DNA of 22,176 nucleotides, taken from a virus. Taxonomy: Duplodnaviria > Heunggongvirae > Uroviricota > Caudoviricetes. Positions 1 through 22,176 of this stretch are shown here, piece after piece. The stretch is taken from positions 1 to 22,176 of the IMG/VR virus record IMGVR_UViG_2585427971_000007, one strand, 5' to 3'. Both the position numbers and the translations under genes were made by a program. Positions within the stretch are counted from its first letter, which is position 1. Each line of letters starts with the position of its first letter. The notes below the pieces were generated by a model. The model worked only from the letters and a program-made list of their open reading frames with translations, did no database searches and was not told the origin of the DNA.

Positions 1-549
1 ATGCAATTTAATATCCCTACGTTGCTTACACTGTTCCGTGTCATCCTTATCCCATTCTTTGTATTGGTCTTTTATTTGCCTGTCACCTGGTCGCCGTTTG
101 CCGCCGCGCTCATTTTCTGCGTCGCGGCGGTGACTGACTGGTTCGATGGTTTTCTGGCACGCCGCTGGAATCAGAGTACCCGGTTTGGTGCTTTCCTTGA
201 CCCTGTCGCAGATAAAGTTCTCGTGGCTATCGCCATGGTGCTGGTAACCGAGCATTACCACAGCTGGTGGGTGACCTTACCGGCAGCAACGATGATCGCC
301 CGTGAAATTATTATTTCTGCGCTACGCGAATGGATGGCGGAGTTGGGTAAACGCAGTAGCGTGGCTGTCTCCTGGATTGGAAAAGTGAAAACCACTGCCC
401 AGATGGTGGCGTTGGCATGGCTGCTGTGGCGTCCGAATATTTGGGTTGAGTACGCCGGTATTGCACTTTTCTTTGTGGCTGCGGTACTGACTCTGTGGTC
501 AATGTTGCAATATTTGAGCGCTGCGCGTGCAGATTTGCTTGATCAGTGA
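1..549 (+). CDS. pgsA: CDP-diacylglycerol--glycerol-3-phosphate 3-phosphatidyltransferase (phosphatidylglycerophosphate synthase), complete 182 aa
   Basis: 182-aa ORF starting at nt 1 with a hydrophobic multi-pass membrane profile; sequence recognised from memory as E. coli PgsA; followed by the glyW-cysT-leuZ tRNA cluster as in E. coli. Confidence 0.93.
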
Positions 550-599
550 TCGTTTCGGCGCAATTTTCAGCAAACGATCAAAAGTGGTGAAAAATATCG

Positions 600-627
600 T
601 TGACTCATCGCGCCAGGTAAGTAGAAT
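600..627 (+). promoter_or_regulatory. sigma70-type promoter for the tRNA operon (TTGACT, 16-bp spacer, TAGAAT, GC-rich discriminator)
   Basis: TTGACT at 600-605 and TAGAAT at 622-627, about 75 bp upstream of the first tRNA. Confidence 0.55.
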
Positions 628-700
628 GCAACGCATCGAACGGCGGCACTGATTGCCAGACGATAATAAAATCAAGTGATTAACTGATTGCTTGATGAAT

Positions 701-776
<76 letters not shown>

Positions 777-829
777 GTTTAAAAGGCATCGGCGTCAGCG
801 GATGTCTGGCTGAAAGGCCTGAAGAATTT

Positions 830-903
830 GGCGCGTTAACAAAGCGGTTATGTAGCGGATTGCAAATCCGTCTAGTCCGGTTCGACTCCGGAACGCGCCT
901 CCA
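830..903 (+). tRNA. cysT: tRNA-Cys (anticodon GCA)
   Basis: 74-nt sequence ggcgcgttaacaaagcggttatgtagcggattgcaaatccg...ggttcgactccggaacgcgcctcca with GCA anticodon and CCA end. Confidence 0.92.
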
Positions 904-915
904 CTTTTTTCCCGA

Positions 916-1002
916 GCCCGGATGGTGGAATCGGTAGACACAAGGGATTTAAAATCCCTCGGCGTTCGCGCTGTGCGGGTTCAAGTCCCGCTCCGGGTAC
1001 CA
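916..1002 (+). tRNA. leuZ: tRNA-Leu (anticodon TAA), long variable arm
   Basis: 87-nt sequence gcccggatggtggaatcggtagacacaagggatttaaaatccctc...gggttcaagtcccgctccgggtacca; class II tRNA with TAA anticodon. Confidence 0.92.
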
Positions 1003-1043
1003 TGGGAAAGATAAGAATAAAATCAAAGCAATAAGCAGTGTCG

Positions 1044-1070
1044 TGAAACCACCTTCGGGTGGTTTTTTTG
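1044..1070 (+). terminator. rho-independent terminator of the tRNA operon (possibly bidirectional, also downstream of int)
   Basis: GC stem aaaccacc/ggtggttt with ttcg loop followed by a run of 7 T; A-rich on the 5' side. Confidence 0.8.
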
Positions 1071-1132
1071 TATCTTCTTTCTCATTTCCGAAGATGCGTC
1101 CGAAGATGATTTTTCTCTGGACGCATCATCAT

Positions 1133-2149
1133 TCATTTTCTCTGGCCACCAACTACGGGCACTACTTTAACTTTCCGGTCATATGCTGCTGTCTGTCGCG
1201 GGTTCTTATGCCCGGAAATTGCTTGCTTCTCTTCCAGGCTGCCTTCCAGATCAGAGATACCTTTTGCTTTCAGATCATGAAATGTGAAGTCTATTTGCAG
1301 ATGAGGATATTTTTCCTGTGCTGCCGCTTTGACATCACGCCAACGAGAGTTAAAACCATCACGGGTATACTTGCCACCGGTAGTTTGATGAATCACAAAC
1401 AGGCTACTGATTCCCGTTTTTAATGGCAGAGAACGAGCCAGAGCTATCGCTTTCTGCAGACGAGGCGACCAGGCTTTGATTTGCTTAACGCCGGTTTTTC
1501 CCTGACGAATGTAGATCCCGGAATCGAACAGCTGGTCTTTCTGCAATGAAAGTACATCACTCTGTCTGGCCACGCATAAGTAGGCAATCTCCATTGCTAC
1601 GCGAACAACATCAGGAGACACTTCATAAACGGCCTGATATTCTTCATCCGTAATATAACGTTCGCGAGCTTTCTCTTTAAACTGTTTAACTCCCTGACAA
1701 GGATTCCTCTGAACATAACCTCGTTCATAACCCCAACGGAATACCCGGGACATAAAGCTTTTTTCCCTGTTTGCCTGAGTTCGGCTTGATAAACCGCGTT
1801 GATCCATATAGCGCCGAATATGTTCAGGTTTGATTTTATCCGGGTCGATCTTCCCGAAGACAGGCAGAACTTTTCCGGAATATTTTGTGTAGTCTTTCCG
1901 GGTTTCGACTGCCAAATCCATAAAATCAGGGGAGGTCATGAATTGTTCCGTGAGCGCCTGAAAAGTATTTCTTTCTTTTTCGTCACCGACCGCTTTTTCA
2001 TATGCCAGCCATACGGCTGATCGTGGTGCATCCAATGCGCACAGGCGTATCGCTTTGTTATCTTTATTCCTGAATTCGTAGGCCGCTTTGCCCTGGTAAA
2101 CACGAGGCGGCATCCAGTTATCTGCTGGGTTCTTTCTCTTTCCGGCCAT
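1133..2149 (-). CDS. Tyrosine recombinase, lambda-family phage integrase
   Basis: ORF with N-terminal basic arm-binding-type region (MAGKRKNPADNWMPPRVY) and C-terminal catalytic motifs (GKTGVKQ, HDLKAKG, GHKNPRQTAAYDR with the Tyr); start set at the ATG at 2149 by analogy with lambda Int; the longer ORF runs to 2179. Confidence 0.9.
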   Translation of the reverse strand: MAGKRKNPADNWMPPRVYQGKAAYEFRNKDNKAIRLCALDAPRSAVWLAYEKAVGDEKERNTFQALTEQFMTSPDFMDLAVETRKDYTKYSGKVLPVFGKIDPDKIKPEHIRRYMDQRGLSSRTQANREKSFMSRVFRWGYERGYVQRNPCQGVKQFKEKARERYITDEEYQAVYEVSPDVVRVAMEIAYLCVARQSDVLSLQKDQLFDSGIYIRQGKTGVKQIKAWSPRLQKAIALARSLPLKTGISSLFVIHQTTGGKYTRDGFNSRWRDVKAAAQEKYPHLQIDFTFHDLKAKGISDLEGSLEEKQAISGHKNPRQTAAYDRKVKVVPVVGGQRK

Positions 2150-2381
2150 TAAATATTGCTCCAAAATCAGGTTCATCATCTTTTCGCGTCGTCACCTCCT
2201 GTAAATTGCGAAATTTTATTGGGTTCATGAAATGGCCCCAGGTTGTTTTTGGGTGTCCGTCAGCCCTTTCCATGAAGAAAATTCCAGCCCGGCGAAGAGC
2301 CTCACATTGCTTTGATTTAAGTGGGCTTCCCGTCAGCTCGACCATTTCTTCTCTGGTGATTATGTCGTGATCGCTTTTCAT
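2118..2381 (-). CDS. Excisionase-like small DNA-binding protein
   Basis: 87-aa ORF immediately upstream of and overlapping the integrase start; RBS GAGGAAAGACC directly before the ATG. Confidence 0.6.
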   Translation of the reverse strand: MKSDHDIITREEMVELTGSPLKSKQCEALRRAGIFFMERADGHPKTTWGHFMNPIKFRNLQEVTTRKDDEPDFGAIFNGRKEKEPSR

Positions 2382-2541
2382 GGTCTTTCCTCATTATGTA
2401 GCTTATTGCGTCATCTGCCTTCTGGCAGGCACGGGCAATATCAGACTCGGTCAAAGTCTGTTTCCTGACGCTGGCCGACAGTCGACCAATTTTGATATCA
2501 AATGCGGAGAGCAGAGTTGCTCCCGGTTGCCATCGCAGCAT
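2317..2541 (-). CDS. Hypothetical small protein (74 aa from the ATG at 2541), C-terminus overlaps the xis start in another frame
   Basis: ATG at 2541 preceded by a GGAGG Shine-Dalgarno; basic low-complexity C-terminal tail makes the call uncertain. Confidence 0.4.
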   Translation of the reverse strand: MLRWQPGATLLSAFDIKIGRLSASVRKQTLTESDIARACQKADDAISYIMRKDHEKRSRHNHQRRNGRADGKPT

Positions 2542-2590
2542 TGTGATCCTCCGGTGTCTGGTGAATCGCAATGCTAGCGATGGTGAGTTT

Positions 2591-2773
2591 TTATTTCTGA
2601 TTAGGCGTAATCAGTTCTTGTGGGGTGAATGCCGATTTCTCCCGAGTGACCTTAATGTTTTCTGGCAGGTGTAGCCCAAGTTCGCAGCGGCTCCGTGCTT
2701 CAATAATGCCATTGGTACCATCGGCAAGTACCAGGTGAACCGCGTCACCACGCTTTAATGTGAGTTTAAGCAT
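2591..2773 (-). CDS. Hypothetical small protein (60 aa)
   Basis: Start codon overlaps the stop of the upstream 189-aa gene (ATGA overlap), suggesting translational coupling. Confidence 0.5.
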   Translation of the reverse strand: MLKLTLKRGDAVHLVLADGTNGIIEARSRCELGLHLPENIKVTREKSAFTPQELITPNQK

Positions 2774-3342
2774 TAGCGTATCCTCAGTGACCGTTCGCCG
2801 CGTTCCAGATGTGCGCCTGGTACCGGGTTTAATAACTCGGCTGGTGGTGTTTCTCCACGCGCCAGTATTTCGGCGGCAACCGCCTCCGCAGATTCAATCA
2901 CTTCTTTAATGGCTCGCTTGTTTGGTGTAATAACCGTTTCTACATCAACAAGTGACACGCCCTCATACTCATCCGGGATCTTATCTTTGCTATCGATAAT
3001 TACCCGGATAGCCCCCTGTGCATCAGTAAATGTGTTTTTTGCGGTTTTCAGTTTATCCAGGCCAGCAGCTTGCAGGCAGGTGAGCATATGCTTTCGAATT
3101 GCTTTTTCCTTGCCTTCAAAGGACGTCTTACGGGTTGCCAGGCGAGACATTTCTTCAGCGCAGGTATTGGCATTGCCCTGTAAATTACGGCAGATGACCA
3201 TCATGGCGTCCAGTTTGTCTCCCAGTTCTCCTTCCATGCCTTCAAGCGTGTCGGCGATCATCTCTGGCGTCAGTTCATCGGCGGTTTCTAACAGGTCAAT
3301 CAGACTGGCATATTCTTTTGCAATAGCGATAGCAGTGCTCAT
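2773..3342 (-). CDS. Phage early protein, Gam / Gp157-like (putative host-nuclease inhibitor); family assignment tentative
   Basis: 189-aa acidic protein with coiled-coil-like N-terminus; AGGAG RBS; start overlaps the stop of the upstream annealase gene; resemblance to Mu Gam / siphovirus Gp157 judged from memory only. Confidence 0.55.
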   Translation of the reverse strand: MSTAIAIAKEYASLIDLLETADELTPEMIADTLEGMEGELGDKLDAMMVICRNLQGNANTCAEEMSRLATRKTSFEGKEKAIRKHMLTCLQAAGLDKLKTAKNTFTDAQGAIRVIIDSKDKIPDEYEGVSLVDVETVITPNKRAIKEVIESAEAVAAEILARGETPPAELLNPVPGAHLERGERSLRIR

Positions 3343-5555
3343 GCTGTTTGCTCCTGTGCAGCGGTAAGGGCGGCGAGGCGTTCAGTTTTAATGTCGGTGA
3401 TACGGCGCAGACGTGATCCCAGATACGATGAATATTCTTTATCGCCTTTGGTTTCCGCTGCTTTCCTGTGTACATCCACTTCGCGGGCGATGAGGCCAAA
3501 TACCTTGTTTACTTCGTTGGCGGTTACCGCGGCGGCCAGCGTATTGGCAACGTTGATAAGCTTCTCATCCAGTTCCTTACGCAGACGGGTAGCATCTTCC
3601 GCATTCTCGCTGGCATTCTTGATATCAAACTCAGCTTTATTCCTCTGGCGGTATTCCGGATTGTCGTACAGGCCCATGAAAATATCGGCGCTGAATCCGA
3701 GAGGGGATAGCGCTTTCTTAACAGCATCCGTCCAGGATTTCTTCGGTGCTTCGCCGTCGCTTGTTGGTCCGTATTTAGTGTCGTAGATATAAGGTGTGCA
3801 TCCGTAAGCCTCGGACTCACCGCGTACCCCATTCAATATGTACCAGACTCTCACTTTCATGGTGTGGTGCATTTCACATAGGTACCCGCCAACACCGTCT
3901 TGAATCAGATCCCATTCTATTTTTTCACCAACCTGTTTTTTGCGAACTATTGGTGCGCCTTTATCAAAGCGCTCCTCCAGCACCTCTACCCCCCAGCCAA
4001 TACCAAATGGCCCAAATTCGCGAGTCGCTTTCATCGCTATATAAGTGCCGTTGATGGATGTGCCGCCGCCATTCTGAGAGAAAGCACTGGTGAAGCGCTC
4101 ATCGGTTTTGAATACGTTCTTCCACAATGCCAGGTTATCCGTGTCATCTGAGTCCTTTAACTCCGTTTCGATAGCTGAGATTGCATTCTGCCGCTTGTGC
4201 TCTTCGGCATGGATCCGCTCAACCAGCGCGTCAACGTTCTGCACCAGATCCTTTACCTGCTCGCTAAGTTGTTCTTGTGGAGGAGTCTCTTCTGCCAGGG
4301 TAATAGCTGCAGGTTCCCTCTGTGATACGGCGTTATTTTCAGGTACGTCATACACATGGCGAGGCGTGACAAACTGCTCACGCAACTGCTGCAAACTACG
4401 TTCTCCAGCATTTGCAGCTTCGCTTTTTTCGCCCTGATTTGAGGGTGTTTCTGACATCATCCCATCAATTGAGAATCGTCCGCCGCCGTGGTTGGTGACT
4501 TTTACATCATCCTTGGGTGCTGCTTCCTTTGGCTTCTCTTCAACAGCATTTGCATCACGCTGCCCGTTAGCTTGCAGCCAGTTGTCGATGTGACTGCGCA
4601 GGGATTGTGGGAAGTGGTACGTGTCTTTTGCGGGGGCGCTCTGAATAACACCGAATACTGATGCGCGGTCATAGGCAAGGATCTGATCCGTTGTGCGCAA
4701 GGCCATTGACCAGCGTTTAAAATCTTCCCTGTCCTGACTGATTATTTCGTCTGCCGCTTTCAGGATGCTGGGGGTGATTTTTTCCGGGGCAACAGGTAAC
4801 AGGGCGCAGGCAATTTCACGATCCAGAGTGGCGTGAGTCTGTTTGTAAGGACGTGCGGATGCTGTTTCTGGTTTTACCTCCGGCAGCATTTCATCTCGTT
4901 TACCGGGATTCTCTACCCATTTTTTTATAAATTTGGAGATAGTCCAACTGGTCGGGTTTTGTTCCTGGGTATCGCAACTTGCCAAAATTGCATGTACCAG
5001 ATTATTCAATCCAGCAATATGCATGTACTCGATGGGCTTACACGCCACCATGGCATCAAGAACGATGCGGTTAAACGCGTCAACCTCATCCTCACTGTCA
5101 GTATCACTGTTATCGAGCATCTCCAGGTATTCACGCGTCTGCACAAGCAATTCACTGTCGACTTCGTTGGCGTCGTGGCTGAACAGCAGAACGGCGGCGA
5201 ATCGTTCACGAGCCGGCAGTTTCATCAGGTCGCTAACCTGTGAGATATCTGCTGAACTGCAATCTGAATCAACAGGAGTGTTAACTACCCATTTTTCGCC
5301 ATCAAAACTGTGTTCTGTGGCAAACGTCTCATCAAACTCACCGACGCCTGGGCGCGGTTGGCCCGGGGCATCTTCCCAGATTTTAGGTTTGAAATAGTTG
5401 TCGCCGTGGTCAGGGTAGGCTTCCCACAATTTGCCGATGATGATGTTCTCGGCAACTTTTTTGTTAGGGGCGGCGATGGCGATGGCCAGCGCCGGGATCG
5501 CGCCGTTTTTGAGCGCGCCTTTTTTCGCTTCTAACAAGCCGTTAAAAATGGTCAT
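3339..5555 (-). CDS. Large early protein: N-terminal ~470 aa of unknown function fused to a C-terminal Rad52/Sak-like single-strand annealing domain
   Basis: 738-aa ORF with RBS GAGGAAAGACC; residues ~490-635 carry Rad52-family hallmarks (GGG...FGPFGIGWG ... GESEAYG ... TDAVKKALSPLGFSADIFMGLYD). Confidence 0.75.
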   Translation of the reverse strand: MTIFNGLLEAKKGALKNGAIPALAIAIAAPNKKVAENIIIGKLWEAYPDHGDNYFKPKIWEDAPGQPRPGVGEFDETFATEHSFDGEKWVVNTPVDSDCSSADISQVSDLMKLPARERFAAVLLFSHDANEVDSELLVQTREYLEMLDNSDTDSEDEVDAFNRIVLDAMVACKPIEYMHIAGLNNLVHAILASCDTQEQNPTSWTISKFIKKWVENPGKRDEMLPEVKPETASARPYKQTHATLDREIACALLPVAPEKITPSILKAADEIISQDREDFKRWSMALRTTDQILAYDRASVFGVIQSAPAKDTYHFPQSLRSHIDNWLQANGQRDANAVEEKPKEAAPKDDVKVTNHGGGRFSIDGMMSETPSNQGEKSEAANAGERSLQQLREQFVTPRHVYDVPENNAVSQREPAAITLAEETPPQEQLSEQVKDLVQNVDALVERIHAEEHKRQNAISAIETELKDSDDTDNLALWKNVFKTDERFTSAFSQNGGGTSINGTYIAMKATREFGPFGIGWGVEVLEERFDKGAPIVRKKQVGEKIEWDLIQDGVGGYLCEMHHTMKVRVWYILNGVRGESEAYGCTPYIYDTKYGPTSDGEAPKKSWTDAVKKALSPLGFSADIFMGLYDNPEYRQRNKAEFDIKNASENAEDATRLRKELDEKLINVANTLAAAVTANEVNKVFGLIAREVDVHRKAAETKGDKEYSSYLGSRLRRITDIKTERLAALTAAQEQTA

Positions 5556-5585
5556 TGGTCTTTCCTCATTACAGGTCAGTGGTTT

Positions 5586-5906
5586 TTAGTAGGGGAGCTC
5601 ATCGGTATCTGGCGTGTATTCGATGCAAAGTAACTGCTGGATTTTGTCATCGATAGCAGCAATACGCTGTTGGGCGTCGGCGACTGTTTTCTGTTTTTGT
5701 TCACGCAGTTGCTCGACCTGTAAACCGATGATGTCGATTGGCTCGGGCTGGTTAACGGTAATTTCAATTTCGCGGCTTTCCAGAAGGATGTACCTGTCTG
5801 GAAAATTTTTTGACATATCAACAGTCGCAACAAGCAGCTTTTCGTGGCTGAAAGTTGAAGTTGCATAATGAATAAAGAGTGTTACTGGGATGGTGCGCGC
5901 TTCCAT
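5586..5906 (-). CDS. Hypothetical phage early protein (106 aa)
   Basis: ATG preceded by an AAGGAG RBS; first gene of the leftward early operon. Confidence 0.6.
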   Translation of the reverse strand: MEARTIPVTLFIHYATSTFSHEKLLVATVDMSKNFPDRYILLESREIEITVNQPEPIDIIGLQVEQLREQKQKTVADAQQRIAAIDDKIQQLLCIEYTPDTDELPY

Positions 5907-6759
5907 AGCGACTCCTTGGTAATGTATACTCAGAGCCGATCAGCGAATATTGATCAGCTTCCATAGCGTCAGTGTCGTTGGTCTTTCCTCATCACAAGTT
6001 TGGTCACTTGTGATAAATCCGAATGGTTTGGTCGCCGTTCGGGGTAACTGGCCCGCCTTGTGCGGGTCTTTTGCTATCTAAAGGGTGCCGGTTACGTTTC
6101 CGGCGTCGTTATGTTTCCATTACGACCGTACAGGGCTGGTCAGGCCCGGGCTGGTCTTTCCTGTTTTGAGCTGGTCAGGCTCATGGTCAACGCTGGTCAG
6201 GCGTGGTACTTCCTCCGGTCTTTCCCTGGTGTCACGCTGCGGGTTTGGCCTCTCCTGTTGGGGACTCAGGCACAGCGATAAAACCTGGCTGTGTGAAAAA
6301 ATGGCCCATCGTGCGGACTGGGCAAAGACTAAACACAGCAAATTGATGATGGGCGCCCGGAATCGAACCGGGTAACGGGCAGGGAGTTCCCGTTAAACAC
6401 CTGTTCACCACAACCGGGAGCGCACTCCGCCATTTCAAAATTTAACGACAAAGCTCAAAGTTGAGTCGATGAAGTGCGCTCTCGTGTTGTAGCCAGGACT
6501 CTTCCCTGGTGGTCACACCGTATCGCCTTGATGGTGAATCAATCGCTCATACCTGGCTGTGGCTTGCACATTCCGGCTACCTGCTATGGAGACAACGCGT
6601 TAAGGCTCCGCTTCCATCCAGACCGCTTCGACACATGTGCCATATGCCGGTGAAGTCTTTCCCTCTGTCACCGTGTTGGCGCCGACGCGCAAAATTTGGT
6701 GCCGTCTTTCCGGCTGTCAGAACGTGTTTCTGAACAACTGCCGCTGGGTAAGCGTTGTT

Positions 6760-6870
6760 GATGAAAGTGACTTTACAATTTGTATTTGTAATGGTCAATG
6801 TGTTTTTAAAAAATAATTTGTAGTGAGGGGCAAAAAAATATTCACTGTGTAAAGGTGTTTTTGTGTTAGG
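6760..6870. promoter_or_regulatory. AT-rich putative OL/pL-type operator-promoter region downstream of the repressor gene
   Basis: Repeated TTTGTA(A/T) motifs (caatttgtatttgtaatgg, aataatttgtagtgagg) resembling those between the repressor and cro genes. Confidence 0.4.
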
Positions 6871-6995
6871 GGAAAGTTGCATGCCAGCAGCGGCTGGCCT
6901 GGAAATTTGAACTGAACTATTTTGTCTGGTTTTTGGCTTCAAGTAGTTCTTTTAGCAGTAGATCGAAGTGCTCTCTTTTTCTTTTAGCTCATTGA

Positions 6996-7328
6996 TTAAT
7001 TTATTTTTTCGCTCTCAGGCAGTCCTCTGAATAGTTGCAGTAGAGCCTGTTCTTGCGGGGTTAGTTCTTGATTGTAATTACCCGGGTGTAGTGTGGATTC
7101 ATCCAAATATTCCCCTTCATTCATGAAGAAAAAATGAACAGGGTATCCGGTCACTTTTGCTAGCTTGTCTAATTTATCTTTTCTTGGAGTTACCCCATTA
7201 CACCATGCCTGAACTGATTGAGCCGTAACCCCAATATGGCGAGCTAACTCAGATTGAGACCAGCCTAAGTCTTTTAGAATCCGTTGTAGTCGGCTAGCAA
7301 AAGCCATGTTTTTCGTTTTTGTGTTCAT
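6996..7328 (-). CDS. Phage repressor, short XRE-family helix-turn-helix protein with no peptidase domain
   Basis: HTH signature WSQSELARHIGVTAQSVQAWCNG; divergent from a Cro-like gene; start uncertain (alternatives at 7343 TTG, 7328 ATG, 7307 ATG). Confidence 0.8.
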   Translation of the reverse strand: MNTKTKNMAFASRLQRILKDLGWSQSELARHIGVTAQSVQAWCNGVTPRKDKLDKLAKVTGYPVHFFFMNEGEYLDESTLHPGNYNQELTPQEQALLQLFRGLPESEKIN

Positions 7329-7343
7329 ACCGTAAGGATACAA

Positions 7344-7426
7344 GGTTTAATTGTAGGGAGCATTGCAAATATAATTTGTAATTACAGTTATTGTTTGTAA
7401 TGATGACGCGGACACAAGGAGTCCAT
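7344..7426. promoter_or_regulatory. Divergent promoter/operator region of the immunity switch
   Basis: Intergenic region between divergent repressor and cro genes with repeated TTTGTAAT motifs (aatttgtaattacag, ttgtttgtaatgatg) and TTGCAA -35-like hexamer. Confidence 0.55.
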
Positions 7427-7657
7427 ATGGATAAACAACTGCAAGACAAAATTCTTTCCGTAATGAGTCAATCCGAGTTAGGGCGGCGATTAGGGAAAAA
7501 ACCACAAACGGTAAGCCTCTGGTTCAAAGGACGGGTTCCCGGTGAAGAGGTTTTGCGCACATCTGAAGCTCTTGAATGGCGCGTGACCCCTCATGATCTT
7601 AGACCGGATCTTTACCCAAACCCAGATGACAGCTTGCCTAAAACGGAAGCAGCTTAA
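7427..7657 (+). CDS. Cro/Apl-like HTH regulator (76 aa from the ATG at 7427)
   Basis: AAGGAG RBS 5 nt upstream of the ATG; HTH motif SQSELGRRLGKKPQTVSLWFKG; divergent from the repressor. Confidence 0.8.
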   Translation: MDKQLQDKILSVMSQSELGRRLGKKPQTVSLWFKGRVPGEEVLRTSEALEWRVTPHDLRPDLYPNPDDSLPKTEAA

Positions 7658-7715
7658 CTGTTGGTGAGCCCCAAATCTGATTAAGCGTAATCAATTTTTA
7701 GCGACAGGAGACGCT

Positions 7716-8192
7716 ATGGAAAACCAAGAGGAATTACAAAAAGAGATTTTGACCTGGGCGGCAAGGGCAGGGCAGGAACTCGTCACGATTGAAATCTGCC
7801 GGGCCTGGTTCAGTCAGGGACGCAATGATGAGTTGAGACTACATGAATTTGAGGACGCGGACGGCAACGTGGACTGGAGAGCCATCAACAACAATCGGCA
7901 GAAAATCTTTCGCTGGTTACGTGGCGAGACAACGGCGGCGCGCCGAAAAACTCAGGTGCTGGCCAGTGTGATGAAAGCCGTGCTACCCGCAGAACGGCGG
8001 GCACGTCTGGAGTCGCCGGGCGATCCCGTTTTGCTGGCAACGCTGGCGGCAAAAGAAGGGGTGGAAGCGATTAACGCTGTACATCTCCACTTCGCGCCAG
8101 AGTTAACTATTCAGGAAATTGACGAAGCAATAGCGGCGCTGGTAGCGACGCGAGGAGCAGTGATACGCACTGCGCAAGACCACCATGCATGA
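7716..8192 (+). CDS. Phage regulatory protein, CII-like / YdaT-like (tentative)
   Basis: 158-aa ORF with AGGAG RBS directly downstream of cro; functional call rests on position in the switch operon only. Confidence 0.45.
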   Translation: MENQEELQKEILTWAARAGQELVTIEICRAWFSQGRNDELRLHEFEDADGNVDWRAINNNRQKIFRWLRGETTAARRKTQVLASVMKAVLPAERRARLESPGDPVLLATLAAKEGVEAINAVHLHFAPELTIQEIDEAIAALVATRGAVIRTAQDHHA

Positions 8193-8231
8193 GCGCCTGA
8201 CCAGCGTTTAACTTATACCGAGGAAAGACCG

Positions 8232-8456
8232 ATGTTAAGACATATTGACCGCATTACCTGGCGTAACGGCTGGCACCTGAATGGACGCCCGGCACATGTT
8301 GCAGAGATCCGCCCCATATTCGATGGCCGCGTCGCAGCTGCACGTTCTGTATGGGAAAAGTACGAAGAAGAAAAAGCGAAACTGCGTGAGCAAAATCTCT
8401 CTGGCGCTGCCTATGAGGCTGGCTGTCGCGTTCTCTCAGAGGCTTTGGGCATATGA
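8232..8456 (+). CDS. Hypothetical protein (74 aa)
   Basis: ATG preceded by GAGGAAAGACC RBS; last gene of the rightward early operon before the convergent junction. Confidence 0.5.
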   Translation: MLRHIDRITWRNGWHLNGRPAHVAEIRPIFDGRVAAARSVWEKYEEEKAKLREQNLSGAAYEAGCRVLSEALGI

Positions 8457-8597
8457 ACATCCTCCCGTTACTTGATAGACCCATAGCCTTCCAGAGAAGT
8501 TTTATCCGTCTTGAAATGGTGATGCGCCGCGCGATAAATGCACTCTATCTTGTGCGATAAATGGCATCCACGCGGCGTTTCATTATTTGAAAAAGAA

Positions 8598-9170
8598 TTA
8601 CATTTCAGGTTGCGTTATGACAGTCCCAACAGGGTGATAGCGGTAGATCGTTGACAGTCCAATATCATAGATAATTGCCAGCCGCTTTCTGTCATACCCT
8701 TTCTGGAGCAATCTTGCGATCTGCTCATGCTGCTCCTTCGTCAGTTTCGGGCGACGTCCTCCAACTCTTCCTTGTGCTCGCGCAGCAGCCAGTCCTGCCA
8801 GCGTGCGCTCAACTATCAGTTCACGCTCCATTTCTGCCAGTGCACCCATCATATGAAAAAAGAACCTTCCCATCGGAGTGCTGGTATCGATTGAATCCGT
8901 CAGACTGCGAAAATTGACACCTTTTGCGCGTAGCTCTTCTGTGAGAGCAATGAGGTGTTTCATTCTTCTACCCAACCGATCCAGCTTCCAGACCACCAAT
9001 GTATCCCCTCTTTTAAGGCACTTTAAAGCGCGTTTCAGGCCTGGTCGTTCCGACTTGGTTCCGCTCATTTTGTCCTCAAAAATCTGTTCACATCCTGCGC
9101 ACATTAATGCATTGCGTTGCAAATCTGTGTTTTGGTCATTTGTTGACACACGTATGTAGCCAATCAGCAT
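8598..9170 (-). CDS. Serine DNA invertase, Pin/Gin/Hin/Cin family (190 aa)
   Basis: N-terminus MLIGYIRVSTNDQNTDLQRNAL with catalytic Ser and a C-terminal HTH; AAGGGAG RBS; lies adjacent to the invertible fibre segment; start set at the internal ATG at 9170 rather than the longer ORF to 9299. Confidence 0.92.
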   Translation of the reverse strand: MLIGYIRVSTNDQNTDLQRNALMCAGCEQIFEDKMSGTKSERPGLKRALKCLKRGDTLVVWKLDRLGRRMKHLIALTEELRAKGVNFRSLTDSIDTSTPMGRFFFHMMGALAEMERELIVERTLAGLAAARAQGRVGGRRPKLTKEQHEQIARLLQKGYDRKRLAIIYDIGLSTIYRYHPVGTVITQPEM

Positions 9171-9226
9171 TAAAAATACTCCCTTTTGAGTGGTTAAAGT
9201 ACTGAGATAATGTGGGGAGGATTTGA

Positions 9227-9252
9227 GAGATAAACGTTGGTTTGGGGGAAGG
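9227..9252. promoter_or_regulatory. Putative invertase crossover site, left (gix/hix-like)
   Basis: Junction where inverted-repeat identity begins; reverse complement reads tcccccAAACCAAcgtttatctctc, resembling Din-family sites (AAACC..GGTTT). Confidence 0.5.
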
Positions 9253-9436
9253 CTCTGCACTGCCTGTTGGTGTGCCTGTTCCATGGCCCACCGCCACACC
9301 GCCAGCAGGCTGGTTAAAGTGCGACGGGCGCGCCTTTACAAAAGAACAATATCCTGTTCTGGCCAGAGTCTACCCGACCCTCCGTCTTCCCGATTTACGC
9401 GGTGAGTTTATCCGTGGATGGGACGACGGGCGCAAG
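9237..9436. repeat. Inverted repeat, left copy (~200 bp, 3 mismatches in the first 50 bp, otherwise identical) encoding the shared part of the fibre C-terminus
   Basis: Direct comparison with the reverse complement of 10656-10852. Confidence 0.9.
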
Positions 9437-9715
9437 ATTGACGAGGGGCGTAAGTTGCTTTCATGGCAGAAAGGTACACTGGTCGGCGGTCATGACGATA
9501 ACGATTCTTCGCTTGATATCTCGTACATGAGTAACGGAAATAATATTGACTATGGCGGCGATAAGGTGTTTGCGGGGAATTACCGTAGCGATTATTTGTG
9601 GTACGTAATTCTGGGAGGAACAAACAGTCGCGCAAAAGCCGAATTAAACGGAGCATTCTTTAACATAACCCGCCCCCGCAATATCGCGTTTAACTATATC
9701 GTGAGGGCGGCGTGA
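9242..9715 (+). CDS. Alternative tail-fibre C-terminal cassette (promoterless, silent in this orientation)
   Basis: First ~62 aa identical to the corresponding part of the expressed fibre (GEGSALPVGVPVPWPTATPPAGWLKCDGRAF...), then divergent; ends with the conserved NYIVRA motif; opposite strand to the fibre. Confidence 0.8.
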   Translation: MGEGSALPVGVPVPWPTATPPAGWLKCDGRAFTKEQYPVLARVYPTLRLPDLRGEFIRGWDDGRKIDEGRKLLSWQKGTLVGGHDDNDSSLDISYMSNGNNIDYGGDKVFAGNYRSDYLWYVILGGTNSRAKAELNGAFFNITRPRNIAFNYIVRAA

Positions 9716-9721
9716 TACCGT

Positions 9722-10336
9722 TCAACTGGCAAGTGCCAGTGGCGCTTCCGGCCAGCTGATTTCAGGTGCCGTGCTGATATCCAGTGCGTTCAGCTCGTCG
9801 ATATAATCCAGCACGGCGTTCAGTTTTGCCGTTTCTTCTGGTGTCAGACTGCGACCAGCACGCAGTTTGAGGTTGATAAGATCGACTGACGCCATCGCCT
9901 GTTTCACCCGTTGCTGGCGTTGCTGTCTGGCAACCTCCAGTTCTGCGGCTCGCTGCCGTTCAGTATCGGTTACCCACGCCTCACCGTTCCAGGTATCCCA
10001 TGGCGTGGCTGGCTGTTTTGTGGTGGTGTCCGCCGGGTAATCACCCGGTTGGGTAATCAGAACAGGGTTACCGTTCTCCGTGCTGTATACCGTCTCGCCG
10101 CGGTGATCAGGCACATGCTCCCACCCGTTCAGCGTGGCAGTCCGGCAAACCACGTAACCCGAAATTGCCTCCGGCGGTGCATCGGCGCACGAATGTGCCG
10201 GAGTACCCACCCCAAGGGCGAGATACTCCACAGAGGATGAGGTGTATTCCCGGGTTTCCTCGTCATAGTGATATACAGTGATATCGCCCGCTACAGTGGC
10301 GATACCGTTTTCATCCAGAACTGCAGTGTTACTCAT
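9722..10336 (-). CDS. Tail fibre assembly protein (P2 gpG / Mu U-like)
   Basis: 204-aa ORF whose start overlaps the fibre stop (TAATG); position and composition typical of assembly chaperones. Confidence 0.8.
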   Translation of the reverse strand: MSNTAVLDENGIATVAGDITVYHYDEETREYTSSSVEYLALGVGTPAHSCADAPPEAISGYVVCRTATLNGWEHVPDHRGETVYSTENGNPVLITQPGDYPADTTTKQPATPWDTWNGEAWVTDTERQRAAELEVARQQRQQRVKQAMASVDLINLKLRAGRSLTPEETAKLNAVLDYIDELNALDISTAPEISWPEAPLALAS

Positions 10337-12345
10337 TAAACTGCCCTCACAATGTAATTAAGTGCAATGCTACGGGGTCTGACAGTGATACCCTTCGCAT
10401 ACCCGCTTCTGATAGAGGTCAGAATAGTAGCCTGCATACCATTGTCTGACATTGCCACGACAGGATCGCTGAATGTTGTCCCGTCCGGCATTTTAAAGCT
10501 GCCCTCACGAAGGTCTGTAATGGAATCTTCATTGTTGAATCCCATGCCGACTATCCCCGAGGTTCCCGTAGTGTCCTGGTTATAATAATCCAGCATTGCT
10601 GTTCTTAACAGCGTTGCCCCTTGTGCGGACAGCAACTTACGTCCTGTATCAACTTTGCGCCCGTCGTCCCATCCACGGATAAACTCACCGCGTAAATCGG
10701 GAAGACGGAGGGTCGGGTAGACTCTGGCCAGAACAGGATATTGTTCTTTTGTAAAGGCGCGCCCGTCGCACTTTAACCAGCCTGCTGGCGGTGTGGCGGT
10801 GGGCCATGGAACCGGTACACCAACAGGCAATGCAGAGCCTTCCCCCAAACCAAGGTAATTGAGGACATCTTTTATACTGCCCTTAGCGATAATAGCGCGA
10901 CCAATAGCTGTAAGGGTTGCCAGCGCTGCGCGGTCTGCTCCGGTAAAATAAGGCAACCGATCTGCTGCAGTGGCAAGTCCTGCCAGAGCAGTGAGCGTGG
11001 CATCTGCCGGTTGTTTTCCGTTTGCCAGATCGTATGCAGCCTTGACCGCTTTCGGTGTGGCGGCCAGTATTTCAGACGTGCTGTTGATAGCACTGCTCAG
11101 TTGTACGGTGCCTTTTGCCGTCAGCGAGGCAGCAGGCACTCCCGTTATCTGACTCCACGGGTGAGTGTGGCTGACGGGCGCCTTGCCGGCTGCAAGGTCG
11201 TATGCAGCCTTGACCGCCTTCGGCGTGGCAGCCTCAATTTCTGATTGACTGTCCGTGGCGCTGCTCAGTTGTACGGTGCCTTTTGCCGTCAGTGAAGCCG
11301 CAGGCACTCCCGTTATCTGACTCCACGGGTGAGTGTGGCTGGCAGGCGCCTTGCCGGCTGCCAGGTCGTATGCAGCCTTGACCGCTTTCGGTGTGGCGGC
11401 CAGTATTTCAGACGTGCTGTTGATGGCACTGCTCAGTTGTACGGTGCCTTTTGCCGTCAGCGAGGCAGCTGGCACTCCCGTTATCTGACTCCACGGGTGA
11501 GTGTGGCTGACGGGCGCCTTGCCGGCTGCAAGGTCGTATGCAGCCTTGACCGCCTTCGGCGTGGCAGCCTCAATTTCTGATTGACTGTCCGTGGCGCTGC
11601 TCAGTTGTACGGTGCCTTTTGCCGTCAGTGAAGCCGCAGGCACTCCCGTTATCTGACTCCACGGGTGAGTGTGGCTGGCAGGCGCCTTGCCGGCTGCCAG
11701 GTCGTATGCAGCCTTGACCGCTTTCGGTGTGGCGGCCAGTATTTCAGACGTGCTGTTGATGGCACTGCTCAGTTGTACGGTGCCTTTTGCCGTCAGCGAG
11801 GCAGCTGGCACTCCCGTTATCTGACTCCACGGGTGAGTGTGGCTGACGGGCGCCTTGCCGGCTGCAAGGTCGTATGCAGCCTTGACCGCCTTCGGCGTGG
11901 CAGCCTCAGTTTCTGATTGACTGTCCGTGGCGCTGCTCAGTTGTACGGTGCCTTTTGCCGTCAGTGAAGCCGCAGGCACTCCCGTTATCTGACTCCACGG
12001 GTGAGTGTGGCTGGCAGGCGCCTTGCCGGCTGCCAGGTCGTATGCAGCCTTGACCGCTTTTGGTGTGGCGGCCAGCGTTTCAGAGGTGCTGTTGGTGGCA
12101 CTGCTCAGTTGGGTGAACCCCTTAGCTGTCAGTGTCGCGTCCGGGTGGTTACGGGAACGTACGTGTTCAGCCAGTGACTGTGCGGCTTCCTCCGTTTTCT
12201 TCTTCAGCCATTTCGTCCTGTTTGCCAGTTGCCGGGGGGCTCGATTTGATATCCCGTCTGCACCACCCAGAACCGGATCTGATGTCTCCAGTTGATAGAT
12301 ATTTTCTTCCCACTTTTCTGTTTCATTCAGGTTTCCCATAATCAA
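10336..12345 (-). CDS. Tail fibre protein (P2 gpH-like), C-terminus lying in the invertible segment
   Basis: 669-aa ORF; N-terminus and the motif HPDATLTAKGFTQLSSATNSTSETLAATPKAVKA recalled from P2 gpH-type fibres; internal tandem repeats. Confidence 0.9.
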   Translation of the reverse strand: MIMGNLNETEKWEENIYQLETSDPVLGGADGISNRAPRQLANRTKWLKKKTEEAAQSLAEHVRSRNHPDATLTAKGFTQLSSATNSTSETLAATPKAVKAAYDLAAGKAPASHTHPWSQITGVPAASLTAKGTVQLSSATDSQSETEAATPKAVKAAYDLAAGKAPVSHTHPWSQITGVPAASLTAKGTVQLSSAINSTSEILAATPKAVKAAYDLAAGKAPASHTHPWSQITGVPAASLTAKGTVQLSSATDSQSEIEAATPKAVKAAYDLAAGKAPVSHTHPWSQITGVPAASLTAKGTVQLSSAINSTSEILAATPKAVKAAYDLAAGKAPASHTHPWSQITGVPAASLTAKGTVQLSSATDSQSEIEAATPKAVKAAYDLAAGKAPVSHTHPWSQITGVPAASLTAKGTVQLSSAINSTSEILAATPKAVKAAYDLANGKQPADATLTALAGLATAADRLPYFTGADRAALATLTAIGRAIIAKGSIKDVLNYLGLGEGSALPVGVPVPWPTATPPAGWLKCDGRAFTKEQYPVLARVYPTLRLPDLRGEFIRGWDDGRKVDTGRKLLSAQGATLLRTAMLDYYNQDTTGTSGIVGMGFNNEDSITDLREGSFKMPDGTTFSDPVVAMSDNGMQATILTSIRSGYAKGITVRPRSIALNYIVRAV
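10656..10852. repeat. Inverted repeat, right copy (partner of 9237-9436)
   Basis: Reverse complement matches 9237-9436. Confidence 0.9.
10841..10866. promoter_or_regulatory. Putative invertase crossover site, right (gix/hix-like)
   Basis: tcccccAAACCAAGGTaattgagga at the boundary between the constant fibre region and the inverted repeat. Confidence 0.5.
11010..12140. repeat. Tandem array inside the fibre gene: ~6.7 copies of a 168-bp (56-aa) unit in two alternating variants (336-bp super-period)
   Basis: Protein repeats ASLTAKGTVQLSSA..ATPKAVKAAYDLAAGKAP(A/V)SHTHPWSQITGVP; plus-strand shadow ORFs recur every 336 bp with identical sequence. Confidence 0.9.
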
Positions 12346-12920
12346 CTGCTCCCGTGGTTATAACTGCCATCATGGATGGCGGTATTGTTATAGCGAATGG
12401 CCACAGACTGATACTCCAGGCTGGCCAGATGGCAGCGGGCCGGTGCAAATGCAGCCAGCGTCTGACGCAGCATCGCGGCCTGATCGTTAGTAATGGGCTG
12501 TTTCAGAATAACGCGATAAACTGCCCAGGCGGCTGCATCTCCATGAACAAACAGTCCGTTATAGCTGCGATTGCCGTCGTAACTGAGACGACCTGTGCCT
12601 TCAATCAGATCCACTTCACCAAAGCCAAAACGGCGGATAACTTCCCGGATTGACCACGGCGTCCCTTTATACCGGTGCAGTTCGATGGCTGCTTTTATAA
12701 GCATGCGGCGAACATCGTCCGATTCCGCCAGCTCCCAGCCATCGCCAGACAGTGAGAACTGCTCGCCCAGCCATGGCAGCGCAGAACTGTCGACGATATC
12801 GACGAGAAAGACCATCAGTACGCTCAGGTCGATGTTATCCAGCCGTCCTGCCAGTCTTCCCAGCGTCCTGAGACTGATATCACCCTCAAGCGGTGGCGGG
12901 AGTTGTAATGGCTCAGTCAT
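12342..12920 (-). CDS. Baseplate/tail protein, P2 gpI-like
   Basis: 192-aa ORF overlapping the fibre start; motif LPWLGEQFSL...KGTPWSIREVIRRFG; synteny V-W-J-I-H-G. Confidence 0.8.
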   Translation of the reverse strand: MTEPLQLPPPLEGDISLRTLGRLAGRLDNIDLSVLMVFLVDIVDSSALPWLGEQFSLSGDGWELAESDDVRRMLIKAAIELHRYKGTPWSIREVIRRFGFGEVDLIEGTGRLSYDGNRSYNGLFVHGDAAAWAVYRVILKQPITNDQAAMLRQTLAAFAPARCHLASLEYQSVAIRYNNTAIHDGSYNHGSS

Positions 12921-14016
12921 CAGACACTCCAGTCATGTTAAGAGTGATTGCCGTACAGTTTGCCCATTCGTTTTCTGCCACCACCCTCAGTGCCGGTGTC
13001 ACCAGTTCAACCTGGTACACCCCGGAAACGGACAATGCACTGATAATCTGGCTGGGGACAATATCACGCCCCAGCGTGGCGGCACGTGATGCCACCCAGT
13101 TCTGTATGGCGCTGTTAGCGGCATCTTTTACAGACCTGGCATCCTGATCACGATAGATCGTAATCCTGGCTTCAATGGTGTAATCCACCTTCACTGGTGT
13201 TTTAGCCCGCACTGTATCAGTGAGTGGCCTGACTTTCTCATCAGAGCAGAAACTCTCTACCAGCGTGAGAACACCGCCGTCCGGCAGACCGGTACTGAGC
13301 AGCGGATACAGATCTACGGTCCCGGGAACCGGGGAAAGCACAGCAACATCGACAATGTTGGGATGGGCCTGCATGGCATGAAAGCGGTATGCGCCACGGC
13401 TTCCGGCATTGGTGAATGACTCCGGGGCCAGCCTGATACGCTCCCGGAGCCTGTCATCGTCTTCCTGTTCTGAACCGCCGGAACTGGCCGTCAGATTGCT
13501 CACCAGCAGGTCGACGTTATCAATCTCATCGAGTAACTGACTGACCTGCGCAGGTTGCCAGCCGTTACCAGCGGTACCGGGTTCGGTACAGGTGGACGTG
13601 ACATTGACCAGCAGCAATCCGGCCTTCAGTACCACATCTGTATCGGTGGCAAAAATAACGCTGTCGGAAGCGCTGACGCGGGTGCCTGCCGGGATCAGCA
13701 CATCAATGGCCAGTGCCTCATCTACGGAGAACTGGAGCGTGGTGGTGGCAGGCTGCGCGGCAAGACGGTATACACCAACCAGTTCACCGAGGTAATCAAT
13801 CATCGGCTCACGGGCAAAGGCGACCAGATTCTGCTTTGCTGCCTCCTGTACCGCAACCCTGACCAGCATTTCGCGATAGGCCCACAGATCAATCAGCAGA
13901 CGTTCTGCCTGTGCCGGGTACAGCGTTTTGCCGGTATCCGCTTCATACTTCGCAATCATTTCTGCCGTGATTTTGTCGGCATCGCGTTCAATAAAATCGG
14001 GTTCTGTCAGCGCCAT
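12913..14016 (-). CDS. Baseplate protein, P2 gpJ-like
   Basis: 367-aa ORF between the gpW-like and gpI-like genes with overlapping start/stop. Confidence 0.8.
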   Translation of the reverse strand: MALTEPDFIERDADKITAEMIAKYEADTGKTLYPAQAERLLIDLWAYREMLVRVAVQEAAKQNLVAFAREPMIDYLGELVGVYRLAAQPATTTLQFSVDEALAIDVLIPAGTRVSASDSVIFATDTDVVLKAGLLLVNVTSTCTEPGTAGNGWQPAQVSQLLDEIDNVDLLVSNLTASSGGSEQEDDDRLRERIRLAPESFTNAGSRGAYRFHAMQAHPNIVDVAVLSPVPGTVDLYPLLSTGLPDGGVLTLVESFCSDEKVRPLTDTVRAKTPVKVDYTIEARITIYRDQDARSVKDAANSAIQNWVASRAATLGRDIVPSQIISALSVSGVYQVELVTPALRVVAENEWANCTAITLNMTGVSDD

Positions 14017-14354
14017 AGCAGCTCCTGAGTCCGGGTCTGTCCGTCTGAGCCTTTCCAGCTCACCCGGAGCGTAAGATGTTCGCCGTCGACGGCGGGTTTA
14101 ACTGACATAAGCTGGCAGCGGGGCTCCCAGCGCCGGATGGCATCGACGGATTCGCGCACCACATGCGGAATGGCCCGGTCTACAGGCCAGTCGATATAAA
14201 GATGCAGATTGCTGCCGAACTCCGGGCGATGCGGGTCGCTGCCGCGGGGAGTCCGCAGGATAATTTGAATCGCCTGCCGGATATCATCCAGCCCCCGGAC
14301 AATTTCGCCGGGAGCCTGCAGGGCTGGTTGCCAGAATACTGAGGTCGTTTTCAT
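14007..14354 (-). CDS. Baseplate wedge protein, P2 gpW / T4 gp25-like
   Basis: 115-aa ORF with motif RGSDPHRPEFGSNL...AIRRWEPR. Confidence 0.8.
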   Translation of the reverse strand: MKTTSVFWQPALQAPGEIVRGLDDIRQAIQIILRTPRGSDPHRPEFGSNLHLYIDWPVDRAIPHVVRESVDAIRRWEPRCQLMSVKPAVDGEHLTLRVSWKGSDGQTRTQELLWR

Positions 14355-14408
14355 GGGGGCAGTATTGCCCCCGTGCGGGAACGCTGATATTAAAGGCGTT
14401 TAAGAAGC

Positions 14409-15005
14409 TCAGTGGGAGTGGTGGCTGGAGTTTTCGCCATCAGACAGCATACTGCCCGTGGCATGGGCATTCCCTTTAATCTCGATATTGCCATGGATGG
14501 TCGCGGTAACACCTTTACCACCAGAACCCGCCATGCCTCCTTCGTAAATCAGCTTTCCCCTGACACGCAGATCTCCGGTAAGTTCGGTTTCCGGTGCGTC
14601 AATCGTGGCTTTCTGTGTTTTCAATACCACATCAGCACCACACTCAATGACAATATGCTCAATGCCGCCCCGGATGGTCAGAGTGTGCGTCTTCCGGTTG
14701 TAGCTGTACTCTGCACCATCAGCAAACCGGGTTCCCCGGATATTTTTGTCACTGAACGGTGGTTTATCGACGTCTGAATACACCGCGCCCAGAATAACAC
14801 CATCCTCGCCGTTGGCATCGAGCAGCACCTCAACCTGCTCCCCCACGTCAGGGAGCCAGTAATCTTTGTTATCCTGGGTATTACGCTGCAGCACGTTAAG
14901 CCAGTTTGTGCGCAGGTTATCGCATTCAGGCAGACGAACGCGGGCCTGAACCCTGTCGGCATCAACGGCACTGACCGTACCGACCTGACGAGTGACACCA
15001 GTCAT
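14409..15005 (-). CDS. Baseplate spike protein, P2 gpV-like
   Basis: 198-aa ORF with His-rich C-terminal tip (SSHHSH); position upstream of the gpW-like gene. Confidence 0.8.
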   Translation of the reverse strand: MTGVTRQVGTVSAVDADRVQARVRLPECDNLRTNWLNVLQRNTQDNKDYWLPDVGEQVEVLLDANGEDGVILGAVYSDVDKPPFSDKNIRGTRFADGAEYSYNRKTHTLTIRGGIEHIVIECGADVVLKTQKATIDAPETELTGDLRVRGKLIYEGGMAGSGGKGVTATIHGNIEIKGNAHATGSMLSDGENSSHHSH

Positions 15006-16156
15006 TTTTTCTTCTCCTTAATCACCGTCGATGTACTGCCATCCGGGTGATAAACCGTGAGTTTCTGAGTTTTTTGTTTTTTCCCTCTTGTGACTGGCCC
15101 CCGTGCCACTTCCAGCTCTGTGGTGTAGCCGCTGTTACGGTCAAACGCATGGCGGGCAGTGGTTATGAGCCATGGCCCGGATAACTGCCCAAAACCCACC
15201 AGTTCAATTTTGTTGCCTGCTGTCAGTTGAGGTGTTCCCGTCAGCGTCAGGGAGCCGTTCTGCTGGTATTCGTTATGTCTGGCCAGTGCTGAATCCGCTT
15301 TAATCCGGGCACTGTCCGGGTCGCTGACGCGGCTGTTAACTTTAAGTGAGTCAGCGCTGGTAACCTTACCACCTTTGAGCTTTTTGTCGCTTTCACGGGT
15401 ACCACCATCAGCTTCGTAGACGATCAGTTTTTTACTGCTGCTTTTCTGGTGTTTTACCTTTGCAGATTTATAGACCCGGTTGATGGTGTCACGCAGGGAA
15501 AAGCGGGCCACATCCTGCGGTTTTAACTGCCTGACCGTCTCCTGACTGCGCAGTGTGGCCAGATGAGAAAAAATCAGCTGGTCACTGACCACTTTCACTG
15601 CATAACCATACTCGCTGGCCAGCCGGCGCAGAAAACCCACGTCGGTTTCAGCATACTGGGTCACCCGGTCGATTCTGATGGACTCAATGCTGCCCACCAG
15701 TTTCAGCCGGTGCTTTCTGGCAATCCGCCCCGCAACAGCTGCCAGCGTGGTGTTCTCAAAACCACGGCTGGATTTAGTCCGCAGAGCACTGTTAACCGAG
15801 GTGGCCACCCCACGGATAGAAACAACGGAAGCGGGCGAACTCACTTCGATCTCGTCTATAGAGAACGTACCGCAGGACAGCAGCTTCTCGCCCTGATAGC
15901 CCATTTTCAGCGTCAGCGTGTCACCCTTGCCCGGATACCACTTATCCAGCCAGCGGCCATCGGTGTCGTCCAGCTCCACCTCAATGGTATCGGACTCATT
16001 TTTGATGTTATCGCTCCAGGTCACACGGGTGACATAAGGCGCGATATCAGAGGTGATGTTTTTCTGCAGATACCACAGAGTGAACACCGGTGTCAGCACA
16101 TCGCTGACGCCGGTTAACGCTGATGTGACTTGCGCAGTGCTGTTTATCTCAGCCAT
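15002..16156 (-). CDS. Tail protein, P2 gpD-like (late control D family)
   Basis: 384-aa ORF, size and position consistent with gpD. Confidence 0.75.
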   Translation of the reverse strand: MAEINSTAQVTSALTGVSDVLTPVFTLWYLQKNITSDIAPYVTRVTWSDNIKNESDTIEVELDDTDGRWLDKWYPGKGDTLTLKMGYQGEKLLSCGTFSIDEIEVSSPASVVSIRGVATSVNSALRTKSSRGFENTTLAAVAGRIARKHRLKLVGSIESIRIDRVTQYAETDVGFLRRLASEYGYAVKVVSDQLIFSHLATLRSQETVRQLKPQDVARFSLRDTINRVYKSAKVKHQKSSSKKLIVYEADGGTRESDKKLKGGKVTSADSLKVNSRVSDPDSARIKADSALARHNEYQQNGSLTLTGTPQLTAGNKIELVGFGQLSGPWLITTARHAFDRNSGYTTELEVARGPVTRGKKQKTQKLTVYHPDGSTSTVIKEKKK

Positions 16157-16359
16157 GGGGCAATATCCTCTTCTGTACGGGCTTCTTCAGTCTCAATCAC
16201 CGGGATCAGTAACAACAGCCCGGAGGGCAGCACCGGCGTGATGGCCACGTGCGGATTGGCGGCAATAATCCGGGGATAGCCCAGCGGGTCACCGTAGTAC
16301 TGCCATGCCAGCGAATCCCAGCGCTCTCCGTCACGGGTAACATGTTCAAGAAACATCAC
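16144..16359 (-). CDS. Tail protein X-like (LysM-like, P2 gpX)
   Basis: 71-aa ORF with motif DSLAWQYYGDPLGYPRIIAANP. Confidence 0.75.
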   Translation of the reverse strand: MMFLEHVTRDGERWDSLAWQYYGDPLGYPRIIAANPHVAITPVLPSGLLLLIPVIETEEARTEEDIAPWLR

Positions 16360-17240
16360 ACACTCCTCGTCAGTATTCTGGCGGCCATTGCACTTAATCC
16401 CGGAGACATGCGGTTGAATGCTGTGCCGGCGGCGTTAAGCTGCCCGGAAACGGTATCCAGAGCACCTGCAATATTTCTTTTGTCCACACCACTCAGCGCA
16501 GACTGTGCCTGCTGTACATACGTGGCTGCTTCGCTGGCTGTTCTGGCCAGACTGATGGCATCGGGCATGGATTCAGAGAGTGCGTTAAACGCCGGAACAC
16601 TTTTCCCCAGAGCCCCGGAGATATTACCCAGTCCGCTCATCAGCCCCGGCACACGGGTCAGTGCGACAACGGGGTTATCCTTCATTTTCTGTGTCACCCG
16701 AACGGCGCTGATAGTGGTCTGGAGTACAGACTGCGCCTGTTTCGCATAGTTGACGCCGTTGCGGATGAACTGCGCCACCCCTGAAGGTGAAGGAATGGCA
16801 CCGGAGACCGCCCCGACACCCGGGAGCTTCGTGCGTATTGCCGGTGGTTGCAGAGGATTTTTCGGATCACCGGTGTATTCCCGGAGAGACACGGTGGCAC
16901 TGACAGCCAGCACGTTACCGGTGCTGTCTGTCTGCTCGCTGGTTGCGGTCACATCGGTAATCACGAACCAGCCACGATAGTCACCGTTGCCGAAGACCAG
17001 CGCCAGTGCCTGATGGGCTTTCATGGCTGTTCGCAGTCTCGCCAGCTCCACATCGGGTACACAATAATGCTGATGGAAAACCAGAGTTATCTGGATTTCG
17101 TCCAGCCTGTCGCCGACGAACTGCAGGCCAGGCTTACCCCCGATGCGGGCATGCTCCGCATAATCGACGCCGAACGTGGCCTCGAAGCCGTCCCAGTAGG
17201 TAATCAGCTCAAACTCAATATCACCCAGTACGGCAAACAT
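16356..17240 (-). CDS. Tail protein with gpU-like N-terminal domain and C-terminal extension
   Basis: 294-aa ORF between tape measure and gpX/gpD genes; family call tentative. Confidence 0.55.
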   Translation of the reverse strand: MFAVLGDIEFELITYWDGFEATFGVDYAEHARIGGKPGLQFVGDRLDEIQITLVFHQHYCVPDVELARLRTAMKAHQALALVFGNGDYRGWFVITDVTATSEQTDSTGNVLAVSATVSLREYTGDPKNPLQPPAIRTKLPGVGAVSGAIPSPSGVAQFIRNGVNYAKQAQSVLQTTISAVRVTQKMKDNPVVALTRVPGLMSGLGNISGALGKSVPAFNALSESMPDAISLARTASEAATYVQQAQSALSGVDKRNIAGALDTVSGQLNAAGTAFNRMSPGLSAMAARILTRSV

Positions 17241-17491
17241 CAGCGGTACTCCTTACGTTGTTTCTGAGCCAGCAGACGCTCCAGCATTTTTTCCAGCTCA
17301 TGCAGGCTCATATTCAGGGCGCCAGTCAGTCCGGCAGGCGCTGTGGTTTCCCTGCCATTGAGGAAAAACTGAGGATTAAAGCTGACCTGGATACCACCAG
17401 ACGTTCCACCGCCGGTTGCAGCTGCACCACGGCCTGAATATCCGGCAGCCAGGATTTCAGGCGAGGGGATACGGGGAACATCCGGTGTCAT
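17240..17491 (-). CDS. Small hypothetical tail-module protein (83 aa), Gly/Ala-rich
   Basis: Start overlaps the tape-measure stop (ATGA); low-complexity composition lowers confidence. Confidence 0.45.
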   Translation of the reverse strand: MTPDVPRIPSPEILAAGYSGRGAAATGGGTSGGIQVSFNPQFFLNGRETTAPAGLTGALNMSLHELEKMLERLLAQKQRKEYR

Positions 17492-20451
17492 CTCATTTGC
17501 CAGACGTTGCCCTGGTAAAATCGATGCCCGGGTGGAGAGCGGAATAGCGGCATGGAAGACAAACTATTGATTACGGCTCCGATCGCATTTTTAGCAGACG
17601 ACATAAACCCATTGATATCGGGCAACGGCATACTGAAGCGAACACCTGAAGTGTTATCCCGTATTTCTGGCCCCTGAATGCTCACGGGCATTCTGGGGAG
17701 CAGTTCACTGGCCATTCGCTGCCCGGCCAGAGCTGCAAGCGGAGTGGTCCGCTGCAGGCCAATGGCGGCCCCCTGCGCGATATTGTCACCAAAGCCCATA
17801 AACACGCGGCTCGGCGAATGAATGCCCAGCTTTTCGCTGAACCAGCCACTGATGCTGTCACCCATTCCGGTTACACTGGATTTGAGCGACTCCCATTTGT
17901 TTTTGATACCGTTAATCAGACCGTCGACAAGATGGCCACCGAAGTCGGTGAACTTTGCCGGCAGATCAACACCAAGATATTTCAGCGCAGCTGCAAAGGC
18001 TTTATAGAGCAGACCTGCCGGCGACCAGTTAATCAGCAGCTTACCAGTTCCCGCGATACCGCCGTTAAAGGCTTCCTGAATGTCAGCCCAGCACTGTTTA
18101 AACCAGCTACTGATGCTGTCACCCATTCCGGTTACACTGGATTTGAGCGACCCCCATTTGTTTTTGATACCGTTAATCAGACCGTCGATAAGATGGCCAC
18201 CGAAGTCGGTGAACTTTGCCGGCAGAGCAACGCCGAAATATTTCAGCGCAGCCGCAAAGGCTTTATAGAGCAGGCCTGCCGGCGACCAGTTAATCAGCAA
18301 CTTACCAGTTCCCGCGATACCGCCGTTAAAGGCTTCCTGAATGTCAGCCCAGCACTGTTTAAACCAGCTACTGATGCTGTCACCCATTCCGGTTACACTG
18401 GATTTGAGCGACCCCCATTTGTTTTTGATACCGTTAATCAGACCGTCGATAAGATGGCCACCGAAGTCGGTGAACTTTGCCGGCAGAGCAACGCCGAAAT
18501 ATTTCAGCGCAGCCGCAAAGGCTTTATAGAGCAGGCCTGCCGGCGACCAGTTAATCAGCAACTTACCAATTCCCACAATGCCGCCGTTAAAGGCTTCCTG
18601 AATGTCTGCCCAGCGCTGTTTAAACCAGCCACTGACTGCCCCCCAGTTGCGGTAGATAAGGTAAGCTGCTGCCGCGACAGCGGTGATAACGAGACCGATG
18701 GGATTCATCATCAGCGCACGTCCAATCCAGAGAACAGCACGTCCGGCGAGCATAATTCCGCGAACCAGCCCCCCGGAGAGCACGCCACTCAGTGTTCTGG
18801 CTCCTTTGGCGACGGCGCTAAATCCGGTCACCAGCCAGCGGAGCTTACCGCCTTGCCCCAGTGCGAGCGACAGACGAAGCCAGTTGGCCCGAAGTAAAAC
18901 AGCATTTTTCCAGACACTTACAAAGGGGGAAATAAGGAGATTCAGCCCCAGTTTGAGACCAACAGTCGCTATCTTAATCGCAAGGAGCGCACTGATGAGC
19001 TTAAAAGCCCCACTGACAAATTGCGGGTGAGTCGCTACCCAGTGTTTTGCCCCCTGAATGAGTGGAAGCAGTTCCTGAGTCAGAGAAATAAAAGATGGAG
19101 CTAATTGATCGCCCAGCGTAATTGCCAGATCACGACTGCTGACCATAAGTGCTTTAGTGGCTTCAAGGGGAGATTTCAGCCGCTGATCATAAGCACTGGC
19201 AAGCAAATCGTTATCCGCAGCCCTGAGAGCACCGGCACGGATCTCTCGATATCTGTCCATGTTGGCCAGCATCGGGCGGATAAATGCCATGACCTGCATA
19301 TCCGCGAACATATCGCCCAGACCAAAGTTTTTCGCCAGAGCCTGAAGTGCCTCATCTCTTGCCGTATCATTCTTTATTTTCATGGCTGATTTGAAGCCGG
19401 CCAGCGCTTCGGGGCTTTTGGCATTGAGGTAACGTTCTATAACACTCAACATCCCTTCAATCGGAGAGATCCCCGCAGCTTTATAACTCGCAATAGATCC
19501 CTGCAAATCAATACCCAGATCAGCAAACTGTTTCTGAGTATCGCGGGCAAAAATTTTGGTAAGAAAGTTTTTAAAATTATTGGCTGCTTCGTCGGTGGAA
19601 CCTGCACCGATTTTTGCTATCTGGAGACTGGCCCCGATTTCAGCAACAGCCTCTTTTCCACTGGCAATACCCGCCATCATTGGGGCCAGGGACTGCATCC
19701 ACTTGACCTGATCCGGGATTTCAAATGACCCCTGGTCACCGGCATAAGCCATAATATTCTGAACGGCACCAAAATCTCTGGCCGCACCTTTCAGGGAGTT
19801 TTGCCAGACTGCGGCCACTTTTGCCCAGTCCTGAGCAGACGTGCGTGTTGCCGTTGCCGCGCGGGCAATATCCGGCATCAGAAAACCGATATCTGACACA
19901 TTATCAATATTGTCGCTGATGAGTGAACCCACCGCCTCCTGCAGCTCATCCTGATACTGATTGTATTTAAGCGCCCAGCCTTTTATCTGTCCGGCAAGTG
20001 CATCCCGCGTTTTATTGTCATATTTTGCGGTGATCGACATATCAATCATTTTGTCCTGAAAAGACATGGACTGCTGAACGGCAGGGGAAACCGTATGATA
20101 AACAGTCTGTGCCATGCCATACGCTTCAATCCCCTGACCATACAGCGCCATGCGGTTAGCTTTCAGCGCATCACTGGTAGCGGATGCCGCTGACAGACGG
20201 CGCTGCTGGCGCTCAATTTGCTCCATGGTGCGGCTTACCCGCAGCAGCTCGCTGTTGAGATGCTGCATCCGGGAAGAACCCAGTTGACCATAACGTTCTG
20301 TTGCACGGGTTAAAGCGTTCTGACGTTCCTGCAGGCGGCGTGAGGTATCGCTCAGGGAATCAAGCGCACGGCGGGTACCGCTCATTGCAGAACGGAATGT
20401 GCTACCAATCATCCCGCCGATAACAACGCCGACTGAAAACTGTCCCGACAT
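17488..20451 (-). CDS. Tail tape measure protein
   Basis: 987-aa ORF with GGAGG RBS, coiled-coil-rich N-terminus, hydrophobic central segments, internal tandem repeats; position after the chaperone pair. Confidence 0.9.
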   Translation of the reverse strand: MSGQFSVGVVIGGMIGSTFRSAMSGTRRALDSLSDTSRRLQERQNALTRATERYGQLGSSRMQHLNSELLRVSRTMEQIERQQRRLSAASATSDALKANRMALYGQGIEAYGMAQTVYHTVSPAVQQSMSFQDKMIDMSITAKYDNKTRDALAGQIKGWALKYNQYQDELQEAVGSLISDNIDNVSDIGFLMPDIARAATATRTSAQDWAKVAAVWQNSLKGAARDFGAVQNIMAYAGDQGSFEIPDQVKWMQSLAPMMAGIASGKEAVAEIGASLQIAKIGAGSTDEAANNFKNFLTKIFARDTQKQFADLGIDLQGSIASYKAAGISPIEGMLSVIERYLNAKSPEALAGFKSAMKIKNDTARDEALQALAKNFGLGDMFADMQVMAFIRPMLANMDRYREIRAGALRAADNDLLASAYDQRLKSPLEATKALMVSSRDLAITLGDQLAPSFISLTQELLPLIQGAKHWVATHPQFVSGAFKLISALLAIKIATVGLKLGLNLLISPFVSVWKNAVLLRANWLRLSLALGQGGKLRWLVTGFSAVAKGARTLSGVLSGGLVRGIMLAGRAVLWIGRALMMNPIGLVITAVAAAAYLIYRNWGAVSGWFKQRWADIQEAFNGGIVGIGKLLINWSPAGLLYKAFAAALKYFGVALPAKFTDFGGHLIDGLINGIKNKWGSLKSSVTGMGDSISSWFKQCWADIQEAFNGGIAGTGKLLINWSPAGLLYKAFAAALKYFGVALPAKFTDFGGHLIDGLINGIKNKWGSLKSSVTGMGDSISSWFKQCWADIQEAFNGGIAGTGKLLINWSPAGLLYKAFAAALKYLGVDLPAKFTDFGGHLVDGLINGIKNKWESLKSSVTGMGDSISGWFSEKLGIHSPSRVFMGFGDNIAQGAAIGLQRTTPLAALAGQRMASELLPRMPVSIQGPEIRDNTSGVRFSMPLPDINGFMSSAKNAIGAVINSLSSMPLFRSPPGHRFYQGNVWQMR
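17840..18640. repeat. Tandem array inside the tape-measure gene: ~3 copies of a 261-bp (87-aa) unit
   Basis: Protein repeats WFKQCWADIQEAFNGGIAGTGKLLINWSPAGLLYKAFAAALKYFGVALPAKFTDFGGHLIDGLINGIKNKWGSLKSSVTGMGDSIS; plus-strand shadow ORFs recur every 261 bp. Confidence 0.9.
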
Positions 20452-20526
20452 AGTGGTTAACCTCCGGGGAAGGTGAAAAGACGTGAGGGGATAACGCAGA
20501 ACAGCCGCTACTGGCGGCTGTCTGTA

Positions 20527-20630
20527 CTATGATTTGTCGCCGTACTCGCTTTTTATTTGCTCTTCAGCCTGCTCCAGCCACATCTCCAGATCGTCAGTAT
20601 CGAGGGCATCAATCTCCCCCGGCTGAAACC
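20527..20630 (-). other. Putative frameshift extension (E'-like) of the tail assembly chaperone
   Basis: Second frame stays open past the chaperone stop and encodes an acidic tail (DALDTDDLEMWLEQAEEQIKSEYGDKS); G-run CCGGGGGAG followed by UGA at the overlap. Confidence 0.55.
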
Positions 20631-20944
20631 GGAACCATCTCGCCAGCAGCCCCTGCGCCTGCGTCAGCGCCCTGGTTGCTCTCACCCATCCCCGTGATGA
20701 GCTGAAATCGTTTCTGTAACTGCAGGTAATCAGCCAGATCCATATTGTCGAGATCTTCCGGGAGAAGACCAGTACTGCGGGCAATCAGCGGTTCGTCCCA
20801 GTCTGCCGGGTTTTTGCTGATTTTGCGCACCTGCTTCAGGTCTTTTACCGTCAGGCGTTTCAGTTCAACCAGCTCAATTCTGGTGCCTGCAGCAGTGGTG
20901 AAGGGATAAGACAATTTAAAAGTATCGGATGGGGTCTGTGACAT
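20609..20944 (-). CDS. Tail assembly chaperone (P2 gpE-like)
   Basis: 111-aa ORF with CAGGAG RBS immediately upstream of the tape-measure gene, overlapped by a second ORF in another frame. Confidence 0.75.
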   Translation of the reverse strand: MSQTPSDTFKLSYPFTTAAGTRIELVELKRLTVKDLKQVRKISKNPADWDEPLIARSTGLLPEDLDNMDLADYLQLQKRFQLITGMGESNQGADAGAGAAGEMVPVSAGGD

Positions 20945-21041
20945 GATTGTGCTCCTGTGTAAGTTCAGGGCAGTATGTCGGGAGAAGCGCGTGACGGATA
21001 TTAAAGGAGATTAAGAAGAAGGGGCCGGAGCCCCTGTGATG

Positions 21042-21290
21042 TCAGCAAGTGCGAAACCCCTTGCAGTTACGCAGGAAAGCGATGAGAAGCGTCTTTCCCT
21101 CAGATTTGCCGATGCCGGAGAACCAGTGGTCGGGAGGCTCCCATGCTTCAATCAAATCCGCCAGTTTGCGGGCCTTTGAACGTGTGCAGTCAATCGGGTC
21201 ATTGGTTTTACGGGTATTAAAAAGGGTTTCCACCCCCGGAATATCAAGGAGGGTAAACCACGTACCATTTGACATGCCAGTGCCGCACAT
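21042..21290 (-). CDS. Hypothetical tail-module protein (82 aa)
   Basis: ATG preceded by a strong AAGGAGG RBS; lies between the tube and chaperone genes. Confidence 0.5.
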   Translation of the reverse strand: MCGTGMSNGTWFTLLDIPGVETLFNTRKTNDPIDCTRSKARKLADLIEAWEPPDHWFSGIGKSEGKTLLIAFLRNCKGFRTC

Positions 21291-21324
21291 CGTCCTCCTT
21301 TATCCGTCAGTTCAACACTCACCG

Positions 21325-21816
21325 TCAGCCCCCGATATTGATACGGTAGTCAGTCAGTTGATCAACACCGCCGACCCGGAAGATGTTGGCCAGATAGTCC
21401 AGTTGCAGCAGCTCTTCACCATCCAGTACCTGTCTGATATACGTGCAGGTGAAGCTACTGGAGAACTCGGCGTTCTCGTGCTGTTTGAACGTCCCCAGCG
21501 GGTTCTTCTTGAACATAATCGTCAGGAAGGTGACCAGCGGGATTTCGTCAATCAGCCCCTGCGAGCTGTAGCGCTGGACGCTGGAACGACACTGCAGTGC
21601 CAGCGACCTGTACGGGTTCGCGGCAGACAGCATCGGCATCGCGGTAAAAGCTGTTCCATTTGATTTCGCCTTCCAGTTTGTCAAAACCAGCCGGGAGTTC
21701 CACCTTACCCACCATCCCCAGCGCCTTGTGTTCCTGCATAATCATGGAGACATCGGGGAGTTTAACTTCCTCAGCCCGTCCCAGCAGGTTAGTACCATCC
21801 AGATAGATGTTGGCAT
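21325..21816 (-). pseudogene. Tail tube protein (P2 gpFII-like), reading frame interrupted twice
   Basis: Tube-like sequence is split across frames: N-terminal part NANIYLDGTNLLGRAEEVKLPDV...KLEGEIKWNSF in one frame with no usable start, C-terminal part ...FKKNPLGTFK...NIFRVGGVDQLTDYRINIGG in another; family match judged from recalled P2 FII features. Confidence 0.5.
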
Positions 21817-21834
21817 TTCGTGATGCGGTTTATC

Positions 21835-22176
21835 TCAATCTTTGACATCAGTTGCCCCTTTCAGGGTTAACAGGTATTCCGAGGTGATCTCAGTCTCAAA
21901 CGTCAGTCGCTCCAGCGGCGGTGGTGGCGTATATTTGTAGCTCAGCAACAGGTGCCCGGCGGCCAGCTCCGTCTCCGGATTGCGGGCCGGATCAAACCAG
22001 CAACGGAAGCCCAGTACCGCACCATCACCAGTCATTTTGCGACCGTAGGCGTTGACCGACTCCGTCAGTGCATCAATCAGCGCCTGAGTAATCGGCATGT
22101 CGATGTACTGGCTGAAATAACGAATGGACTCGTTGATCACATCACCGGTGCGGCGAACGTTCTCAAAGTTACGCAT
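21835..22176 (-). CDS. Probable tail sheath protein, C-terminal fragment (5' end beyond the window)
   Basis: ORF open to the window edge, immediately upstream of the tube gene; assignment by synteny only. Confidence 0.5.
   Translation of the reverse strand: MRNFENVRRTGDVINESIRYFSQYIDMPITQALIDALTESVNAYGRKMTGDGAVLGFRCWFDPARNPETELAAGHLLLSYKYTPPPPLERLTFETEITSEYLLTLKGATDVKD

Follow-up and report, generated by a model that had tools for sequence, protein, structure and literature searches.

A RecE-N-like scaffold joined to a Rad52-like domain in a widespread Escherichia coli prophage protein

The DNA analysed here, a stretch of 22,176 nucleotides referred to as the window, carries an E. coli prophage inserted beside pgsA and three tRNA genes. 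Its early-left operon includes an open reading frame (3339–5555, minus strand) that raises a simple question: what is a 738-aa protein with a Rad52-like C-terminus, and what does the rest of it do? A preliminary description of this DNA had pointed out that the gene is far longer than usual annealases, and this is borne out by the stand-alone Rad52-like homologues of 240–280 aa in Yersinia, Pseudomonas, Vibrio and Pelagibacter phages, some of which were named RAD52-like or annealing proteins by their depositors. The reading frame, taken from the ORF list and its translation, runs for 738 codons from ATG to TGA without interruption, is preceded by a Shine-Dalgarno-like AGGAAA and yields a protein that matches phrog_2489 over its full length. 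The order of its parts is a RecE-N-like scaffold, a linker, a Rad52-like annealase domain and a helical tail.

An identical 738-aa protein was found in at least 1000 public contigs. Among complete E. coli genomes, 462 of 5426 (about 8%) contain the DNA of the gene; in hundreds of them the encoded protein is 100% identical, and PGAP names it a "hypothetical protein" in E. coli. Many Salmonella genomes encode it too, and homologues occur in Klebsiella, Pectobacterium, Vibrio and Pseudomonas phages. Given this number of contigs and genomes, 3339–5555 is not a chance open reading frame; the fusion is real, widespread and mis-annotated.

The Rad52-like C-terminal domain

The claim that the C-terminal third carries a Rad52/Sak-type signature was upheld by a fold match, by sub-threshold matches across the family and by a conserved pair of lysines. 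Residues 474–632 (3660–4136, minus strand) take the Rad52 N-terminal-domain fold, with a beta-hairpin, a beta-sheet and a bridging helix, and the best fold matches are annealing-competent RAD52 and Mgm101. This putative ssDNA-annealing core, whose signature helix carries K613 and K614, begins at about residue 474, which is also where the stand-alone homologues start. It is followed by a C-terminal tail of three helices (aa 633–738; 3342–3659, minus strand).

At the level of sequence the relationship is distant. A Pfam search with the full 738-aa protein gave nothing at E < 0.1, and PDB sequence searches with the whole protein and with the C-terminal profile returned noise only. It took a scan of the individual members of the C-terminal family to bring out the Rad52 signal: the window protein missed the PF04098 (Rad52_Rad22) threshold (13.5 vs 20.3 bits, E 0.069), and sub-threshold matches were obtained for 26 of 32 family members (best E 8e-5), with one Vibrio homologue reaching 19.3 bits. 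By sequence profile, the family is thus a divergent Rad52 subfamily and not a curated member of PF04098. The window protein is only about 16% identical to RAD52, and neither RAD52 nor the known Sak-type single-strand annealing proteins (SSAPs) have its N-terminal extension of 470 aa or its C-terminal tail of three helices. In an hhalign comparison with a single RAD52 sequence (probability only 27%), human K152/R153, which we take to be the basic residues of the inner DNA-binding groove, align to K613/K614. Among 32 homologues, K614 never varies and the conservation of K613 is at least 90%. Human R55 and Y65 are further groove residues; R55 may have its counterpart in a "TK" of the family consensus, where the window protein has "TS", in a gapped part of the alignment.

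The preliminary description had also suggested that split homologues be looked for. Stand-alone Rad52-like genes were found, as was one related prophage in which each half has an ORF to itself (429 aa and 281 aa). Such cases could be read as a sign that RecE-like and Rad52-like genes were joined by mutation or an assembly error, with no functional meaning. This reading is hardly credible: clustering at 50% identity gives about 22 clusters of fused proteins, whose N-terminal identity falls to about 21%, and the isolated phages ZF40 and BUCT708 have the fusion as well. The only split case is due to a single in-frame TAG within the helix that precedes the Rad52-like domain, so the split form derives from the fused one. 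In addition, in at least one relative (P0297) a Pfam Exonuc_VIII-type N-terminus is joined to a Rad52-like domain, which points to repeated domain shuffling rather than to an accident.

The N-terminal scaffold and its relatives

The part in front of the annealase domain had been described as about 470 aa long and unassignable. The size was right, and AF2 resolves it into about 336 folded residues, a linker of about 90 and a helix of about 42. Neither a Walker A motif nor an HNH motif was found in the 738-aa protein, in keeping with what had been said about the absence of such motifs; that the region cannot be assigned did not hold, since profiles give homology to the N-terminal region of RecE. 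Profile searches and structure prediction agree with the earlier view that it is not a routine known domain.

Profile comparisons show that residues 1–336 consist of three modules, whose homologues are found in the N-terminal part of RecE and in that of the DnaQ-type prophage "exonucleases". Module A is a small alpha/beta domain (aa 1–92; 5280–5555, minus strand). Module B is an acidic helical domain (aa 107–225; 4881–5237, minus strand) with AF2 helices at residues 115–223 and a net charge of -11; RecE of phage SPN3UB can be aligned to the second half of this module, and an extra insert resembling its first half is present in some homologues. Module C (aa 234–336; 4548–4856, minus strand; AF2 pLDDT about 77–87) is helical and has a counterpart in the middle of RecE (exonuclease VIII), as seen with hhalign, with NCBIfam PRK09709, of which positions 262–370 match aa 233–336 (E 1.9e-12), and with positions 275–371 of phrog_607. 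Residues 158–340 are homologous to RecE 184–381 (hhalign vs SPN3UB RecE: probability 98.4, E 5e-15), and residues 3–349 to the DnaQ-type HannyBb protein (probability 99.6, E 1e-23). In RecE itself, this non-nuclease N-terminal region has been described as lacking a known function (PMC11611040).

The N-terminus is strongly acidic (net charge -18, pI 4.9). Among 44 diverse relatives with 20–60% identity, the positions conserved at 80% or more are Ala, Pro, Trp and Leu only, and no polar residue is kept. This suggests that the region is probably non-catalytic. No solved or viral structure matched the AF2 model of the N-terminus, and neither sequence nor structural likeness to lambda Gam, Abc2 or another solved protein was found. 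The model is of moderate confidence (pLDDT 68.7, pTM 0.30, from a 27-sequence alignment that stayed shallow because further homologue searches gave mostly fragments), and the failure to find a structural match is therefore weaker than it sounds.

The scaffold defines a family, comprising phrog_2489, phrog_2082, phrog_607 and phrog_26058, in which a homologous N-terminus of about 340 aa is followed by differing C-termini. Precomputed Pfam data record PF27430 on N-terminal fragments of this family only. From 136 representative relatives of the N-terminus, C-terminus classes were counted for those of at least 400 aa: about 22 are Rad52-like, 11 Rv2179c/DnaQ-like, 8–11 PD-(D/E)XK and 21 of a fourth type (phrog_26058). 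The fourth class was split off by stricter clustering on the last 180 aa; single-linkage clustering of the remaining C-termini collapsed owing to shared linker motifs.

The comparison with the two nuclease-bearing classes is instructive. RecE of Rac, Gifsy-1 and SPN3UB occupies the same place in the early-left operon, beside xis and int, and a linker motif is common to the window protein and some of the RecE-type proteins. However, the window protein gives no PF06630 match and carries a Rad52-like domain in place of the PD-(D/E)XK nuclease, and the next gene downstream is Gp157 where RecE is followed by RecT. The DnaQ-type "exonuclease" (phrog_2082; HannyBb, Tritos and PPompW type; 823 aa) is homologous over the entire N-terminus and also lies beside xis and int, whereas its C-terminus is an Rv2179c-like 3'-5' exonuclease (Pfam E 2e-67) and not a Rad52 fold, and no Gp157 gene follows it.

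These relationships bear on whether the window protein itself belongs to the exonucleases of RecE (exonuclease VIII) type, the label given in PHROGs and several phage records. Phrog_2489, phrog_7838 and phrog_607 are all labelled "exonuclease", the NCBIfam exodeoxyribonuclease VIII model does match at aa 233–336, and ZF40 gp07 and the Vibrio phage homologues were deposited under that name. Yet only non-nuclease parts of RecE match, the N-terminal and middle ones (RecE 184–381), and the PRK09709 score is 46.1 bits against a cut-off of 1269. No nuclease domain was detected in the 738-aa protein by Pfam, NCBIfam or PADLOC. A search for PD-(D/E)XK/DUF3799 gave nothing at E < 0.1, and DnaQ/Rv2179c was not detected either, although both are readily found in true relatives; SPN3UB RecE gives E 1.6e-11 for DUF3799. 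The N-terminal domain PF06630 (Exonuc_VIII) also gave nothing at E < 0.1; SPN3UB RecE gives E 4.5e-115 for it, and of 63 other N-terminus relatives 28 have it. With a Rad52 fold sitting where RecE keeps its nuclease, and an N-terminus in which no polar residue is conserved, an exonuclease function is very unlikely. Moreover, the label of phrog_7838 covers stand-alone Rad52-like proteins, and it is most likely that this label represents annotation spread from RecE.

Between the scaffold and the annealase domain lies a disordered acidic linker (aa 337–426; 4278–4547, minus strand; AF2 pLDDT 30–43, no secondary structure, net charge -6), and then a long single helix (aa 427–468; 4152–4277, minus strand; pLDDT about 78–92). 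The linker differs in length and sequence between homologues. Within it are two conserved short linear motifs, GGGRFSIDGM (aa 357–366) and SNQGEKSE (aa 372–379), at 4419–4487 on the minus strand; reading of the linker sequence revealed no clamp-binding motif. When 87 representative relatives were scanned, 25 had the pattern G.[GA].F[STD][ILVA][DE][GNS][LMF] in their linker, and these come from all C-terminal classes (Rad52-like 9/22, PD-(D/E)XK 4/8, DnaQ 4/11, other 8/46). About 0.005 matches would be expected by chance, as estimated from amino-acid frequencies rather than from a shuffle.

The Gp157 cassette and the proposed function

The stop codon of the fusion gene runs into the start codon of its downstream neighbour (ATGA), which encodes a Sipho_Gp157 family protein of 189 aa (2773–3342, minus strand). 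The Pfam match to PF05565 is clear (101 bits vs a cut-off of 28.6, E 9e-29), so that the earlier report of a Gp157-like neighbour in a recombination-type cassette stands. The gene belongs to phrog_253, which PHROGs labels "Mu Gam-like end protection"; the "Gam" side of the naming is this database label alone, and another label on homologues is "host-nuclease inhibitor". A sequence search of the Gp157 protein against the PDB gave no match, and searches of the literature and the PDB on Gp157 function gave nothing decisive. The Gp157 stop in turn overlaps the start (TAATG) of a 60-aa ORF (2591–2773, minus strand; phrog_2482, E 2e-36). Directly upstream of the fusion gene, and first in the cassette, is a 106-aa ORF (5586–5906, minus strand; phrog_2479, E 6e-53). 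In BUCT708 and L012, ORFs of like size (58–61 aa and 104–107 aa, respectively) are found at the positions of these two, matched by size and position. The 106-aa ORF was also compared with the ORF of 103 aa that lies upstream of the stand-alone gene in Yersinia; a correspondence was rejected, there being no homology. The ORF-free stretch at 5907–6995 gave only sub-threshold matches to Rfam.

A Rad52-like gene followed by Gp157 was found in seven contexts, fused or stand-alone, and this order is seen in phages BUCT708, ZF40, PseuP_222 and Vibrio D96a and in Yersinia prophages. A Gp157 gene follows every stand-alone homologue examined except that of phage LKA5, where the downstream gene fell outside the scan. 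As had been noted before, there is no separate exonuclease gene in the operon: none lies between the cI-like repressor (6996–7343) and the integrase (1133–2179), and none is annotated in the complete related phage BUCT708. A missing exonuclease is not unusual, since a survey of lambdoid Rec modules counts 84 of 246 without a nuclease gene (PMC12315714).

Taken together, the gene probably encodes a Rad52-superfamily phage SSAP whose large N-terminal part is a non-catalytic adaptor. It is from fold and motif only that the C-terminal domain is credited with annealing, ring formation and DNA binding. On that basis, the domain would oligomerise, bind ssDNA and anneal complementary strands, and annealing may serve phage recombination, genome circularisation or recombination-dependent replication. 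As the phage supplies no exonuclease, the ssDNA substrate would come from host nucleases or from replication. Gp157 may shield DNA ends or block a host nuclease, if the Mu Gam-like role given by its database label applies. The scaffold and linker motif would tether the annealase to a common partner, which may be a host or phage protein or the DNA ends, and the same scaffold would tether the nuclease domains of the RecE-type and DnaQ-type relatives.

Alternatively, the Rad52-fold domain may protect DNA ends or ssDNA, forming with Gp157 and the acidic N-terminus an anti-RecBCD complex and leaving recombination to host RecA. The Rad52-family protein DdrA of Deinococcus offers a model for such an end protector, and many DNA-mimic inhibitors are acidic, as is the N-terminus here; the two labels on Gp157 would fit as well. 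Furthermore, Gifsy-1-type RecE+RecT modules have no separate anti-RecBCD gene in Table 1 of the survey (PMC12315714), which leaves room for that function in a RecE-type N-terminus. This alternative nevertheless appears improbable. The fold best matches annealing-competent proteins, and the basic pair of the DNA groove is conserved. The N-terminus has no likeness to lambda Gam, Abc2 or other solved proteins, and PADLOC found no defence-system match for the fusion protein and five neighbours. Annealing and end protection can, moreover, coexist.

Going beyond the annealase reading itself, a bolder proposal concerns the scaffold. Full-length RecE stimulates linear-linear recombineering, and the boost given by its N-terminus has long been unexplained. 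The scaffold and the linker peptide GxGxFS[IV][DE]G[LM] could be a general targeting module that docks a 5'-3' nuclease, a 3'-5' nuclease, an annealase or the fourth domain onto one partner, for instance a DNA end or a recombination or replication factor of the host. The window protein would then be a self-targeting annealase that recruits or neutralises a host exonuclease, and the RecE boost would have the same cause. This is a possibility that we regard as speculative and rather doubtful.

Implications for phage recombination

The related phage ZF40 illustrates how this family can be overlooked. Its gp07 is homologous to the window protein over the full length (34% identity, 99% coverage); it has a Rad52-like domain at aa 449–714 (hhalign probability 100), and Gp157 lies downstream. 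In Table 1 of PMC12315714, ZF40 is scored for anti-RecBCD only, with neither annealase nor nuclease, and its Rad52-like domain was apparently missed in that table. The survey (Zheng, Casjens et al. 2025) uses "RecE-2" for distant RecE relatives with no nuclease domain and with roles unknown; the window-protein family and phrog_26058 are both candidates for what that name denotes there.

A Rad52-type annealase that comes with its Gp157 partner as a self-contained unit is a candidate recombineering tool. Since an annealase that has no nuclease shares this scaffold and linker motif, the function of the RecE N-terminus is not nuclease-specific, and such an annealase offers a simple system for finding its partner. 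The window protein, which about 8% of complete E. coli genomes encode, is at present named "hypothetical" or, misleadingly, "exonuclease", and so are its phage homologues; the stand-alone family phrog_7838 bears the same wrong label. Prophages of this kind would shift from "no annealase" to "annealase-encoding", as would ZF40 going by its entry in the 2025 lambdoid Rec-module survey. This reclassification alters inferences on the dependence of phages on host RecBCD and Chi, and on the Rad52-like recombinases behind prophage mosaicism.

Gene and prophage setting

The window is E. coli chromosomal DNA in which a prophage starts directly after pgsA (1-549) and three tRNA genes (tRNA-Gly, tRNA-Cys and tRNA-Leu, 701-1002). 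Its minus strand carries a tyrosine integrase (1133-2179), a DUF4224 excisionase-like gene (2118-2381), a 60-aa ORF (2591-2773), a Sipho_Gp157 gene (2773-3342), the 738-aa target (3339-5555), a 106-aa ORF (5586-5906) and a cI-like repressor (6996-7343), beyond which lie divergent genes, the cro-like YdaS and YdaT. The target therefore occupies the position typical of lambdoid recombination modules, which lie in the early-left operon with the repressor on one side and int on the other.

The target ORF is a real gene. It has an ATG start with a Shine-Dalgarno-like AGGAAA upstream, and of 5426 complete E. coli genomes, 462 carry its DNA (95-100% identity), in each case annotated as 'hypothetical protein'; at least 1000 contigs encode the exact protein. 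The gene's TGA stop codon overlaps the start of the Gp157 gene (ATGA), whose own stop overlaps the start of the following 60-aa ORF (TAATG), and these overlaps suggest translational coupling. In at least six complete E. coli genomes (matches H1-H6), the gene is interrupted by the IS3-family element ISEc52, the match being in two pieces that span about 3.5 kb.

Some features of the surrounding prophage were also recorded. Between the 106-aa ORF and the repressor, a stretch of about 1.1 kb (5907-6995) has no convincing ORFs and is unannotated in RefSeq; it contains a cluster of terminator-like hairpins (6050-6158, plus strand), sites of this kind numbering 20 in 2000-7800 against 7.7 expected. 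A full-length RprA-like Rfam match in the same stretch (6294-6404, minus strand) is sub-threshold (37 bits, gathering score 70; E 0.013). After the early-right genes (a YdaS-like gene, a YdaT-like gene and a 74-aa ORF), late genes on the minus strand take over in 8460-22176: a DNA invertase (8598-9299), then genes for tail-fibre assembly, the tail fibre, the baseplate and the tape measure. In strain SK1144, an identical early region runs on into replication genes, including a DnaB-type helicase, so the window prophage is rearranged, deleted or a different mosaic.

A divergent Rad52-type domain at the C-terminus

The preliminary description had assigned the C-terminal third of the protein to the Rad52 type, and this assignment holds. 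A homology search found 68 proteins related to aa 461-738, many of which are stand-alone proteins of 240-280 aa that begin exactly where the conserved block of the window protein begins, at about aa 474; the 738-aa protein is thus, as had been remarked, longer than usual annealases. The homologue alignment contains the motif DGEAPKKSLTDAxKKALSxLGFSADIFxG, which is like the RAD52 signature helix. Pfam Rad52_Rad22 gave sub-threshold matches in 26 of 32 aligned members (best E 8e-5); the window copy scored 13.5 bits (E 0.069), below the 20.3-bit cut-off. The AlphaFold2 model built from the family alignment is confident (mean pLDDT 91); in it, a first helix leads into a long, curved beta-sheet, followed by another helix and then three long ones. 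Compared with residues 1-212 of human RAD52 by hhalign, the family profile aligned with RAD52 47-175 (E 6.6e-4), and RAD52 K152/R153, in the DNA groove, fell on K613/K614. Among homologues, K614 is invariant and the conservation of K613 is 90% or more. It is concluded from fold and motif that aa 474-632 form a divergent Rad52-superfamily core, for which annealase activity is predicted.

A RecE-type scaffold at the N-terminus

The N-terminal region had been described as not assignable. This stands in so far as Pfam gave no match there, but the region is homologous to the N-terminal regions of RecE and of an 823-aa 'exonuclease' from phage HannyBb. By hhalign, aa 158-340 correspond to residues 184-381 of phage SPN3UB RecE (probability 98.4), which carries Pfam Exonuc_VIII at aa 3-194 and PD-(D/E)XK at aa 786-950 and is followed by a RecT gene; aa 3-349 correspond to residues 4-347 of the HannyBb protein (probability 99.6), which differs in ending in an Rv2179c/DnaQ-like 3'-5' exonuclease. 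The NCBIfam exodeoxyribonuclease VIII model matched aa 233-336 at model positions 262-370 (E 2e-12, far under the family cut-off). In PHROGs, aa 232-327 match phrog_607 ('exonuclease VII', that is RecE) and the whole protein matches phrog_2489 ('exonuclease').

That the window protein is a true exonuclease, as this last label would have it, has no appreciable probability. It lacks a nuclease domain and, as noted before, a Walker A motif. Among 44 relatives (20-60% identity), the N-terminal positions conserved at 80% or more are only Ala, Pro, Trp and Leu, and the lack of a conserved polar constellation makes a hidden enzyme unlikely. Modelled with AlphaFold2 from 27 sequences, aa 1-470 give, at moderate confidence (pLDDT 68.7, pTM 0.30), three separately folded modules: an alpha/beta module A (aa 1-92), a helical module B with a net charge of -11 (aa 107-225) and a helical module C (aa 234-336). 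Beyond them come about 90 residues of disorder and then a helix of 42 residues. In some homologues of the Salmonella type (710-844 aa; P0006, P0012, P0014, P0016), module B is followed by an additional insert of about 110 aa (alignment columns ~270-365). The first 40 residues of the insert are similar to the beginning of module B (BLASTP E 7e-5, 40% identity), suggesting a module duplication.

When aa 1-340 were searched exhaustively with HMMER against 1.84 billion representative proteins, 136 relatives came up. The C-termini of those of at least 400 aa are Rad52-like (about 22), DnaQ-like (11) or PD-(D/E)XK (8-11). A fourth class of 21 clusters (phrog_26058, 513-702 aa; e.g. P0255, P0265, P0267, P0284), which may be the 'RecE-2' of Zheng et al., shares an unassigned C-terminal region without a Pfam match. 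One homologue, P0297, joins a Pfam Exonuc_VIII-type N-terminus to a Rad52-like C-terminus. Because the same N-terminus occurs with alternative C-termini, the region is a common scaffold to which shuffling has joined different DNA-processing domains. An accidental fusion has no appreciable probability either.

The otherwise variable, disordered linker contains GGGRFSIDGM (aa 357-366) and SNQGEKSE (aa 372-379). Of 87 representatives, 25 have a motif of the GGGRFSIDGM type, and these include members of all four C-terminal classes; the chance expectation, about 0.005 matches, was estimated from amino-acid frequencies rather than from a shuffle test. Short conserved motifs in disordered linkers are typical of docking sites for partners. 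Another linker motif, AA(A/E)RGEYVEGISDPNDPKWV, is common to some Rad52-type, RecE-type and other scaffold proteins (e.g. P0017, P0324) and is not in the window copy.

Pairing with Gp157 and the missing exonuclease

Yersinia prophages carry a stand-alone Rad52-like gene (273 aa), and others are present in Pseudomonas phage PseuP_222, where the product is annotated 'RAD52-like annealing protein', in phage LKA5, in a Pelagibacter phage ('putative single strand-annealing protein') and in about 100 Vibrio phages, whose records label it 'exonuclease'. Homologues thus exist without the scaffold, but the one two-ORF split, in a related prophage at the same pgsA/tRNA attachment site (L012), is derived, not ancestral: a single in-frame TAG (5971-5973) in the helix preceding the Rad52 domain leaves ORFs of 429 and 281 aa, the second called from a TTG start. 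Stand-alone proteins of about 250 aa carry the 'exonuclease' label both in PHROGs (families 7838 and 2489) and in the Vibrio phage records (e.g. L007, 3564-4334). The label has apparently spread from fusions related to RecE. Against Rad52_Rad22, the protein of Vibrio D96a reaches 19.3 bits (cut-off 20.3).

The Gp157-like neighbour of the preliminary description is borne out. Sipho_Gp157 follows the Rad52-like gene, whether fused or stand-alone, in the window, BUCT708, ZF40, L012, the Yersinia prophages, PseuP_222 and Vibrio D96a; therefore, the predicted annealase and Gp157 are the conserved functional unit, to which the enterobacterial lineage has added the RecE-like N-terminus. BUCT708 and BUCT709 (L002, L005) were reported on Stenotrophomonas maltophilia, a host assignment that looks odd: their early region is typical of enterobacterial prophages and includes an integrase and a DUF4224 excisionase-like gene as well as a fusion protein that shares 69% identity with its Salmonella counterpart.

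No exonuclease gene lies between repressor and int in the window, in agreement with the earlier reading of the operon, and none is annotated in the complete 43.9-kb BUCT708 genome, which carries the same cassette. This is not exceptional, because a nuclease is absent from 84 of 246 lambdoid Rec modules in a published survey (PMC12315714). Table 1 of that survey, by Zheng, Casjens et al., gives ZF40 as the sole example of an anti-RecBCD-only module, with neither annealase nor nuclease. ZF40 gp06 is Gp157, and gp07 is homologous to the window protein over its full length (34% identity, 99% coverage); residues 449-714 of gp07 match the Rad52-like profile (probability 100, E 8e-58). The annealase identity of the family therefore appears to have been overlooked. 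Among the rival explanations, only an end-protection or anti-RecBCD complex has appreciable probability.

The window protein is a Rad52-type phage annealase, by predicted activity, with a RecE-type N-terminal scaffold. Its C-terminal domain would oligomerise on ssDNA, supplied by host enzymes or replication, and anneal complementary strands, while Gp157 may protect ends or inhibit a host nuclease. The acidic scaffold and the linker motif would tether the annealase to a partner that all proteins with this scaffold share. A literature search found no paper on a fusion of this kind. The protein is widespread and either unannotated or mis-annotated, and the finding is relevant to what the N-terminus of RecE does.

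Follow-up and report, generated by a model that had tools for sequence, protein, structure and literature searches.

A gene-free phage interval downstream of a repressor-controlled promoter probably forms a non-coding RNA transcription unit with a widespread structured RNA

Introduction

DicF, a small regulatory RNA of the Qin prophage, arises when an RNase cuts it out of a longer transcript, and tRNA-trailer sRNAs of the 3'ETS-leuZ type as well as the stable RNAs of the T4 tRNA cluster are co-transcribed with tRNAs and freed by tRNA-processing enzymes. A short form of the host sRNA RprA reportedly acts on ricI, in work ascribed to Papenfort et al. in 2015. RprA is Hfq-dependent and is cut by RNase E to this shorter 3' form (PMC6202311). 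At the level of transcription itself, the put elements of phage HK022 reside in nascent early transcripts, are N-independent, and are restricted to enteric hosts (PMC9378689).

Here, we analyze an interval without annotated genes in a 22,176-nt stretch of Caudoviricetes DNA (IMG/VR record IMGVR_UViG_2585427971_000007), henceforth termed the window. The interval separates a CI-like repressor gene from the early-left operon (Table 1). We consider it likely that this gap is a non-coding RNA transcription unit that doubles as the long leader of the early-left operon.

Results

Extent and coding content of the gap

The initial annotation had described positions 5907-6995 as a region devoid of credible ORFs. 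This holds for about one kilobase of the interval, while its right edge has to be moved: positions 6917-6995 encode the C-terminus of the repressor. Relative to SK1144, a genome that is 99.98% identical, the window is short of one T in each of two T runs, at 6976 and 7004; these deletions shift the reading frame of the repressor gene, which meets a stop at 6996. The matched stretch of SK1144 is 1 base longer than in the window, as it is in all 25 top matches listed. Because the window repressor is truncated by deletions of its own, the gap ends at 6916 rather than at 6995, and the true gap, from the first early-left gene to the end of the intact repressor, comprises positions 5907-6916 (ca. 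1010 nt).

This stretch does not encode a recognizable protein. Its ORFs of at least 40 aa are all short and overlapping, as had been stated, and none of the ten ORFs scanned has a meaningful Pfam or PHROGs match; DUF6531 (E 0.0018, 19 bits, cut-off 24.1) and phrog_6855 (E 0.017) gave weak, sub-threshold matches. PGAP annotates nothing across the gap in SK1144. An alignment with BUCT708 (71% identical) contains many non-triplet indels (lengths include 17, 2, 4, 7, 1, 8, and 24 nt), and a frame-preserving indel pattern is not apparent. A conserved protein homologue spanning the gap was looked for and not found. A covariance-model search of the gap returned no Rfam 15 match at gathering level and, apart from noise, only a sub-threshold match to RprA. 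Other parts of the first description proved accurate at the level of composition. GC content is 0.54-0.56 over 6000-6750 versus 0.37 over 6750-7050, although the segment 6917-6995 of the supposed AT-rich half is coding sequence. The repeats are genuine (GTCTTTCC occurs five times versus 0.02 expected; TGGTC occurs nine times on the plus strand and never on the minus strand, with a shuffle mean of 1.8), as are the operator-like motifs: TTRCAR-N7-TTGTAA is confined to positions 6773, 7363, and 7382 of the whole window, i.e., three sites in 22 kb versus 0.37 expected.

Table 1. Features of the gap and its borders, from right to left in the window (dot, no strand assigned).
Feature	Positions	Strand	Description
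Repressor gene (HTH_3/CI-like)	6917-7307	-	130 aa in intact relatives; Pfam HTH_3
Promoter-like site pL	6770-6798	-	-35 TTGACC 6798-6793, 17-nt spacer, -10 TAAAGT 6775-6770
Left operator	6773-6791	.	TTACAA-N7-TTGTAA, 19-bp palindrome
5' leader with small hairpins	6653-6763	-	Comparison with BUCT708
Structured RNA, widespread unannotated family	6473-6652	-	Covariance model R1, covariation; ca. 180 nt
Long interrupted hairpin X	6408-6489	-	ca. 17 bp plus apical domain
tRNA-like element or tRNA remnant	6347-6411	-	T-arm CCCGG-UUCGAUU-CCGGG 6372-6356
sRNA module	6296-6342	-	RprA-like segment UUUGCUGUGUUUAGUCUUUGCCC (seed), terminator hairpin 6323-6304, U6 tail 6301-6296
Strand-biased motif array	6079-6295	.	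GCTGGTCAGGC and GGTCTTTCC units
Candidate cis-antisense sRNA	5937-6078	+	Stem-loops 5938-5983, 5991-6014, 6019-6042; terminator 6043-6075 with U run
Short upstream ORF	5818-5964	-	48 aa, 37 aa in BUCT708, same frame over LIGSEYT
First early-left gene	5586-5906	-	106 aa, phrog_2479 (family without assigned function)

Leftward promoter and leader

The left operator is of the same 19-bp palindrome type as two sites between the repressor and a cro-like gene (7363-7381 and 7382-7400). It is overlapped by pL, the sole sigma-70-like site in 5500-7500, from which transcription would start near position 6763. With regard to a lambda-type nut site, there are hairpins with GAAAGA or GAAGAGU loops and GCGCUC-type strings that resemble boxA. 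One of the small hairpins in the leader that follows pL, GCCG-GAAAGA-CGGC (6713-6700), reads GCCCG/CGGGC in BUCT708, a compensatory change.

A structured RNA supported by covariation

The R1 model of the structured RNA scores 139.7 bits (E 1e-41) on the window, and in 100 loci it finds a single copy per locus, with scores of 126-182 bits. The fold contains helix P1 (6649-6629), P2 (6625-6619 paired with 6583-6574), P4 (6542-6528), the loop of which pairs through CACC with GGUG at 6519-6516 to form a pseudoknot, and P5 (6509-6493). An invariant 21-mer, GGUAGCCGGAAUGUGCAAGCC, occupies positions 6581-6561, with 21/21 nt kept across genera. In 81 distinct sequences, standard pairs fill 94.3% of the pair cells, versus 30-44% with partners slid out of register, and both sides have changed at 16 pairs (244 cells); 0 of 500 shuffles reach the observed values. 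A naive all-against-all covariation scan was swamped by G-U-rich false pairs. Among the modeled pairs, G-U is frequent (6-37, 9-34, 47-113, 158-172, and 161-169), and since these pairs would be A-C on the opposite strand, the RNA is encoded on the minus strand of the window. The element has no Rfam 15 match at gathering level, and with a limit of E ≤10 on 5500-7450 only a chance match to Zeta-pan (17 bits) falls over the core. A literal string search of 8 million papers for the invariant 21-mer and a search for work on structured phage RNAs near tRNA-Arg returned nothing relevant.

Distribution and genomic contexts

The initial annotation did not see that the core element is common far outside related prophages. 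The structured RNA is present in 2134 of 5426 complete E. coli genomes (ca. 40%) and in phages P1, P7, D6, and phiV10 as well as Stx2 phages, with a distribution confined to Enterobacteriaceae. Each phage genome carries a single copy, never in the right operon. In mEp460 and Stx2a_1447, the RNA directly follows cI and pL, as in the window. In P1, the RNA is found between trnI and ban within the ban operon, which C1 controls; it is 2.3 kb away from the promoter and comes after tRNAs and tci genes. In SPN1S, it is part of a cassette between the terminase and portal genes; in cassettes of this type, the RNA is followed by just a tRNA and a small ORF. Several loci have a sigma-70 promoter with operator palindrome whose end is ca. 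7-40 nt upstream of helix P1. A strict sigma-70 scan is passed by 14 of 109 upstream contexts, because the common TTGCGT/TATCTT promoters miss the -35 threshold. Terminator-like sites occur downstream on the same strand in 70 of 110 contexts and on the opposite strand in 58 of 110, which renders terminator enrichment uninformative. According to a CRISPRi screen, plaque formation by P1 requires no part of the trnI-ban region (PMC10695390), and the structured RNA is therefore non-essential for lytic growth in the laboratory.

Hairpin X, tRNA-like element, and RprA-like module

Hairpin X folds with -36.7 kcal/mol (z -5.1) and recurs beside the structured RNA in other phages, where its arms differ in sequence yet remain complementary. 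It is probably an RNase III-type processing site or an insulator. The adjoining tRNA-like element retains only a T-arm and a partial acceptor, and a functional tRNA was detected at 6347-6411 neither by ARAGORN, which reports only three host tRNAs in the window (at 701-1002), nor by Rfam models, with a tRNA-Sec score of 19.3 bits (E 1.2) against a gathering score of 47. In SPN1S and in loci L012, L013, L070, and L064, a genuine tRNA-Arg(UCU) is found at the corresponding place, and in at least eight loci this tRNA is located 60-115 nt 3' of the structured RNA.

The next element matches RprA (RF00034) at 6294-6404 on the minus strand with 37.4 bits and E 0.022, below the gathering score of 70, and the match spans only the 3' half of the model. 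In it, the conserved 3' single-stranded segment leads into an intrinsic terminator (GCCCA...UGGGC) with a U6 tail. The 5' stem-loops and the rpoS-pairing region of RprA are absent from the phage module; what aligns with the 5' half of the model is the tRNA-like element, with pair mismatches and at lower posterior probability. Neither the tRNA-like fold nor the sRNA fold is more stable than shuffles, and none of the RprA-like modules of other loci reach E 0.1 against the Rfam model. In 44 loci, a seed with terminator follows the structured RNA at a distance of 200-900 nt on its 3' side, always on the same strand and never on the opposite one, and the seed is invariant in these loci while the terminator stems vary. 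In some phage copies, the RprA match is longer, up to AACAACGAA. In L064, the seed begins 46 nt after tRNA-Arg and the operon terminator is used. The order of these modules thus recurs across phages. We found nothing relevant in the literature on RprA-like prophage sRNAs.

Motif array, antisense candidate, and first early-left gene

The three GCTGGTCAGGC units of the motif array (6135-6145, 6170-6180, and 6192-6202) are each flanked by their own complementary 4-mer, ACGC/GCGT, GAGC/GCTC, and GGGC/GCCC, respectively. Across three lineages, the number of units is kept and their spacing varies. The TGGTC and GTCTTTCC units are located within 5979-6225, with additional ones at 6655 and 6704. An array of hairpins over 6079-6295 finds no support in the folding energy, which is ordinary on both strands.

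The candidate antisense RNA folds with -62.1 kcal/mol (z -7.0) on the plus strand versus -47.5 kcal/mol on the minus strand. Its four-helix architecture is common to three lineages with compensatory changes, and G-U pairs appear in the helices only on the plus strand. Its sequence is the complement of the early-left operon's 5' UTR and upstream ORF. A possible -10 element, TATACT, at 5925-5930 with a poor -35 suggests a weak promoter; conservation in this region has another cause, namely the overlap with the start and ribosome-binding site of the first gene. The upstream ORF, which overlaps the start of the first early-left gene, may be translated or incidental. The product of the first early-left gene lacks an arginine-rich N-terminus and is thus not N-like in appearance, and no N-like ORF was found.

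Discussion

We propose that once the repressor leaves the operator at 6773-6791, RNA polymerase would start near 6763 and run leftward. The first product would be an independently folding RNA with five helices, a pseudoknot, and the invariant 21-nt strand, followed by hairpin X, the tRNA-like element, and finally a ca. 50-nt module in which an intrinsic terminator follows a single-stranded segment that is almost the same as the 3' part of host RprA. This terminator would close a non-coding RNA of ca. 470 nt, which might be cleaved into smaller products, and would at the same time restrict transcription entering the recombination, excision, and integration genes. Polymerases reading through would cross a further untranslated stretch of ca. 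390 nt, where base-pairing could occur between a convergent plus-strand antisense RNA of ca. 140 nt and the first gene's 5' UTR and upstream ORF. The lack of coding signal, the RNA structure and its strand, the family membership, and the module order that recurs across phages are observed; the promoter and its start site, the 3' ends, the processing, any Hfq-type action of the RprA-like module, and the antisense control are predictions. Against this non-coding unit stand the -10 element of pL (TAAAGT), matching the consensus at only 9 of 12 positions, the weak putative promoter of the antisense candidate, the sub-threshold and partial RprA match, the folds of the tRNA-like element and the sRNA module, which are no more stable than shuffles, the dispensability of the trnI-ban region in P1, and the motif array, which the model does not account for.

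Of the interpretations put forward in the initial annotation, a long structured leader and a small RNA locus have both gained comparative backing: downstream of an operator-overlapped promoter lie the covariation-supported RNA, the terminator-ended sRNA module, and the candidate antisense RNA. The remains of a deleted gene account at most for small pieces, and that the gap consists mostly of decayed coding sequence, left by genes lost from the head of the early-left operon, is very improbable. Such pieces are a degenerate 26-nt copy of the junction at which the 106-aa gene meets the 738-aa gene, which includes a ribosome-binding site and has ATG changed to ACG (5974-5999), the recurring GGAAAGACC, which resembles the ribosome-binding site of this junction, and the tRNA-like remnant, which stands where relatives have a real tRNA. 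However, the largest block of the gap is the structured RNA with its fully conserved 21-nt strand, the sequence does not drift but is kept, with stems that change in a compensatory manner, the gap ORFs lack any family match, and no intact conserved ORFs were seen at homologous positions in 145 loci. A binding-site array is conceivable only for the repeats of 6079-6295. Strong enrichment of TGGTC and GTCTTTCC, the conserved unit number despite variable spacing, and the ordinary folding energy would suit iterons or regulator sites that bind protein at the DNA level and are not RNA features. Yet the strand asymmetry of TGGTC is total, no candidate binding protein was identified, the GCTGGTCAGGC flanks differ but are complementary, and several units sit in the loops of stems with compensatory changes from lineage to lineage. 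The last two observations suggest single-stranded hairpins, and we regard a DNA-binding array as improbable.

Within the non-coding unit, the structured RNA stands first in early transcripts under repressor control and is, by this position, a candidate for terminator passage without N or for an RNA of early host takeover. The latter reading, in which a stable RNA made early after induction or infection acts in trans by binding a host or phage protein or RNA (as a sponge, mimic, or counter-defence RNA) and is merely co-transcribed in a non-coding cassette, is one that we entertain as a tentative possibility. The RNA behaves as an independent module that is found in lambdoid pL leaders, the P1 ban operon, and the SPN1S cassette; it has tRNAs on either side and is flanked by long hairpins that could release it, some copies have an apparent promoter of their own and a terminator-like hairpin directly after them, and its complex pseudoknotted fold is typical of RNAs that bind proteins or ligands. 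On the other hand, no complementarity to a core host gene was found, and a 39-nt core matches only copies on mobile elements in a search blind to matches below ca. 20 nt. A cis-acting processive antiterminator, i.e., a functional analogue of put in which the nascent RNA binds its own polymerase and carries it past the RprA-like terminator and Rho into the early-left genes, appears rather unlikely to us. Such an element would give factor-independent terminator read-through in cis, dependent on the zinc-binding domain of the beta-prime subunit of RNA polymerase. This reading would agree with the apparent lack of an N-like protein in phages with the structured RNA, including a first early-left gene that is not N-like, and with the location of the RNA: in at least four unrelated promoter/operator contexts, it sits close to or at the start of an early transcript under repressor control and is always co-directional with the downstream genes. 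In the window, a functional-looking intrinsic terminator separates the RNA from the operon and no second promoter-like site was found, the invariant strand and the limitation to Enterobacteriaceae fit contact with a conserved host machine, and putL maps to the same place, directly downstream of PL (PMC9378689). However, similarity to put is absent, with R1 yielding no relevant match on the whole HK022 genome (E ≤10), and the RNA has ca. 2.5 times the length of put. Each phage has a single copy whereas HK022 has putL and putR, the P1 copy is remote from its promoter in a non-essential region, in SPN1S-type cassettes just a tRNA and a small ORF follow the RNA, and downstream terminator-like sites are not commoner on the same strand. 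Efficient read-through would also conflict with an sRNA made by termination. We would call it an unlikely proposal that the structured RNA represents a new, protein-factor-free class of nascent-RNA antiterminators that reprogram E. coli RNA polymerase, coupled to a phage-borne copy of the RprA 3' part that rewires host Hfq regulation on induction; if true, such antitermination would serve many temperate phages of enterobacteria, i.e., lambdoid phages without N, phiV10- and SPN1S-like phages, and P1, and would have gone unnoticed despite its presence in ca. 40% of complete E. coli genomes.

If the structured RNA is real and expressed, it is among the commonest unannotated structured RNAs of E. 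coli mobile elements and has been overlooked, although hundreds of ST131 genomes carry it, as do P1, P7, Stx2-converting phages, and phiV10-type phages. By way of the linked RprA-like module, prophage induction might act on a host Hfq network connected with RpoS, biofilm, and plasmid transfer. Annotation pipelines leave such kilobase gaps blank, and a covariance model would fill them.

Among the described systems, putL and putR of HK022 resemble the structured RNA in position: as part of the nascent early RNA, these elements are transcribed right after a repressor-controlled promoter and before terminators. HK022 is a lambdoid phage in which antitermination does not depend on N, and the put RNAs, too, are confined to enteric hosts (PMC9378689). 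They differ from the structured RNA in size and fold, with ca. 70 nt, two stem-loops, and a triplex in put versus ca. 180 nt, five helices, and a pseudoknot here. The sRNA module has the 3' portion GCUGUGU(G/U)UAGUCUUUGCCC in common with RprA, and the terminator and U tail that come next are also much alike; unlike host RprA, it resides in a prophage early leader rather than at the chromosomal rprA locus, and the terminators of the phage copies vary. As with DicF, a small regulatory RNA would be embedded in a repressor-controlled prophage early operon, and the P1 annotation places a dicF-like region in the same ban operon as the structured RNA. The sequence and seed differ, however, and DicF has no large structured RNA or tRNA partner. 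The start of the L064 module 46 nt behind tRNA-Arg is reminiscent of tRNA-trailer sRNAs, whereas the window has a tRNA-like remnant only and shares no sequence relationship with 3'ETS-leuZ or the T4 RNAs. The antisense candidate, although without sequence similarity to lambda OOP and P22 sar and with a putatively weak promoter, resembles both in being short, highly structured, terminator-ended, and convergent with the early mRNA, and in overlapping a ribosome-binding site and start region.

Results

The window is E. coli chromosome, of which 1-8519 matches strain SK1144 at 99.98% identity, and the prophage insertion adjoins the glyW-cysT-leuZ tRNA genes. The integrase gene lies directly beside leuZ, the last gene of this tRNA operon, whose 3' trailer is a known sRNA sponge (3'ETS-leuZ). 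The leftward early operon comprises genes for an integrase, a DUF4224 (excisionase-like) protein, a Gam-like Gp157 protein, a 738-aa exonuclease-like protein and a 106-aa protein of unassigned function; past the gap lie an HTH repressor and rightward Cro/YdaS-like and then CII/YdaT-like genes.

The absence of a credible ORF between repressor and early-left operon, proposed in the initial annotation together with a split composition and repeats, is borne out on all three points: every ORF is short and overlapping, and PGAP leaves the interval between the 106-aa gene and the repressor blank in SK1144. No conserved protein homologue emerged, as ten gap ORFs gave no credible Pfam or PHROG match and the gap alignment with 'Stenotrophomonas' phage BUCT708 (OM816834; same gene order, 71% DNA identity) contains many indels of lengths that are not multiples of three and do not preserve frame. 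The right edge had been misplaced at 6995; because the intact 130-aa repressor ends at 6917, the gap is 5907-6916. Relative to SK1144, a single T is missing from the window at each of 6976 and 7004, both in T runs of the repressor gene, and the 130-aa repressor is cut to an ORF stopping at 6996. In all 25 best genomes listed, the stretch matching 5907-6995 exceeds the query by one base, which fits a deletion at 6976; for 7004 the comparison is with SK1144 alone. Either the repressor is frameshifted, by a real inactivating or altering mutation, or the source assembly contains homopolymer sequencing errors.

Coordinates of features in and around the gap
Feature	Position	Strand	Remark
glyW-cysT-leuZ tRNA genes	701-1002
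Prophage integrase gene	1133-2179
106-aa protein gene	5586-5906	minus	first early-left gene
TATACT of candidate antisense promoter	5925-5930
Candidate antisense RNA	5937-6078	plus
Motif array	6079-6295
Seed complement	6291-6270	minus	directly 3' of terminator U tail
RprA-like module	6342-6296
T-arm of tRNA-like element	6372-6356
Hairpin X	6489-6408
Structured RNA	6652-6473	minus
Invariant 21-mer	6581-6561
Predicted pL start	near 6763
Operator, third copy	6773-6791
Putative pL	6798-6770	leftward
Repressor gene	6917-7307	minus
Operators, two copies	7363-7381, 7382-7400		between repressor and cro
Serine recombinase gene	8598-9299	minus	invertase-type
Tail/tail-fibre genes	9722-12345	minus
669-aa tail-fibre-like ORF	10336-12345	minus
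Tandem repeat	11023-12111		within 669-aa ORF

Identity with the SK1144 prophage stops at 8519, just past the early-right genes, and the recombinase and tail genes follow. That none of 5426 genomes spans this junction (best matches start at query 215-221) leaves three explanations: prophages rearranged in this strain alone, a large deletion, or an assembly error. In the tandem repeat further on, a 336-nt unit with an internal period of 168 nt is present in 3.2 copies (98% identity).

In the 22 kb there are exactly three copies of the 19-bp palindrome TTRCAR-N7-TTGTAA (0.37 expected). Scanning 5500-7500 yielded a sole sigma-70-like site and no second promoter-like site: TTGACC-17-TAAAGT, which reads leftward over the third operator and is taken as the putative pL, with a predicted transcription start. 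Transcription from pL would meet just one obvious barrier before the early-left genes, the terminator of the RprA-like module.

When the gap was compared with phage sequences by sensitive BLAST, unrelated phages, among them SPN1S, Tyrion, PAT1, SopranoGao, D6 and SJ46, proved to share a ~170-nt core (72-77% identity), almost always without annotation. Its invariant 21-mer (GGUAGCCGGAAUGUGCAAGCC) is present in at least 120 IMG/VR contigs, and a 39-nt query around it had matches in 2134 of the 5426 complete E. coli genomes, 2334 on chromosomes and 543 on plasmids, none of them annotated. Species representatives with an exact copy of the 21-mer belong to Kosakonia, Citrobacter, Klebsiella, Enterobacter, Kluyvera, Buttiauxella and other Enterobacteriaceae. 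Rfam returned no match to this structured RNA even at E 10, and the 21-mer and its sub-strings were absent from the ~8 million full texts searched. Close relatives of BUCT708 in IMG/VR carry this Enterobacteriaceae-restricted RNA; given also the likeness of BUCT708 to an E. coli prophage region, its stated Stenotrophomonas host looks doubtful.

Applied to 100 loci, a covariance model made from 31 diverse copies hits each of them exactly once, with scores of 126-182 bits (139.7 bits and E 1e-41 for the window copy). The proposed structure comprises a 9-bp hairpin at the 5' end (P1), a long helix (P2) closing a variable hairpin with a CCUU motif, the invariant 21-nt strand followed by a variable hairpin, a helix (P4) whose loop CACC pairs with GGUG further downstream as a pseudoknot, and a hairpin with a GAAGAGA-type loop (P5). 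Across 81 distinct sequences, it keeps 94.3% of pair cells versus 30-44% with slid partners, and both sides have changed in 16 pairs (244 cells); the observed values were reached by 0 of 500 shuffles. Support for the pseudoknot consists of near-invariance and a single C-G pair replaced by A-U in two sequences. On the complement, the many G-U pairs would turn into A-C, a pattern that shows the predicted functional strand to be the window minus strand, which is also the sense of pL and of the early-left genes.

The genomic contexts of this RNA are diverse. Phages mEp460 and Stx2a_1447 have the order cI, terminator, operators (TTGCG-N5-CGCAA), promoter (TTGCAT-17-TATCTT), structured RNA and early-left genes, with the RNA ~40 nt after the predicted start and at the same map position as in the window; this promoter type ends ~7-9 nt before P1 in further contigs. 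A group with ATTACC-N5-GGTAAT operators has the promoter, one long hairpin and then the structured RNA. Phage P1 (NC_005856) holds an unannotated copy at 71021-71217, between trnI and ban within the C1-controlled ban operon, alongside an annotated 'dicF-like region', tRNA-Asn and tRNA-Thr; the ban operon is thus rich in non-coding RNAs. SPN1S carries the RNA as a small cassette between terminase and portal genes. Because the downstream genes vary with context, Ban helicase, ParB-like proteins and integrase among them, the structured RNA is a mobile module of repressor-controlled early transcripts, not one gene's leader.

Flanking tRNAs lie on the same strand: tRNA-Arg(UCU) is found 60-115 nt 3' of the structured RNA in SPN1S and seven further phage or contig loci (L006, L012, L013, L038, L039, L064, L070), and tRNA-Ile2(CAU) ~12-16 nt 5' of it in P1 and D6. 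Hairpin X, between structured RNA and tRNA, varies in arm sequence among phages and keeps its complementarity (GAGAGCGCACU/AGUGCGCUC in the window, -36.7 kcal/mol, z -5.1; GAGAGCAUUG/CAGUGCUCUC in SPN1S). As a ~17-bp interrupted duplex beside tRNAs, hairpin X may be processed by an RNase III-type enzyme or serve as a structural insulator. In place of the tRNA, the window offers no more than a tRNA-like fold; the T-arm is canonical, and both ARAGORN and Rfam rejected the fold as a tRNA. In Stx2a_1447 (3195-3300) and SPN1S (~2390-2495), two T-loop-like hairpins (CUGG-UUCAAUU-CCAG and GUCCG-UUCGAUU-CGGAC) are found in the apical part of hairpin X, immediately 5' of tRNA-Arg or of the place it once held; they may represent a double T-loop module or debris of a tRNA. 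Where a full tRNA is absent, several loci (L009, L040 and Stx2a_1447 among them) have a hairpin and then CCACCA (...GCCGGAGAUCAGCACCGGCCACCA...) before the RprA-like module; this hairpin resembles a tRNA acceptor/T-arm minihelix and may be a processing signal.

The top Rfam match in the gap was RprA (E 0.022), although at 37.4 bits, under the gathering score of 70, the phage module does not qualify as a family member. The match lies in the 3' half, with UUUGCUGUGUUUAGUCUUUGCCC, a terminator nearly identical to that of RprA and U6; at two loci (L017, L029) identity is longer, reaching AACAACGAA. At 44 of ~143 loci, the strand of the structured RNA carries GCUGUGU(G/U)UAGUC followed by an intrinsic terminator, 200-900 nt away on the 3' side, and no locus has this arrangement on the opposite strand; this conserved single-stranded segment, the seed, is fixed across at least five different terminator stems. 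At L064 the module begins 46 nt after tRNA-Arg and is therefore its 3' trailer. From these sequence comparisons we conclude that many temperate enterobacterial phages carry a predicted sRNA module sharing the RprA 3' segment. Papenfort et al. in 2015 reportedly found a functional pairing region for ricI in the short form of RprA. RNase E cuts RprA to a shorter 3' form (PMC6202311). After the terminator, the window has CACACAGC, complementary to the seed GCUGUGUG, and other loci have ACACAACU or CACAGCUG there; on read-through transcripts the seed could thus be sequestered, or the terminator enclosed by a long stem.

The distal 390 nt (6295-5907) were aligned across three lineages, represented by the window, BUCT708 and locus L047. 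Three stem-loops and a GC-rich terminator with a U run fold on the plus strand at -62.1 kcal/mol (z -7.0) versus -47.5 kcal/mol on the minus strand, and this four-helix architecture is common to all lineages. Two stems are wholly swapped with compensation, their loops UUGGUC and UUUGGUC unchanged; the terminator stem is swapped too, and several positions are G-U on plus and A-C on minus. We regard this segment as a good candidate convergent cis-antisense RNA. Such an RNA would overlap the 5' UTR of the 106-aa gene as well as the RBS and start of a short upstream ORF, which has 48 aa in the window and 37 aa in BUCT708, where it is annotated; the promoter is weak, with a poor -35. The adjacent array holds several GGTCTTTCC units together with three of GCTGGTCAGGC, whose flanking complementary 4-mers differ from one unit to the next. 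These motifs are strongly enriched with complete strand bias, their number but not their spacing is kept across lineages, and folding energy is unremarkable on either strand. Read as minus-sense RNA, the array contains GACCA strings that match the UGGUC loops of the antisense candidate by complementarity, a match that is either meaningful or coincidental.

Discussion

The gap is probably an operon of non-coding RNAs which at the same time serves the early-left operon as its leader. Transcription from pL would proceed through the structured RNA, hairpin X, the tRNA-like element and the RprA-like sRNA with its terminator, then a long 5' UTR opposed by the antisense RNA, and finally the early-left genes. 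The initial annotation had listed a long structured leader and a small RNA locus among its options, and both are supported; the motif array is left unexplained.

For the structured RNA itself, we tentatively entertain a trans-acting stable RNA. A cis antiterminator like the put RNAs of HK022 would suit its map position, the terminator in the path of pL transcription, the invariant strand, the host range and the failure to find an N-like gene, but appears rather unlikely, as similarity to put is absent, each genome has one copy and downstream terminators are not in excess; moreover, the P1 copy sits distally in the ban operon, in a region dispensable for P1 plaques (PMC10695390). The remaining probability falls to a processing or stability role or to something not yet imagined.

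Despite their abundance and presence in phage P1, neither the structured RNA nor the phage RprA-like module has an earlier description or Rfam family that we could find in the literature covered, which is incomplete. The kinds of element assembled here are all known: early-leader sRNAs of prophages are exemplified by DicF, antisense RNAs by OOP and sar, and RNA antiterminators by put, and tRNA-linked sRNAs are likewise a known kind.

Follow-up and report, generated by a model that had tools for sequence, protein, structure and literature searches.

The DNA analyzed here, a stretch of 22,176 nucleotides that we call the window, carries a temperate prophage inserted beside leuZ. The prophage is present in 474 of 5,426 complete E. 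coli genomes (~9%), SK1144 being one of the carriers, and relatives of it occur across the Enterobacterales. Its early genes lie in two divergent operons. The minus strand is the sense strand of the leftward operon, whose first gene encodes an acidic 106-amino-acid protein of unknown family. This operon is served by a pL-like promoter, downstream of which a conserved leader, TTTCTGAACAACTGCCGC, was found in 112 viral contigs. A scan of viral contigs with a 14-mer (CGCTGGTCAGGCGT) gave mostly chance matches, and homologues were picked out by BLAST. The leader falls within a gene-free stretch of about 1 kb, and the features found there and at the related sites elsewhere in the window are listed in Table 1. 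The first-pass annotation had taken the repeats in this stretch to be noncoding, and we concur: RefSeq copies of the same prophage have no annotated gene there, and no reading frame is conserved in relatives. A 37-amino-acid open reading frame is annotated on the homologous stretch of phage BUCT708. We rejected a small-protein reading because starts and frames vary among relatives, changes in stem length alter the frame, and no ATG exists at that place in the window. At the Rfam 15 gathering score, only three host tRNAs passed in the window, and a permissive Rfam search of positions 5500 to 7400 gave no match in the hairpin array described below.

Table 1. Positions of the RNA features and start-associated motifs in the window
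Feature	Position	Strand	Sequence or content	Basis
Excisionase gene motif	2379-2392	-	GAGGAAAGACC-AUG	Sequence; second-best seed duplex
Motif of the 738-aa exonuclease-like gene	5553-5567	-	GAGGAAAGACCA-AUG	Sequence; best seed duplex
Candidate small-RNA -10 element	5925-5930	+	TATACT	Hexamer conservation
Predicted antisense small RNA	5937-6075	+	~139 nt, opposite the leader, ~60 nt from the array	Folding, covariation, terminator
Small-RNA hairpin H1		+	Hairpin of the predicted small RNA	Predicted fold
Small-RNA seed	5978-5990	+	UUGGUCUUUCCUC, containing single-stranded anti-Shine-Dalgarno UUUCCUC (5984-5990)	Predicted fold
Small-RNA hairpin H2	5991-6014	+	Loop UUGGUC (6000-6005)	Predicted fold and covariation
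Small-RNA hairpin H3	6019-6042	+	Loop UUGGUC (6028-6033)	Predicted fold and covariation
Small-RNA terminator	6050-6068	+	Followed by UUUU	Conserved in variants
A-type hairpin 1	6133-6147	-	GGGC-CUGACCA-GCCC; holds decamer copy 1	Predicted minimum-energy fold; family statistics
Orphan start-associated motif	6151-6165	-	ACAGGAAAGACCAGC, no start codon after it	Sequence
A-type hairpin 2	6168-6182	-	GAGC-CUGACCA-GCUC; holds decamer copy 2	Predicted minimum-energy fold
Unpaired extra copy between hairpins 3 and 2	6183-6190	-	UUGACCAU	Sequence
A-type hairpin 3	6190-6204	-	ACGC-CUGACCA-GCGU; holds decamer copy 3	Predicted minimum-energy fold
Orphan copy directly 5' of the array on the RNA	6213-6233	-	GUGACA-CCAGGGAAAGACCGG, running into GGAGGAA	Sequence
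Weak B-type unit	6650-6670	-	GUGACA, then GAGG-GAAAGA-CUUC	Sequence
B-type unit	6700-6719	-	CUGACA, then hairpin GCCG-GAAAGA-CGGC	Sequence
Leftward early promoter, pL-like	6770-6798	-	TTGACC, 17 nt, TAAAGT; drives the leader with hairpins, orphan motifs and B-type units	Promoter scan
A-type hairpin, rightward operon	8193-8207	+	GCGC-CUGACCA-GCGU; right after the stop codon of the CII-like gene	Sequence
Motif of the 74-aa gene	8220-8234	+	GAGGAAAGACC-G-AUG; 12 nt past the hairpin	Sequence; third-best seed duplex

The decamer CTGGTCAGGC, reported at first pass as a cluster of three, indeed occurs exactly at 6136-6145, 6171-6180, and 6193-6202. Each copy extends to an 11-mer, GCTGGTCAGGC (at 6135, 6170, and 6192), and a fourth exact decamer lies on the opposite strand at 8195-8204. 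The 8-mer core, CTGACCAG, is found five times in the window against 0.71 expected, a number reached by 0 of 100 shuffled sequences. The related motif GTCTTTCC (GGAAAGAC in minus-strand letters) has 10 copies where 0.56 would be expected (0 of 100 shuffles). Its recurrences with a following TGTCA, also claimed earlier, are present at 6218, 6655, and 6704, and additional copies lie at 5981 and 6154. Every leader decamer is embedded in a 15-nt hairpin. In plus-strand letters these are GGGC-TGGTCAG-GCCC (6133-6147), GAGC-TGGTCAG-GCTC (6168-6182), and ACGC-TGGTCAG-GCGT (6190-6204); the outer stem bases vary among the three with complementarity retained, and the loops are identical. We refer to this form, a G+C stem of 4 bp with a 7-nt loop (C/A/U)UGACCA, as the A-type hairpin; the leader copies have CUGACCA on the minus strand. 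In BUCT708 the orthologue of hairpin 2 is GAGC-AUGACCA-GCUC, and hairpin 3 is identical. Shuffled sequence folds as stably as the array region does (z = -0.08), and the support for the hairpins is thus comparative rather than energetic.

That comparative support comes from relatives of the prophage, in which the repeats are kept as recognition sites, though in varying copy number. Among 91 leader variants, 122 of 268 TGACCA sites are flanked by stems of at least 4 bp. Over about 115 related prophage and phage loci, 100 well-paired hairpins lie on the sense strand (55 on the minus strand to the left of the early promoter and 45 on the plus strand to the right) versus 2 in antisense orientation. 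The stems covary, with 25 cases of G·U and 1 of A·C. Covarying stems that tolerate G·U but not A·C indicate an element that acts single stranded and in the sense strand. The number of A-type hairpins per leader ranges from 0 to 3, and 19 of 66 leaders have none, so the leader array cannot be essential. B-type units in relatives number 65 distinct contexts with a stem of at least 4 bp, of which 56 have a UGACA-like flank.

The hairpins are part of a larger unit. In the same set of about 115 loci, a sense-strand cassette composed of a hairpin, 10 to 15 nt, GAGGAAAGACC, 0 to 3 nt, and AUG stands ahead of early genes. In the window the cassette genes are those for the exonuclease-like protein, the excisionase, and the 74-amino-acid protein, drawn from both divergent early operons, and all motif copies are on the sense strand. 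We collected 151 distinct contexts in which GGAAAGAC is followed by ATG and an open reading frame of at least 50 amino acids, with GAGGAAAGACC placed 0 to 3 nt before the ATG; 78 of them have the hairpin-loop motif no more than 45 nt upstream. The GACC that lies outside the Shine-Dalgarno core is conserved as well as the core itself. An extended pairing of the motif with the 3' end of 16S rRNA was set aside, as GAGG alone would fit. In the complete genome of BUCT708, all 13 copies of GGAAAGAC are on the transcribed strand of the surrounding genes (4 before early genes, 6 in the leader of the leftward operon, and 3 inside genes), and cassettes precede early-region genes only. Prophages of Serratia, Enterobacter, Citrobacter, Raoultella, Shimwellia, and others have the cassette too, between proteins that share just 40 to 60% identity. 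Sequence analysis thereby establishes the hairpins, the cassette, and their strand specificity as features of this phage group. Two other identities for the motif were considered and set aside. A CsrA-type sponge presents GGA in loops; here GGA straddles the stem-loop boundary and conservation runs through GACC. A mimic of the tRNA-Val anticodon loop (CU-GAC-CA) would have a pyrimidine at position 37 and found no other support; only the U-turn analogy was kept.

The first-pass annotation had likened the spacing of the repeats to iterons or repeated protein-binding sites. Conserved recognition sites they are, but the idea of DNA iterons or an origin does not hold, since the orientation of the copies follows transcription, their stems covary, and the hairpins adjoin ribosome-binding sites. 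Iterons are read in double-stranded DNA, independently of the direction of transcription and with no need of a stem-loop, in contrast to the 100-to-2 strand preference here. Comparison with phage origins gave no help to the proposal: there is no DnaA box within 1 kb of the repeats, the surrounding DNA is 55 to 58% G+C with no A+T-rich unwinding region, and in relatives the replication genes (initiator-like and DnaB) are in the rightward operon, at a distance from the repeats; the window is without them. Nor do the repeats resemble cI/Cro operators, as they are not palindromic and neither motif has a copy in the cI-cro intergenic region (7343-7391). Another version places the action of the hairpins in the single-stranded DNA of the lagging-strand template, for example in priming or primosome assembly. 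A replication start between the divergent operons would make each sense strand the lagging-strand template, and strand bias alone therefore does not tell DNA hairpins from RNA hairpins; stems of 4 bp, however, would be weak in DNA. The clustering and direct repetition of the copies are what one expects of DNA sites, yet these copies go closely together with ribosome-binding sites and start codons, and we consider any function at the DNA level, whether in single-stranded hairpins or in double-stranded iterons or repressor sites, very improbable.

On the strand opposite the leader, we predict a small RNA that was previously unannotated. The plus strand of this region folds with -62.1 kcal/mol (z = -7.4) versus -41.9 for the minus strand, and the fold, with its four hairpins, is predicted again for six divergent variants (z from -5.2 to -9.0). 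In H2 and H3, 97.3% of cells are paired, with compensatory change in 13 of 19 pairs; none of 500 shuffles paired as well, and controls with slid positions reached 43 to 51%. About 55 cells are G·U, which would be A·C if read on the other strand. All of the 94 variants have a terminator on the plus strand, built at one position from either of two unrelated stem sequences. Another set, of 66 leaders, was retrieved through protein homology only; the seed and a -10-like hexamer were found in all 66 and the terminator in 65. The hexamer was sought as the TATA[ACT]T type, with TATATC also accepted; the Serratia version is TGATATAAT. Two promoter scans gave no canonical promoter for the small RNA, and the -10-like element stands alone, with no convincing -35 element. 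The predicted fold pairs the first UUGGUC of the seed inside H1, and UUUCCUC alone is thus free. In the permissive Rfam search, this region had terminator-driven matches only, at 19 bits or below. A search of deposited phages with the small-RNA sequence returned BUCT708 and BUCT709 as its sole matches, and we found nothing relevant in the literature on the motifs or on RprA-like prophage RNAs.

The predicted small RNA presents UUUCCUC and two UUGGUC loops, which are complementary to the cassette and to the hairpin loops. When the seed was scanned for trans duplexes against 8,856 windows on both strands, the three best sites were the starts of the exonuclease (-32.8 kcal/mol), excisionase (-30.5), and 74-amino-acid (-27.6) genes, against a mean of -11.8 and a standard deviation of 3.6; this complementarity is partly built in, as one motif copy is on the strand complementary to the small-RNA gene. 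The loop-loop pairing would span 5 to 7 bp, the 7 bp counting closing bases. Seeds and targets are invariant in 80 of 80 protein-anchored relatives, which leaves no variation in which covariation between them could show. The YUNR U-turn motif is present as CUGA in the target loops CUGACCA and as UUGG in the small-RNA loops; UUGACCA also fits, and in the variant AUGACCA the Y is missing. Kissing antisense systems in general make use of YUNR loops (PMC4485353). The structure, the terminator, and the complementarity of the predicted small RNA are all read from aligned and folded sequences; that it is expressed, from a promoter of its own, that it pairs with these sites, and in which direction it would regulate, we infer.

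We give about an even chance to the reading in which the decamers are tandem RNA hairpins of the cassette family, with loops addressed by a predicted antisense small RNA that controls early genes. The UUGGUC loops of the small RNA would kiss the GACCA loops of the hairpins, and the single-stranded stretch would then pair over the GAGGAAAGACC ribosome-binding site, blocking translation of cassette genes in the lysogen. The decamers would on this mechanism be kissing-loop receptors or decoys. The leader array, made up of three hairpins and orphan GGAAAGACC copies, would bind the same small RNA. It could offer an entry site at which pairing is fast or, alternatively, act as a decoy, sequestering the small RNA once the early promoter fires.

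The conserved loops and covarying stems would also be typical of hairpins recognized by a protein. A phage or host RNA-binding protein, such as an N/boxB-like antiterminator or a translational repressor, may read them, in which case the antisense complementarity would be a by-product of an RNA encoded opposite other copies of the motif. Copies are present in both divergent early operons, as are nutL and nutR, and two terminator-like hairpins stand in the leader before the first gene, such that read-through might need help; a U-tract on this strand follows only the first. The GAAAGA loop of the B-type units recalls the lambda boxB loops, which are GAAAA and GAAGA, but it has 6 nt, and the A-type loop has 7 and is not a GNRA-like pentaloop, where a lambda-type nut site would combine a 5-nt boxB loop with an upstream boxA and an arginine-rich N-like protein encoded shortly downstream. 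A search of the leader in sense orientation gave no boxA, and no N-like or arginine-rich early protein was found with Pfam and PHROGs. Furthermore, the copies are not limited to one per operon but stand before many genes, and a protein that reads GACCA does not explain why the UUGGUC hairpins, judged by their G·U cells, are selected on the opposite strand. We regard recognition by a protein as unlikely, though it is the most plausible of the alternatives.

A different alternative is that the copies in the leader are without function today. The cassette may be no more than a strong ribosome-binding site plus flanking hairpin, spread by module recombination, and the decamers would then be orphans left by gene loss or slippage. 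The variation in copy number from 0 to 3 fits such a history, as does a 96.6%-identical relative in which one copy is missing owing to the deletion of 15 nt between GGGCTGGTC repeats. Between related leaders, the differences are insertions of entire modules, and homology breakpoints are closer to the motif than random positions (median, 18 versus 29 nt). One copy in the window even has a degraded loop, GCCGG-AAACGTAA-CCGGC versus GCCGG-GAAAGA-CCGGC in relatives. Against this, every one of the 66 leaders retains at least one orphan GGAAAGACC copy, even where identity of the adjacent protein is down to 42%, and the conservation of GACC equals that of the Shine-Dalgarno core. Stems that covary rather than stay identical point to selection on structure and not just to recent copying. 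We judge leftover copies to be improbable, a little more so than reading by a protein.

Taking the antisense reading as the working model, the closest counterpart of the cassette is the start-associated sequence (SAS) of Cluster K mycobacteriophages, a short asymmetric motif with a Shine-Dalgarno core that precedes the start codons of some genes by a few bases (Pope et al. 2011, PMC3203893). It occurs in a single orientation, at nonstructural genes only, is common to genes of unrelated families, and in about half of its copies has an inverted repeat just upstream, as in the extended SAS, or ESAS (PMC3203893). Its authors described the function as unknown and noted that an RNA or protein of the host or the phage might bind it; for the ESAS, they found no support for RNA pairing and favored DNA binding (PMC3203893). 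The cassette motif is likewise asymmetric, contains a Shine-Dalgarno core, keeps one orientation before the starts of early genes only, and can have an upstream inverted repeat. However, the hosts are enterobacterial and the motif, GAGGAAAGACC, is unrelated to the Cluster K consensus GGGATAGGAGCCC, making it an analogue of SAS and not a homologue. The upstream repeat of the cassette, unlike that of the ESAS, forms a short hairpin whose stems covary and include G·U pairs, and here many orphan copies are clustered in one leader together with a complementary antisense RNA gene.

The proposed pairing has parallels in plasmid and phage RNA control. ColE1 RNA I/RNA II, R1 CopA/CopT, and hok/sok are kissing-loop antisense systems, with which the predicted small RNA shares a structured antisense RNA and terminator (here from prediction and covariation), several short complementary loops with YUNR U-turns, and a single-stranded segment able to extend pairing across a ribosome-binding site. 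Those systems act on one overlapping target, whereas here there is also a tandem receptor array, and the same motif is dispersed before several genes in two operons, so that most of the action would be in trans. In P1 and P7 the c4 RNA, and in P4 the CI RNA, use short repeated seeds that pair with repeated sites in early transcripts and keep early functions off in the lysogen. The small RNA described here would also be a small phage RNA with short repeated seeds for repeated complementary sites in early transcripts, but c4 and CI arise by processing of leader transcripts in the sense direction, whereas this RNA is antisense and would need its own start, and this phage also has a protein repressor. 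We found no relationship to these RNAs by sequence or in Rfam, where C4 did not come up and isrK reached only 14 bits, on a terminator. The PeSL cassettes of T4-type phages are short repeated intergenic regulatory units that flank exchangeable modules in a hyperplastic early region, and the enrichment of breakpoints near our motif is similar. A PeSL consists of a promoter and a terminator-like stem-loop, whereas the present cassette is a ribosome-binding site with a small nonterminator hairpin.

Taken to its full extent, the model describes a previously undescribed phage RNA regulon, in which one antisense RNA of about 120 to 140 nt controls excisionase, exonuclease, and genes adjacent to the replication module through a portable cassette of U-turn hairpin and ribosome-binding site, with the leader as an inducible sponge. 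We offer this tentatively, as a possibility that we would bet against but take seriously. If it is true, the regulon would form a second, RNA-based layer of lysogeny control beside the protein repressor, with one small RNA addressing many genes via a shared, mobile translation-start cassette. It would also make a region of about 1 kb that appears empty into a dense RNA-gene cluster wholly missed by current annotation. The phage would then provide a concrete system in which start-associated sequences can be mutated and their role examined, and an RNA regulon would supply a testable mechanism for those of the mycobacteriophages, which have been unexplained since 2011.

The window opens on pgsA and the tRNA genes glyW, cysT, and leuZ (701-1002), and a temperate prophage adjoins leuZ. 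About 130 nt (1003-1133) separate leuZ from the integrase gene, so the prophage lies where the glyW-cysT-leuZ transcript would have its natural 3' trailer, a known small-RNA sponge. Of 5,426 complete E. coli genomes, 474 contain the same prophage region, most of them with an identity of at least 99%, and its RefSeq copies carry no annotation in the interval that separates the 106-aa gene from the repressor. Compared with the copy in SK1144, the window has T5 instead of T6 at 6981, which frameshifts the cI-like repressor; the protein ends in SEKIN and would have 29 further residues without the frameshift. The T5 run reflects a genuine defect or else a sequencing error in the homopolymer. The two prophages cease to be collinear at 8519/8520, beyond which SK1144 continues into replication genes, including one for a replicative DNA helicase, and the window into long minus-strand open reading frames; the prophage of the window looks rearranged or truncated, without a replication module. 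Its 738-aa protein lacks the Ser-Thr run (STSTSTST…) present in the Serratia and Enterobacter homologues (L238, 5146-7326; L234, 4566-6263).

Features of the prophage early region, in window coordinates
Feature	Position	Strand	Remark
Integrase	1133-2179	-	
Excisionase	2118-2381	-	
Gp157-like	2773-3342	-	
738-aa exonuclease-like protein	3339-5555	-	
106-aa protein	5586-5906	-	no known family
Stretch of roughly 1 kb without a gene	about 5907-6916		
Intrinsic terminator	6318-6297	-	closes the RprA-like RNA
pL-like promoter	6798-6770	-	leftward; TTGACC, 17 nt, TAAAGT
cI-like repressor	up to 7343	-	
cro-like	7391-7657	+	
CII/YdaT-like	7716-8192	+	
74-aa gene	8232-8456	+	

The gene-free stretch forms the leader of the leftward early operon, and its minus strand is the transcribed one because the pL-like promoter points leftward and a terminator lies on the minus strand. 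The first-pass annotation had placed three copies of a decamer within a short part of this leader, and exact copies indeed occur at 6136, 6171, and 6193, each extending to an 11-mer (6135, 6170, and 6192). The window has 5 copies of the 8-nt core of the decamer (0.71 expected) and 10 of GTCTTTCC (0.56 expected); none of 100 shuffles reached either count. Every decamer lies inside a 15-nt hairpin whose loop is constant and whose stems differ yet remain complementary (GGGC/GCCC, GAGC/GCTC, and ACGC/GCGT). The minus-strand reading is GCCUGACCAG, with the loop CUGACCA, and all three hairpins appear in the predicted minimum-energy fold of that strand; the array region as a whole is as stable as shuffled sequence (z = -0.08). 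A fourth exact copy (8193-8207, plus strand) immediately follows the CII-like stop codon in the rightward operon, and 12 nt beyond it GAGGAAAGACC-G-AUG starts the 74-aa gene. The motif GGAAAGAC has ten sites, and the nine considered in their gene context (all but that at 21091) have it on the transcribed strand. Three copies stand immediately ahead of real starts (exonuclease ATG 5555, excisionase ATG 2381, and 74-aa ATG 8232), and five are in the non-coding leader.

With the post-pL leader sequence (TTTCTGAACAACTGCCGC) as query, 112 viral contigs were recovered, which together with previously collected loci gave 91 distinct versions of the region, 395 to 1,378 nt long. All versions carry GTCTTTCC three to nine times and TGGTC four to ten times. 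Conservation across related prophages, proposed earlier as a check, was found at the level of a single sense-strand cassette that joins the two motifs in the complete phage BUCT708 and across 116 loci: GCGC-CUGACCA-GCGY, 10 to 15 A/U-rich nt, GAGGAAAGACC, 0 to 3 nt, and AUG. TGGTCAG itself is present in 0 to 3 copies per version, the window type being the maximum. A hairpin-loop motif lies at most 45 nt upstream in 78 of the 151 distinct motif contexts that have a downstream open reading frame of at least 50 aa; 243 more contexts are orphans without an ATG. Prophages of Serratia, Enterobacter, Citrobacter, Raoultella, Shimwellia, Rosenbergiella, and others hold the cassette at the same gene junctions, where the flanking proteins are merely 40 to 60% identical. 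The "Stenotrophomonas" phages BUCT708 and BUCT709 (locus L228 is the whole genome OM816834) have their entire early region and leader in common with prophages of Enterobacterales, at about 72% DNA identity over the leader and with the same cassettes, which makes their recorded host look doubtful.

Left of pL, 55 well-paired hairpins lie on the minus strand, and right of pL, 45 lie on the plus strand; only 2 have the antisense orientation. In the stems, G·U pairs outnumber A·C 25 to 1. No conserved reading frame runs over the orphan copies among the relatives compared; stem lengths of 3 or 4 bp put it out of register, start codons vary, and the window has none. Together with the strand bias and the cassette, these results exclude coding sequence, in agreement with the first-pass annotation. 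Its reading of the repeats as iterons fails on the sense-strand bias, the G·U excess, and the cassette placement, and DNA-level roles fail the tests for an origin and for operators as well; sequence comparison among relatives strongly disfavours double-stranded iterons or operators. Strand bias alone would, strictly, still accommodate single-stranded DNA hairpins on the lagging-strand template. The idea of repeated recognition sites survives at the RNA level, and we consider the description as RNA hairpins within a cassette highly likely. A purely historical origin of the leader copies would fit their variable number and the loss of 15 nt by slippage in a close relative, but is at odds with universal motif retention and with the covarying stems. 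The closest published elements are the start-associated sequences of Cluster K mycobacteriophages and their extended form, described without an assigned function (Pope et al. 2011, PMC3203893). They resemble the cassette in position and single orientation, in being confined to non-structural genes, and in that some of them have an inverted repeat upstream; however, the sequences are unrelated, and the upstream repeat of the cassette behaves as an RNA hairpin.

The remaining leader copies of GGAAAGAC fall into two classes, one unpaired and ribosome-binding-like (e.g., CGAGGAAAGACCAA), the other forming hairpins with a GAAAGA loop, a covarying stem of 4 to 5 bp, and UGACA on the 5' side (56 of 65 distinct contexts). 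At 6084-6104 (minus strand) the window has GCCGG-AAACGTAA-CCGGC where relatives carry GCCGG-GAAAGA-CCGGC, a copy with a degraded loop. Related leaders are distinguished by whole modules inserted between motif units: an RprA-like RNA, a tRNA-like element, a 170-nt structured RNA, or small genes. Homology breakpoints lie nearer to a motif than random positions do (median, 18 versus 29 nt), which is only suggestive because the breakpoints are mutually non-independent. The RprA-like module (6294-6345, minus strand) reads UUGCUGUGUUUAGUCUUUGCCC, followed by an intrinsic terminator; its match to Rfam RprA (6294-6404; 37.4 bits, E = 0.02) covers the 3' seed and terminator half and does not reach the gathering score of 70. 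The BUCT708 seed, UUGCUGUGUGUAGUCUU, is exactly the RprA consensus, with a different terminator stem. The module may be a prophage-encoded mimic of the host small RNA; a literature search found no report of such a module. Immediately 5' of the seed, the tRNA-like element (6348-6428, minus strand) has a T-arm, CCCGG-UUCGAUU-CCGGG, and an acceptor-like 3' strand. ARAGORN made no call on it, and its tRNA-Sec score is 19 bits; the T-stem covaries in one relative (L016, UCCGG/CCGGA). The element might serve as a signal for processing, by which the downstream small RNA is freed. The structured RNA of about 170 nt (6478-6650, minus strand) has no Rfam family, several covarying helices, and numerous G·U pairs that favour the minus strand. 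Its 19-nt core occurs in more than 120 viral contigs, and the module lies in unannotated gaps of unrelated phages, namely the Uetakeviruses SPN1S, Tyrion, and PAT1 (between terminase and portal genes), Klebsiella phage SopranoGao, and P1-like SJ46.

On the plus strand, an intrinsic terminator lies 126 to 214 nt (median, 131) from the 106-aa gene start in 94 of 94 variants, built at one position from two unrelated stems, GGCCCGC/GCGGGCC plus T4 or AGCCCAC/GTGGGCT plus T6-7. The predicted fold of 5937-6078 reaches -62.1 kcal/mol (z = -7.4) on this strand and -41.9 on the other, and a common fold was predicted for all six divergent variants, one from Serratia (z from -5.2 to -9.0). It would comprise, in order, hairpin H1, single-stranded UUUCCUC, hairpins H2 and H3 (each with the loop UUGGUC), and the terminator. 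In 18 sequences from a set with pairwise identity of at most 93%, the 19 pairs of H2 and H3 were 97.3% paired, with compensatory changes at 13; none of 500 shuffles did as well, and slid controls paired at 43 to 51%. About 55 cells of this alignment hold pairs that read as G·U on the plus strand but would be A·C on the minus strand; H2 and H3 are therefore selected on the strand opposite the decamer hairpins. Eighty loci picked solely by homology to the 106-aa protein (42 to 100% identity) gave 66 distinct leaders. All 66 have the core GGUCUUUCC and, where a -10 element is expected, a hexamer of the type TATA[ACT]T (TATATC also counted as a match); 65 have the terminator. The Serratia version has a canonical extended -10 (TGATATAAT). 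In the window, TATACT is present without a good -35 and promoter scans found no promoter for the small RNA, so this promoter remains inferred. Rfam has no family for the RNA, and RefSeq leaves it unannotated. From sequence and predicted folds, a functional plus-strand small RNA is likely.

The free UUUCCUC and the longer UUGGUCUUUCCUC are complementary to GAGGAAAGACCAA, and the UUGGUC loops to GACCA(A/G), which makes up the core of the decamer loop. Loops of both types begin with YUNR, a U-turn motif that kissing antisense systems commonly have in their recognition loops (PMC4485353). The antiparallel order agrees, with 5'-hairpin-spacer-ribosome site-3' in the target and 5'-anti-SD-H2-H3-3' in the small RNA. 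When the 25-nt seed region was scanned against all 8,856 forty-nt windows of both strands (mean, -11.8 kcal/mol; standard deviation, 3.6), the best duplex was the cis site, and the next three fell on the sites where translation starts in the exonuclease (-32.8), excisionase (-30.5), and 74-aa (-27.6) genes. Part of the complementarity is unavoidable because the small RNA is encoded opposite one motif copy. A protein could possibly read the hairpins instead, in an N/boxB-like manner or as a translational repressor, but no such protein and no boxA were found, and complementary loops are selected on the opposite strand.

The complementarity, loop motifs, matching order, and seed-duplex scan led us to propose docking and silencing by the small RNA; resting on complementarity and geometry, a kissing or decoy mechanism is a tentative reading, with chances somewhat short of even. 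Kissing control operates in ColE1, R1, and hok/sok, and repeated-seed immunity RNAs in P1 and P4. The proposed mechanism would resemble these systems and, unlike them, would have targets dispersed in trans and receptors arranged in tandem. The small RNA would dock on the U-turn hairpins and mask the ribosome-binding site of the cassette genes, so that excision and recombination stay off in the lysogen. In the leader, the three receptor hairpins and some five orphan copies of the motif precede the fully complementary segment, and this leader would either accelerate pairing or sponge up the small RNA after induction.

Follow-up and report, generated by a model that had tools for sequence, protein, structure and literature searches.

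Gene content on either side of the spacer

The window, meaning the whole stretch of DNA analysed here (22,176 nucleotides), holds a set of plus-strand early genes and a minus-strand block of tail genes, separated by a spacer of 141 bp (8457-8597) that runs from the end of a 74-amino acid gene to the stop codon of an invertase gene. To the left of the spacer, a chromosomal flank and three tRNA genes are followed by genes of a lambdoid prophage. These features are listed below, with the evidence for each in brackets.

1-549: pgsA, chromosomal flank (SK1144 annotation)
701-776: tRNA-Gly (ARAGORN, Rfam)
830-903: tRNA-Cys (ARAGORN, Rfam)
916-1002, plus strand: tRNA-Leu, anticodon taa (leuZ), the lambdoid integration site (ARAGORN, Rfam, SK1144 annotation)
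1133-2179, minus strand: tyrosine integrase of the lambdoid prophage; annotated homologue 1133-2149 (open reading frame list, PGAP annotation of SK1144)
6996-7307, minus strand: CI-like HTH repressor (Pfam HTH_3, Phage_CI_repr)
7427-7657, plus strand: Cro-like regulator (Pfam YdaS_toxin and HTH_3)
7716-8192, plus strand: CII-like activator, YdaT family (Pfam YdaT_toxin, 2e-15; phrog_163, CII-like, 7e-42)
8232-8456, plus strand: 74-amino acid early-right gene, function unknown (phrog_2465)
8453-8519, plus strand: remnant of an O-like replication-initiator gene, first 22 codons (SK1144 alignment, translation)

An Rfam search of the window returned the three tRNAs and nothing else. Between the early-left genes and the cI-like gene, a stretch of approximately 1 kb (5906-6996) is without a convincing open reading frame, SK1144 annotation or Rfam match.

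The features to the right of the spacer are as follows.

8598-9170, minus strand: serine invertase of the Hin/Gin/Cin/Pin type, last gene before the element end (Pfam Resolvase, 8e-51; HTH_7, 1e-12)
9234-10856: invertible tail-fibre segment, bounded by inverted repeats 9234-9462 / 10628-10856 (229 nt each, 95% complementary)
9242-9715, plus strand: silent alternative fibre C-terminus inside the invertible segment (Pfam Collar/Caudo_TAP cover the segment)
9722-10336, minus strand: tail fibre assembly gene, inside the invertible segment, which also holds the expressed fibre C-terminus
10336-12345, minus strand: tail fibre gene, 669 amino acids (Pfam Phage_fiber_2, 6e-123)
12342-12920, minus strand: P2-type I (Pfam Tail_P2_I)
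12913-14016, minus strand: P2-type J (Pfam Baseplate_J)
14007-14354, minus strand: P2-type W (Pfam GPW_gp25)
14409-15005, minus strand: P2-type V (Pfam Phage_base_V)
15002-16156, minus strand: P2-type D (Pfam Phage_GPD)
16144-16359, minus strand: P2-type X (Pfam Phage_tail_X)
16356-17240, minus strand: P2-type U (Pfam Phage_P2_GpU)
17240-20451, minus strand: tape measure gene, split into 987 + 83 amino acids (Pfam PhageMin_Tail)
20609-20944, minus strand: tail assembly chaperone (Pfam Phage_TAC_7)
21042-21290, minus strand: small hypothetical gene (AVS0575 annotation)
about 21323-21847, minus strand: tail tube gene with two private 1-bp insertions (Pfam Phage_tube)
up to 22176, minus strand: tail sheath gene, 3' part (AVS0575 annotation)

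An earlier note on this DNA had described Cro, a CII-like gene and a 74-amino acid gene on the plus strand running into an invertase and a tail operon on the minus strand, and this layout is borne out by the open reading frame list, Pfam and PHROGs. It had also pointed out that replication, lysis and late-regulator genes are missing from the junction, and the window annotation agrees, with none of these genes between the plus-strand early genes and the minus-strand tail block; judging from E. coli SK1144, they are expected 3' of the 74-amino acid gene.

The stop codon of the invertase lies at 8598, and the open reading frame list extends its start to 9299 (GTG); the annotated homologue, which PGAP names 'recombinase family protein', corresponds to 8598-9170. 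From approximately 9.2 kb to 22176, where the window ends inside the tail sheath gene, the tail module occupies the minus strand throughout, except for the silent alternative fibre end on the plus strand. The P2-type genes I to U (12342-17240) stand in the same order as BcepMu gp45-gp51, and the Pfam order of the whole module through Phage_tube equals that of BcepMu gp40-gp51, read toward the genome end. The fibre region has the invertase gene, the inverted repeats and the two orientations that characterise an invertase-controlled fibre switch of the Mu G/Gin or P1 C/Cin type, the segment being reversed in E. coli GN04275 and therefore present in both orientations in nature.

Several smaller observations concern the same genes. 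The 229-nt inverted repeats are unusually long, and the invertible segment of the window has one alternative fibre end and one assembly gene; GN04275 and TUM14759 carry at least two alternative ends. Tandem Repeats Finder (TRF) reported an in-frame repeat in the tail fibre gene (11023-12111; 336 bp, 3.2 copies) that is made of 168-bp half-units. The tape measure gene contains another in-frame tandem repeat (17840-18635; 261 bp, 3.0 copies), and the alignment to TUM14759 breaks across it, which suggests copy-number variation.

Eight indels are private to the window, seven of 1 bp and one of 3 bp (6976, 7004, 17549, 21277, 21635, 21816, 21855 and 22108), mostly in short homopolymer runs or repeats and with no substitutions nearby. 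Taken at face value, they leave the CI-like repressor short, the tape measure split and the tube and sheath genes broken. The repressor looks shortened through two 1-bp deletions in T-runs, at 6976 and 7004, relative to SK1144. The tape measure is a single 1070-amino acid gene in AVS0575, and its split in the window comes from the 1-bp deletion at 17549; as the alignment shows this deletion directly, repeat copy number was ruled out as the source of the length difference (987 vs 1070 amino acids). None of 637 genomes shared the private indels of 21200-22176. Judged from the sequence, these indels are more likely to be sequencing errors than decay, which suggests an error-prone assembly.

The breakpoint at 8519/8520 and element copies at other sites

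Positions 1-8519 of the window differ from E. coli SK1144 (NZ_AP018784.2) by two 1-bp gaps and nothing else. The leuZ prophage of this ST131-type strain has the same arm, with int, Gam-like, exonuclease, CI, Cro, CII-like and 74-amino acid genes, and at least 80% of window 1000-8700 is present in 427 complete E. coli genomes, in which the matches end at 8519. In SK1144, the 74-amino acid gene overlaps the start of a 251-amino acid gene (L002:27456-28211) that was assigned to O-like replication initiation through PHROGs (phrog_345, 2.4e-58); Pfam gave no match for the interrupted O-like gene. The SK1144 prophage thus proceeds from the 74-amino acid gene to a whole O-like initiator gene, DnaB (the replicative DNA helicase), antiterminator Q, holin/lysis, terminase and portal genes, whereas in the window the O-like gene is cut after codon 22. 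Of the lambdoid hallmarks, the integrase, CI-like, Cro-like and CII-like genes are present in the window and the rest (O-like/DnaB, Q, lysis and structural genes) are found in SK1144. Translation of the truncated O-like frame shows that it continues for 13 codons into the inserted DNA, with a stop at 8558-8560, to give a chimera of 35 amino acids.

Positions 8520-22176 match, with 99.8% identity, copies of a BcepMu-type prophage that reside at other chromosomal sites, and the visible 13.7 kb run colinear with complete copies except for small indels and for the direction in which the invertible segment lies. This prophage is present in approximately 635 of 5,426 complete E. coli genomes, at many sites, with no copy inside the leuZ lambdoid prophage in any of the 5,426. 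In a three-way alignment, the partner changes exactly at 8519/8520; the lambdoid sequence is untouched up to 8519, that is, through codon 22 of the O-like gene, and the two sides share no repeat at the join. The two sides were co-located in 0 of the 5,426 complete E. coli genomes, and a megablast search with 8400-8640 yielded no junction-spanning match in the same set. An exact 39-mer over the join was absent from the genome-contig and metagenome-contig collections, metagenomes yielded no match to the predicted far junction, and no record of the chimeric 35-amino acid open reading frame was found.

These results change the reading of the gene order. The earlier note had said that it is neither the lambda nor the P2/186 prophage order and had suggested a deletion or inversion; the juxtaposition is indeed non-native, but the proposed cause does not stand, as the breakpoint is, to the base, the TG terminus of a BcepMu-type transposable prophage. 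That account had been given without the sharp homology breakpoint at 8519/8520, which lies inside the spacer, and had taken both sides as one prophage, when they are two separate phage types, each intact elsewhere. It had further treated a tail operon directed toward the switch as an anomaly, and this too falls away, as the late operon of BcepMu-type phages is natively read toward the genome end. The synteny comparison that the note had proposed, in which intact relatives with the same gene order would show the arrangement to be native, had the opposite outcome: each half has intact relatives separately, in its own canonical order.

The terminus in the window (TGATGCGCCGCGCGATAAATG...) adjoins unrelated DNA in six other records, at irp2, fdrA, dmsC, potG, a locus beside tmaR, and a plasmid. 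When these flanks and that of the window (seven in all) were read side by side, the shared sequence was found to begin at TGATGCG. Several BLAST matches began 5-6 bases earlier, and an element end to the left of 8520 was therefore considered; it was rejected, as the flanking bases in question (aaatgg, aaatg, aaatga, gatgg) are chance similarity. Three complete copies were read from end to end, in AVS0575 (irp2), GN04275 (dmsC) and TUM14759 (between fdrA and ylbE). Each is approximately 37.5 kb long, starts with TG and ends with CA (...AATCA), and the three are enclosed by perfect 6-bp duplications (CTCAGG, CGATGG and AACTGG), which rules out a Mu-like target duplication of 5 bp. In the window, the TG of the element stands at 8520-8521, and one of its two ends is included. 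The features of this end are given below.

8514-8519: AAATGG, predicted 6-bp target site (from the 6-bp duplications round the three complete copies)
8520-22176, minus strand: BcepMu-type (Bcepmuvirus-like) transposable prophage, tail-side 13.7 kb from the terminal TG (99.8% identity; identical termini elsewhere)
8525-8531 / 8571-8577, minus strand: GC stem CGCCGCG / CGCGGCG, part of a longer imperfect hairpin, 3' of the invertase stop
8531-8540, plus strand: subterminal repeat 1, GCGATAAATG, candidate transposase site (positions 12-21 from the terminus)
8554-8563, plus strand: subterminal repeat 2, GCGATAAATG, candidate second transposase site (positions 35-44 from the terminus)

In the complete copies, the genes toward the near end, which is the end seen in the window, are holin, transglycosylase, Mu-like head (DUF935 portal, F-like, G-like), P2-like tail, fibre cassette and invertase. 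Toward the far end lie genes for small DNA-binding proteins, a DUF3102 protein, an integrase-core (DDE) transposase, an ExeA-type ATPase, Gam, gp16/GemA and Mor. The transposase encoded by the complete E. coli copies has 68% identity with BcepMu gp09 and 57% with that of Pseudomonas phage B3. In E. coli AVS0575 (NZ_CP124483.1), the prophage splits irp2, the yersiniabactin synthetase HMWP2 gene, and presumably abolishes yersiniabactin synthesis.

Plasmids of 89-98 kb with phage head, holin and tail genes, which we take to be P1-like, also hold the BcepMu-type terminus together with the invertase and the fibre cassette. In one of them (NZ_CP028585.2; 92.5 kb, L006), positions 2972-3657 match window 8514-9478, and the terminus joins immediately onto codon 12 (MLIGYIRISTND) of an invertase gene remnant, which still has a ribosome-binding region of its own. 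This fusion has the look of an old event in which the element transposed into the invertase gene of the plasmid itself and was then mostly lost.

Subterminal motifs and relation to known phages

The earlier note had placed a GC stem and a direct repeat in the spacer, and both are there: 8525-8531 is complementary to 8571-8577, the repeat stands at 8531-8540 and 8554-8563, and all of this lies inside the first 58 bases of the inserted element. Two exact copies of GCGATAAATG occur in the 22-kb window, and three with one mismatch, which is not above chance; it is position and conservation at equivalent ends, not count, that mark the repeat as non-random. The four ends compared read as follows.

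Window (invertase) end: positions 12-21 GCGATAAATG; from position 35 GCGATAAATG
E. coli element, other (Mor) end: positions 12-21 GAGATAAATG; from position 35 GAGATATTTA
BcepMu left end: positions 12-21 GAGATATTT; from position 35 GCGATATTT
BcepMu right end: positions 12-21 GCGATATTT; from position 35 GCGATAAAT

All four start with TGA, and in the three outside the window (the Mor end of the E. coli element and both ends of BcepMu) positions 12-20 and 35-43 are occupied by the related motif G[CA]GATAWWT. Over the 37,530 bp of a full E. coli copy, GNGATAWWTG is found only at these terminal places. Because a related motif recurs in the same register at these three other ends, the GCGATAAATG repeats are probably the places where the transposase binds the element end, comparable to R1/R2 in Mu.

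The exact 24-nt terminus (TGATGCGCCGCGCGATAAATGCAC) was also found in Erwinia tracheiphila and Serratia sp. L9, with diverging sequence downstream; these copies keep the second site, and the spacer between the sites is divergent. It is present as well on a 1.3-kb contig of a Moraxella osloensis assembly, where the 80 bases read do not differ from the E. coli version; this contig may be contamination.

On the minus strand, the RNA of 8515-8600 folds with -30.3 kcal/mol (z = -4.3), and 0 of 200 shuffled sequences were as stable. Searches of 8200-9400 gave no consensus terminator or promoter. An intrinsic terminator was considered for the GC stem and set aside, given that there is no U-tract and no consensus match and that the stem sequence is missing from the Serratia copy. 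The hairpin may stabilise or end the invertase transcript.

The element shares the overall plan of BcepMu (Bcepmuvirus, NC_005882), in which an early operon (regulators, Tn552-like rve transposase, ExeA-type ATPase, GemA and Mor) lies toward one end and the lysis, Mu-like head and P2-like tail genes (sheath, tube, E, T, U, X, D, V, W, J, I and H) lie toward the other. They differ at the tail-side end, where the E. coli element has a tail fibre assembly gene, an invertible fibre cassette and a serine invertase and BcepMu has an acyltransferase gene; BcepMu has been reported to be without an invertible G region (PMC2628397). They also differ in host, which here is E. coli, and in sequence, their nucleotide similarity being below the reach of megablast. 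Termini of the form TG...CA have been described as typical of those BcepMu-related elements that have an Rve transposase (PMC2628397), and in B3-like phages the early operon is inverted and the transposition proteins are unlike those of Mu (PMC5977238). A target-duplication length for BcepMu was not found in the KS10 paper. Escherichia phage PhiKM (PQ738613, deposited as Bcepmuvirus) is 96.7% identical in nucleotide sequence over the early region of the AVS0575 copy, with a 99.2% identical transposase; the PhiKM record is partial, and just 136 bp of window 5500-10500 matched it.

With phage Mu, the E. coli element has in common a transposable temperate lifestyle, TG...CA ends, subterminal transposase sites (candidate ones in the E. 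coli element), near-random insertion that disrupts genes, and an invertase-controlled invertible fibre segment near the right end (the G segment and Gin in Mu). The two differ in the transposase, which is MuA in Mu and of the Tn552/B3/BcepMu type in the E. coli element, and the latter has an inverted early operon, P2-type tail genes and a target duplication of 6 bp. The target duplication of Mu is 5 bp. In total, the element has the TG start, the subterminal motif, varied sites with 6-bp duplications and a P2-type tail in BcepMu order, and the near-identical complete copies contain the Tn552-like DDE transposase with its ATPase partner, the position of which is beyond the window end. On these sequence features, the inserted element belongs with the transposable phages of the BcepMu/B3 type.

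Origin and consequences of the junction

The arrangement very probably represents nested prophages, in which the O-like gene of the lambdoid prophage at leuZ has been entered by a BcepMu-type transposable prophage of approximately 37.5 kb. Transpositional insertion is favored because the breakpoint is the element terminus to the base and the lambdoid sequence is intact up to 8519, and because the same element has been mobile elsewhere, with 6-bp duplications. In the proposed sequence of events, a resident lambdoid prophage beside tRNA-Leu (leuZ) would have been entered by a phage of that size using a Tn552-like DDE transposase, the point of insertion being the O-like replication-initiator gene after codon 22, with 8520 as the TG terminus. 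The GCGATAAATG repeats would probably have served as the transposase docking sites for transpososome assembly. As the late operon of BcepMu-type phages (lysis, Mu-like head, P2-like tail) is transcribed toward one genome end, and in the E. coli lineage finishes with the invertible fibre cassette and the invertase, the 3' end of the tail module faces the Cro, CII and 74-amino acid genes because of the orientation of the insertion.

Beyond the window, approximately 24 kb more of the element would be expected, with head, lysis, repressor, transposase A/B, gam and mor genes. The predicted far end would consist of the CA terminus (...GTCTAATCA; ...CAAGTCTAATCA), AAATGG again, and GCGTGACTGCC, which is the O-like gene from codon 23. 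After this junction, the lambdoid phage should resume with the remainder of its O-like gene and continue through DnaB, Q, lysis, terminase and structural genes. The far junction is outside the window, and the target duplication and the completeness of either prophage in this genome lie beyond the visible sequence. The lambdoid prophage, interrupted in this way, would probably be without a replication initiator and grounded.

It is also conceivable that the insertion was followed by a further rearrangement, either recombination with a second copy of the element or a deletion inside it, so that the lambdoid remainder is not at the far end. Strains like SK1144 with an identical lambdoid arm do carry a BcepMu-type prophage at another locus, some genomes have up to three copies of the tube-sheath stretch, and the P1-like plasmids show an element end that survived as a remnant after most of the element was lost. 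The window shows no sign of such an event, however, in 13.7 kb that follow the complete copies save for the invertible segment and small indels, and we regard it as unlikely. A single prophage altered by internal deletion or inversion would account for the missing replication, lysis and late-regulator genes at the junction, yet it can be given next to no weight when the two sides are different, separately intact phage types, when the break falls at an exact TG terminus found beside unrelated DNA in six other records, and when the tail module is linked to this lambdoid arm in 0 of 5,426 genomes.

The remaining explanation is an assembly chimera joining the lambdoid prophage to a transposable prophage located elsewhere. 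The junction is unique among the genomes and contig collections searched, the private indels are typical of error-prone sequencing, and an actively transposing phage yields rare junction reads in culture. Against this, the two sides have no common repeat by which an assembler could be misled, the join coincides exactly with the terminus of the element, as it does in real insertions, and a consensus assembly normally would not track a rare junction. An error-prone assembly leaves a junction at the exact transposon terminus unexplained, and with no repeat shared at the join a chimera is considered very improbable. This leaves insertion of the BcepMu-type element into the O-like gene as the preferred reading.

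Insertion of a transposable phage into another prophage has long been known, classical Mu insertions into lambda prophages among them, and what is new here is this insertion site only. The nested-prophage finding leaves current understanding unchanged. It illustrates how a resident prophage can have its replication gene inactivated by a transposable phage, which is one ordinary route to grounded prophages.

There is a slight chance that the nested pair is more than a dead insertion, through coupling of the prophages, transfer of modules between phage families, or both. If the two were coupled, the transposable phage could still be active while the lambdoid prophage was permanently grounded through loss of the O-like gene. 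Derepressed early-right transcription of the lambdoid prophage would then cross the candidate transposase-binding end, antisense to the invertase, and the induction state of one prophage would be tied to fibre switching or end accessibility in the other. If modules were transferred, transposition followed by deletion would shift fibre and invertase cassettes among unrelated phage families; this idea is raised because the same element end is fused inside the remnant invertase gene of P1-like plasmids, which hints at such a course.

For annotation, the 22-kb stretch is to be treated as two prophages, split at 8519/8520, where callers would otherwise report one aberrant mosaic phage. The end comparison also provides a rule for delimiting BcepMu-type prophages in enterobacteria, namely TGA at positions 1-3, G[CA]GATAWWT at positions 12-20 and 35-43, and a 6-bp duplication.

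Follow-up and report, generated by a model that had tools for sequence, protein, structure and literature searches.

Exchange of tail-fiber parts by DNA inversion through Din-family invertases has long been textbook knowledge and was established in Mu, P1, e14, and p15B. The established members of this family (Hin, Gin, Cin, Pin, and Min) share more than 60% mutual sequence identity. Din-type inversion is catalyzed by the enzyme and requires supercoiled DNA and Fis, and Din systems possess a recombinational enhancer that depends on Fis, acts in cis, and is located in the 5' portion of the invertase gene. A P2-like prophage of EPEC E2348/69 contains a three-site tail-fiber "shufflon," for which PCR and sequencing revealed that four variants coexist in clonal cultures; a simpler two-variant version was also mentioned (Goldberg et al. 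2014, PMC4272514). The published Din crossover sites are compiled in Table 3 of PMC3241671.

The 22,176-nt stretch of DNA analyzed here, referred to as the window, contains a module that is very probably a site-specific inversion switch of the Din family (Gin/Cin/Pin/Min type) for phage host range. The features of this module are listed in Table 1. In the proposed mechanism, the invertase would bind the two inverted 26-bp sites and cut at their identical AA/TT cores, upon which the intervening 1,615 bp would invert. Since the right site is located inside the fiber gene, just before the collar domain, the inversion would remove the last approximately 172 codons (tip A, followed by the chaperone gene) and put the 157 tip-B codons in their place. 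The particles released by a lysogen population would then carry one or the other receptor-binding tip, and tips A and B probably bind different receptors.

Table 1. Features of the inversion module and its surroundings, in window coordinates
Feature	Position	Strand	Details
Transposable prophage terminus carrying the switch	8519-8597		Starts with 5'-TG; two CGATAAATG repeats
Din-family serine DNA invertase gene	8598-9170	minus	190 aa; Pfam Resolvase and HTH_7; similarity to Pin/Gin/Cin
Candidate recombinational (Fis) enhancer	9081-9152	minus	Codons 7-30 of the invertase gene; assigned by homology only
Left crossover site	9225-9250	minus	TTCCCCCAAACC-AA-CGTTTATCTCTC; core 9237-9238
Left inverted-repeat arm	9234-9462		229 nt, 95%; codes for the collar domain with which tip B starts
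Tip B, silent alternative fiber tip	9242-9715	plus	157 aa; Collar domain
Tail-fiber assembly (chaperone) gene tfa	9722-10336	minus	Pfam Caudo_TAP, E=3.5e-28
Tip A, currently expressed	10336-10852	minus	Invertible 3' part of the fiber gene, about 172 aa
Right inverted-repeat arm	10628-10856		229 nt, 95%
Right crossover site	10840-10865	plus	TTCCCCCAAACC-AA-GGTAATTGAGGA; core 10852-10853
Constant N-terminal tail-fiber part	10853-12345	minus	56-aa tandem shaft repeats

The invertase, with its matches to the Pfam families Resolvase (E=8e-51) and HTH_7 (E=1e-12), has the size and domain arrangement of the Din family, namely, approximately 190 aa with an N-terminal catalytic serine domain and a C-terminal helix-turn-helix. 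In protein alignments it shared 76% identity with PinE, the closest named invertase among those compared, 73% with Gin, and 72% with Cin, and these values are above the 60% level of established Din members. The YxRVSTNDQ motif with Ser9 and the active-site region are invariant between this protein and Pin, Gin, and Cin. The invertase was found on at least 1,000 contigs and is named "Pin-like" in the sources; we infer that it is the catalyst of the inversion. Within its gene, the segment corresponding to the candidate enhancer aligns with the enhancer annotated at nt 19 to 90 of P1 cin. Identity in this segment is 75 to 79%, compared to 63 to 68% in the remainder of the gene, and synonymous codons are invariant at 6 of 19 positions, as against 10 of 90 elsewhere, which is a weak signal (p=0.03). 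By sequence homology, inversion in the window may require a Fis-bound enhancer in the 5' coding region of the invertase gene.

The Din-type half-site pattern was detected at only two places in the window, compared to 0.02 expected by chance. In the e14, Mu, and P1 control loci, this pattern likewise retrieved the pix, gix, and cix sites that are published or annotated there. Both sites are inverted with respect to each other, are located at the segment boundaries, follow the 26-bp arrangement TTC....AAACC-NA-GGTTT....GAA, and have the identical 2-bp core (AA/TT) that is characteristic of Din systems. Their outer halves are imperfect and deviate from the palindromic Din consensus, above all GGTAATTGAGGA on the right. 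The p15B mix sites have the same inner half, TTCCCCCAAACC, and the same AA core (Table 3 of PMC3241671). The left outer half-site resembles pixR (CGTTTAT...), whereas the right one resembles mixQ''R' (GGTAAT...), with matches at 9 of 12 positions. Judged by sequence, the window sites are closest to mix of p15B and pix of e14.

The arms of the inverted repeat are 95% complementary and 1,165 nt apart. Their identity starts at positions 9237 (left arm) and 10853 (right arm), which correspond to the central dinucleotides of the two 26-bp sites, so that the invertible segment covers positions 9238 to 10852. The peptide common to both arms starts with GEGSALPVG, and its first 65 residues, a Phage Tail Collar domain, are identical; the frames then diverge. 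The existence of the 229-bp repeats is thus explained by the fact that both tips start with the same collar domain. The initial annotation had described a segment of approximately 1.6 kb between inverted repeats that encode the same stretch of approximately 62 aa, crossover sites where identity begins, and a fiber running into either of two C-terminal domains on opposite strands, all of which agree with the measurements given here. The repeats, proposed to be approximately 200 bp long, are real but slightly longer. The serine invertase gene does adjoin the segment as had been noted; with 67 bp between its ATG and the left crossover core, it is located just outside the interval of that annotation.

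The constant part of the fiber gene contains seven copies of Phage_fiber_2, encoded by 168-nt tandem repeats, and its likely start codon is the ATG at 12339, which is the RefSeq start in relatives. In the present orientation, the full fiber comprises 669 aa on the minus strand. Tip B, in the window orientation, has neither a promoter nor a fiber N-terminus; it is homologous to the tip of T4 gp37, including the C-terminal NIAFNYIVRAA motif. There is a single tfa gene in the invertible segment, directly downstream of tip A, rather than one per tip. Since only 6 bp separate the stop of tip B (9715) from that of tfa (9722), a second one would not fit. Inversion in silico resulted in an open, in-frame fiber of 656 aa that carries tip B in place of the 669-aa fiber.

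Both orientations were found in nature. (i) Strain Iso00225 corresponds to the window with positions 9237 to 10856 inverted; it has an intact, annotated 654-aa fiber with tip B, and its tip A and tfa face the opposite way. Among genomes with at least 99% identity, the two-cassette form is found in both orientations. (ii) A synthetic flipped left junction matched at least 18 complete E. coli genomes with 100% identity over 701 nt, which limits the crossover to positions 9237 to 9259. (iii) The strains p11A and p11B are clonal serial blood isolates from one patient. Exact inversion of the p11A sequence at the two cores yielded that of p11B without a single difference in 8,701 nt. The arms do not differ from each other until 22 bp from the core, and the exchange falls within those 22 bp. 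The invertase of these isolates (WP_000904922.1 in p11A) is 100% identical to that of the window, and the outer sites are identical as well. (iv) Close relatives have three or four sites, compared to two in the window. Where relatives have a third site together with a third tip, all four predicted isomers are present, with exchanges again at the site cores; the third site (…CGTTTTTATGCG) differs from mixN''O' at one base in 26. The window corresponds to a three-site isomer from which the third cassette (514 bp) is missing. As in other Din systems, both orientations thus exist with breakpoints at the sites. The initial annotation had predicted that inversion exchanges the fiber tip, in line with the in-frame product obtained in silico and the tip-B fiber of Iso00225. 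It had also proposed a comparison of the junction 26-mers with gix, hix, cix, and pix and a search for both orientations in related genomes: the 26-mers match published Din sites (PMC3241671), and both orientations were retrieved (Iso00225, p11A/p11B, and at least 18 genomes), so that neither of the observations it had named as refuting the switch applies. As to their origin, the genomes with the flipped junction may descend from a single ancestral inversion.

Inversion of the segment could alternatively result from RecA-dependent homologous recombination between the 229-bp repeats, with the invertase being irrelevant or inactive. A repeat of 229 bp at 95% identity is a sufficient substrate for this process, and arms in some relatives are mosaic: Iso00225 differs from a simple flip at offsets 22 to 39 and 79 to 102 of one arm, a pattern indicative of gene conversion or homologous exchange. 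In some relatives, the arms thus appear to recombine by homology as well. However, exchange within 22 bp of the core, as seen in p11A/p11B and the at least 18 genomes, corresponds to the outermost tenth of the arm, and the arms start exactly at the center of Din-type sites. Furthermore, the invertase gene has an uninterrupted ORF with 100% conservation in hundreds of genomes, and the three-site relatives recombine at the cores. We consider it very improbable that RecA accounts for the inversion.

Marginally less probable still is that the switch is a fossil, i.e., that its parts were inherited and that the segment does not flip in the window genome, for example, due to a defective prophage or an unexpressed invertase. 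A scan of positions 8400 to 10900 identified no sigma-70-like promoter upstream of the invertase gene or for tfa, and the third cassette was lost from the window copy, both of which would fit such an inactive state. Against it stand the identity of the invertase and both sites to the copy that inverted between serial isolates of one patient and the occurrence of both two-cassette orientations among nearly identical genomes. Misassembly, RecA-dependent inversion, and a fossil switch were all rejected on the basis of the core-precise exchange and the zero other differences between clonal isolates. We therefore favor the Din-type switch, and the behavior of identical parts elsewhere suggests that flipping is ongoing in the window itself.

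A Mu/BcepMu-like transposable prophage carries the switch module at its end. The prophage boundary abuts six different flanks, and the p11A prophage encodes a DDE transposase, a MuB-like protein, Gam, and Mor and has TG...CA ends as well as a TTAGGA target duplication. The junction at positions 5500 to 9300 of the window was absent from 5,426 complete E. coli genomes since a transposable prophage inserts at random. An identical switch module is present on P1/p15B-like phage-plasmids. Escherichia phage 503046 (23 kb) was considered as the window element and discarded, as only 8520-13821 matches.

Comparison with the known systems revealed that the EPEC E2348/69 shufflon has the same layout as the window (fiber, tip cassettes, one tfa, and invertase) and the same type of site; its invertase is 85% identical to that of the window, and its four-variant logic is that of the three-site relatives. 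The two differ in that DNA identity is approximately 74% and Tfa identity approximately 59% and in that the window lacks the third cassette. The switch of the EPEC "Mu" prophage was also considered as the same module and turned out to be an e14-like segment with two chaperones. In Min of p15B, as in the window, short promoterless fiber-tip cassettes are swapped onto a constant fiber N-terminus; the likeness to Min was judged by site sequences alone. Min of p15B has six sites and is located on an IncY phage-plasmid, whereas two sites and two tips are present in the window, on a transposable prophage. The window thus differs from Min-type systems, which are defined by at least three crossover sites and overlapping invertible segments. 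The Pin/P segment of e14 also exchanges the fiber C-terminus, but there each of the two tips has a chaperone gene of its own (tfaP and tfaE), compared to one such gene in the window. The Mu G and P1 C segments share with the window the mechanism and the gene order, namely, fiber, chaperone, inverted tip, and, terminally in a transposable phage, the invertase. In Mu, the distance between site and invertase ATG is the same (67 bp), and in P1, as in the window, long repeats are found inside the sites. However, the segments of Mu and P1 contain two divergent tip and chaperone pairs (S-U and S'-U'), whereas the window has one tfa only. In addition, gix has a GA core instead of AA, the window is P2/T4-gp37-like rather than Mu-like in its tips and tail genes, and there is no com/mom after the invertase.

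Tip A is the only tip cotranscribed with tfa, and in the flipped state tfa faces away from the late operon, as it does in 3 of the 4 isomers of the three-site relatives. Because of this exclusive cotranscription, and because no promoter-like site for tfa in the flipped state was found, the tip-B fiber may assemble differently or poorly. It is conceivable, though rather unlikely, that one chaperone gene serves several tips or is dispensable for some, and that the switch toggles between tips that use the chaperone and tips that do without it, or between a fiber that functions and one that assembles poorly, rather than simply between two equivalent host ranges.

The window switch is an ordinary example of the known tail-fiber inversion, and its discovery value is small given that a homologous prophage switch has already been demonstrated in EPEC. 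The data nevertheless have consequences for how this region is read. The 157-aa "phage tail protein" should be annotated as an alternative 3' end of the fiber gene, and differences in this region between close E. coli genomes, including the ST131 serial isolates, are programmed inversions and not mutations or misassemblies. Host-range predictions for this prophage family need to consider two to four tips per genome.

Between positions 7000 and 13000, the repeat finder detected a single long inverted repeat, the arms of which (9234-9462 and 10628-10856) are 229 nt long and 95% complementary; the flanking repeats of the initial annotation are thus real, but longer than the roughly 200 bp reported there. 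Both arms encode the same 65 residues (initially put at ~62), beyond which the tip proteins diverge. Tip A (10336-10852), the present end of the fibre, lies on the minus strand and tip B, its silent alternative, on the plus strand, so that two different C-termini on opposite strands are indeed present. Both tips meet again at the C-terminal motif RPRNIAFNYIVRA, which, like the collar domain, also occurs in the receptor-binding tip of T4 gp37. Baseplate genes I and J, both of P2 type, lie upstream of the fibre gene. The fibre shaft (11015-12154) is a tandem array of six to seven units, each of 168 nt (56 aa), corresponding to the Phage_fiber_2 repeats; since alternate units are 98% and 85% identical, the real period is 336 nt, and fibre length differs from relative to relative. 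The tape-measure gene (17488-20451) also contains internal repeats, of ~261 nt (at about 17840-18653), and has another length or is broken into pseudogenes in close relatives.

Features of the switch and of the adjoining end of its carrier
Feature	Position	Strand	Description
Element end	8519-8597		5'-TG, then two CGATAAATG repeats
Invertase gene	8598-9170	-	190 aa from MLIGY... start; Resolvase E=8e-51, resolvase HTH E=1e-12
Left site	26-mer centred on onset of identity	minus-strand reading	TTCCCCCAAACC-AA-CGTTTATCTCTC
Tip B ORF	9242-9715	+	157 aa; starts within left arm; Collar domain at its N-terminus
Tail-fibre assembly gene (tfa)	9722-10336	-	204 aa, Caudo_TAP; directly after fibre gene
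Fibre gene	10336-12345	-	669 aa; seven Phage_fiber_2 repeats and Phage Tail Collar domain
Right site	26-mer centred on onset of identity		TTCCCCCAAACC-AA-GGTAATTGAGGA

Junction-to-junction alignment placed the onset of identity at 9237 (left) and 10853 (right), and the 26-mers at these junctions were compared with a published table of Din-family sites (PMC3241671). The inner half-site TTCCCCCAAACC is identical to that of several p15B mix sites, the core is the usual AA, and the outer half-sites resemble pixR (CGTTTATGAAAA) and mixQ''R' (GGTAATCAAGAA), which upholds the proposal of Din-like crossover sites where identity begins. A pattern derived from the conserved part of the sites matched the window twice, at these two sites only, versus 0.02 matches expected, and in the control loci e14, Mu, and P1, a slightly broader pattern picked out the pix, gix, and cix sites that are published or annotated, and no others. 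The Resolvase and HTH matches bear out a serine invertase beside the segment, although its gene lies just outside the interval (9170-10870) first assigned to the switch. The protein is 76, 73, and 72% identical to PinE, Gin, and Cin, respectively, with an invariant active-site region, and 100% identical to WP_000904922.1, a protein that occurs on at least 1000 contigs and that some sources already name "Pin-like". The homologue of the enhancer annotated within P1 cin corresponds to nt 19-90 of the gene (window 9081-9152). This stretch is 75-79% conserved, versus 63-68% in the remainder of the gene, and its synonymous codons are invariant modestly more often (6 of 19, versus 10 of 90 elsewhere; p=0.03), which is consistent with a candidate enhancer but short of proof.

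Inversion of 9238-10852 in silico yielded an open 656-aa fibre ending in tip B, as expected if inversion exchanges the fibre tip. At least 18 complete E. coli genomes contain a 100% identical match to a synthetic "flipped" left junction of 701 nt; this junction was covered to at least 80% in 299 genomes, versus 102 for the window-type junction, both counts including relatives with three sites. E. coli Iso00225 and the window are co-linear apart from 9237-10856, which is inverted in the strain; its fibre is intact in the RefSeq annotation, and tip A and tfa point away. The strongest evidence for flipping is provided by a pair of clonal ST131 bacteraemia isolates, p11A and p11B, taken serially from one patient (10.1101/616961), in which the invertase and both outer sites are the same as in the window: p11A inverted precisely at the two cores equals p11B, with 0 differences over 8,701 nt. 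As the first arm-to-arm difference lies 22 bp from the core, exchange occurred within that outermost interval, which argues for site-specific and against general homologous recombination. Homologous arm-to-arm exchange occurs too, judging by the mosaic arms of some genomes. Taken together, these data confirm the initial observation and support its interpretation as a tip-swapping switch.

In many genomes, the switch has three sites and a third tip, C; the additional, internal site reads TTCCCCCAAACCAACGTTTTTATGCG and differs from mixN''O' by one base. Three sites predict four isomers, all of which were found in complete genomes (p11A, p11B, AVS0575, and O25:H4 strain 18044). The window equals the AVS0575 isomer minus a 514-bp C cassette, lost between the cores of two directly repeated sites, with only five other differences over 9 kb; either site-specific deletion or homologous recombination between arms may account for this loss. 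The lost cassette occupies 10855-11368 of comparison locus L004, corresponding to window position 10853.

The tail-plus-invertase block stops at 8519, 79 bp past the invertase stop codon. The boundary falls at the same base against six unrelated flanks, namely, those in the window, irp2, ydiV, an unannotated phage record, a P1-like plasmid, and cysM (the last taken from annotation), and the comparison loci with this element end are L001, L003, L004, L008, L010, and L012. The complete p11A prophage encodes a DDE (rve-type) transposase, a MuB-like ATPase, Gam, and Mor, and has TG...CA termini and a TTAGGA target duplication. These genes, ends, and duplication identify the carrier, by sequence, as a Mu/BcepMu-like transposable prophage whose tail is P2-like. 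In its published description, BcepMu lacks an invertible region (PMC2628397). In two strains (L003 and L004, 3051-8519), the transposable prophage adjoins a truncated irp2, the high-pathogenicity island gene for yersiniabactin synthetase, and this insertion probably inactivates yersiniabactin synthesis. Plasmid pKY1497_2 (L008), a 93-kb P1-like phage-plasmid, carries a switch at 4889-8180 with the same invertase (WP_000904922.1) and tfa accessions as the window, tip cassettes, and four sites; the 79-bp Mu-type end is kept, next to the initial 35 nt of a cin-like gene. It thus seems that the entire switch passed from the transposable phage to the P1 lineage in place of cin and the C segment.

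The left 8.5 kb of the window (positions 1-8518) hold a second, tRNA-integrated prophage with an integrase (1133-2179) and an early region of the cI/cro/YdaS/YdaT type; next to it are pgsA and three tRNA genes (701-999). The transposable prophage is inserted in this early region and severs the rightward early operon at 8518; the junction of the two prophages was found in none of 5,426 complete E. coli genomes searched. A 738-aa ORF of the resident prophage (3339-5555) had no Pfam match, and the ~1.1 kb that follow (5870-6990) contained no convincing ORF and no Rfam match.

The earlier description is correct with three adjustments: the repeat length and the position of the invertase gene, given above, and the presence of only one chaperone gene in the segment. 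Whereas Mu, P1, and e14 have a chaperone for each tip, tfa lies behind tip A only. Once the segment is inverted, tfa is antisense to the late operon, and a scan of 8400-10900 for sigma-70-like promoters found none to drive it in that state. Tips B and C may or may not need this chaperone, which is the only point of mechanistic interest in the switch. The P2-like prophage of EPEC E2348/69 was described as having [quoted passage not shown] (PMC4272514, Goldberg et al. 2014); PCR and sequencing revealed that all variants coexist in clonal cultures, and a simpler two-variant switch was described in another prophage (PMC4272514). The E2348/69 locus resembles the window in its equal layout, single tfa, and matching site type, with an 85% identical invertase, and one of its sites is identical to mixQ''R'. 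Given this precedent, the switch is an ordinary member of a known, experimentally established kind.

Follow-up and report, generated by a model that had tools for sequence, protein, structure and literature searches.

How does a phage assemble its tail fibre after DNA inversion has given the fibre a tip with no assembly gene behind it? This question is raised by a prophage that lies partly within the window, by which we mean the whole stretch of 22,176 nucleotides that was analysed. The invertible segments of Mu and P1 have two assembly genes, one behind each tip, and e14 also has two tfa genes, one per tip (stfP-tfaP and tfaE-stfE), whereas the window has a single one. The locus further differs from Mu, P1 and e14 in that its two tips are of a single structural class and that no more than a 6-nt spacer stands between the second tip and the 3' end of tfa. 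The features concerned, with their positions in the window, are the following:

8520..8597, right end of a Mu/BcepMu-like transposable prophage (TGATGCGCCGCGCGATAAATGCAC...); copies align up to 8520 and then diverge
8598-9170, minus strand, Gin/Pin-type serine DNA invertase (gin), 190 aa, last gene of the prophage (Resolvase, HTH_7)
9226..9251, left crossover site, core TT at 9237-9238 (sequence reading, 16-nt pattern)
9234-9462, left arm of the inverted repeat, encoding the collar of tip C; 229 nt, 95% complementary to 10628-10856
9242-9715, plus strand, silent tip C, 157 aa, made up of a collar, a variable insert and the C-terminal RPRNIAFNYIVRAA (Collar PF07484, E=1.2e-15)
9716..9721, 6-nt spacer between the convergent stops of tip C and tfa (sequence reading)
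9722-10336, minus strand, tfa, sole tail-fibre assembly gene, 204 aa (Caudo_TAP PF02413, E=3.5e-28)
10336..10853, minus strand, tip A, at present in frame with the constant part; its stop codon overlaps the ATG of tfa
10336-12345, minus strand, fibre gene, 669 aa, constant part plus tip A (ORF; Phage_fiber_2, C-terminal Collar)
10628-10856, right arm of the inverted repeat, encoding the collar of tip A; 229 nt, 95% complementary to 9234-9462
10839..10864, right crossover site, core at 10852-10853 (sequence reading, 16-nt pattern)
10854..12345, minus strand, constant part of the fibre, outside the segment (Phage_fiber_2, E=5.7e-123)
12342-12920, minus strand, baseplate protein of the P2 gpI type, directly upstream of the fibre gene (Tail_P2_I, E=1.2e-24)

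The shared end, the differing flanks and the gene content of the complete copy in IAI39 identify the element as a Mu/BcepMu-like transposable prophage with a Gin-type invertible segment at the end of its fibre gene. Five copies, taken from different genomes and inserted at different places, aligned perfectly up to position 8520 and were unrelated past that base. The flanks of the copies are irp2, dgcM/smrA, the lom gene of a lambdoid prophage and, here, the YdaS/YdaT region of another prophage, of which the DNA left of 8520 forms part. The end motif TGATGCGCCGCGCGATAAATGCAC occurs only once in the 22-kb window. As in Mu-like prophages, the ends are defined and start with TG, the insertion sites are unrelated to each other, and transposase A/B-like and Mor genes are present. 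The complete IAI39 copy, of about 37 kb, carries genes for Mor, Gam, lysis, the head and a tail in Mu order, the fibre gene and one tfa, along with an ExeA-family protein (MuB-like) and a protein with an integrase catalytic domain (transposase A-like). Some copies show decay, such as the internal stops found in IAI39.

The invertase (N-terminus MLIGYIRVSTNDQ; Resolvase PF00239, E=8e-51; C-terminal HTH_7 PF02796, E=1e-12) is a small serine recombinase like those of the Gin, Hin, Pin and Cin inversion systems, and an identical protein, WP_000904922.1, was annotated in 6 of the 6 copies whose annotation was read. The 16-nt site CTTCCCCCAAACCAA(C/G) was found exactly twice in the window, in inverted orientation and at the outer ends of the inverted repeat (9236-9251 and 10839-10854), against a chance expectation of 0.36 matches at up to 3 mismatches. 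Both sites look gix/hix-type, AAAC(G/C)TTGGTTTGG, share a common core dinucleotide (TT/AA) and are one base off the repeat of the e14 P segment, TTGGTTTGGGAGAAGG (PMC12529663). The invertible segment runs from 9238 to 10852, with crossover cores at 9237-9238 and 10852-10853, and no additional crossover site able to re-orient C with respect to tfa was found in the window. Having two sites only, the window holds a simple switch and not a shufflon, which takes three or more sites and yields more than two isomers; in this it differs from p15B Min, EPEC E2348/69 and FRphi, which are shufflons. In other respects the arrangement is that of Mu G/gin, P1 C/cin and e14 P/pinE: a serine invertase adjoins a segment located inside the fibre gene's 3' part, strands are exchanged inside the coding sequence at ...GLGE... 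codons, and a constant N-terminal fibre part is combined with alternating C-terminal tips. The position of the invertase as the terminal gene is also that of Mu-like genomes. The element is a member of the Gin/Pin inversion systems on the one hand and of the gp37/Tfa module family on the other.

The second of these affiliations comes from the fibre and its assembly gene, which lie at the 3' end of a minus-strand tail-fibre operon. The fibre gene encodes seven Phage_fiber_2 repeats and a C-terminal Collar domain, and its constant part contains 6.5 copies of a 168-nt tandem repeat (11023-12111). Tip A matched the T4 gp37 tip (2XGF, E=1.6e-14), the C-terminal NIAFNYIVR being included in the match, and a short tail fibre (9CUY, E=5.8e-16); both A and C show the make-up of gp37/Stf-type tips, that is, a PF07484 collar, a variable insert and a C-terminal strand. 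Tfa comprises an N-domain at about residues 1-124 and a Caudo_TAP match at residues 79-199, and its gene has a Shine-Dalgarno sequence of its own (GAGGG, 7 nt upstream of the ATG). The protein shares 32% identity with lambda Tfa and 57-62% with the phage homologues nearest to it, P2-like and lambdoid phages among them; searched against PDB sequences, it gave chance matches only. A Caudo_TAP protein of 204 aa encoded directly 3' of a collar tip is what is expected of the lambda Tfa/T4 gp38 type. The T4 gp37-gp38 and lambda Stf-Tfa modules share with the window conserved flanks, a variable insert and an assembly protein of 184-207 aa, but in those modules the assembly gene always lies 3' of the tip, whereas the silent cassettes here (one in the window, up to five in relatives) have none (PMC9659904).

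The first-pass annotation of this DNA had described a single assembly gene, convergent with the silent cassette, and both statements proved correct. Queried by tblastn with the two Tfa domains and with another type of tfa, the 22-kb window yielded one tfa, and no other was found in the complete prophage, the IAI39 copy being annotated with one. The possibility that a second assembly-like ORF had been missed inside the segment can be set aside, as the search revealed none and the stops of C and tfa converge at a distance of 6 nt, which leaves no space for a further gene. Since gin is the last gene of the IAI39 prophage, there is also no stretch beyond it in which a second tfa could hide. An assembly gene behind each tip, as in the Mu G, P1 C and e14 P segments, is thus absent from a locus with one tfa.

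In-silico inversion of the segment joined the constant part in frame to tip C, and, as in Mu G, P1 C and e14 P, the constant 5' part lies outside the segment and the alternative 3' parts inside it. Inversion exchanges a C-terminal fibre tip of about 170 aa, and both orientations are found in nature. When junctions were counted in 5,426 complete E. coli genomes, with a coverage of the junction-specific query of at least 80%, the constant part was joined to tip A in 282 genomes, to tip C in 81, and to B, a third tip known from relatives, in 74. One and the same insertion, in irp2, was moreover encountered in three isomers, A-fused in AVS0754, C-fused in AVS0969 and B-fused in Eco889, where A and tfa follow in sense, indicating that the switch has operated recently. 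The C-fused copies of IAI39 and AVS0969 are annotated as fibre(+), tfa(-), A cassette(-), gin(+), and all C-fused copies examined had tfa antisense to the fibre operon. The prediction that inversion would leave the alternative tip without a chaperone in cis is therefore borne out by naturally occurring isomers. Four isomers of the three-tip form were enumerated: A (tfa sense), C (tfa antisense), B then C (tfa antisense) and B then A (tfa sense). The tail-to-tail cassette, C in this case, can never be co-oriented with tfa, because the two share a site-free segment in convergent orientation.

Is the missing gene an accident of this particular copy? Judging from the genomes compared, a single tfa is the conserved, standard architecture of the prophage family in E. 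coli and not a one-off deletion, so that its treatment as a local anomaly has to be abandoned. Versions of the family with 2, 3 and 6 tips all have one tfa and the same tail-to-tail junction. The succession of cassette stop, 5-6 nt and tfa stop is common to the window and to the loci L001, L010/L011 and L016, and the Tfa proteins of L001, L010, L011 and L016 are 56-72% identical to that of the window. Throughout, tfa is linked 3' to tip A and stands tail-to-tail with tip C, and about 600 of the 5,426 genomes carry the window tfa at an identity of at least 95%. Three-tip relatives have a cassette B (167 aa) between gin and C, plus a third crossover site; among close relatives, L002 has three crossover sites and L010 six. 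The latter locus, a member of the same family, has six collar tips and one tfa, which is antisense to the fibre gene in the sequenced state. The C cassette of the window carries B-type collar variants at 9260, 9274 and 9277, and for this reason the two-tip form probably arose from the three-tip form by a deletion of 514 bp. In one genome the whole A-tfa-C module has been lost and a fibre gene made of the constant part and B remains next to gin; this tfa-less prophage is probably a defective remnant.

A relative outside E. coli has the paired arrangement. Erwinia aphidicola (L009) harbours a prophage of the same family, which shares the gpW/J/I genes and the site and in which gin again comes last. 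It resembles the window in its baseplate-fibre-gin order, its crossover site and its C-like invertase-proximal tip, whose insert is 56% identical to the C insert. It differs in having a tfa for each tip, in the order gin, C-like tip with tfa, then tfa with tip; these tfa genes, whose N-domains share 64% identity, overlap tail to tail. Further paired collar/collar forms were seen in Xenorhabdus, Citrobacter and Erwinia tracheiphila, and in the commoner P2-like forms a collar tip with this class of Tfa is paired with an unrelated tip and an unrelated tfa. As the Erwinia aphidicola relative retains the paired form, the simplest history would be that the invertase-proximal tfa was lost in the E. 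coli lineage. The comparison with homologous segments of related prophages that the first-pass annotation had recommended thus yielded a single tfa in E. coli and a pair in Erwinia aphidicola. Its suggestion that a second gene had been deleted agrees with the paired form, while the loss itself is something that we infer.

We favour, with moderate confidence, the reading that one generalist Tfa folds every tip of the family and that, in the C-fused state, it arrives in trans. The first half of this proposal draws on the way in which tips and Tfa vary. The collar and the final 14 residues vary hardly or not at all among 60 cassette homologues (R144-R155 invariant), while the region between them varies freely. 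In a comparison of seven loci, identity was 54-85% for the Tfa N-domain (about 124 aa) and 5-43% for the cognate tip inserts; in the pair Kp4845-2 and pro483, the two Tfa domains are 85% and 97% identical and the inserts 22%. At 62 GTDB loci, 64 of the 69 matches to the Tfa N-domain lay directly behind a Collar tip. Tfa therefore appears, on these patterns of identity, to recognise the constant scaffold of the tips, a scaffold that is identical across the tips of one shufflon because it doubles as the recombination repeat. Given that the tips form one structural class and that Tfa does not co-vary with the insert, one generalist chaperone would plausibly be sufficient, in biochemical terms, for all of them. 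The gp37/lambda Stf module is described in the same terms, as conserved flanks around a variable specificity insert with a conserved assembly protein of 184-207 aa (Magaziner and Salmond 2022, PMC9659904), and lambda Tfa can substitute for T4 gp38 in gp37 folding (Montag 1989, as cited in PMC9659904). The idea that a single chaperone serves both tips, which the first-pass annotation had named as grounds for refuting its own reading, is in this manner supported indirectly, by the common structural class and by the lack of co-variation.

The C insert of the window and its L010 allele differ by 44 synonymous and 25 non-synonymous changes; synonymous sites are saturated and pN is about 0.13, a pattern that marks the C-type tip as a functional protein under purifying selection. 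Inside the window-type lineage dN/dS rests on 2-5 substitutions, too few to interpret. The L010 allele used in this comparison sits in the second cassette of its locus, which is not the tail-to-tail one. An AlphaFold2 monomer of tip C, computed with the 60 cassette homologues, reached a mean pLDDT of 51, too low for the model to be of use.

The favoured scheme would then run as follows. The tfa adjoining the invertase would have been lost during the history of the E. coli lineage, and the loss would have been tolerated, one generalist chaperone folding every tip, because this class of Tfa would act on the collar and the C-terminal strand that all tips have in common. In the three- and six-tip forms, the [A-tfa-C] module between inverted sites may flip alone, so that other cassettes would be read with tfa in sense. 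For the C-fused state our best guess is that Tfa reaches the fibre in trans, and three sources may be considered. The first would be a weak transcript that comes from the invertase side, passes through the A cassette and enters tfa; as tfa has its own ribosome-binding site, a transcript entering from the gin side would be translated. There is a precedent in e14, where inversion leads to production of the pin-proximal chimeric StfE2 (PMC12529663). A scan for sigma-70 consensus promoters on both strands of 8400-11000 gave 0 hits, against 2.5 expected by chance. A weak extended -10 element noticed by eye (TGaGATAAT, 9203-9211) was discarded, as there was no convincing motif shared with the corresponding spacer of the six-tip relative; the window type and the six-tip type show no conservation of the spacer between gin and the site. 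In e14, pro483 and Kp4845-2 a conserved leader ORF with an ATG (MMPF..IFINVGLGE) is located outside the site, and the element of the window has an in-frame TGA at 9224-9226 in its place.

Sister copies of the genome that flip during replication would be a second source. Inversion of the Mu G segment is slow, however, so that sister copies may give little Tfa. The third would be co-resident prophages, an unreliable supply in that the median number of detectable places of the tfa family, at the DNA level, is 1 per genome in the 5,426 complete E. coli genomes. In the wider receptor-binding protein family the assembly gene is described as "always directly downstream" of the tip (PMC9659904), a rule which hints, by analogy, that linkage in cis may matter.

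The strongest competitor of the generalist supplied in trans, which we regard as possible but doubtful, is that Tfa is essential and made from the late operon only, so that the C-fused state, left without its chaperone, gives particles that are poorly productive or not productive at all. The two-tip form would then be close to an ON/OFF switch. The antisense position of tfa in all C-fused copies examined, with no other tfa in the prophage, is what it predicts, and so is the failure to find a promoter for tfa in the consensus scan of 8400-11000. Extended, just as tentatively, to the B-fused copies with an antisense tfa, it would mean that fibres are unfolded or missing in about half of the isomers, which would be wasted. 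The enumeration of isomers is in line with such a division, since it bars C from co-orientation and allows it for B, and one B-fused copy did have tfa in sense. Infection by FRphi was observed in one of three locked tip states (PMC13418256), which could be read in the same sense; its authors ascribe the result to receptor use and do not consider the orientation of the chaperone (PMC13418256). A further element of this explanation, which we likewise judge to be rather improbable, is that the tail-to-tail cassette is kept mainly for the crossover site that lets the A-tfa module flip, and the resemblance of the two-tip form to a 514-bp deletion derivative of the three-tip form can be counted in favour of the explanation as a whole. 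Nevertheless, some 26 bp suffice for a crossover site and an ORF of 474 nt has been kept. All lineages examined have an intact ORF as their tail-to-tail cassette, with insert types that differ from one locus to another (C here, others in L001, L010 and L016), and both the upkeep and the turnover of a cassette that could never be used would be unexpected. Purifying selection on C-type inserts also speaks against it, although the L010 allele compared is not in the tail-to-tail position.

It is conceivable, but unlikely in our estimation, that tfa was placed purposely inside the invertible DNA, inversion setting both the tip that is fused and the production of its chaperone, with C as a programmed chaperone-less state. 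If this were true, fibre-less or differently assembled particles would be possible, the tip could serve the lysogen, for example by receptor blocking as reported for StfE2 of e14, and the orientation of the chaperone would be an unrecognised variable in every locked-shufflon experiment.

We consider it quite unlikely that tip C folds without the Tfa of its own prophage, be it alone, with host chaperones or by means of the tfa of a co-resident prophage. That Tfa works across phages, lambda Tfa folding T4 gp37 in the account given in PMC9659904, would make such help feasible, and 2,633 of the 5,426 E. coli genomes contain some relative of tfa, such as tfaE of e14; but with a median of one tfa place per genome, the co-induction of other prophages would be needed. 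Folding unaided is at variance with the requirement of gp37-type tips for gp38 or Tfa (PMC9659904) and with the C-like tip of Erwinia, which is directly followed by a tfa of its own. C-type inserts are also found in a position that is not tail-to-tail, namely in the second cassette of L010, showing that the C type is not special. The genome whose prophage combines a constant part-B fibre gene with the absence of tfa would fit this explanation, but it is a single case and probably a defective remnant.

Last, that the single tfa is a recent, local and degenerative deletion in a dying prophage, without wider meaning, is very improbable: pseudogenes do exist in some copies and deletions do occur within the locus, but the same junction recurs where Tfa differs by 28-44% and in two-, three- and six-tip versions, about 600 genomes have the gene at an identity of at least 95%, and invertase, tfa and all cassettes are intact, with inversion evidently active.

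Tail-fibre shufflons are already known, with up to six tips in FRphi and its relatives (PMC13418256), and two papers on them (PMC4272514, PMC13418256) leave the number and orientation of the assembly gene without comment; in the literature searched, the shared single tfa and the problem posed by its orientation are not discussed. The scope of the puzzle is narrow. With about half of the natural shufflon isomers having their sole tfa in antisense, host-range tests in locked states, such as those of FRphi, may confuse "no receptor" with "no folded fibre". Should one Tfa indeed fold many unrelated inserts on the collar scaffold, the module would be a chassis for engineering the host range of phages and tailocins, to which new tips could be added without matching chaperones. 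In addition, ORFs of 150-170 aa annotated as "phage tail protein" in Enterobacterales are silent tip cassettes and not independent genes, and comparisons of prophages should record the isomer state.

The long-read-confirmed inversion of Milman 2023, in a prophage with SmrA, MFS and phytase, was considered as a possible instance of this E. coli element and was dismissed, its match being a locus of Dickeya solani. The EPEC E2348/69 prophage (Goldberg 2014, PMC4272514), with three repeats and four variants, has the topology of the three-tip relatives of the window. Such a three-site topology predicts tip frequencies of 50/25/25 at equilibrium, as measured for Enterobacter FRphi (PMC13418256).

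At the collar positions 9260, 9274 and 9277, the collar being the constant N-terminal part of the tips, the silent C cassette of the window carries the variants of cassette B of the three-tip relatives and not those of their C cassette. Because of this agreement with B, the two-tip form present in the window looks as if 514 bp had been deleted between the collars of B and C, which are direct repeats. The two-tip copy of SCU-101 harbours the other variants, and this difference in sequence suggests independent deletions or else gene conversion.

Gene loss was also found in E. coli LC-1302-2020 (comparison locus L082, 1944-4569), where a fibre gene made of the constant part and tip B is followed directly by the invertase. 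This prophage copy lacks the A cassette, the tfa assembly gene and the C cassette, and therefore no assembly gene remains. In E. coli IAI39, lom, a gene of a lambdoid prophage, is split in two by that strain's copy of the Mu-like prophage (L075, 2839-3012 and 39896-40330), and three genes of the Mu-like copy, including the gpW/gp25 baseplate gene, contain internal stop codons; some of the copies counted in our census of tip junctions are therefore defective.

On the invertase side, a short ATG leader ORF (MMPF/V...IFINVGLGE) is common to e14 (L076, 4640-4690), phage pro483 (L007) and Klebsiella phage Kp4845-2 (L004). Its start is in all three about 29 bp away from that of the invertase; as it is located outside the crossover site, the cassette next to the invertase makes up a complete gene there. 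In contrast, the leader frame of the window is interrupted by a stop codon (compared region, 9224-9241).

In the constant part of the window fibre, a unit of 168 nt (56 aa) is repeated 6.5 times (11023-12111), and a super-period of 336 nt shows 98% identity. Genomes bearing the same tip have fibres of different length, 654 aa in AVS0969 against 686 aa in IAI39.

Positions 1-8519 of the window (boundary at 8520) are outside the fibre-bearing phage. They come from a lambdoid/Rac-like prophage, of which they form the early region, and hold the following genes:
1133-2179, integrase
2773-3342, Gp157
6996-7343, CI-like gene
7391-7657, YdaS
7716-8192, YdaT
A 738-aa ORF of this neighbouring prophage (3339-5555, minus strand) gave no Pfam match. 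A 74-aa ORF (8232-8456) is directed at the Mu-like prophage, whose insertion point comes just after it.

Dickeya solani (L079 and L080) has a block of cargo genes (phytase-like, MFS transporter and Smr) with collar-tip cassettes and an invertase on its flanks. Inversion of a 'prophage with SmrA, MFS, phytase' was confirmed by long reads (Milman et al. 2023), and the Dickeya solani locus appears to be that inversion.

Follow-up and report, generated by a model that had tools for sequence, protein, structure and literature searches.

The gene for a tail tape-measure protein (TMP) in the window, by which we mean the whole 22,176-nucleotide stretch of DNA that was analysed, contains three nearly identical 261-bp units arranged in tandem. 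We put at roughly three in four the probability that they are a genuine and recent in-frame triplication of a helical TMP segment, produced by recombination or slippage, and that each unit is expected to lengthen the tail. Variation of tape-measure length by internal duplication is textbook phage biology; the array is an ordinary feature of this kind and a well-documented new example of it.

The array and the tape-measure gene

Tandem Repeats Finder reported 3.0 tandem 261-bp copies at 17840–18635 (96% matches, 0% indels, score 1473), and a repeat finder placed in-register copies starting at 17840, 18101 and 18362 (spacing 261 + 261 bp, identity 100/96/94%). The MAFFT alignment of the three units is gap-free with a mean column identity of 98%; pairwise they are 94–98% identical and differ by 6, 10 and 16 SNPs. 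This match is far above chance. Translated in the frame of the gene, each unit gives 87 residues, which bears out the earlier note on this DNA, where a triplicated, nearly identical, in-frame 261-bp (87-aa) repeat had been described. The array occupies 17839..18635 on the minus strand. In gene order, unit 1 lies at 18361–18621 (TMP residues 611–697), unit 2 at 18100–18360 (residues 698–784) and unit 3 at 17839–18099 (residues 785–871), all on the minus strand; homology extends 14 nt upstream of unit 1, to 18635, because SGWF, the residues preceding unit 1, resembles the end of each unit. The array had been assigned to the C-terminal third of the tape measure; the gene is right, while the position has to be corrected to the third quarter (57–81% of the intact 1070-aa protein). 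The minus-strand orientation of the gene was absent from that description.

As read in the window, the TMP ORF (17488..20451, minus strand) encodes 987 aa and is truncated by a frameshift, its last 21 residues being out of frame. That the gene is a tape measure is confirmed by three kinds of evidence. Residues 159–340 (19432..19977, minus strand) match the Pfam domain PhageMin_Tail (PF10145; E = 1.9e-20, 74 bits against a gathering cut-off of 33.2). RefSeq and GenBank name the gene tail tape measure protein, and homologues are titled ‘phage tail tape measure protein, TP901 family’. It is also placed as expected in a tail operon, between a tail assembly chaperone, the usual partner of a tape-measure gene, and homologues of gpU, gpX and gpD; the gpU-like tail protein gene, which adds support from synteny, lies directly downstream (16356..17240, minus strand). 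The upstream chaperone gene (20527..20944, minus strand) encodes 111 aa at 20609–20944, its zero frame closing at gcc ggg gga gat tga, and has a Mu-type –2-frame extension, with the +1/–2 frame open downstream to 20527.

Hydropathy reveals two hydrophobic segments upstream of the array, a strongly hydrophobic one at TMP residues ~478–508 (18928..19020, minus strand) and a second at residues ~579–600 (18652..18717, minus strand) that directly precedes it. On its other side the array is followed by LGIHSPSR, a conserved motif with a weak match to the C-terminal region in the solved TMP of Staphylococcus phage 80alpha (E = 0.02). Relatives of solved structure were marginal only (80alpha gp57, E = 0.02; 9m8o Gp14, E = 0.005–0.04) and usable merely for this motif.

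The unit itself is amphipathic and glycine-rich (15%), and its hydropathy power peaks at a period of 3.6 residues. AF2, run without an alignment, predicts a secondary structure that is helical almost throughout and interrupted once in each unit, though with low confidence (mean pLDDT 40); the three-dimensional model was discarded at this pLDDT. A Pfam search found no domain of its own in the unit. Its aromatic-residue power spectrum has no peak at 11, 18 or 29 residues, ruling out the 11/18-residue Trp/Phe periodicity of the type described by Belcaid and for TP901-1. Ancient internal repetition was likewise ruled out: alignment of the unit with the rest of the TMP, in search of older copies, was not significantly better than with shuffled controls (z = 0.7 and 1.6).

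The host prophage and base accuracy in the window

The host of the array is a BcepMu-like, transposable myophage that resides in E. coli as a prophage and has a contractile tail module of P2 type. As in Bcepmuvirus, the genus in which PhiKM, the closest isolated phage, is classified, a P2-like tail cassette goes together with transposase-based replication and insertion at varied sites. The transposase end lies outside the window; in the related AR_0015 prophage the far end carries an rve-type ‘integrase catalytic domain’ protein and an ExeA-family protein. The same 3-copy allele was found at five or more insertion sites, which, the phage being transposable, points to repeated successful infection and so to a functional long allele.

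The frameshift close to the 3′-end of the window TMP, absent from the earlier note, is caused by a 1-bp deletion at 17548..17551 in a short homopolymer (GG on the plus strand, GGG in relatives) and shifts the frame after residue 966. The open frame therefore does not run through the conserved C-terminus, as it does in the intact 1070-aa protein of AR_0015, L004 and others. The orphaned C-terminus persists as an 83-aa ORF (17240..17491, minus strand) identical to the last 83 residues of that protein, with matches to phrog_28 (tail length tape measure) and to positions 817–893 of 907 of phrog_5690. The deletion is probably a sequencing error.

Further frameshifts relative to AR_0015 lie at 21276 in an 82-aa ORF, at 21635 and 21816 in the tube gene and at 21854 in the sheath gene. 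If those in the TMP, tube, sheath and small neighbouring ORF were real, this prophage copy could not build a tail, and the array could be functionless here, a neutral relic in a decaying remnant. Besides the frameshifts themselves, two observations fit such decay: the exact 987-aa product is on record in no public assembly, and the window prophage sits within another one, at a site matched in no complete genome. The spectrum of differences from AR_0015 is nevertheless that of sequencing error and not of natural decay. Five single-base homopolymer indels and one 3-bp indel fall within 4.6 kb that hold 2 substitutions, and over 11.5 kb there are six indels (five of them single-base, in short homopolymers) against seven substitutions, the remaining genes aligning undisrupted. 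Even real mutations would say nothing about the function of the array in its many intact relatives. We consider the array being such a relic unlikely.

Copy number among relatives and the origin of the third unit

Of the 60 best-ranked complete E. coli genomes, 58 contain the 3-copy form (2965 bp), 99.7–99.9% identical over the whole gene, and these carriers stem from many laboratories, hosts and countries. To the refuting condition named in the earlier note, that the array be an assembly artefact, these independently finished genomes give a clear answer: dozens of them carry the same 3-copy allele. A repeat mis-expanded in the source assembly could be suspected from the low base-level accuracy of the window, where homopolymer indels outnumber substitutions within 4.6 kb, but errors in homopolymers cannot generate 261-bp units. 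The copies can also be told apart by their SNPs, whose pattern is exactly accounted for by recombination (see below), and a second 3-unit allele sits on a backbone that is ~97.4% identical. Such an artefact is thus effectively refuted and, in our estimate, vanishingly improbable. The region does break some assemblies: the PhiKM record has a 100-N sequencing gap exactly within the array. In some genomes the RefSeq pipeline splits the intact 3-unit gene into two partial pseudogenes. The array is accordingly a pitfall for assembly as well as annotation.

An evenly spaced sample of 60 of the 635 matching genomes gave 3 copies in 13, 2 copies in 40, 1 copy in one and a partial array in one; the remaining five were weaker matches (four from a distant lineage and one 308-bp fragment). 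Alleles with three, two and one units have ORFs of 3213, 2952 and 2691 bp and encode proteins of 1070, 983 and 896 aa, and rarer length variants of +12 aa and +101 aa also occur. Three units are carried, for example, by C 237-04 (NZ_CP109921) and Z0117EC0055, two by isolate AF3 (NZ_OZ547117) and one by strain FCI23 (NZ_CM172721). The in-frame number of units hence differs (1, 2 or 3) between near-identical prophage backbones, so that the copy-number variation on which the earlier note had made its tail-length effect depend does exist, and the comparison of TMP length with repeat number that it had proposed yields a length class for each number. Proteins of 883 and 933 aa, considered as extra copy-number states, proved to be internal-start gene calls of 2-/3-unit alleles. 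Arrays of at least four units were not seen among the 120 genome entries and 120 homologues listed, about 520 further genomes lying outside these. Literature searches, in which most subscription journals were not covered, found no earlier description of this polymorphism.

Unit 2, the middle one of the window, is chimeric: positions 1–58 of unit 3 joined to positions 59–261 of unit 1 reproduce it with 0 mismatches. This composition is the mark left by unequal recombination or slippage. The 2-copy allele L002 has a unit 2 identical to unit 3 of the window and a unit 1 that is one base off unit 1 of the window; the reciprocal chimera, with the 5′ part of unit 1 and the 3′ part of unit 3, makes up the 1-copy allele L003. 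From this chimera pattern we infer the following course of events. The first duplication (from one unit to two) would predate the divergence of the sampled E. coli lineages. The third unit of the window would be a very recent addition to a 2-unit allele, whose two 261-bp units underwent unequal homologous recombination or slippage in replication, the middle unit taking its first 58 nt from the distal unit and the rest from the proximal one. Gain and loss would run both ways and recurrently, giving rise to the 896-, 983- and 1070-aa alleles of the population.

The distribution of alleles over backbones bears on how often this happened. Alleles with 3 copies are found on at least 3–4 backbones that are 9–35 aa apart. 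For three of them there is a 2-copy allele on the same backbone or on one that differs by 1 aa, and for P0043 the nearest lies at a distance of 8 aa. The 1-copy alleles occur on two backbones, and middle units vary between groups. Differing chimeras on differing backbones show that units were gained and lost repeatedly and independently. Prophages residing together could, by homologous exchange, shift whole arrays across backbones and so inflate the count of independent events.

Tail length and known tape measures

Work on lambda, TP901-1 and T4 has linked TMP length to tail length (cited in PMC5099701, PMC3271669 and PMC13585406), and the effect expected of the array follows from this work together with a calibration within the family. 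The TMP would act as an extended, largely helical molecule within the tail tube, its end stopping the polymerisation of tube and sheath. Phage phiE255, whose 870-aa TMP has one unit, has a tail of 143 nm (PMC2920897), and this one-point calibration gives 0.164 nm per residue. Each added unit would then make the tail longer by ~13–14 nm, or about three to four tube/sheath rings, and tails with one, two and three units would measure roughly 147, 161 and 176 nm. We know of no direct TMP-length experiment for P2/BcepMu-type contractile tails; the evidence for myoviruses comes from T4.

With both hydrophobic segments upstream of it, the array sits in the baseplate-proximal part of the TMP, which might serve membrane penetration instead of, or besides, length setting. 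The units could accordingly be real and variable without being mainly a ruler, forming a distal module that acts after assembly, for example as a periplasm-spanning or membrane channel in DNA ejection, in which case copy number would tune penetration and tail length would be unaffected or a by-product. The position of the array right after two possibly membrane-active segments and before the LGIHSPSR motif with its weak 80alpha match (E = 0.02), the amphipathic unit with its 15% glycine, and the infection roles given to the distal repeats and hydrophobic regions of TP901-1 (PMC5099701) are all in keeping with this. However, deleting the repeat region of TP901-1 or the hydrophobic segment next to it shortened the tail proportionally (PMC5099701), and adjacency to hydrophobic segments is thus no exemption from measuring. 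The unit, having no Pfam domain of its own, bears no sign of an enzymatic or binding module either. We regard a role mainly in penetration as decidedly unlikely.

The reading of the units as length-setting segments draws on several known systems. The TMP of TP901-1 is likewise long, is helical as predicted for the present one, and has its repeat region after hydrophobic segments (PMC5099701). Phage that lose repeats in frame stay viable and have proportionally shorter tails, and the authors proposed that repeats ease the natural gain and loss of length (PMC5099701). TP901-1 differs in being a siphophage of a Gram-positive host, with 11/18-aa repeats marked by aromatic residues and with variation that was engineered, whereas the E. 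coli array consists of an 87-aa segment that is naturally polymorphic in a contractile-tailed phage. Natural TMP alleles that differ by in-frame tandem units were described by Belcaid, Bergeron and Poisson in 2011 (PMC3271669) for TMPs with 11-aa repeats, whose history of duplication and loss can be reconstructed from unit-specific mutations (PMC3271669). The E. coli array has, in contrast, an 87-aa unit without 11-residue aromatic periodicity, in 1–3 copies that are 94–98% identical; copies so few and so similar make individual crossover points directly readable. The principle supposed here, that the length of the TMP sets that of the tail, is established for lambda gpH and T4 gp29, in non-contractile and contractile tails respectively, as summarised in PMC13585406 and PMC5009743. 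Those results come from engineered mutants, and the comparison with them is one of principle and not of sequence relationship.

The tail module and the TMP family are shared with the Burkholderia phages BcepMu and phiE255 (genus Bcepmuvirus) and with P2-like Burkholderia phages. Their TMPs have a homologous 87-aa segment, ~50% identical and at a similar relative position. In these TMPs it occurs once, whereas amplification in the E. coli lineage has brought it to 2–3 copies. A further difference from BcepMu, on the description in PMC2771037, is an invertible tail-fibre segment in the E. coli lineage. More widely, the unit is found singly in the TMPs of 152 phage records, the hits listed being from phages of Burkholderia, Ralstonia and Pseudomonas. 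Of 92 full-length distant representatives, 23 have older tandem copies of it. Among distant relatives the correlation of copy number with TMP length is weak (r = 0.22) and was not used as evidence.

One may go further and suppose that the 1-, 2- and 3-unit alleles form a natural series in one active and widespread E. coli phage lineage, a polymorphism kept by selection, with tail steps of ~14 nm tuned to the thickness of capsule or O-antigen and the 261-bp repeats serving as a contingency switch that re-samples lengths through frequent unequal recombination. We hold this to be very doubtful.

No concept is changed by the finding, and its value is practical. The array provides a natural series of near-identical TMPs (896, 983 and 1070 aa) in a contractile-tailed, inducible E. 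coli phage lineage, whereas the TMP length rule has hardly been tested for tails of the P2/BcepMu type. With crossover points legible at single-nucleotide resolution, the rate and direction of gain and loss of units become measurable.

A three-unit array in the tape measure gene

The repeat lies in an ORF (17488..20451, minus strand) that matches Pfam PF10145 (PhageMin_Tail) with 74 bits against a cut-off of 33.2 and whose relatives carry the annotation 'phage tail tape measure protein' in both GenBank and RefSeq. It occupies the expected place in a P2-type contractile-tail cassette with the order sheath, tube, small ORF, tail assembly chaperone, tape measure protein (TMP), gpU, gpX, gpD, continuing with gpV, gpW, gpJ, gpI, tail fibre and fibre assembly. 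Together these results bear out the tape-measure identity proposed in the earlier note. The chaperone lies at 20609-20944 (minus); in the region 20527-20620 (minus) its ORF ends with gcc ggg gga gat tga, and a plausible downstream extension, IDALDTDDLEMWLEQAEEQIKSEYGDKS, is open in the +1/-2 frame and not in the -1 frame. In phage Mu the tail chaperone pair is known to involve -2 frameshifting (PMC5009743), and the frame of the extension fits a Mu-type shift. Among isolated phages the closest is Escherichia phage PhiKM, a classified member of Bcepmuvirus, and in E. coli AR_0015 the far end of the prophage encodes an rve-type transposase and an ExeA-family protein. Judged by these features and the tail cassette, the element is a transposable BcepMu-like myophage.

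Tandem Repeats Finder placed the array at 17840-18635 (period 261, 3.0 copies, 96% matches, no indels, score 1473); a repeat finder placed copy starts at 17840, 18101 and 18362, all in register, and the three units aligned with 0 gaps and a mean column identity of 98%. Translation of the minus-strand ORF gave three successive 87-residue units of the form KQ[RC]WADIQEAFNGG...GDSIS[SG]WF, in frame and without stops, which in gene order are unit 1 (18361-18621), unit 2 (18100-18360) and unit 3 (17839-18099), all on the minus strand. Thus, both the triplication of a 261-bp repeat and its in-frame 87-aa units, initially read from the sequence alone, were confirmed.

An array of this kind could be an assembly artefact. 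Among 5426 complete E. coli genomes, 635 contained a match to the TMP gene, and 58 of the 60 best-ranked of these, from varied laboratories, hosts and countries, carried the 3-unit form (2965-bp span, 99.7-99.9% identity). Units in the window differ pairwise at 6, 10 and 16 positions and therefore are not identical copies that were collapsed or expanded. On both grounds the artefact was rejected and the array upheld. The array does break some assemblies, since the PhiKM GenBank record (L001, PQ738613), which has at least two units, contains a 100-N gap exactly inside it (6605-6704). RefSeq splits the 3-unit gene into two 'incomplete, partial' pseudogenes in AR_0015 (L008 19753-22965, NZ_CP024862) and in strain 18044 (L010 11753-14965, NZ_AP022326). 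On translation the AR_0015 gene is an intact 1070-aa ORF, and a 99.9%-identical gene is a single CDS, WP_021551891.1, in strains C 237-04 and Z0117EC0055; the two-pseudogene labelling is an annotation artefact due to the extra repeat.

Full-length TMP gene matches in E. coli genomes each span 1 base more than the window query. Alignment with intact relatives showed that one base of a short homopolymer is deleted at ~17548-17551; the window ORF is therefore out of frame past residue 966 and stops at 987 aa, leaving the TMP C-terminus as an orphaned 83-aa ORF (17240..17491, minus). Over the 4.6 kb from 17548 to 22107, comparison with AR_0015 shows six indels in the window, five of them single-base and in homopolymers and one of 3 bp (at 17548-17551, 21276, 21635, 21816, 21854 and 22107), but only 2 substitutions; the indels shift the reading frames of the tape measure, tail tube and sheath genes and of an 82-aa ORF. 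An exact-product look-up found no record of the frameshifted TMP among public assemblies. The indels might be real and mark a decaying prophage copy, yet the excess of homopolymer indels over substitutions in the same 4.6 kb suggests sequencing error instead.

Copy number and origin of the array

To estimate copy number, we sampled 60 of the 635 matching genomes at even spacing. Two units (2704-bp span) were found in 40 genomes, three (2965 bp) in 13 and one (2443 bp) in a single genome; the rest comprised a partial copy (2753 bp, one genome), a distant TMP lineage (2196-2205 bp, four genomes) and a 308-bp fragment (one genome). Fetched examples are intact ORFs of 3213, 2952 and 2691 bp. Intact TMPs measure 1070 aa with three units, 983 aa with two and 896 aa with one, and these are the full-length classes among the 120 homologues listed; entries of 883 and 933 aa were rejected as further copy-number classes, being internal-start gene calls. 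The variation in copy number on which the earlier note had made an effect on tail length depend is therefore present in E. coli. No 4-unit allele was seen among the 120 genome rows or the 120 homologues listed. Two rarer in-frame duplications lie at the same hotspot: one of 12 aa (GDSISSWFKQCW) exactly at a unit junction in P0066 (995 aa), and one of ~101 aa in P0048 (1084 aa) that takes in the second hydrophobic segment and the first part of unit 1. Each is present in one cluster only, so they could be real or assembly errors.

DNA-level haplotypes of the units are decisive for the origin of the array. Unit 2 of the window equals unit 3 at positions 1-58 and unit 1 at positions 59-261 with 0 mismatches. 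The 2-unit gene of isolate AF3 (L002, ~99% identical) contains window unit 3 exactly and window unit 1 save one base, and a 1-unit gene (L003) is the reciprocal chimera, with unit 1 through column 88 and unit 3 from column 109. Both the 3-unit and the 1-unit chimeras would be expected if the two units of a 2-unit gene had undergone unequal homologous recombination or slipped-strand replication. The window's third copy has 0 private mutations and is recent. Orthologous units differ between lineages by only 3 nt and units 1 and 3 by 15-19 nt, which places the first duplication before the split of the E. coli lineages compared; the unit of a distant lineage (L007) is equidistant from units 1 and 3 (28-29 nt).

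When the array was cut out and the remaining 809 backbone residues were compared, 3-unit alleles were found on at least 3-4 backbones, 9-35 residues apart. For three of these there is a 2-unit allele whose backbone is identical or differs by 1 residue; for the fourth, P0043, the nearest 2-unit allele is 8 residues off. The two 1-unit alleles each have their own backbone, and middle units vary among 3-unit groups in the parent source of each end. At the DNA level, private SNPs of the middle unit of a 3-unit allele (L004) recur in two common 2-unit alleles, L005 and L006, which therefore look as if a 3-unit array had contracted, with a different crossover point in each. Transfer of whole arrays between prophages by recombination could mimic some of these copy-number events, but even so several independent changes are needed.

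Relatives of the repeat unit

A Pfam search found no domain of the unit's own, there were no significant older copies elsewhere in the TMP, and 11- or 18-residue aromatic periodicity was not found in the unit. Its hydropathy has a sharp 3.6-residue period, glycine makes up 15%, and two hydrophobic segments (residues 478-508 and 579-600) precede the array. Run without an alignment, AlphaFold2 produced a 3D model that was unusable (pLDDT 40); it assigned helix nearly throughout, with one break at the same position in each unit. Matches to solved structures were marginal.

A single copy of the unit was present in each of 152 phage records, including the close enterobacterial relatives PhiKM, KP12 and Phi06_2974 B (83-95% identity); the others are mainly Burkholderia, Ralstonia, Klebsiella and Pseudomonas phages (<60% identity, ~50% among those listed). 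Searching 1.84 billion representative proteins with one unit returned 658 matches (E <= 0.001), and at least two tandem copies were present in 23 of the 92 full-length proteins among the best 150 of these. Copies in distant TMPs have periods of ~76 (commonest), ~87 or ~113 residues, hinting at preferred duplication lengths, with neighbours 20-71% identical; distant tape measures within the set P0122-P0199 have 2-4 older tandem copies, for example four at 76-residue spacing in P0122. Amplification of this segment thus recurs in the TMP family, the E. coli array being a young and still polymorphic instance.

Insertion sites, tail fibre and tail length

The window-type 3-unit allele occupies five different insertion sites: next to ybjC (AR_0015), cysM (O25:H4 strain 18044), dgcM (O2:K2:H1 strain C 237-04) and a truncated irp2 (dog isolate Z0117EC0055), and within a lambdoid prophage in the window. 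The last, of a common type, fills the left 8.5 kb (1-8519), with integrase (1133-2179), Gam-like (2773-3342), exonuclease (3339-5555) and CII-like (7716-8192) genes and a YdaT region, and the BcepMu-like prophage ends at ~8520 (junction ~8519/8520). This junction was found in no complete E. coli genome searched; the transposable phage thus lies inside another prophage, a site for which the window is the only example. In Z0117EC0055 (L012 1-2517, NZ_CP098203) the prophage end directly adjoins irp2 (yersiniabactin HMWP2), annotated without its N-terminus, which suggests that insertion disrupted this virulence gene.

The tail-fibre region contains an invertible segment (9234-10856) bounded by 229-bp inverted repeats (9234-9462 and 10628-10856, 95% complementary), beside a Gin/Cin-type DNA invertase (8598-9299), in the orientation opposite to AR_0015. 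BcepMu, in contrast, is described as having no tail-fibre inversion system (PMC2771037). A second tandem array (11023-12111), within the tail fibre ORF (10336-12345, minus), consists of 6.5 units of 168 bp (56 aa), or alternatively 3.2 of 336 bp with 98% identity, and encodes repeats of the type TAKGTVQLSSAT..AATPKAVKAAYDLAAGKAP.SHTHPWSQITGVPAASL. In related prophages the annotated tail fibre genes measure 1629-2004 bp, against 2010 bp for the one in the window; copy number may therefore vary in this array too.

The TMP array is a case of the known copy-number-variable internal repeats in tape measures. Three features set it apart from the 11/18-residue aromatic repeats described before: the duplicated segment is large, at 87 residues; the phage that carries it is a transposable coliphage with a contractile tail; and the polymorphism is natural, with crossover points that can be read. 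We found no earlier description of this polymorphism in the searchable literature, coverage of which is incomplete. TMP length sets tail length in lambda, TP901-1 and T4 experiments (PMC13585406, PMC3271669, PMC5009743), and deleting repeats or the adjacent hydrophobic segment in TP901-1 shortens the tail proportionally (PMC5099701). Within this TMP family, the tail of phage phiE255 is 143 nm long (PMC2920897), and its TMP, with one unit, has 870 aa. This calibration gives 0.164 nm per residue. An ideal helix has 0.15 nm per residue, and rings of contractile tails rise ~4 nm. At these values each 87-residue unit should lengthen the tail by a predicted ~13-14 nm, or three to four tube/sheath rings, with tails of roughly 147, 161 and 176 nm predicted for one, two and three units. 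The interpretation in the earlier note is supported, the effect on tail length standing as a prediction and the window's own gene being frameshifted. Each site of a transposable phage most simply represents a separate lysogenisation, and we therefore infer from the five sites that infectious virions have been built with the 1070-aa tape measure.

Follow-up and report, generated by a model that had tools for sequence, protein, structure and literature searches.

Probable +1 frameshifting at a conserved UUU_C in the tail assembly chaperone genes of a BcepMu-like Escherichia coli prophage

Gene E, which encodes a tail assembly chaperone, and the overlapping frame E' probably form a pair of the lambda G/GT type, in which a minority of ribosomes would slip by +1 at the UUU codon of Phe80 and thereby produce a 138-aa E+E' protein. 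The pair lies in a stretch of 22,176 nucleotides of viral DNA, referred to here as the window. An earlier note on this DNA had placed the shift at a G-run; comparison with relatives instead points to a conserved UUU_C, some 30 codons further upstream, as the most likely site. The same note had read E and E' as a chaperone pair whose longer product calls for a shift of +1 (or -2) and not -1, and this reading is supported by the PF10109 match of E, the kinship of E' with GpE and the position of the extension, which is always in the +1 frame.

Overall organization of the E/E' locus

The element that carries E/E' is a BcepMu-like E. coli prophage, and all genes in the E/E' part of the window are on the minus strand, in the order tube gene, small hypothetical gene, E/E' and tape measure gene (Table 1). 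The locus is part of a BcepMu-like myovirus prophage that combines Mu-like head genes with a P2-like tail. Annotation of identical E. coli prophages places the tube and sheath genes upstream of E, while the PF10145 tape measure gene and a homologue of P2 gpU lie on its downstream side. Among phage records, that of Escherichia phage PhiKM (genus Bcepmuvirus) is the closest, with 99.7% identity.

Table 1. Coordinates of the E/E' locus and neighbouring features in the window
Feature	Position	Strand	Basis
Gene E, tail assembly chaperone, 111 aa, standard decoding	20609..20944	-	ORF; PF10109; phrog_166; RefSeq name
Predicted +1 shift site CGA_UUU_C	20704..20710	-	Conserved in relatives; CGA 20710-20708, UUU (Phe80) 20707-20705, C 20704
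E' extension, 58 codons and stop, +1 frame, SSSRGWVRATRALTQAQGLLARWFRFQPGEIDALDTDDLEMWLEQAEEQIKSEYGDKS	20527..20703	-	Variation pattern, conservation, phrog_8286, P2 GpE kinship
85-aa mechanical ORF, TTG start	20527..20784	-	ORF list; upstream third is merely open +1 frame
G-run (five G) in CCG GGG GAG, Pro-Gly-Glu of E'	20616..20620	-	Sequence; unconserved as shift site
Tape measure gene, 3' of E/E'	17240..20451	-	PF10145; comparison with strain 510016
Tail tube gene, 5' of E/E'	21326..21850	-	Annotation of identical prophages; private indels break the gene
Stem-loop between E' stop and tape measure start codon	20497..20524	-	Fold of the enclosing 81-nt stretch

Residues 8-81 of E match the Pfam family PF10109 (Phage_TAC_7), described as 'tail assembly chaperone proteins E, or 41 or 14', with an E-value of 5.5e-21 and a score of 74.8 bits (cut-off 25). 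E also belongs to phrog_166 (tail protein) and carries the RefSeq label 'phage tail assembly protein'. The 111-aa ORF and the 85-aa ORF that overlaps it are both present as the earlier note described them, and their starts are 160 nt apart (160 mod 3 = 1), which confirms the +1 offset of the second frame. The upstream third of the 85-aa ORF is probably noncoding. The five-G run also stands where it was said to be, two codons ahead of the UGA stop of E (20611-20609). On the other hand, the description of a UGA 'two codons before' the E stop is garbled, since that UGA is the E stop itself, and the -1 frame, which was said to stop immediately, stays open for about 21 codons after the G-run and 18 past the E stop (…GRLMPSILTIWRCGWSRLKSK, then a stop).

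The segment 20440-21010 of the window (571 nt) is present in 640 of 5,426 complete E. coli genomes, including that of the ST131 strain EC958, and is 100% identical to several complete E. coli genomes. Because of this identity to finished genomes, and because the same +1 geometry is found in about 150 distinct relatives, the E/E' geometry is no assembly artefact.

Coding potential of the +1 frame

Relatives of the locus were taken from four sources: 32 loci on contigs with one genome per species; 160 IMG/VR loci from two scans, the second of which was anchored on BcepMu; three more distant loci reached via the exact protein; and the records of BcepMu, P2 and Mu. Among approximately 150 distinct relatives, which extend from Enterobacterales to the Burkholderia phage BcepMu, the E'-like peptide is always in the +1 frame relative to E, the exceptions being a few in-frame fusions (L030, L121 and L130). 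Thus, in the alignment with homologous chaperone pairs that the earlier note had asked for, the frame of the extension is conserved. The consensus of the +1-frame peptide over these sequences is …L.(Q/E)A..LLARWFRFQP(S/G)E(I/L)D.L…W…A..QIK.E…, its identity across Enterobacterales, Burkholderia-type and metagenomic relatives is 32-75%, and the third codon positions vary freely. Counted from the Phe codon, the extension spans 51-62 codons in nearly all relatives.

E' matches phrog_8286 with an E-value of 1.3e-32. The window's own E' scores 16.4-18.4 bits against PF06528 (GpE), below the Pfam cut-off of 23, and PF06528 matches at E < 0.01 in the extensions of 11 out of 20 diverse relatives (best 6.4e-6). 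In addition, the E' family profile was aligned with P2 E' by hhalign at a probability of 83% (E = 8.9e-6). These profile matches point to kinship of the E' extension with the GpE/E' domain of P2. A search of NCBIfam with E, E' and the fusion gave zero matches, and a search of solved structures with the E+E' fusion gave no match.

The entropy at each codon position was calculated over 73 distinct enterobacterial sequences. Variability peaks at base 3 of the E frame up to codon 84 and, from codon 86 onwards, at base 1 of that frame, equivalent to base 3 of the +1 frame; codons 81-85 exhibit partial constraint in both frames. The +1 frame is under purifying selection from about codon 86. At the best aligned position of the +1 frame, a start codon occurs in only 36 of 141 sequences, and an SD-like sequence is found ahead of any candidate +1-frame start in only 14 of them. 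Since the +1-frame peptide is conserved and no conserved start codon accompanies it, a fusion product made by a +1 shift is well supported by these comparisons.

It was also considered that E' is made as a small free protein, with no frameshift, corresponding to the 45-aa 'GpE family phage tail protein' that RefSeq lists in some relatives. The RefSeq pipeline indeed calls this CDS in two relatives (L003 and L004) from an ATG (MQAQGLLARWF…), and some gene callers list the 85-aa TTG ORF (P0117). However, the ATG used by RefSeq is ACG in the window and ATT, TGG or CGT elsewhere, any aligned start is restricted to at most the 36 sequences mentioned above, with SD-like sequences rarer still, and the +1-type variation begins approximately 12 codons upstream of this ATG. 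Moreover, in P2 the domain homologous to E' is known to be produced solely as part of a fusion (GenBank annotation; PMC3091744). A free E' protein is therefore improbable.

It is even harder to regard the 85-aa ORF as spurious or vestigial, with E alone being made. G+C-rich genes often contain ORFs this long in other frames, and RefSeq has no annotation here for this allele, but neither the 32-75% identity of the +1 peptide with third positions free to vary nor its homology to an essential P2 domain is expected from such an ORF, and this reading is extremely unlikely. Two further outcomes that the earlier note had named as damaging to its proposal, an independent gene and a spurious ORF, are thus disfavoured by the conserved peptide and the lack of a conserved +1-frame start.

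In two relatives, E and E' are joined in a single ORF. In L030 (Apirhabdus apintestini CP138906.1), the junction of the frames precedes the Phe codon by about five codons, and in L130 (an IMG/VR contig), it follows the Phe codon by seven; these fusions may be mutations or sequencing errors.

The conserved UUU_C at Phe80

A zero-frame TTT followed by C is found at the codon homologous to Phe80 in 148 of 149 distinct relatives, 145 of them when every Phe codon within the permitted interval was listed without bias and the other three (L130, L134 and L146) by eye. For comparison, the remaining Phe codons of E are TTT and TTC in about equal numbers (163 vs 180). The sole relative without UUU_C, L139 (IMG/VR 3300046474_000594, positions ~1100-1130), reads GUG UUG CGG. 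Since this relative nonetheless retains a conserved E' in the +1 frame, either the shift takes place at a different site there or the locus is defective.

In the 73 enterobacterial sequences, the entropy of codons 79-81 (CGA UUU CAG) is near zero. The codon after UUU always begins with C, being CAG, CAA, CAT, CGN or CUN, and the bases flanking TTTC are otherwise highly variable in the diverse set, which was selected on TTTC, so that only the flanks are informative. In Burkholderia-type relatives, the site reads UCC/GCC_UUU_CGN. UUU_C is the only invariant slippery element near Phe80. The position of the E stop ranges from 6 to 36 codons after Phe80 among relatives, which places the shift at, or just after, Phe80. 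For the window, a shift a few codons downstream of Phe80 is also conceivable, given the dual constraint at codons 81-85.

The rare Arg codon CGA precedes UUU in 115 of 141 distinct relatives and is not universal in the family. Within the enterobacterial clade, its third base has an entropy of H = 0.18, compared with H = 1.06-1.56 at the Arg codons R30, R40 and R56. By analogy with the literature on prfB, the conserved CGA may act as a weak E-site codon that affects the slip. Other stimulators were sought around the site. RNA structure in the fold of 20730-20620 is not significant (z = -0.28), a short hairpin that follows UUU is unconserved in relatives, and no upstream SD-like stimulator was seen by eye in enterobacterial or Burkholderia-type contexts. 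The next zero-frame codon of the window, CAG, is not rare in E. coli.

Three other routes to the extension were rejected. Transcriptional slippage would require a longer run than three T; a -2 slip at or near Phe80 offers no re-pairing two bases upstream of UUU or CAG; and the -1 frame closes after 1-6 codons in many relatives and encodes an unconserved peptide with no Pfam match.

Proposed mechanism of E+E' synthesis

We infer the slip at UUU_C from sequence comparison, and the roles of E and E+E' by analogy with known chaperones. Most ribosomes would read E to its stop and yield the 111-aa chaperone. On a minority of ribosomes, the peptidyl-tRNA-Phe (anticodon GAA) on UUU (20707-20705) would slip by +1 and re-pair with UUC (20706-20704), which would give a G:C pair instead of the G:U wobble, and decoding would resume at AGC. 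The predicted product consists of residues 1-80 of E and 58 further residues (SSSRGW…GDKS), and it would contain the entire Phage_TAC_7 domain together with a P2-GpE-like C-terminal domain. If lambda G/GT and P2 E/E+E' are a guide, the N-terminal domain common to both products would cover the tape measure protein, recruitment of the tube protein would fall to the E' domain, and a low slip frequency would set the ratio of E to E+E'. The roles of the P2 and lambda proteins form part of the general background on tail chaperones (PMC5009743, PMC3091744). In bacteria, UUU_Ynn is documented to have an unusual tendency to shift by +1, which does not depend on a stop codon (PMC5009743).

Alternative slip sites

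According to the earlier note, the likely site of the shift is the G-run with the UGA stop, at the end of E. The slip there would be either +1 on GGG_G or -2 from GGA to GGG. The product would then be E1-109/110 followed by EIDALD…, 138-139 aa in total, with the junction …MVPVSAG(G)EIDALDTDDLEMWLEQAEEQIK. Several features of the window agree with this site: either slip lets tRNA-Gly re-pair perfectly on GCC_GGG_GGA, the verified -2 site of Mu also has five G (CGG_GGG_CGA), GGA is a low-usage codon with the stop two codons on, and assemblies that miss one G (P0007, P0009 and L121) encode exactly this fusion. However, the G-run is unconserved, and relatives have CCG AGU GAG, CCU GGG GAG or CCC GGC GAA in its place. 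It is both present and reachable by the E frame in just 24 of 153 distinct sequences, while in 69 of the 153 (about 45%), the E frame ends upstream of it. In Symbiopectobacterium, Citrobacter and Burkholderia-type relatives, the E stop lies 6-15 codons after Phe80, upstream of the LLARWF core, and a widespread 104-aa allele of E terminates with a UAG that precedes the first G-run codon by five codons. In addition, a shift at the G-run would leave the strongly conserved upstream +1 segment (…L.QAQGLLARWFRFQP) untranslated, so that its variation at base 3 of the +1 frame and its homology to the P2 E' core would be unexplained. Based on these results, the G-run is quite unlikely to be the shift site.

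A four-G version of 20616-20620 recurs in public assemblies (P0007, P0009 and L121) and gives an in-frame …VSAGEIDALD… protein of 138 aa. These alleles could be slip-strand mutations in prophages or homopolymer sequencing errors, and they are no evidence for ribosomal slippage.

Another candidate is a +1 slip at Gly85, ACG_GGG_A (20692-20689), where tRNA-Gly would move from GGG to GGA. The switch of the variable base at codons 84-86 fits this site equally well, and among the enterobacterial sequences its GGG hardly varies (H = 0.10, 0 and 0.41 at the three bases). However, the base that follows is A, C or G (H = 1.51), so re-pairing would often fail, as on GGC; the codon itself is GGC in Lonsdalea relatives, and Burkholderia-type relatives have no Gly codon at the matching spot. 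A slip at Gly85 is thus very doubtful, and the conserved UUU_C at Phe80 is the preferred site.

Comparison with known frameshift systems

A close parallel in architecture is E/E+E' of P2. As in the window, a PF10109 chaperone is followed by a GpE-like extension, and the pair is flanked by the tube gene and the tape measure gene. The P2 shift codon, like the one proposed for the window, encodes a Phe where the chaperone domain ends on its C-terminal side, and the extension is of similar length (57 residues in P2 and 58 in the window). The two differ in the shift itself, which in P2 is -1 at a T_TTT_TTG heptamer (the proven site GGT TTT TTG, annotated at 19685), whereas in the window it would be a single-tRNA slip of +1 at UUU_C within CGA_TTT_CAG. 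The zero-frame tail after the site is 7 codons in P2, but long and variable (6-36 codons) in this family. The PF10109 match ends at residue 85 in P2 (profile position 78 of 79) and at residue 82 in the window (76 of 79), and these end coordinates put the Phe approximately 3 profile positions earlier than that of P2 (74 vs 77 of 79). MAFFT brings the Phe of P2 and Phe80 together in a single invariant column only by opening a gap of 4 residues immediately ahead of them. Past the shift, P2 has GAVTFPKNL and relatives have the similar GWLHKPKQL. When the profiles of E and P2 E were compared directly by hhalign, nothing was found (probability 0.1%), and the homology of the two chaperones rests on their shared Pfam family.

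Mu gp41 is likewise a tail chaperone upstream of the tape measure gene with an extension in the +1/-2 frame. Its match to PF10109 is marginal (24.7 bits, just below the 25-bit cut-off), and it matches PF23746 (Gp41_Mu) at 9.1e-35, whereas for the E of the window PF10109 alone is reported. Unlike the proposed shift in the window, that of Mu is a verified -2 at CGG_GGG_CGA near the end of a longer gp41, and no GpE-like motif is seen by eye in its extension. The G-run of the window has a different register (GGG_GGA), is unconserved and often cannot be reached in the zero frame. The window resembles Mu only in the direction of the shift.

In lambda, the proposed logic of G/GT is shared with the window: a common N-terminus, genes flanked by those for the major tail and tape measure proteins, and a ratio set by a low slip frequency (PMC5009743). 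Lambda differs from the window in its -1 shift and in being a siphovirus. The gene order, an overlapping ORF without a conserved start, and a conserved slippery sequence within the overlap, by which G/GT pairs are recognized, are all present in the window.

At the level of the slip itself, the site is similar to the UUU_Ynn sites of influenza A PA-X and Yersinia YopN-TyeA, in which a zero-frame UUU is followed by a pyrimidine, with no adjacent stop. The new frame reads UUC or UUU at those sites and UUC in the window. The +1 site of influenza PA-X is UCC_UUU_CGU (PMC5009743, PMC3498833). PA-X differs from the window in its host and gene, and also in the slow A-site codon invoked for it, which has no obvious counterpart in the window, where the corresponding codon, CAG, is common in E. 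coli.

BcepMu (AY539836), the type phage of the genus of PhiKM, has the same gene order as the window, with gp42 in the +1 frame of gp41. In its GenBank record (L042, 603-1364), gp42 is equated with lambda G, and gp43 is listed as the product of slippage. Homology instead identifies gp41 as E (PF10109) and gp42 as the E' frame, with TCC_TTT_CGC at the aligned Phe. The gp43 ORF lies in the 275-nt spacer before the tape measure gene, and its translation looks noncoding and off-frame by eye.

Novelty and implications

The geometry of the pair is less common, as the earlier note stated, but it had already been documented. Tailed-phage chaperones use -1, -2 or +1 shifts, and Mu uses -2 (Atkins et al. 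review, PMC5009743; PMC2628397). A +1 requirement is thus uncommon yet not new. In the literature searched, which did not extend to Xu et al. 2004 and Christie et al. 2002, no paper ties UUU_C to a tail chaperone. The assignment of the UUU_C site appears to be unrecorded so far, although an earlier mention of the clade in Xu et al. 2004 is possible.

Among 5.8 billion proteins, the predicted junction was found in none, and the only fusions were generated by indels at other positions; the slippage product is therefore unannotated. RefSeq annotates E alone, and also the free GpE ORF in some relatives. The predicted E+E' protein of a common prophage family is absent from public protein sets and sometimes mis-called as a free 45-aa protein, and the BcepMu record assigns it to the wrong ORF pair. 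A rule based on the conserved UUU_C could let annotation pipelines join the ORFs correctly.

A broader proposal, which could equally well prove right or wrong, is that a whole clade of Mu/P2-hybrid prophages makes E+E' by a +1 slip on a bare UUU_C, with neither a stop codon nor a visible stimulator, at the Phe codon where P2 shifts by -1. The clade is found in about 12% of complete E. coli genomes and is widespread across Proteobacteria. If the proposal is true, the direction of the frameshift has been flipped while its position and both protein domains have been kept, and the Burkholderia-type members use the minimal cassette of PA-X (UCC_UUU_CGN). Homologous chaperones that slip by -1 (P2) or by +1 (the clade) at the same codon would offer a system for studying the direction and efficiency of slipping, and the site would be a bacterial counterpart of the PA-X UUU_C site, apparently without a slow codon, a stop or an SD-like stimulator. 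In other respects, E/E' is an ordinary part of phage tail assembly.

Neighbouring genes

Compared with E. coli strain 510016, the window has five single-base indels and one 3-nt deletion in 10.3 kb. The differences are located at ~17550, 21278, 21636, 21818, 21858 and 22110, and none falls within 20440-21010. The tube region 21300-21900 (601 nt) is present in 637 complete E. coli genomes, none of which exceeds 99.5% identity to the window, so its three indels are private to the window. Because of the indels, the tube gene falls into two frames, and the tape measure gene is split as well. This pattern suggests homopolymer-type assembly errors or a decaying prophage.

In reference strains such as 510016, where it is a single CDS of 3213 nt, the tape measure gene encodes 1070 aa, whereas in the window, a private 1-nt deletion near 17550 leaves an ORF of 987 aa and another of 83 aa (17491-17240). 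Within this gene, a unit of 261 nt (87 aa) is repeated in tandem at 17840-18635, with 3.0 copies and 96% matches. The allele of EC958 is exactly 261 nt shorter (983 aa vs 1070), and this copy-number polymorphism of the unit should change the tail length. The PhiKM record has a sequencing gap at the same repeat.

In three relatives (L123, L124 and L126, at about 1580-1900 in each), E' is separated from the tape measure gene by an extra ORF of 86-99 aa, which is encoded on the opposite strand and has no Pfam match. In the window, the stem-loop CAGCCGC…GCGGCUG is found between the E' stop and the tape measure start codon. The enclosing 81-nt stretch (20535-20455) folds with -24.4 kcal/mol (z = -4.0), a stability equalled by 0 of 200 shuffled sequences, and in relatives the stem is kept while the loop is variable.

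Follow-up and report, generated by a model that had tools for sequence, protein, structure and literature searches.

Private homopolymer-type indels, most likely sequencing errors, underlie an apparently broken tail tube gene in a BcepMu-like Escherichia coli prophage

Results

The window is the whole stretch of DNA that was analysed (22,176 nt; positions 1 to 22,176 of IMG/VR record IMGVR_UViG_2585427971_000007). Its first 8519 positions carry pgsA, three tRNAs and a lambdoid prophage, and from 8520 to the window end it is occupied by an unrelated, BcepMu-like prophage. The genes of the latter follow one another on the minus strand in the order sheath, tube, a 93-aa open reading frame (ORF), chaperone, tape measure, gpU/X/D, baseplate, fibre and serine invertase, and this order, from sheath through invertase, is the same as in phage PhiKM and in the E. 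coli prophages that encode the tube protein WP_162832341.1. The 3′ end of the sheath gene (21835-22176), identified by alignment and protein comparison, runs off the window. Downstream of the tube gene are the hypothetical 93-aa gene (21042-21322), of which only residues 16-93 align in one frame, and an intact tail assembly chaperone gene (20609-20944; 111 aa) with a profile match to PF10109. An ORF in the -1 frame of the chaperone gene runs to 20527, about 30 codons past the stop, and overlaps it at the G5 run 20616-20620; this extension would represent the expected gpE/E+E′-type programmed frameshift of contractile-tail phages. The tape measure gene (17240-20451) contains in-frame tandem repeats (261 nt x 3 at 17840-18635), and its product differs in length among strains, with 896, 983 and 1070 aa recorded elsewhere.

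The right end of the BcepMu-like prophage lies at 8520-8545 on the plus strand (TGATGCGCCGCGCGATAAATG...) and was recognized as the same end in three strains. This end (TGATGCGCCGCGCG...) is flanked by a lambdoid gene in the window, a site that differs from those in strain SK1144 (ssuB) and strain AVS0575 (irp2). Since each of the three strains shows a different, unrelated sequence next to this end, the element appears to be transposable and not site-specific. The window stops short of the prophage's left part; related records contain genes for the transposase, Mu F, portal and gp27. We classify the element as Mu-like and transposable, with a predicted Mu-type head and a predicted P2-type contractile tail. 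At the junction 8519/8520, the prophage end is joined to the interior of the lambdoid gene (a homologue of SK1144 WP_001023813.1), and none of 5426 RefSeq complete E. coli genomes contains this junction. It could be a real new transposition or an assembly misjoin such as those in the 'complete' genome of the ST131 strain NA114, in which prophage arrangements were assembly artefacts (PMC4134206).

The prophage also carries an invertible tail-fibre segment (8601-10856). Two inverted repeats of 229 nt (9234-9462 and 10628-10856; 95% complementary) flank 1165 nt containing alternative fibre C-termini and fibre-assembly genes, and a Gin/Hin-type serine recombinase gene (8601-9170) adjoins the segment. 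The tail fibre gene at 11023-12111 has in-frame tandem repeats of its own (168/336-nt units x 6.5/3.2). The invertible segment resembles the inversion system of prophage Phi2 in the ST131 strain EC958, which has inverted repeats of ~227 nt and occupies the ssuB/pepN site (PMC4134206). These ~227-nt repeats, together with the position near ssuB/pepN in SK1144, suggest that the prophage in the window is the counterpart of EC958 Phi2.

The tail tube gene (P2 FII-like, PF04985) was placed by profile match and by alignment to an intact gene at 21325-21848 on the minus strand, where it begins with the ATG at 21848-21846 (MSKIEINRIT) and ends with the TGA at 21327-21325. This start codon falls inside the 3′ end of the sheath gene and, in a third frame, outside the range 21325-21837 that the initial annotation had assigned to the tube. 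When two extra bases are removed, a 173-aa tube protein is restored, and this protein matches PF04985 (Phage tail tube protein FII) over profile positions 2-165 of 165 with a score of 180.5 bits (cut-off 22.4; E 2.9e-53). Over its 173 aa the repaired protein shows no difference from the tube of Escherichia phage PhiKM (PQ738613.1), a member of the genus Bcepmuvirus, or from WP_162832341.1, which is annotated as 'phage major tail tube protein' in prophages of E. coli (100% identity in both cases); its identity to the BcepMu and phiE255 tubes is 67%. An intact gene identical to the repaired one is present in hundreds of E. coli genomes. Furthermore, residues 8-172 match the R2 pyocin tube in sequence (E 1.5e-14; PDB 3j9q, 5w5e, 6pyt), and the gene stands where a PF04985 gene would be expected, directly after the sheath and before the PF10109 chaperone and the PF10145 tape measure. 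The tubes of P2 (FII) and of R-type pyocins occupy the same place right after the sheath and share the full-length PF04985 match, but they are distant in sequence, and the element in the window is neither a P2 lysogen nor a tailocin. Tube proteins of the P2 FII type stack as rings within the sheath. What lies here is the usual tube gene of a transposable, BcepMu-like prophage of E. coli; the gene is already known, and its product, as predicted after repair, is a catalogued protein.

The PhiKM tube and WP_162832341.1 are encoded by a single ORF, whereas no uninterrupted full-length tube ORF exists in the window, although one is present in relatives. The gene measures 527 nt here, compared with 525 nt (with stop) in intact copies, and the protein is distributed over three frames, with residues 1-10 in frame A, 11-71 in frame B and 72-173 in frame C. 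Read from ATG 21848, the native frame as written reaches a stop after 19 codons (MSKIEINRITKCQHLSGWY). Frame B encodes NANIYLDG...FYRDA and frame C encodes MLSAANPYR...INIGG, and on the PF04985 profile these pieces cover positions 5-66 and 70-165, respectively. The initial annotation had described tube-like sequence divided between reading frames on the minus strand, and ORF and frame reading bore this out; it had, however, counted two frames where three are used, with positions that are 2, then 1, then 0 modulo 3. Its further observations that the N-terminal frame is closed by a stop at 21830-21832 and has no start codon before NANIYLDG also held: TAA 21832-21830 closes frame B upstream, and the first start codon in that frame is ATG 21745. 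Similarly, the proposed ORF lengths of ~85 and ~100 codons agree with the measured values of about 88 codons from N11 up to the 21548 stop and 102-119 codons up to the 21325 stop.

The minus strand of 21250-21900 was aligned with the intact tube gene annotated in E. coli SK1144 (WP_162832341.1). Over these 651 bp there were no substitutions and four single-base indels, each of which lengthens or shortens a run of identical bases, and two of the four lie within the tube gene. The first (21816-21818) is a +1 insertion after codon 10, from AA to AAA on the minus strand (TT to TTT on the plus strand), by which ACG AAT GCC becomes ACG AAA TGC. The second (21635-21636) is a +1 insertion after codon 71, from GCG to GCCG on the minus strand (G to GG on the plus strand), by which GAT GCG ATG becomes GAT GCC GAT G. 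Each insertion duplicates a neighbouring base. The lesion in the tube gene is more than a product of chance, and the rest of the 651-bp stretch matches the intact reference base for base.

This alignment revised the positions and the arithmetic of the lesions as first proposed. The frame switch had been estimated at 21575-21600, which falls inside the zone where both ORFs are open (21548-21684), but the intact gene puts the second switch at 21635/6. Two mutually compensating indels ~225 bp apart had also been suggested; the insertions are in fact 181 bp apart and, as both are +1, they accumulate to +2, so that compensation is ruled out by frame arithmetic. The ATG at 21816 does share the frame of the C-terminal part of the tube, as had been noted, but as a possible start it is irrelevant, opening an ORF of only 24 codons.

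When every difference from the closest references was tallied along the whole window, the picture extended beyond the tube. The window as a whole contains eight private indel events, seven of a single base and one deletion of a 3-bp repeat unit, in five genes of two unrelated prophages; they are located at homopolymers or short repeats. The two tube insertions appear here, in plus-strand terms, as G1 to G2 at 21635 and T2 to T3 at 21816 (both versus AVS0575), and the six events outside the tube fall in the sheath (two), the 93-aa gene, the tape measure and a lambdoid repressor-like gene (two). In the sheath gene, C5 to C4 at 21855-21858 (G5 to G4 on the minus strand) changes the C-terminus from ...LKGGN to ...LKGATDVKD, and CTGCTG to CTG at 22108-22110 is an in-frame change of QQ to Q. 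The 93-aa gene is frameshifted by C3 to C2 at 21277-21278 (GGG to GG on the minus strand); these three events were likewise called against AVS0575. In the tape measure gene, G3 to G2 at 17549-17550 moves the last ~100 codons to another frame. The remaining two events, called against SK1144, are T6 to T5 at 6976-6980 and, 28 bp away, T7 to T6 at 7004-7009, both in a helix-turn-helix (HTH) repressor-like gene of the lambdoid prophage (6917-7307, minus strand; census and protein comparison). This lambdoid prophage adjoins pgsA and tRNA-Leu, and the rest of the 8.5-kb flank equals ST131-type genomes base for base.

Positions 1-8519 differ from SK1144 by no substitution and only the two T-run deletions, and 18040-22176 differs from AVS0575 by no substitution and five indel events, so that the cleanly comparable 12.6 kb (1-8519 and 18040-22176) holds no private substitution and seven indel events. 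There are 15 substitutions relative to AVS0575 upstream of 18040, mostly in repeat-bearing segments of the fibre and tape measure genes. For 22 other genes, the encoded proteins match those of the references at 100% identity, save for one substitution in gpD and the repeat-variable fibre; signs of decay beyond the indels, whether substitutions in the 12.6 kb or changes in these 22 neighbouring genes, were not found. All five single-base deletions fall in reference runs of at least three bases (T6, T7, G3, C3 and C5), a context that accounts for 17% of window bases. The events are also clustered, with five of the eight within 831 bp (P about 4.5e-4) and two further events 28 bp apart, and two genes are each struck twice. 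Inspected by eye, the indel sites showed no obvious Dam or Dcm methylation motifs, a possible nanopore signature.

Comparison with the same prophage in other strains, which the initial annotation had proposed, showed an intact, single-ORF tube gene. Among the 637 complete RefSeq genomes of E. coli in which the tube region is present, none has either tube insertion (best identity 99.4%). The sheath-end deletions are absent from the 636 genomes with that locus (best identity 99.0%, equal to a 3-bp gap), and the T-run deletions are absent from the 436 genomes with the HTH gene (best identity 99.6%, equal to two gaps); for all three loci, the shortfall from 100% equals the gaps exactly. We had considered the 3-bp sheath deletion and the T-run deletions as natural polymorphisms, and rejected them as such on their absence from these 636 and 436 genomes, respectively. 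None of the eight window alleles, those of the tape measure and the 93-aa gene included, was found in a complete RefSeq E. coli genome with the locus concerned or in about 30 fetched related loci. In an exact-pattern scan of IMG/VR, GTDB representative genomes and JGI metagenomes, both tube alleles gave zero matches, and the intact allele at the first lesion, used as a positive control, was recovered from 19 IMG/VR contigs. Thus no lesion was found to be shared by independent isolates or assemblies, as would be the case for a genuine pseudogene.

The predicted products gave a similar result. The out-of-frame product of the second tube frame was not among about 15 billion proteins, and the 987-aa tape measure product of the window had no match on exact look-up. 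Eight possible gene calls from the broken genes likewise yielded no allele-specific product on exact look-up; the only ones on record were two start-variant fragments, one comprising the 102-aa C-terminus of the tube and the other 77 aa from the 93-aa gene, and both also arise through other lesions or gene calls. The 102-aa fragment comes from more than 24 contigs. In these the gene is interrupted either by a gap of Ns or by a different lesion (a nonsense codon, another indel or a rearrangement), and none of these contigs has the insertions seen in the window.

Other broken copies of the tube gene do exist. In L026 the gene has a nonsense codon (TGG to TGA), in L031 it is broken by a deletion, among other internal deletions, and in L024 and L027 a rearrangement has fused the tube gene, at codon ~72, with the early region. 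GCA_045584255.1 (L023) has many split genes (portal, sheath and tape measure), which is typical of an unpolished assembly, and several further broken copies are mere N gaps or belong to obviously low-quality assemblies.

Discussion

What, then, do the eight private indels represent? The initial annotation had named an inactivated tube gene in a defective prophage on the one hand and sequencing errors on the other. This was the right pair of alternatives, and the evidence favours sequencing or assembly error. We consider it very probable that all eight indels are sequencing or consensus errors of the homopolymer type, which would have arisen in silico and not in vivo. A homopolymer-prone platform, or an assembly with locally thin coverage, could have given a wrong consensus at the eight sites, and a local dip in coverage or quality may have produced the cluster in which five of the eight events share 831 bp. 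Homopolymer context alone does not decide the matter, since real slippage and sequencing errors both prefer homopolymers. In mutation-accumulation studies of E. coli, indels make up about one-tenth of wild-type spontaneous mutations, and they are a minority even in mismatch-repair mutants. As indels form such a small minority of these spectra, seven of them with no substitution would be very improbable as real mutations. Furthermore, the indels strike two unrelated prophages, which ties them to the sequence record rather than to the decay of a single element.

The leading alternative is that the indels are real mutations. They would have inactivated not only the tube gene but also the 93-aa gene, the tape measure and the end of the sheath, leaving the prophage a tail-defective remnant. 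We regard this as unlikely, as we do its corollary that such a remnant may still transpose, replicate or lyse the cell, but without infectious particles. The tube ORF as written closes so early that a full-length product is impossible, and frameshifts in the structural genes of a prophage would be tolerable to the host, for which these genes are dispensable and under no selection. The tube gene has also been broken independently elsewhere (the nonsense codon in L026 and the deletion in L031), and all of the indels lie in slippage-prone contexts, homopolymers being preferred by slippage in vivo as well. However, real mutation would have to account for private indels without private substitutions in the cleanly comparable 12.6 kb, for two of the eight events falling in an unrelated prophage, and for two genes being struck twice each. 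Runs of one or two bases are poor substrates for slippage, yet both tube insertions lie in such runs. Moreover, no allele is common to any of the 436-637 close relatives, and the remaining tail genes are all 100% conserved.

Everything other than sequencing error and a real defective prophage is, taken jointly, very improbable. A version of the real-mutation reading in which local bursts of frameshifting disabled the tail module of the BcepMu-like prophage soon after its transposition, and likewise the repressor of the lambdoid prophage into which it had inserted, is very doubtful. Still less probable is its possible cause, a localized error-prone process (DinB/Pol IV acting in double-strand-break repair or transpositional replication) that would have made real indels together. 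The clustering of five events in 831 bp and of two others within 28 bp is what such a burst would leave, and Pol IV favours single-base frameshifts in runs. These are, however, mainly -1 deletions, whereas +1, -1 and -3 events are mixed here; the second small cluster lies in the other prophage, about 10 kb from the next event; and the predictions of an error-prone burst do not differ from those of locally low read quality.

The least credible proposal is programmed recoding, in which the tube protein would be made by two +1 ribosomal frameshifts or by transcriptional slippage. Phage tail modules do use frameshifting, though in the chaperone gene (here 20609-20944). Recoding signals of this class are conserved among relatives, but here the signal is absent from all of them: none of the 637 near-identical genomes has either shift, and they make the same protein from one ORF. 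Two independent +1 events would be needed, and neither ACG AAA TGC nor GAT GCC GAT contains a slippery motif or heptamer. With all relatives having a single ORF and neither site being slippery, programmed frameshifting is in practice excluded.

Sequencing error of the kind that we favour, homopolymer indels as in 454, Ion Torrent or long-read-only assemblies, has a close precedent. When the 454 and PacBio assemblies of one ST131 strain were compared, single-base indels, chiefly within homopolymer tracts, accounted for almost all discrepancies (Forde et al., 2014; PMC4134206). The window is like this published signature in that its differences are indels only, occur in runs, are private to one sequence and accompany a prophage junction unseen elsewhere. 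It is unlike the classic 454 error context in that two of its insertions lie in runs of just one or two bases. It also differs from PhiKM and WP_162832341.1 in more than the tube, where two +1 insertions spread the protein over three frames, as the neighbouring genes carry private indels too.

In summary, the apparent break in the tube gene is most likely not a real feature, and the main value of this analysis lies in quality control. Read at face value, the record would cause the prophage to be called defective and five genes to be annotated as pseudogenes, and its frameshifts would feed false 'broken gene' or 'recoding' signals to downstream scans. A set of private indels that occur only in runs, without substitutions and across unrelated loci, can serve as a flag for the source assembly. 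Contractile tails require tube, sheath and tape measure. For this established reason, a prophage that was literally as written, with no full-length tube, an altered sheath C-terminus and a tape measure lacking its last ~100 residues, would be predicted not to assemble a tail. If the indels were real, they would amount to no more than the routine, strain-specific loss of function of a well-known phage gene, and the tube locus would rank as a strain-private pseudogene.
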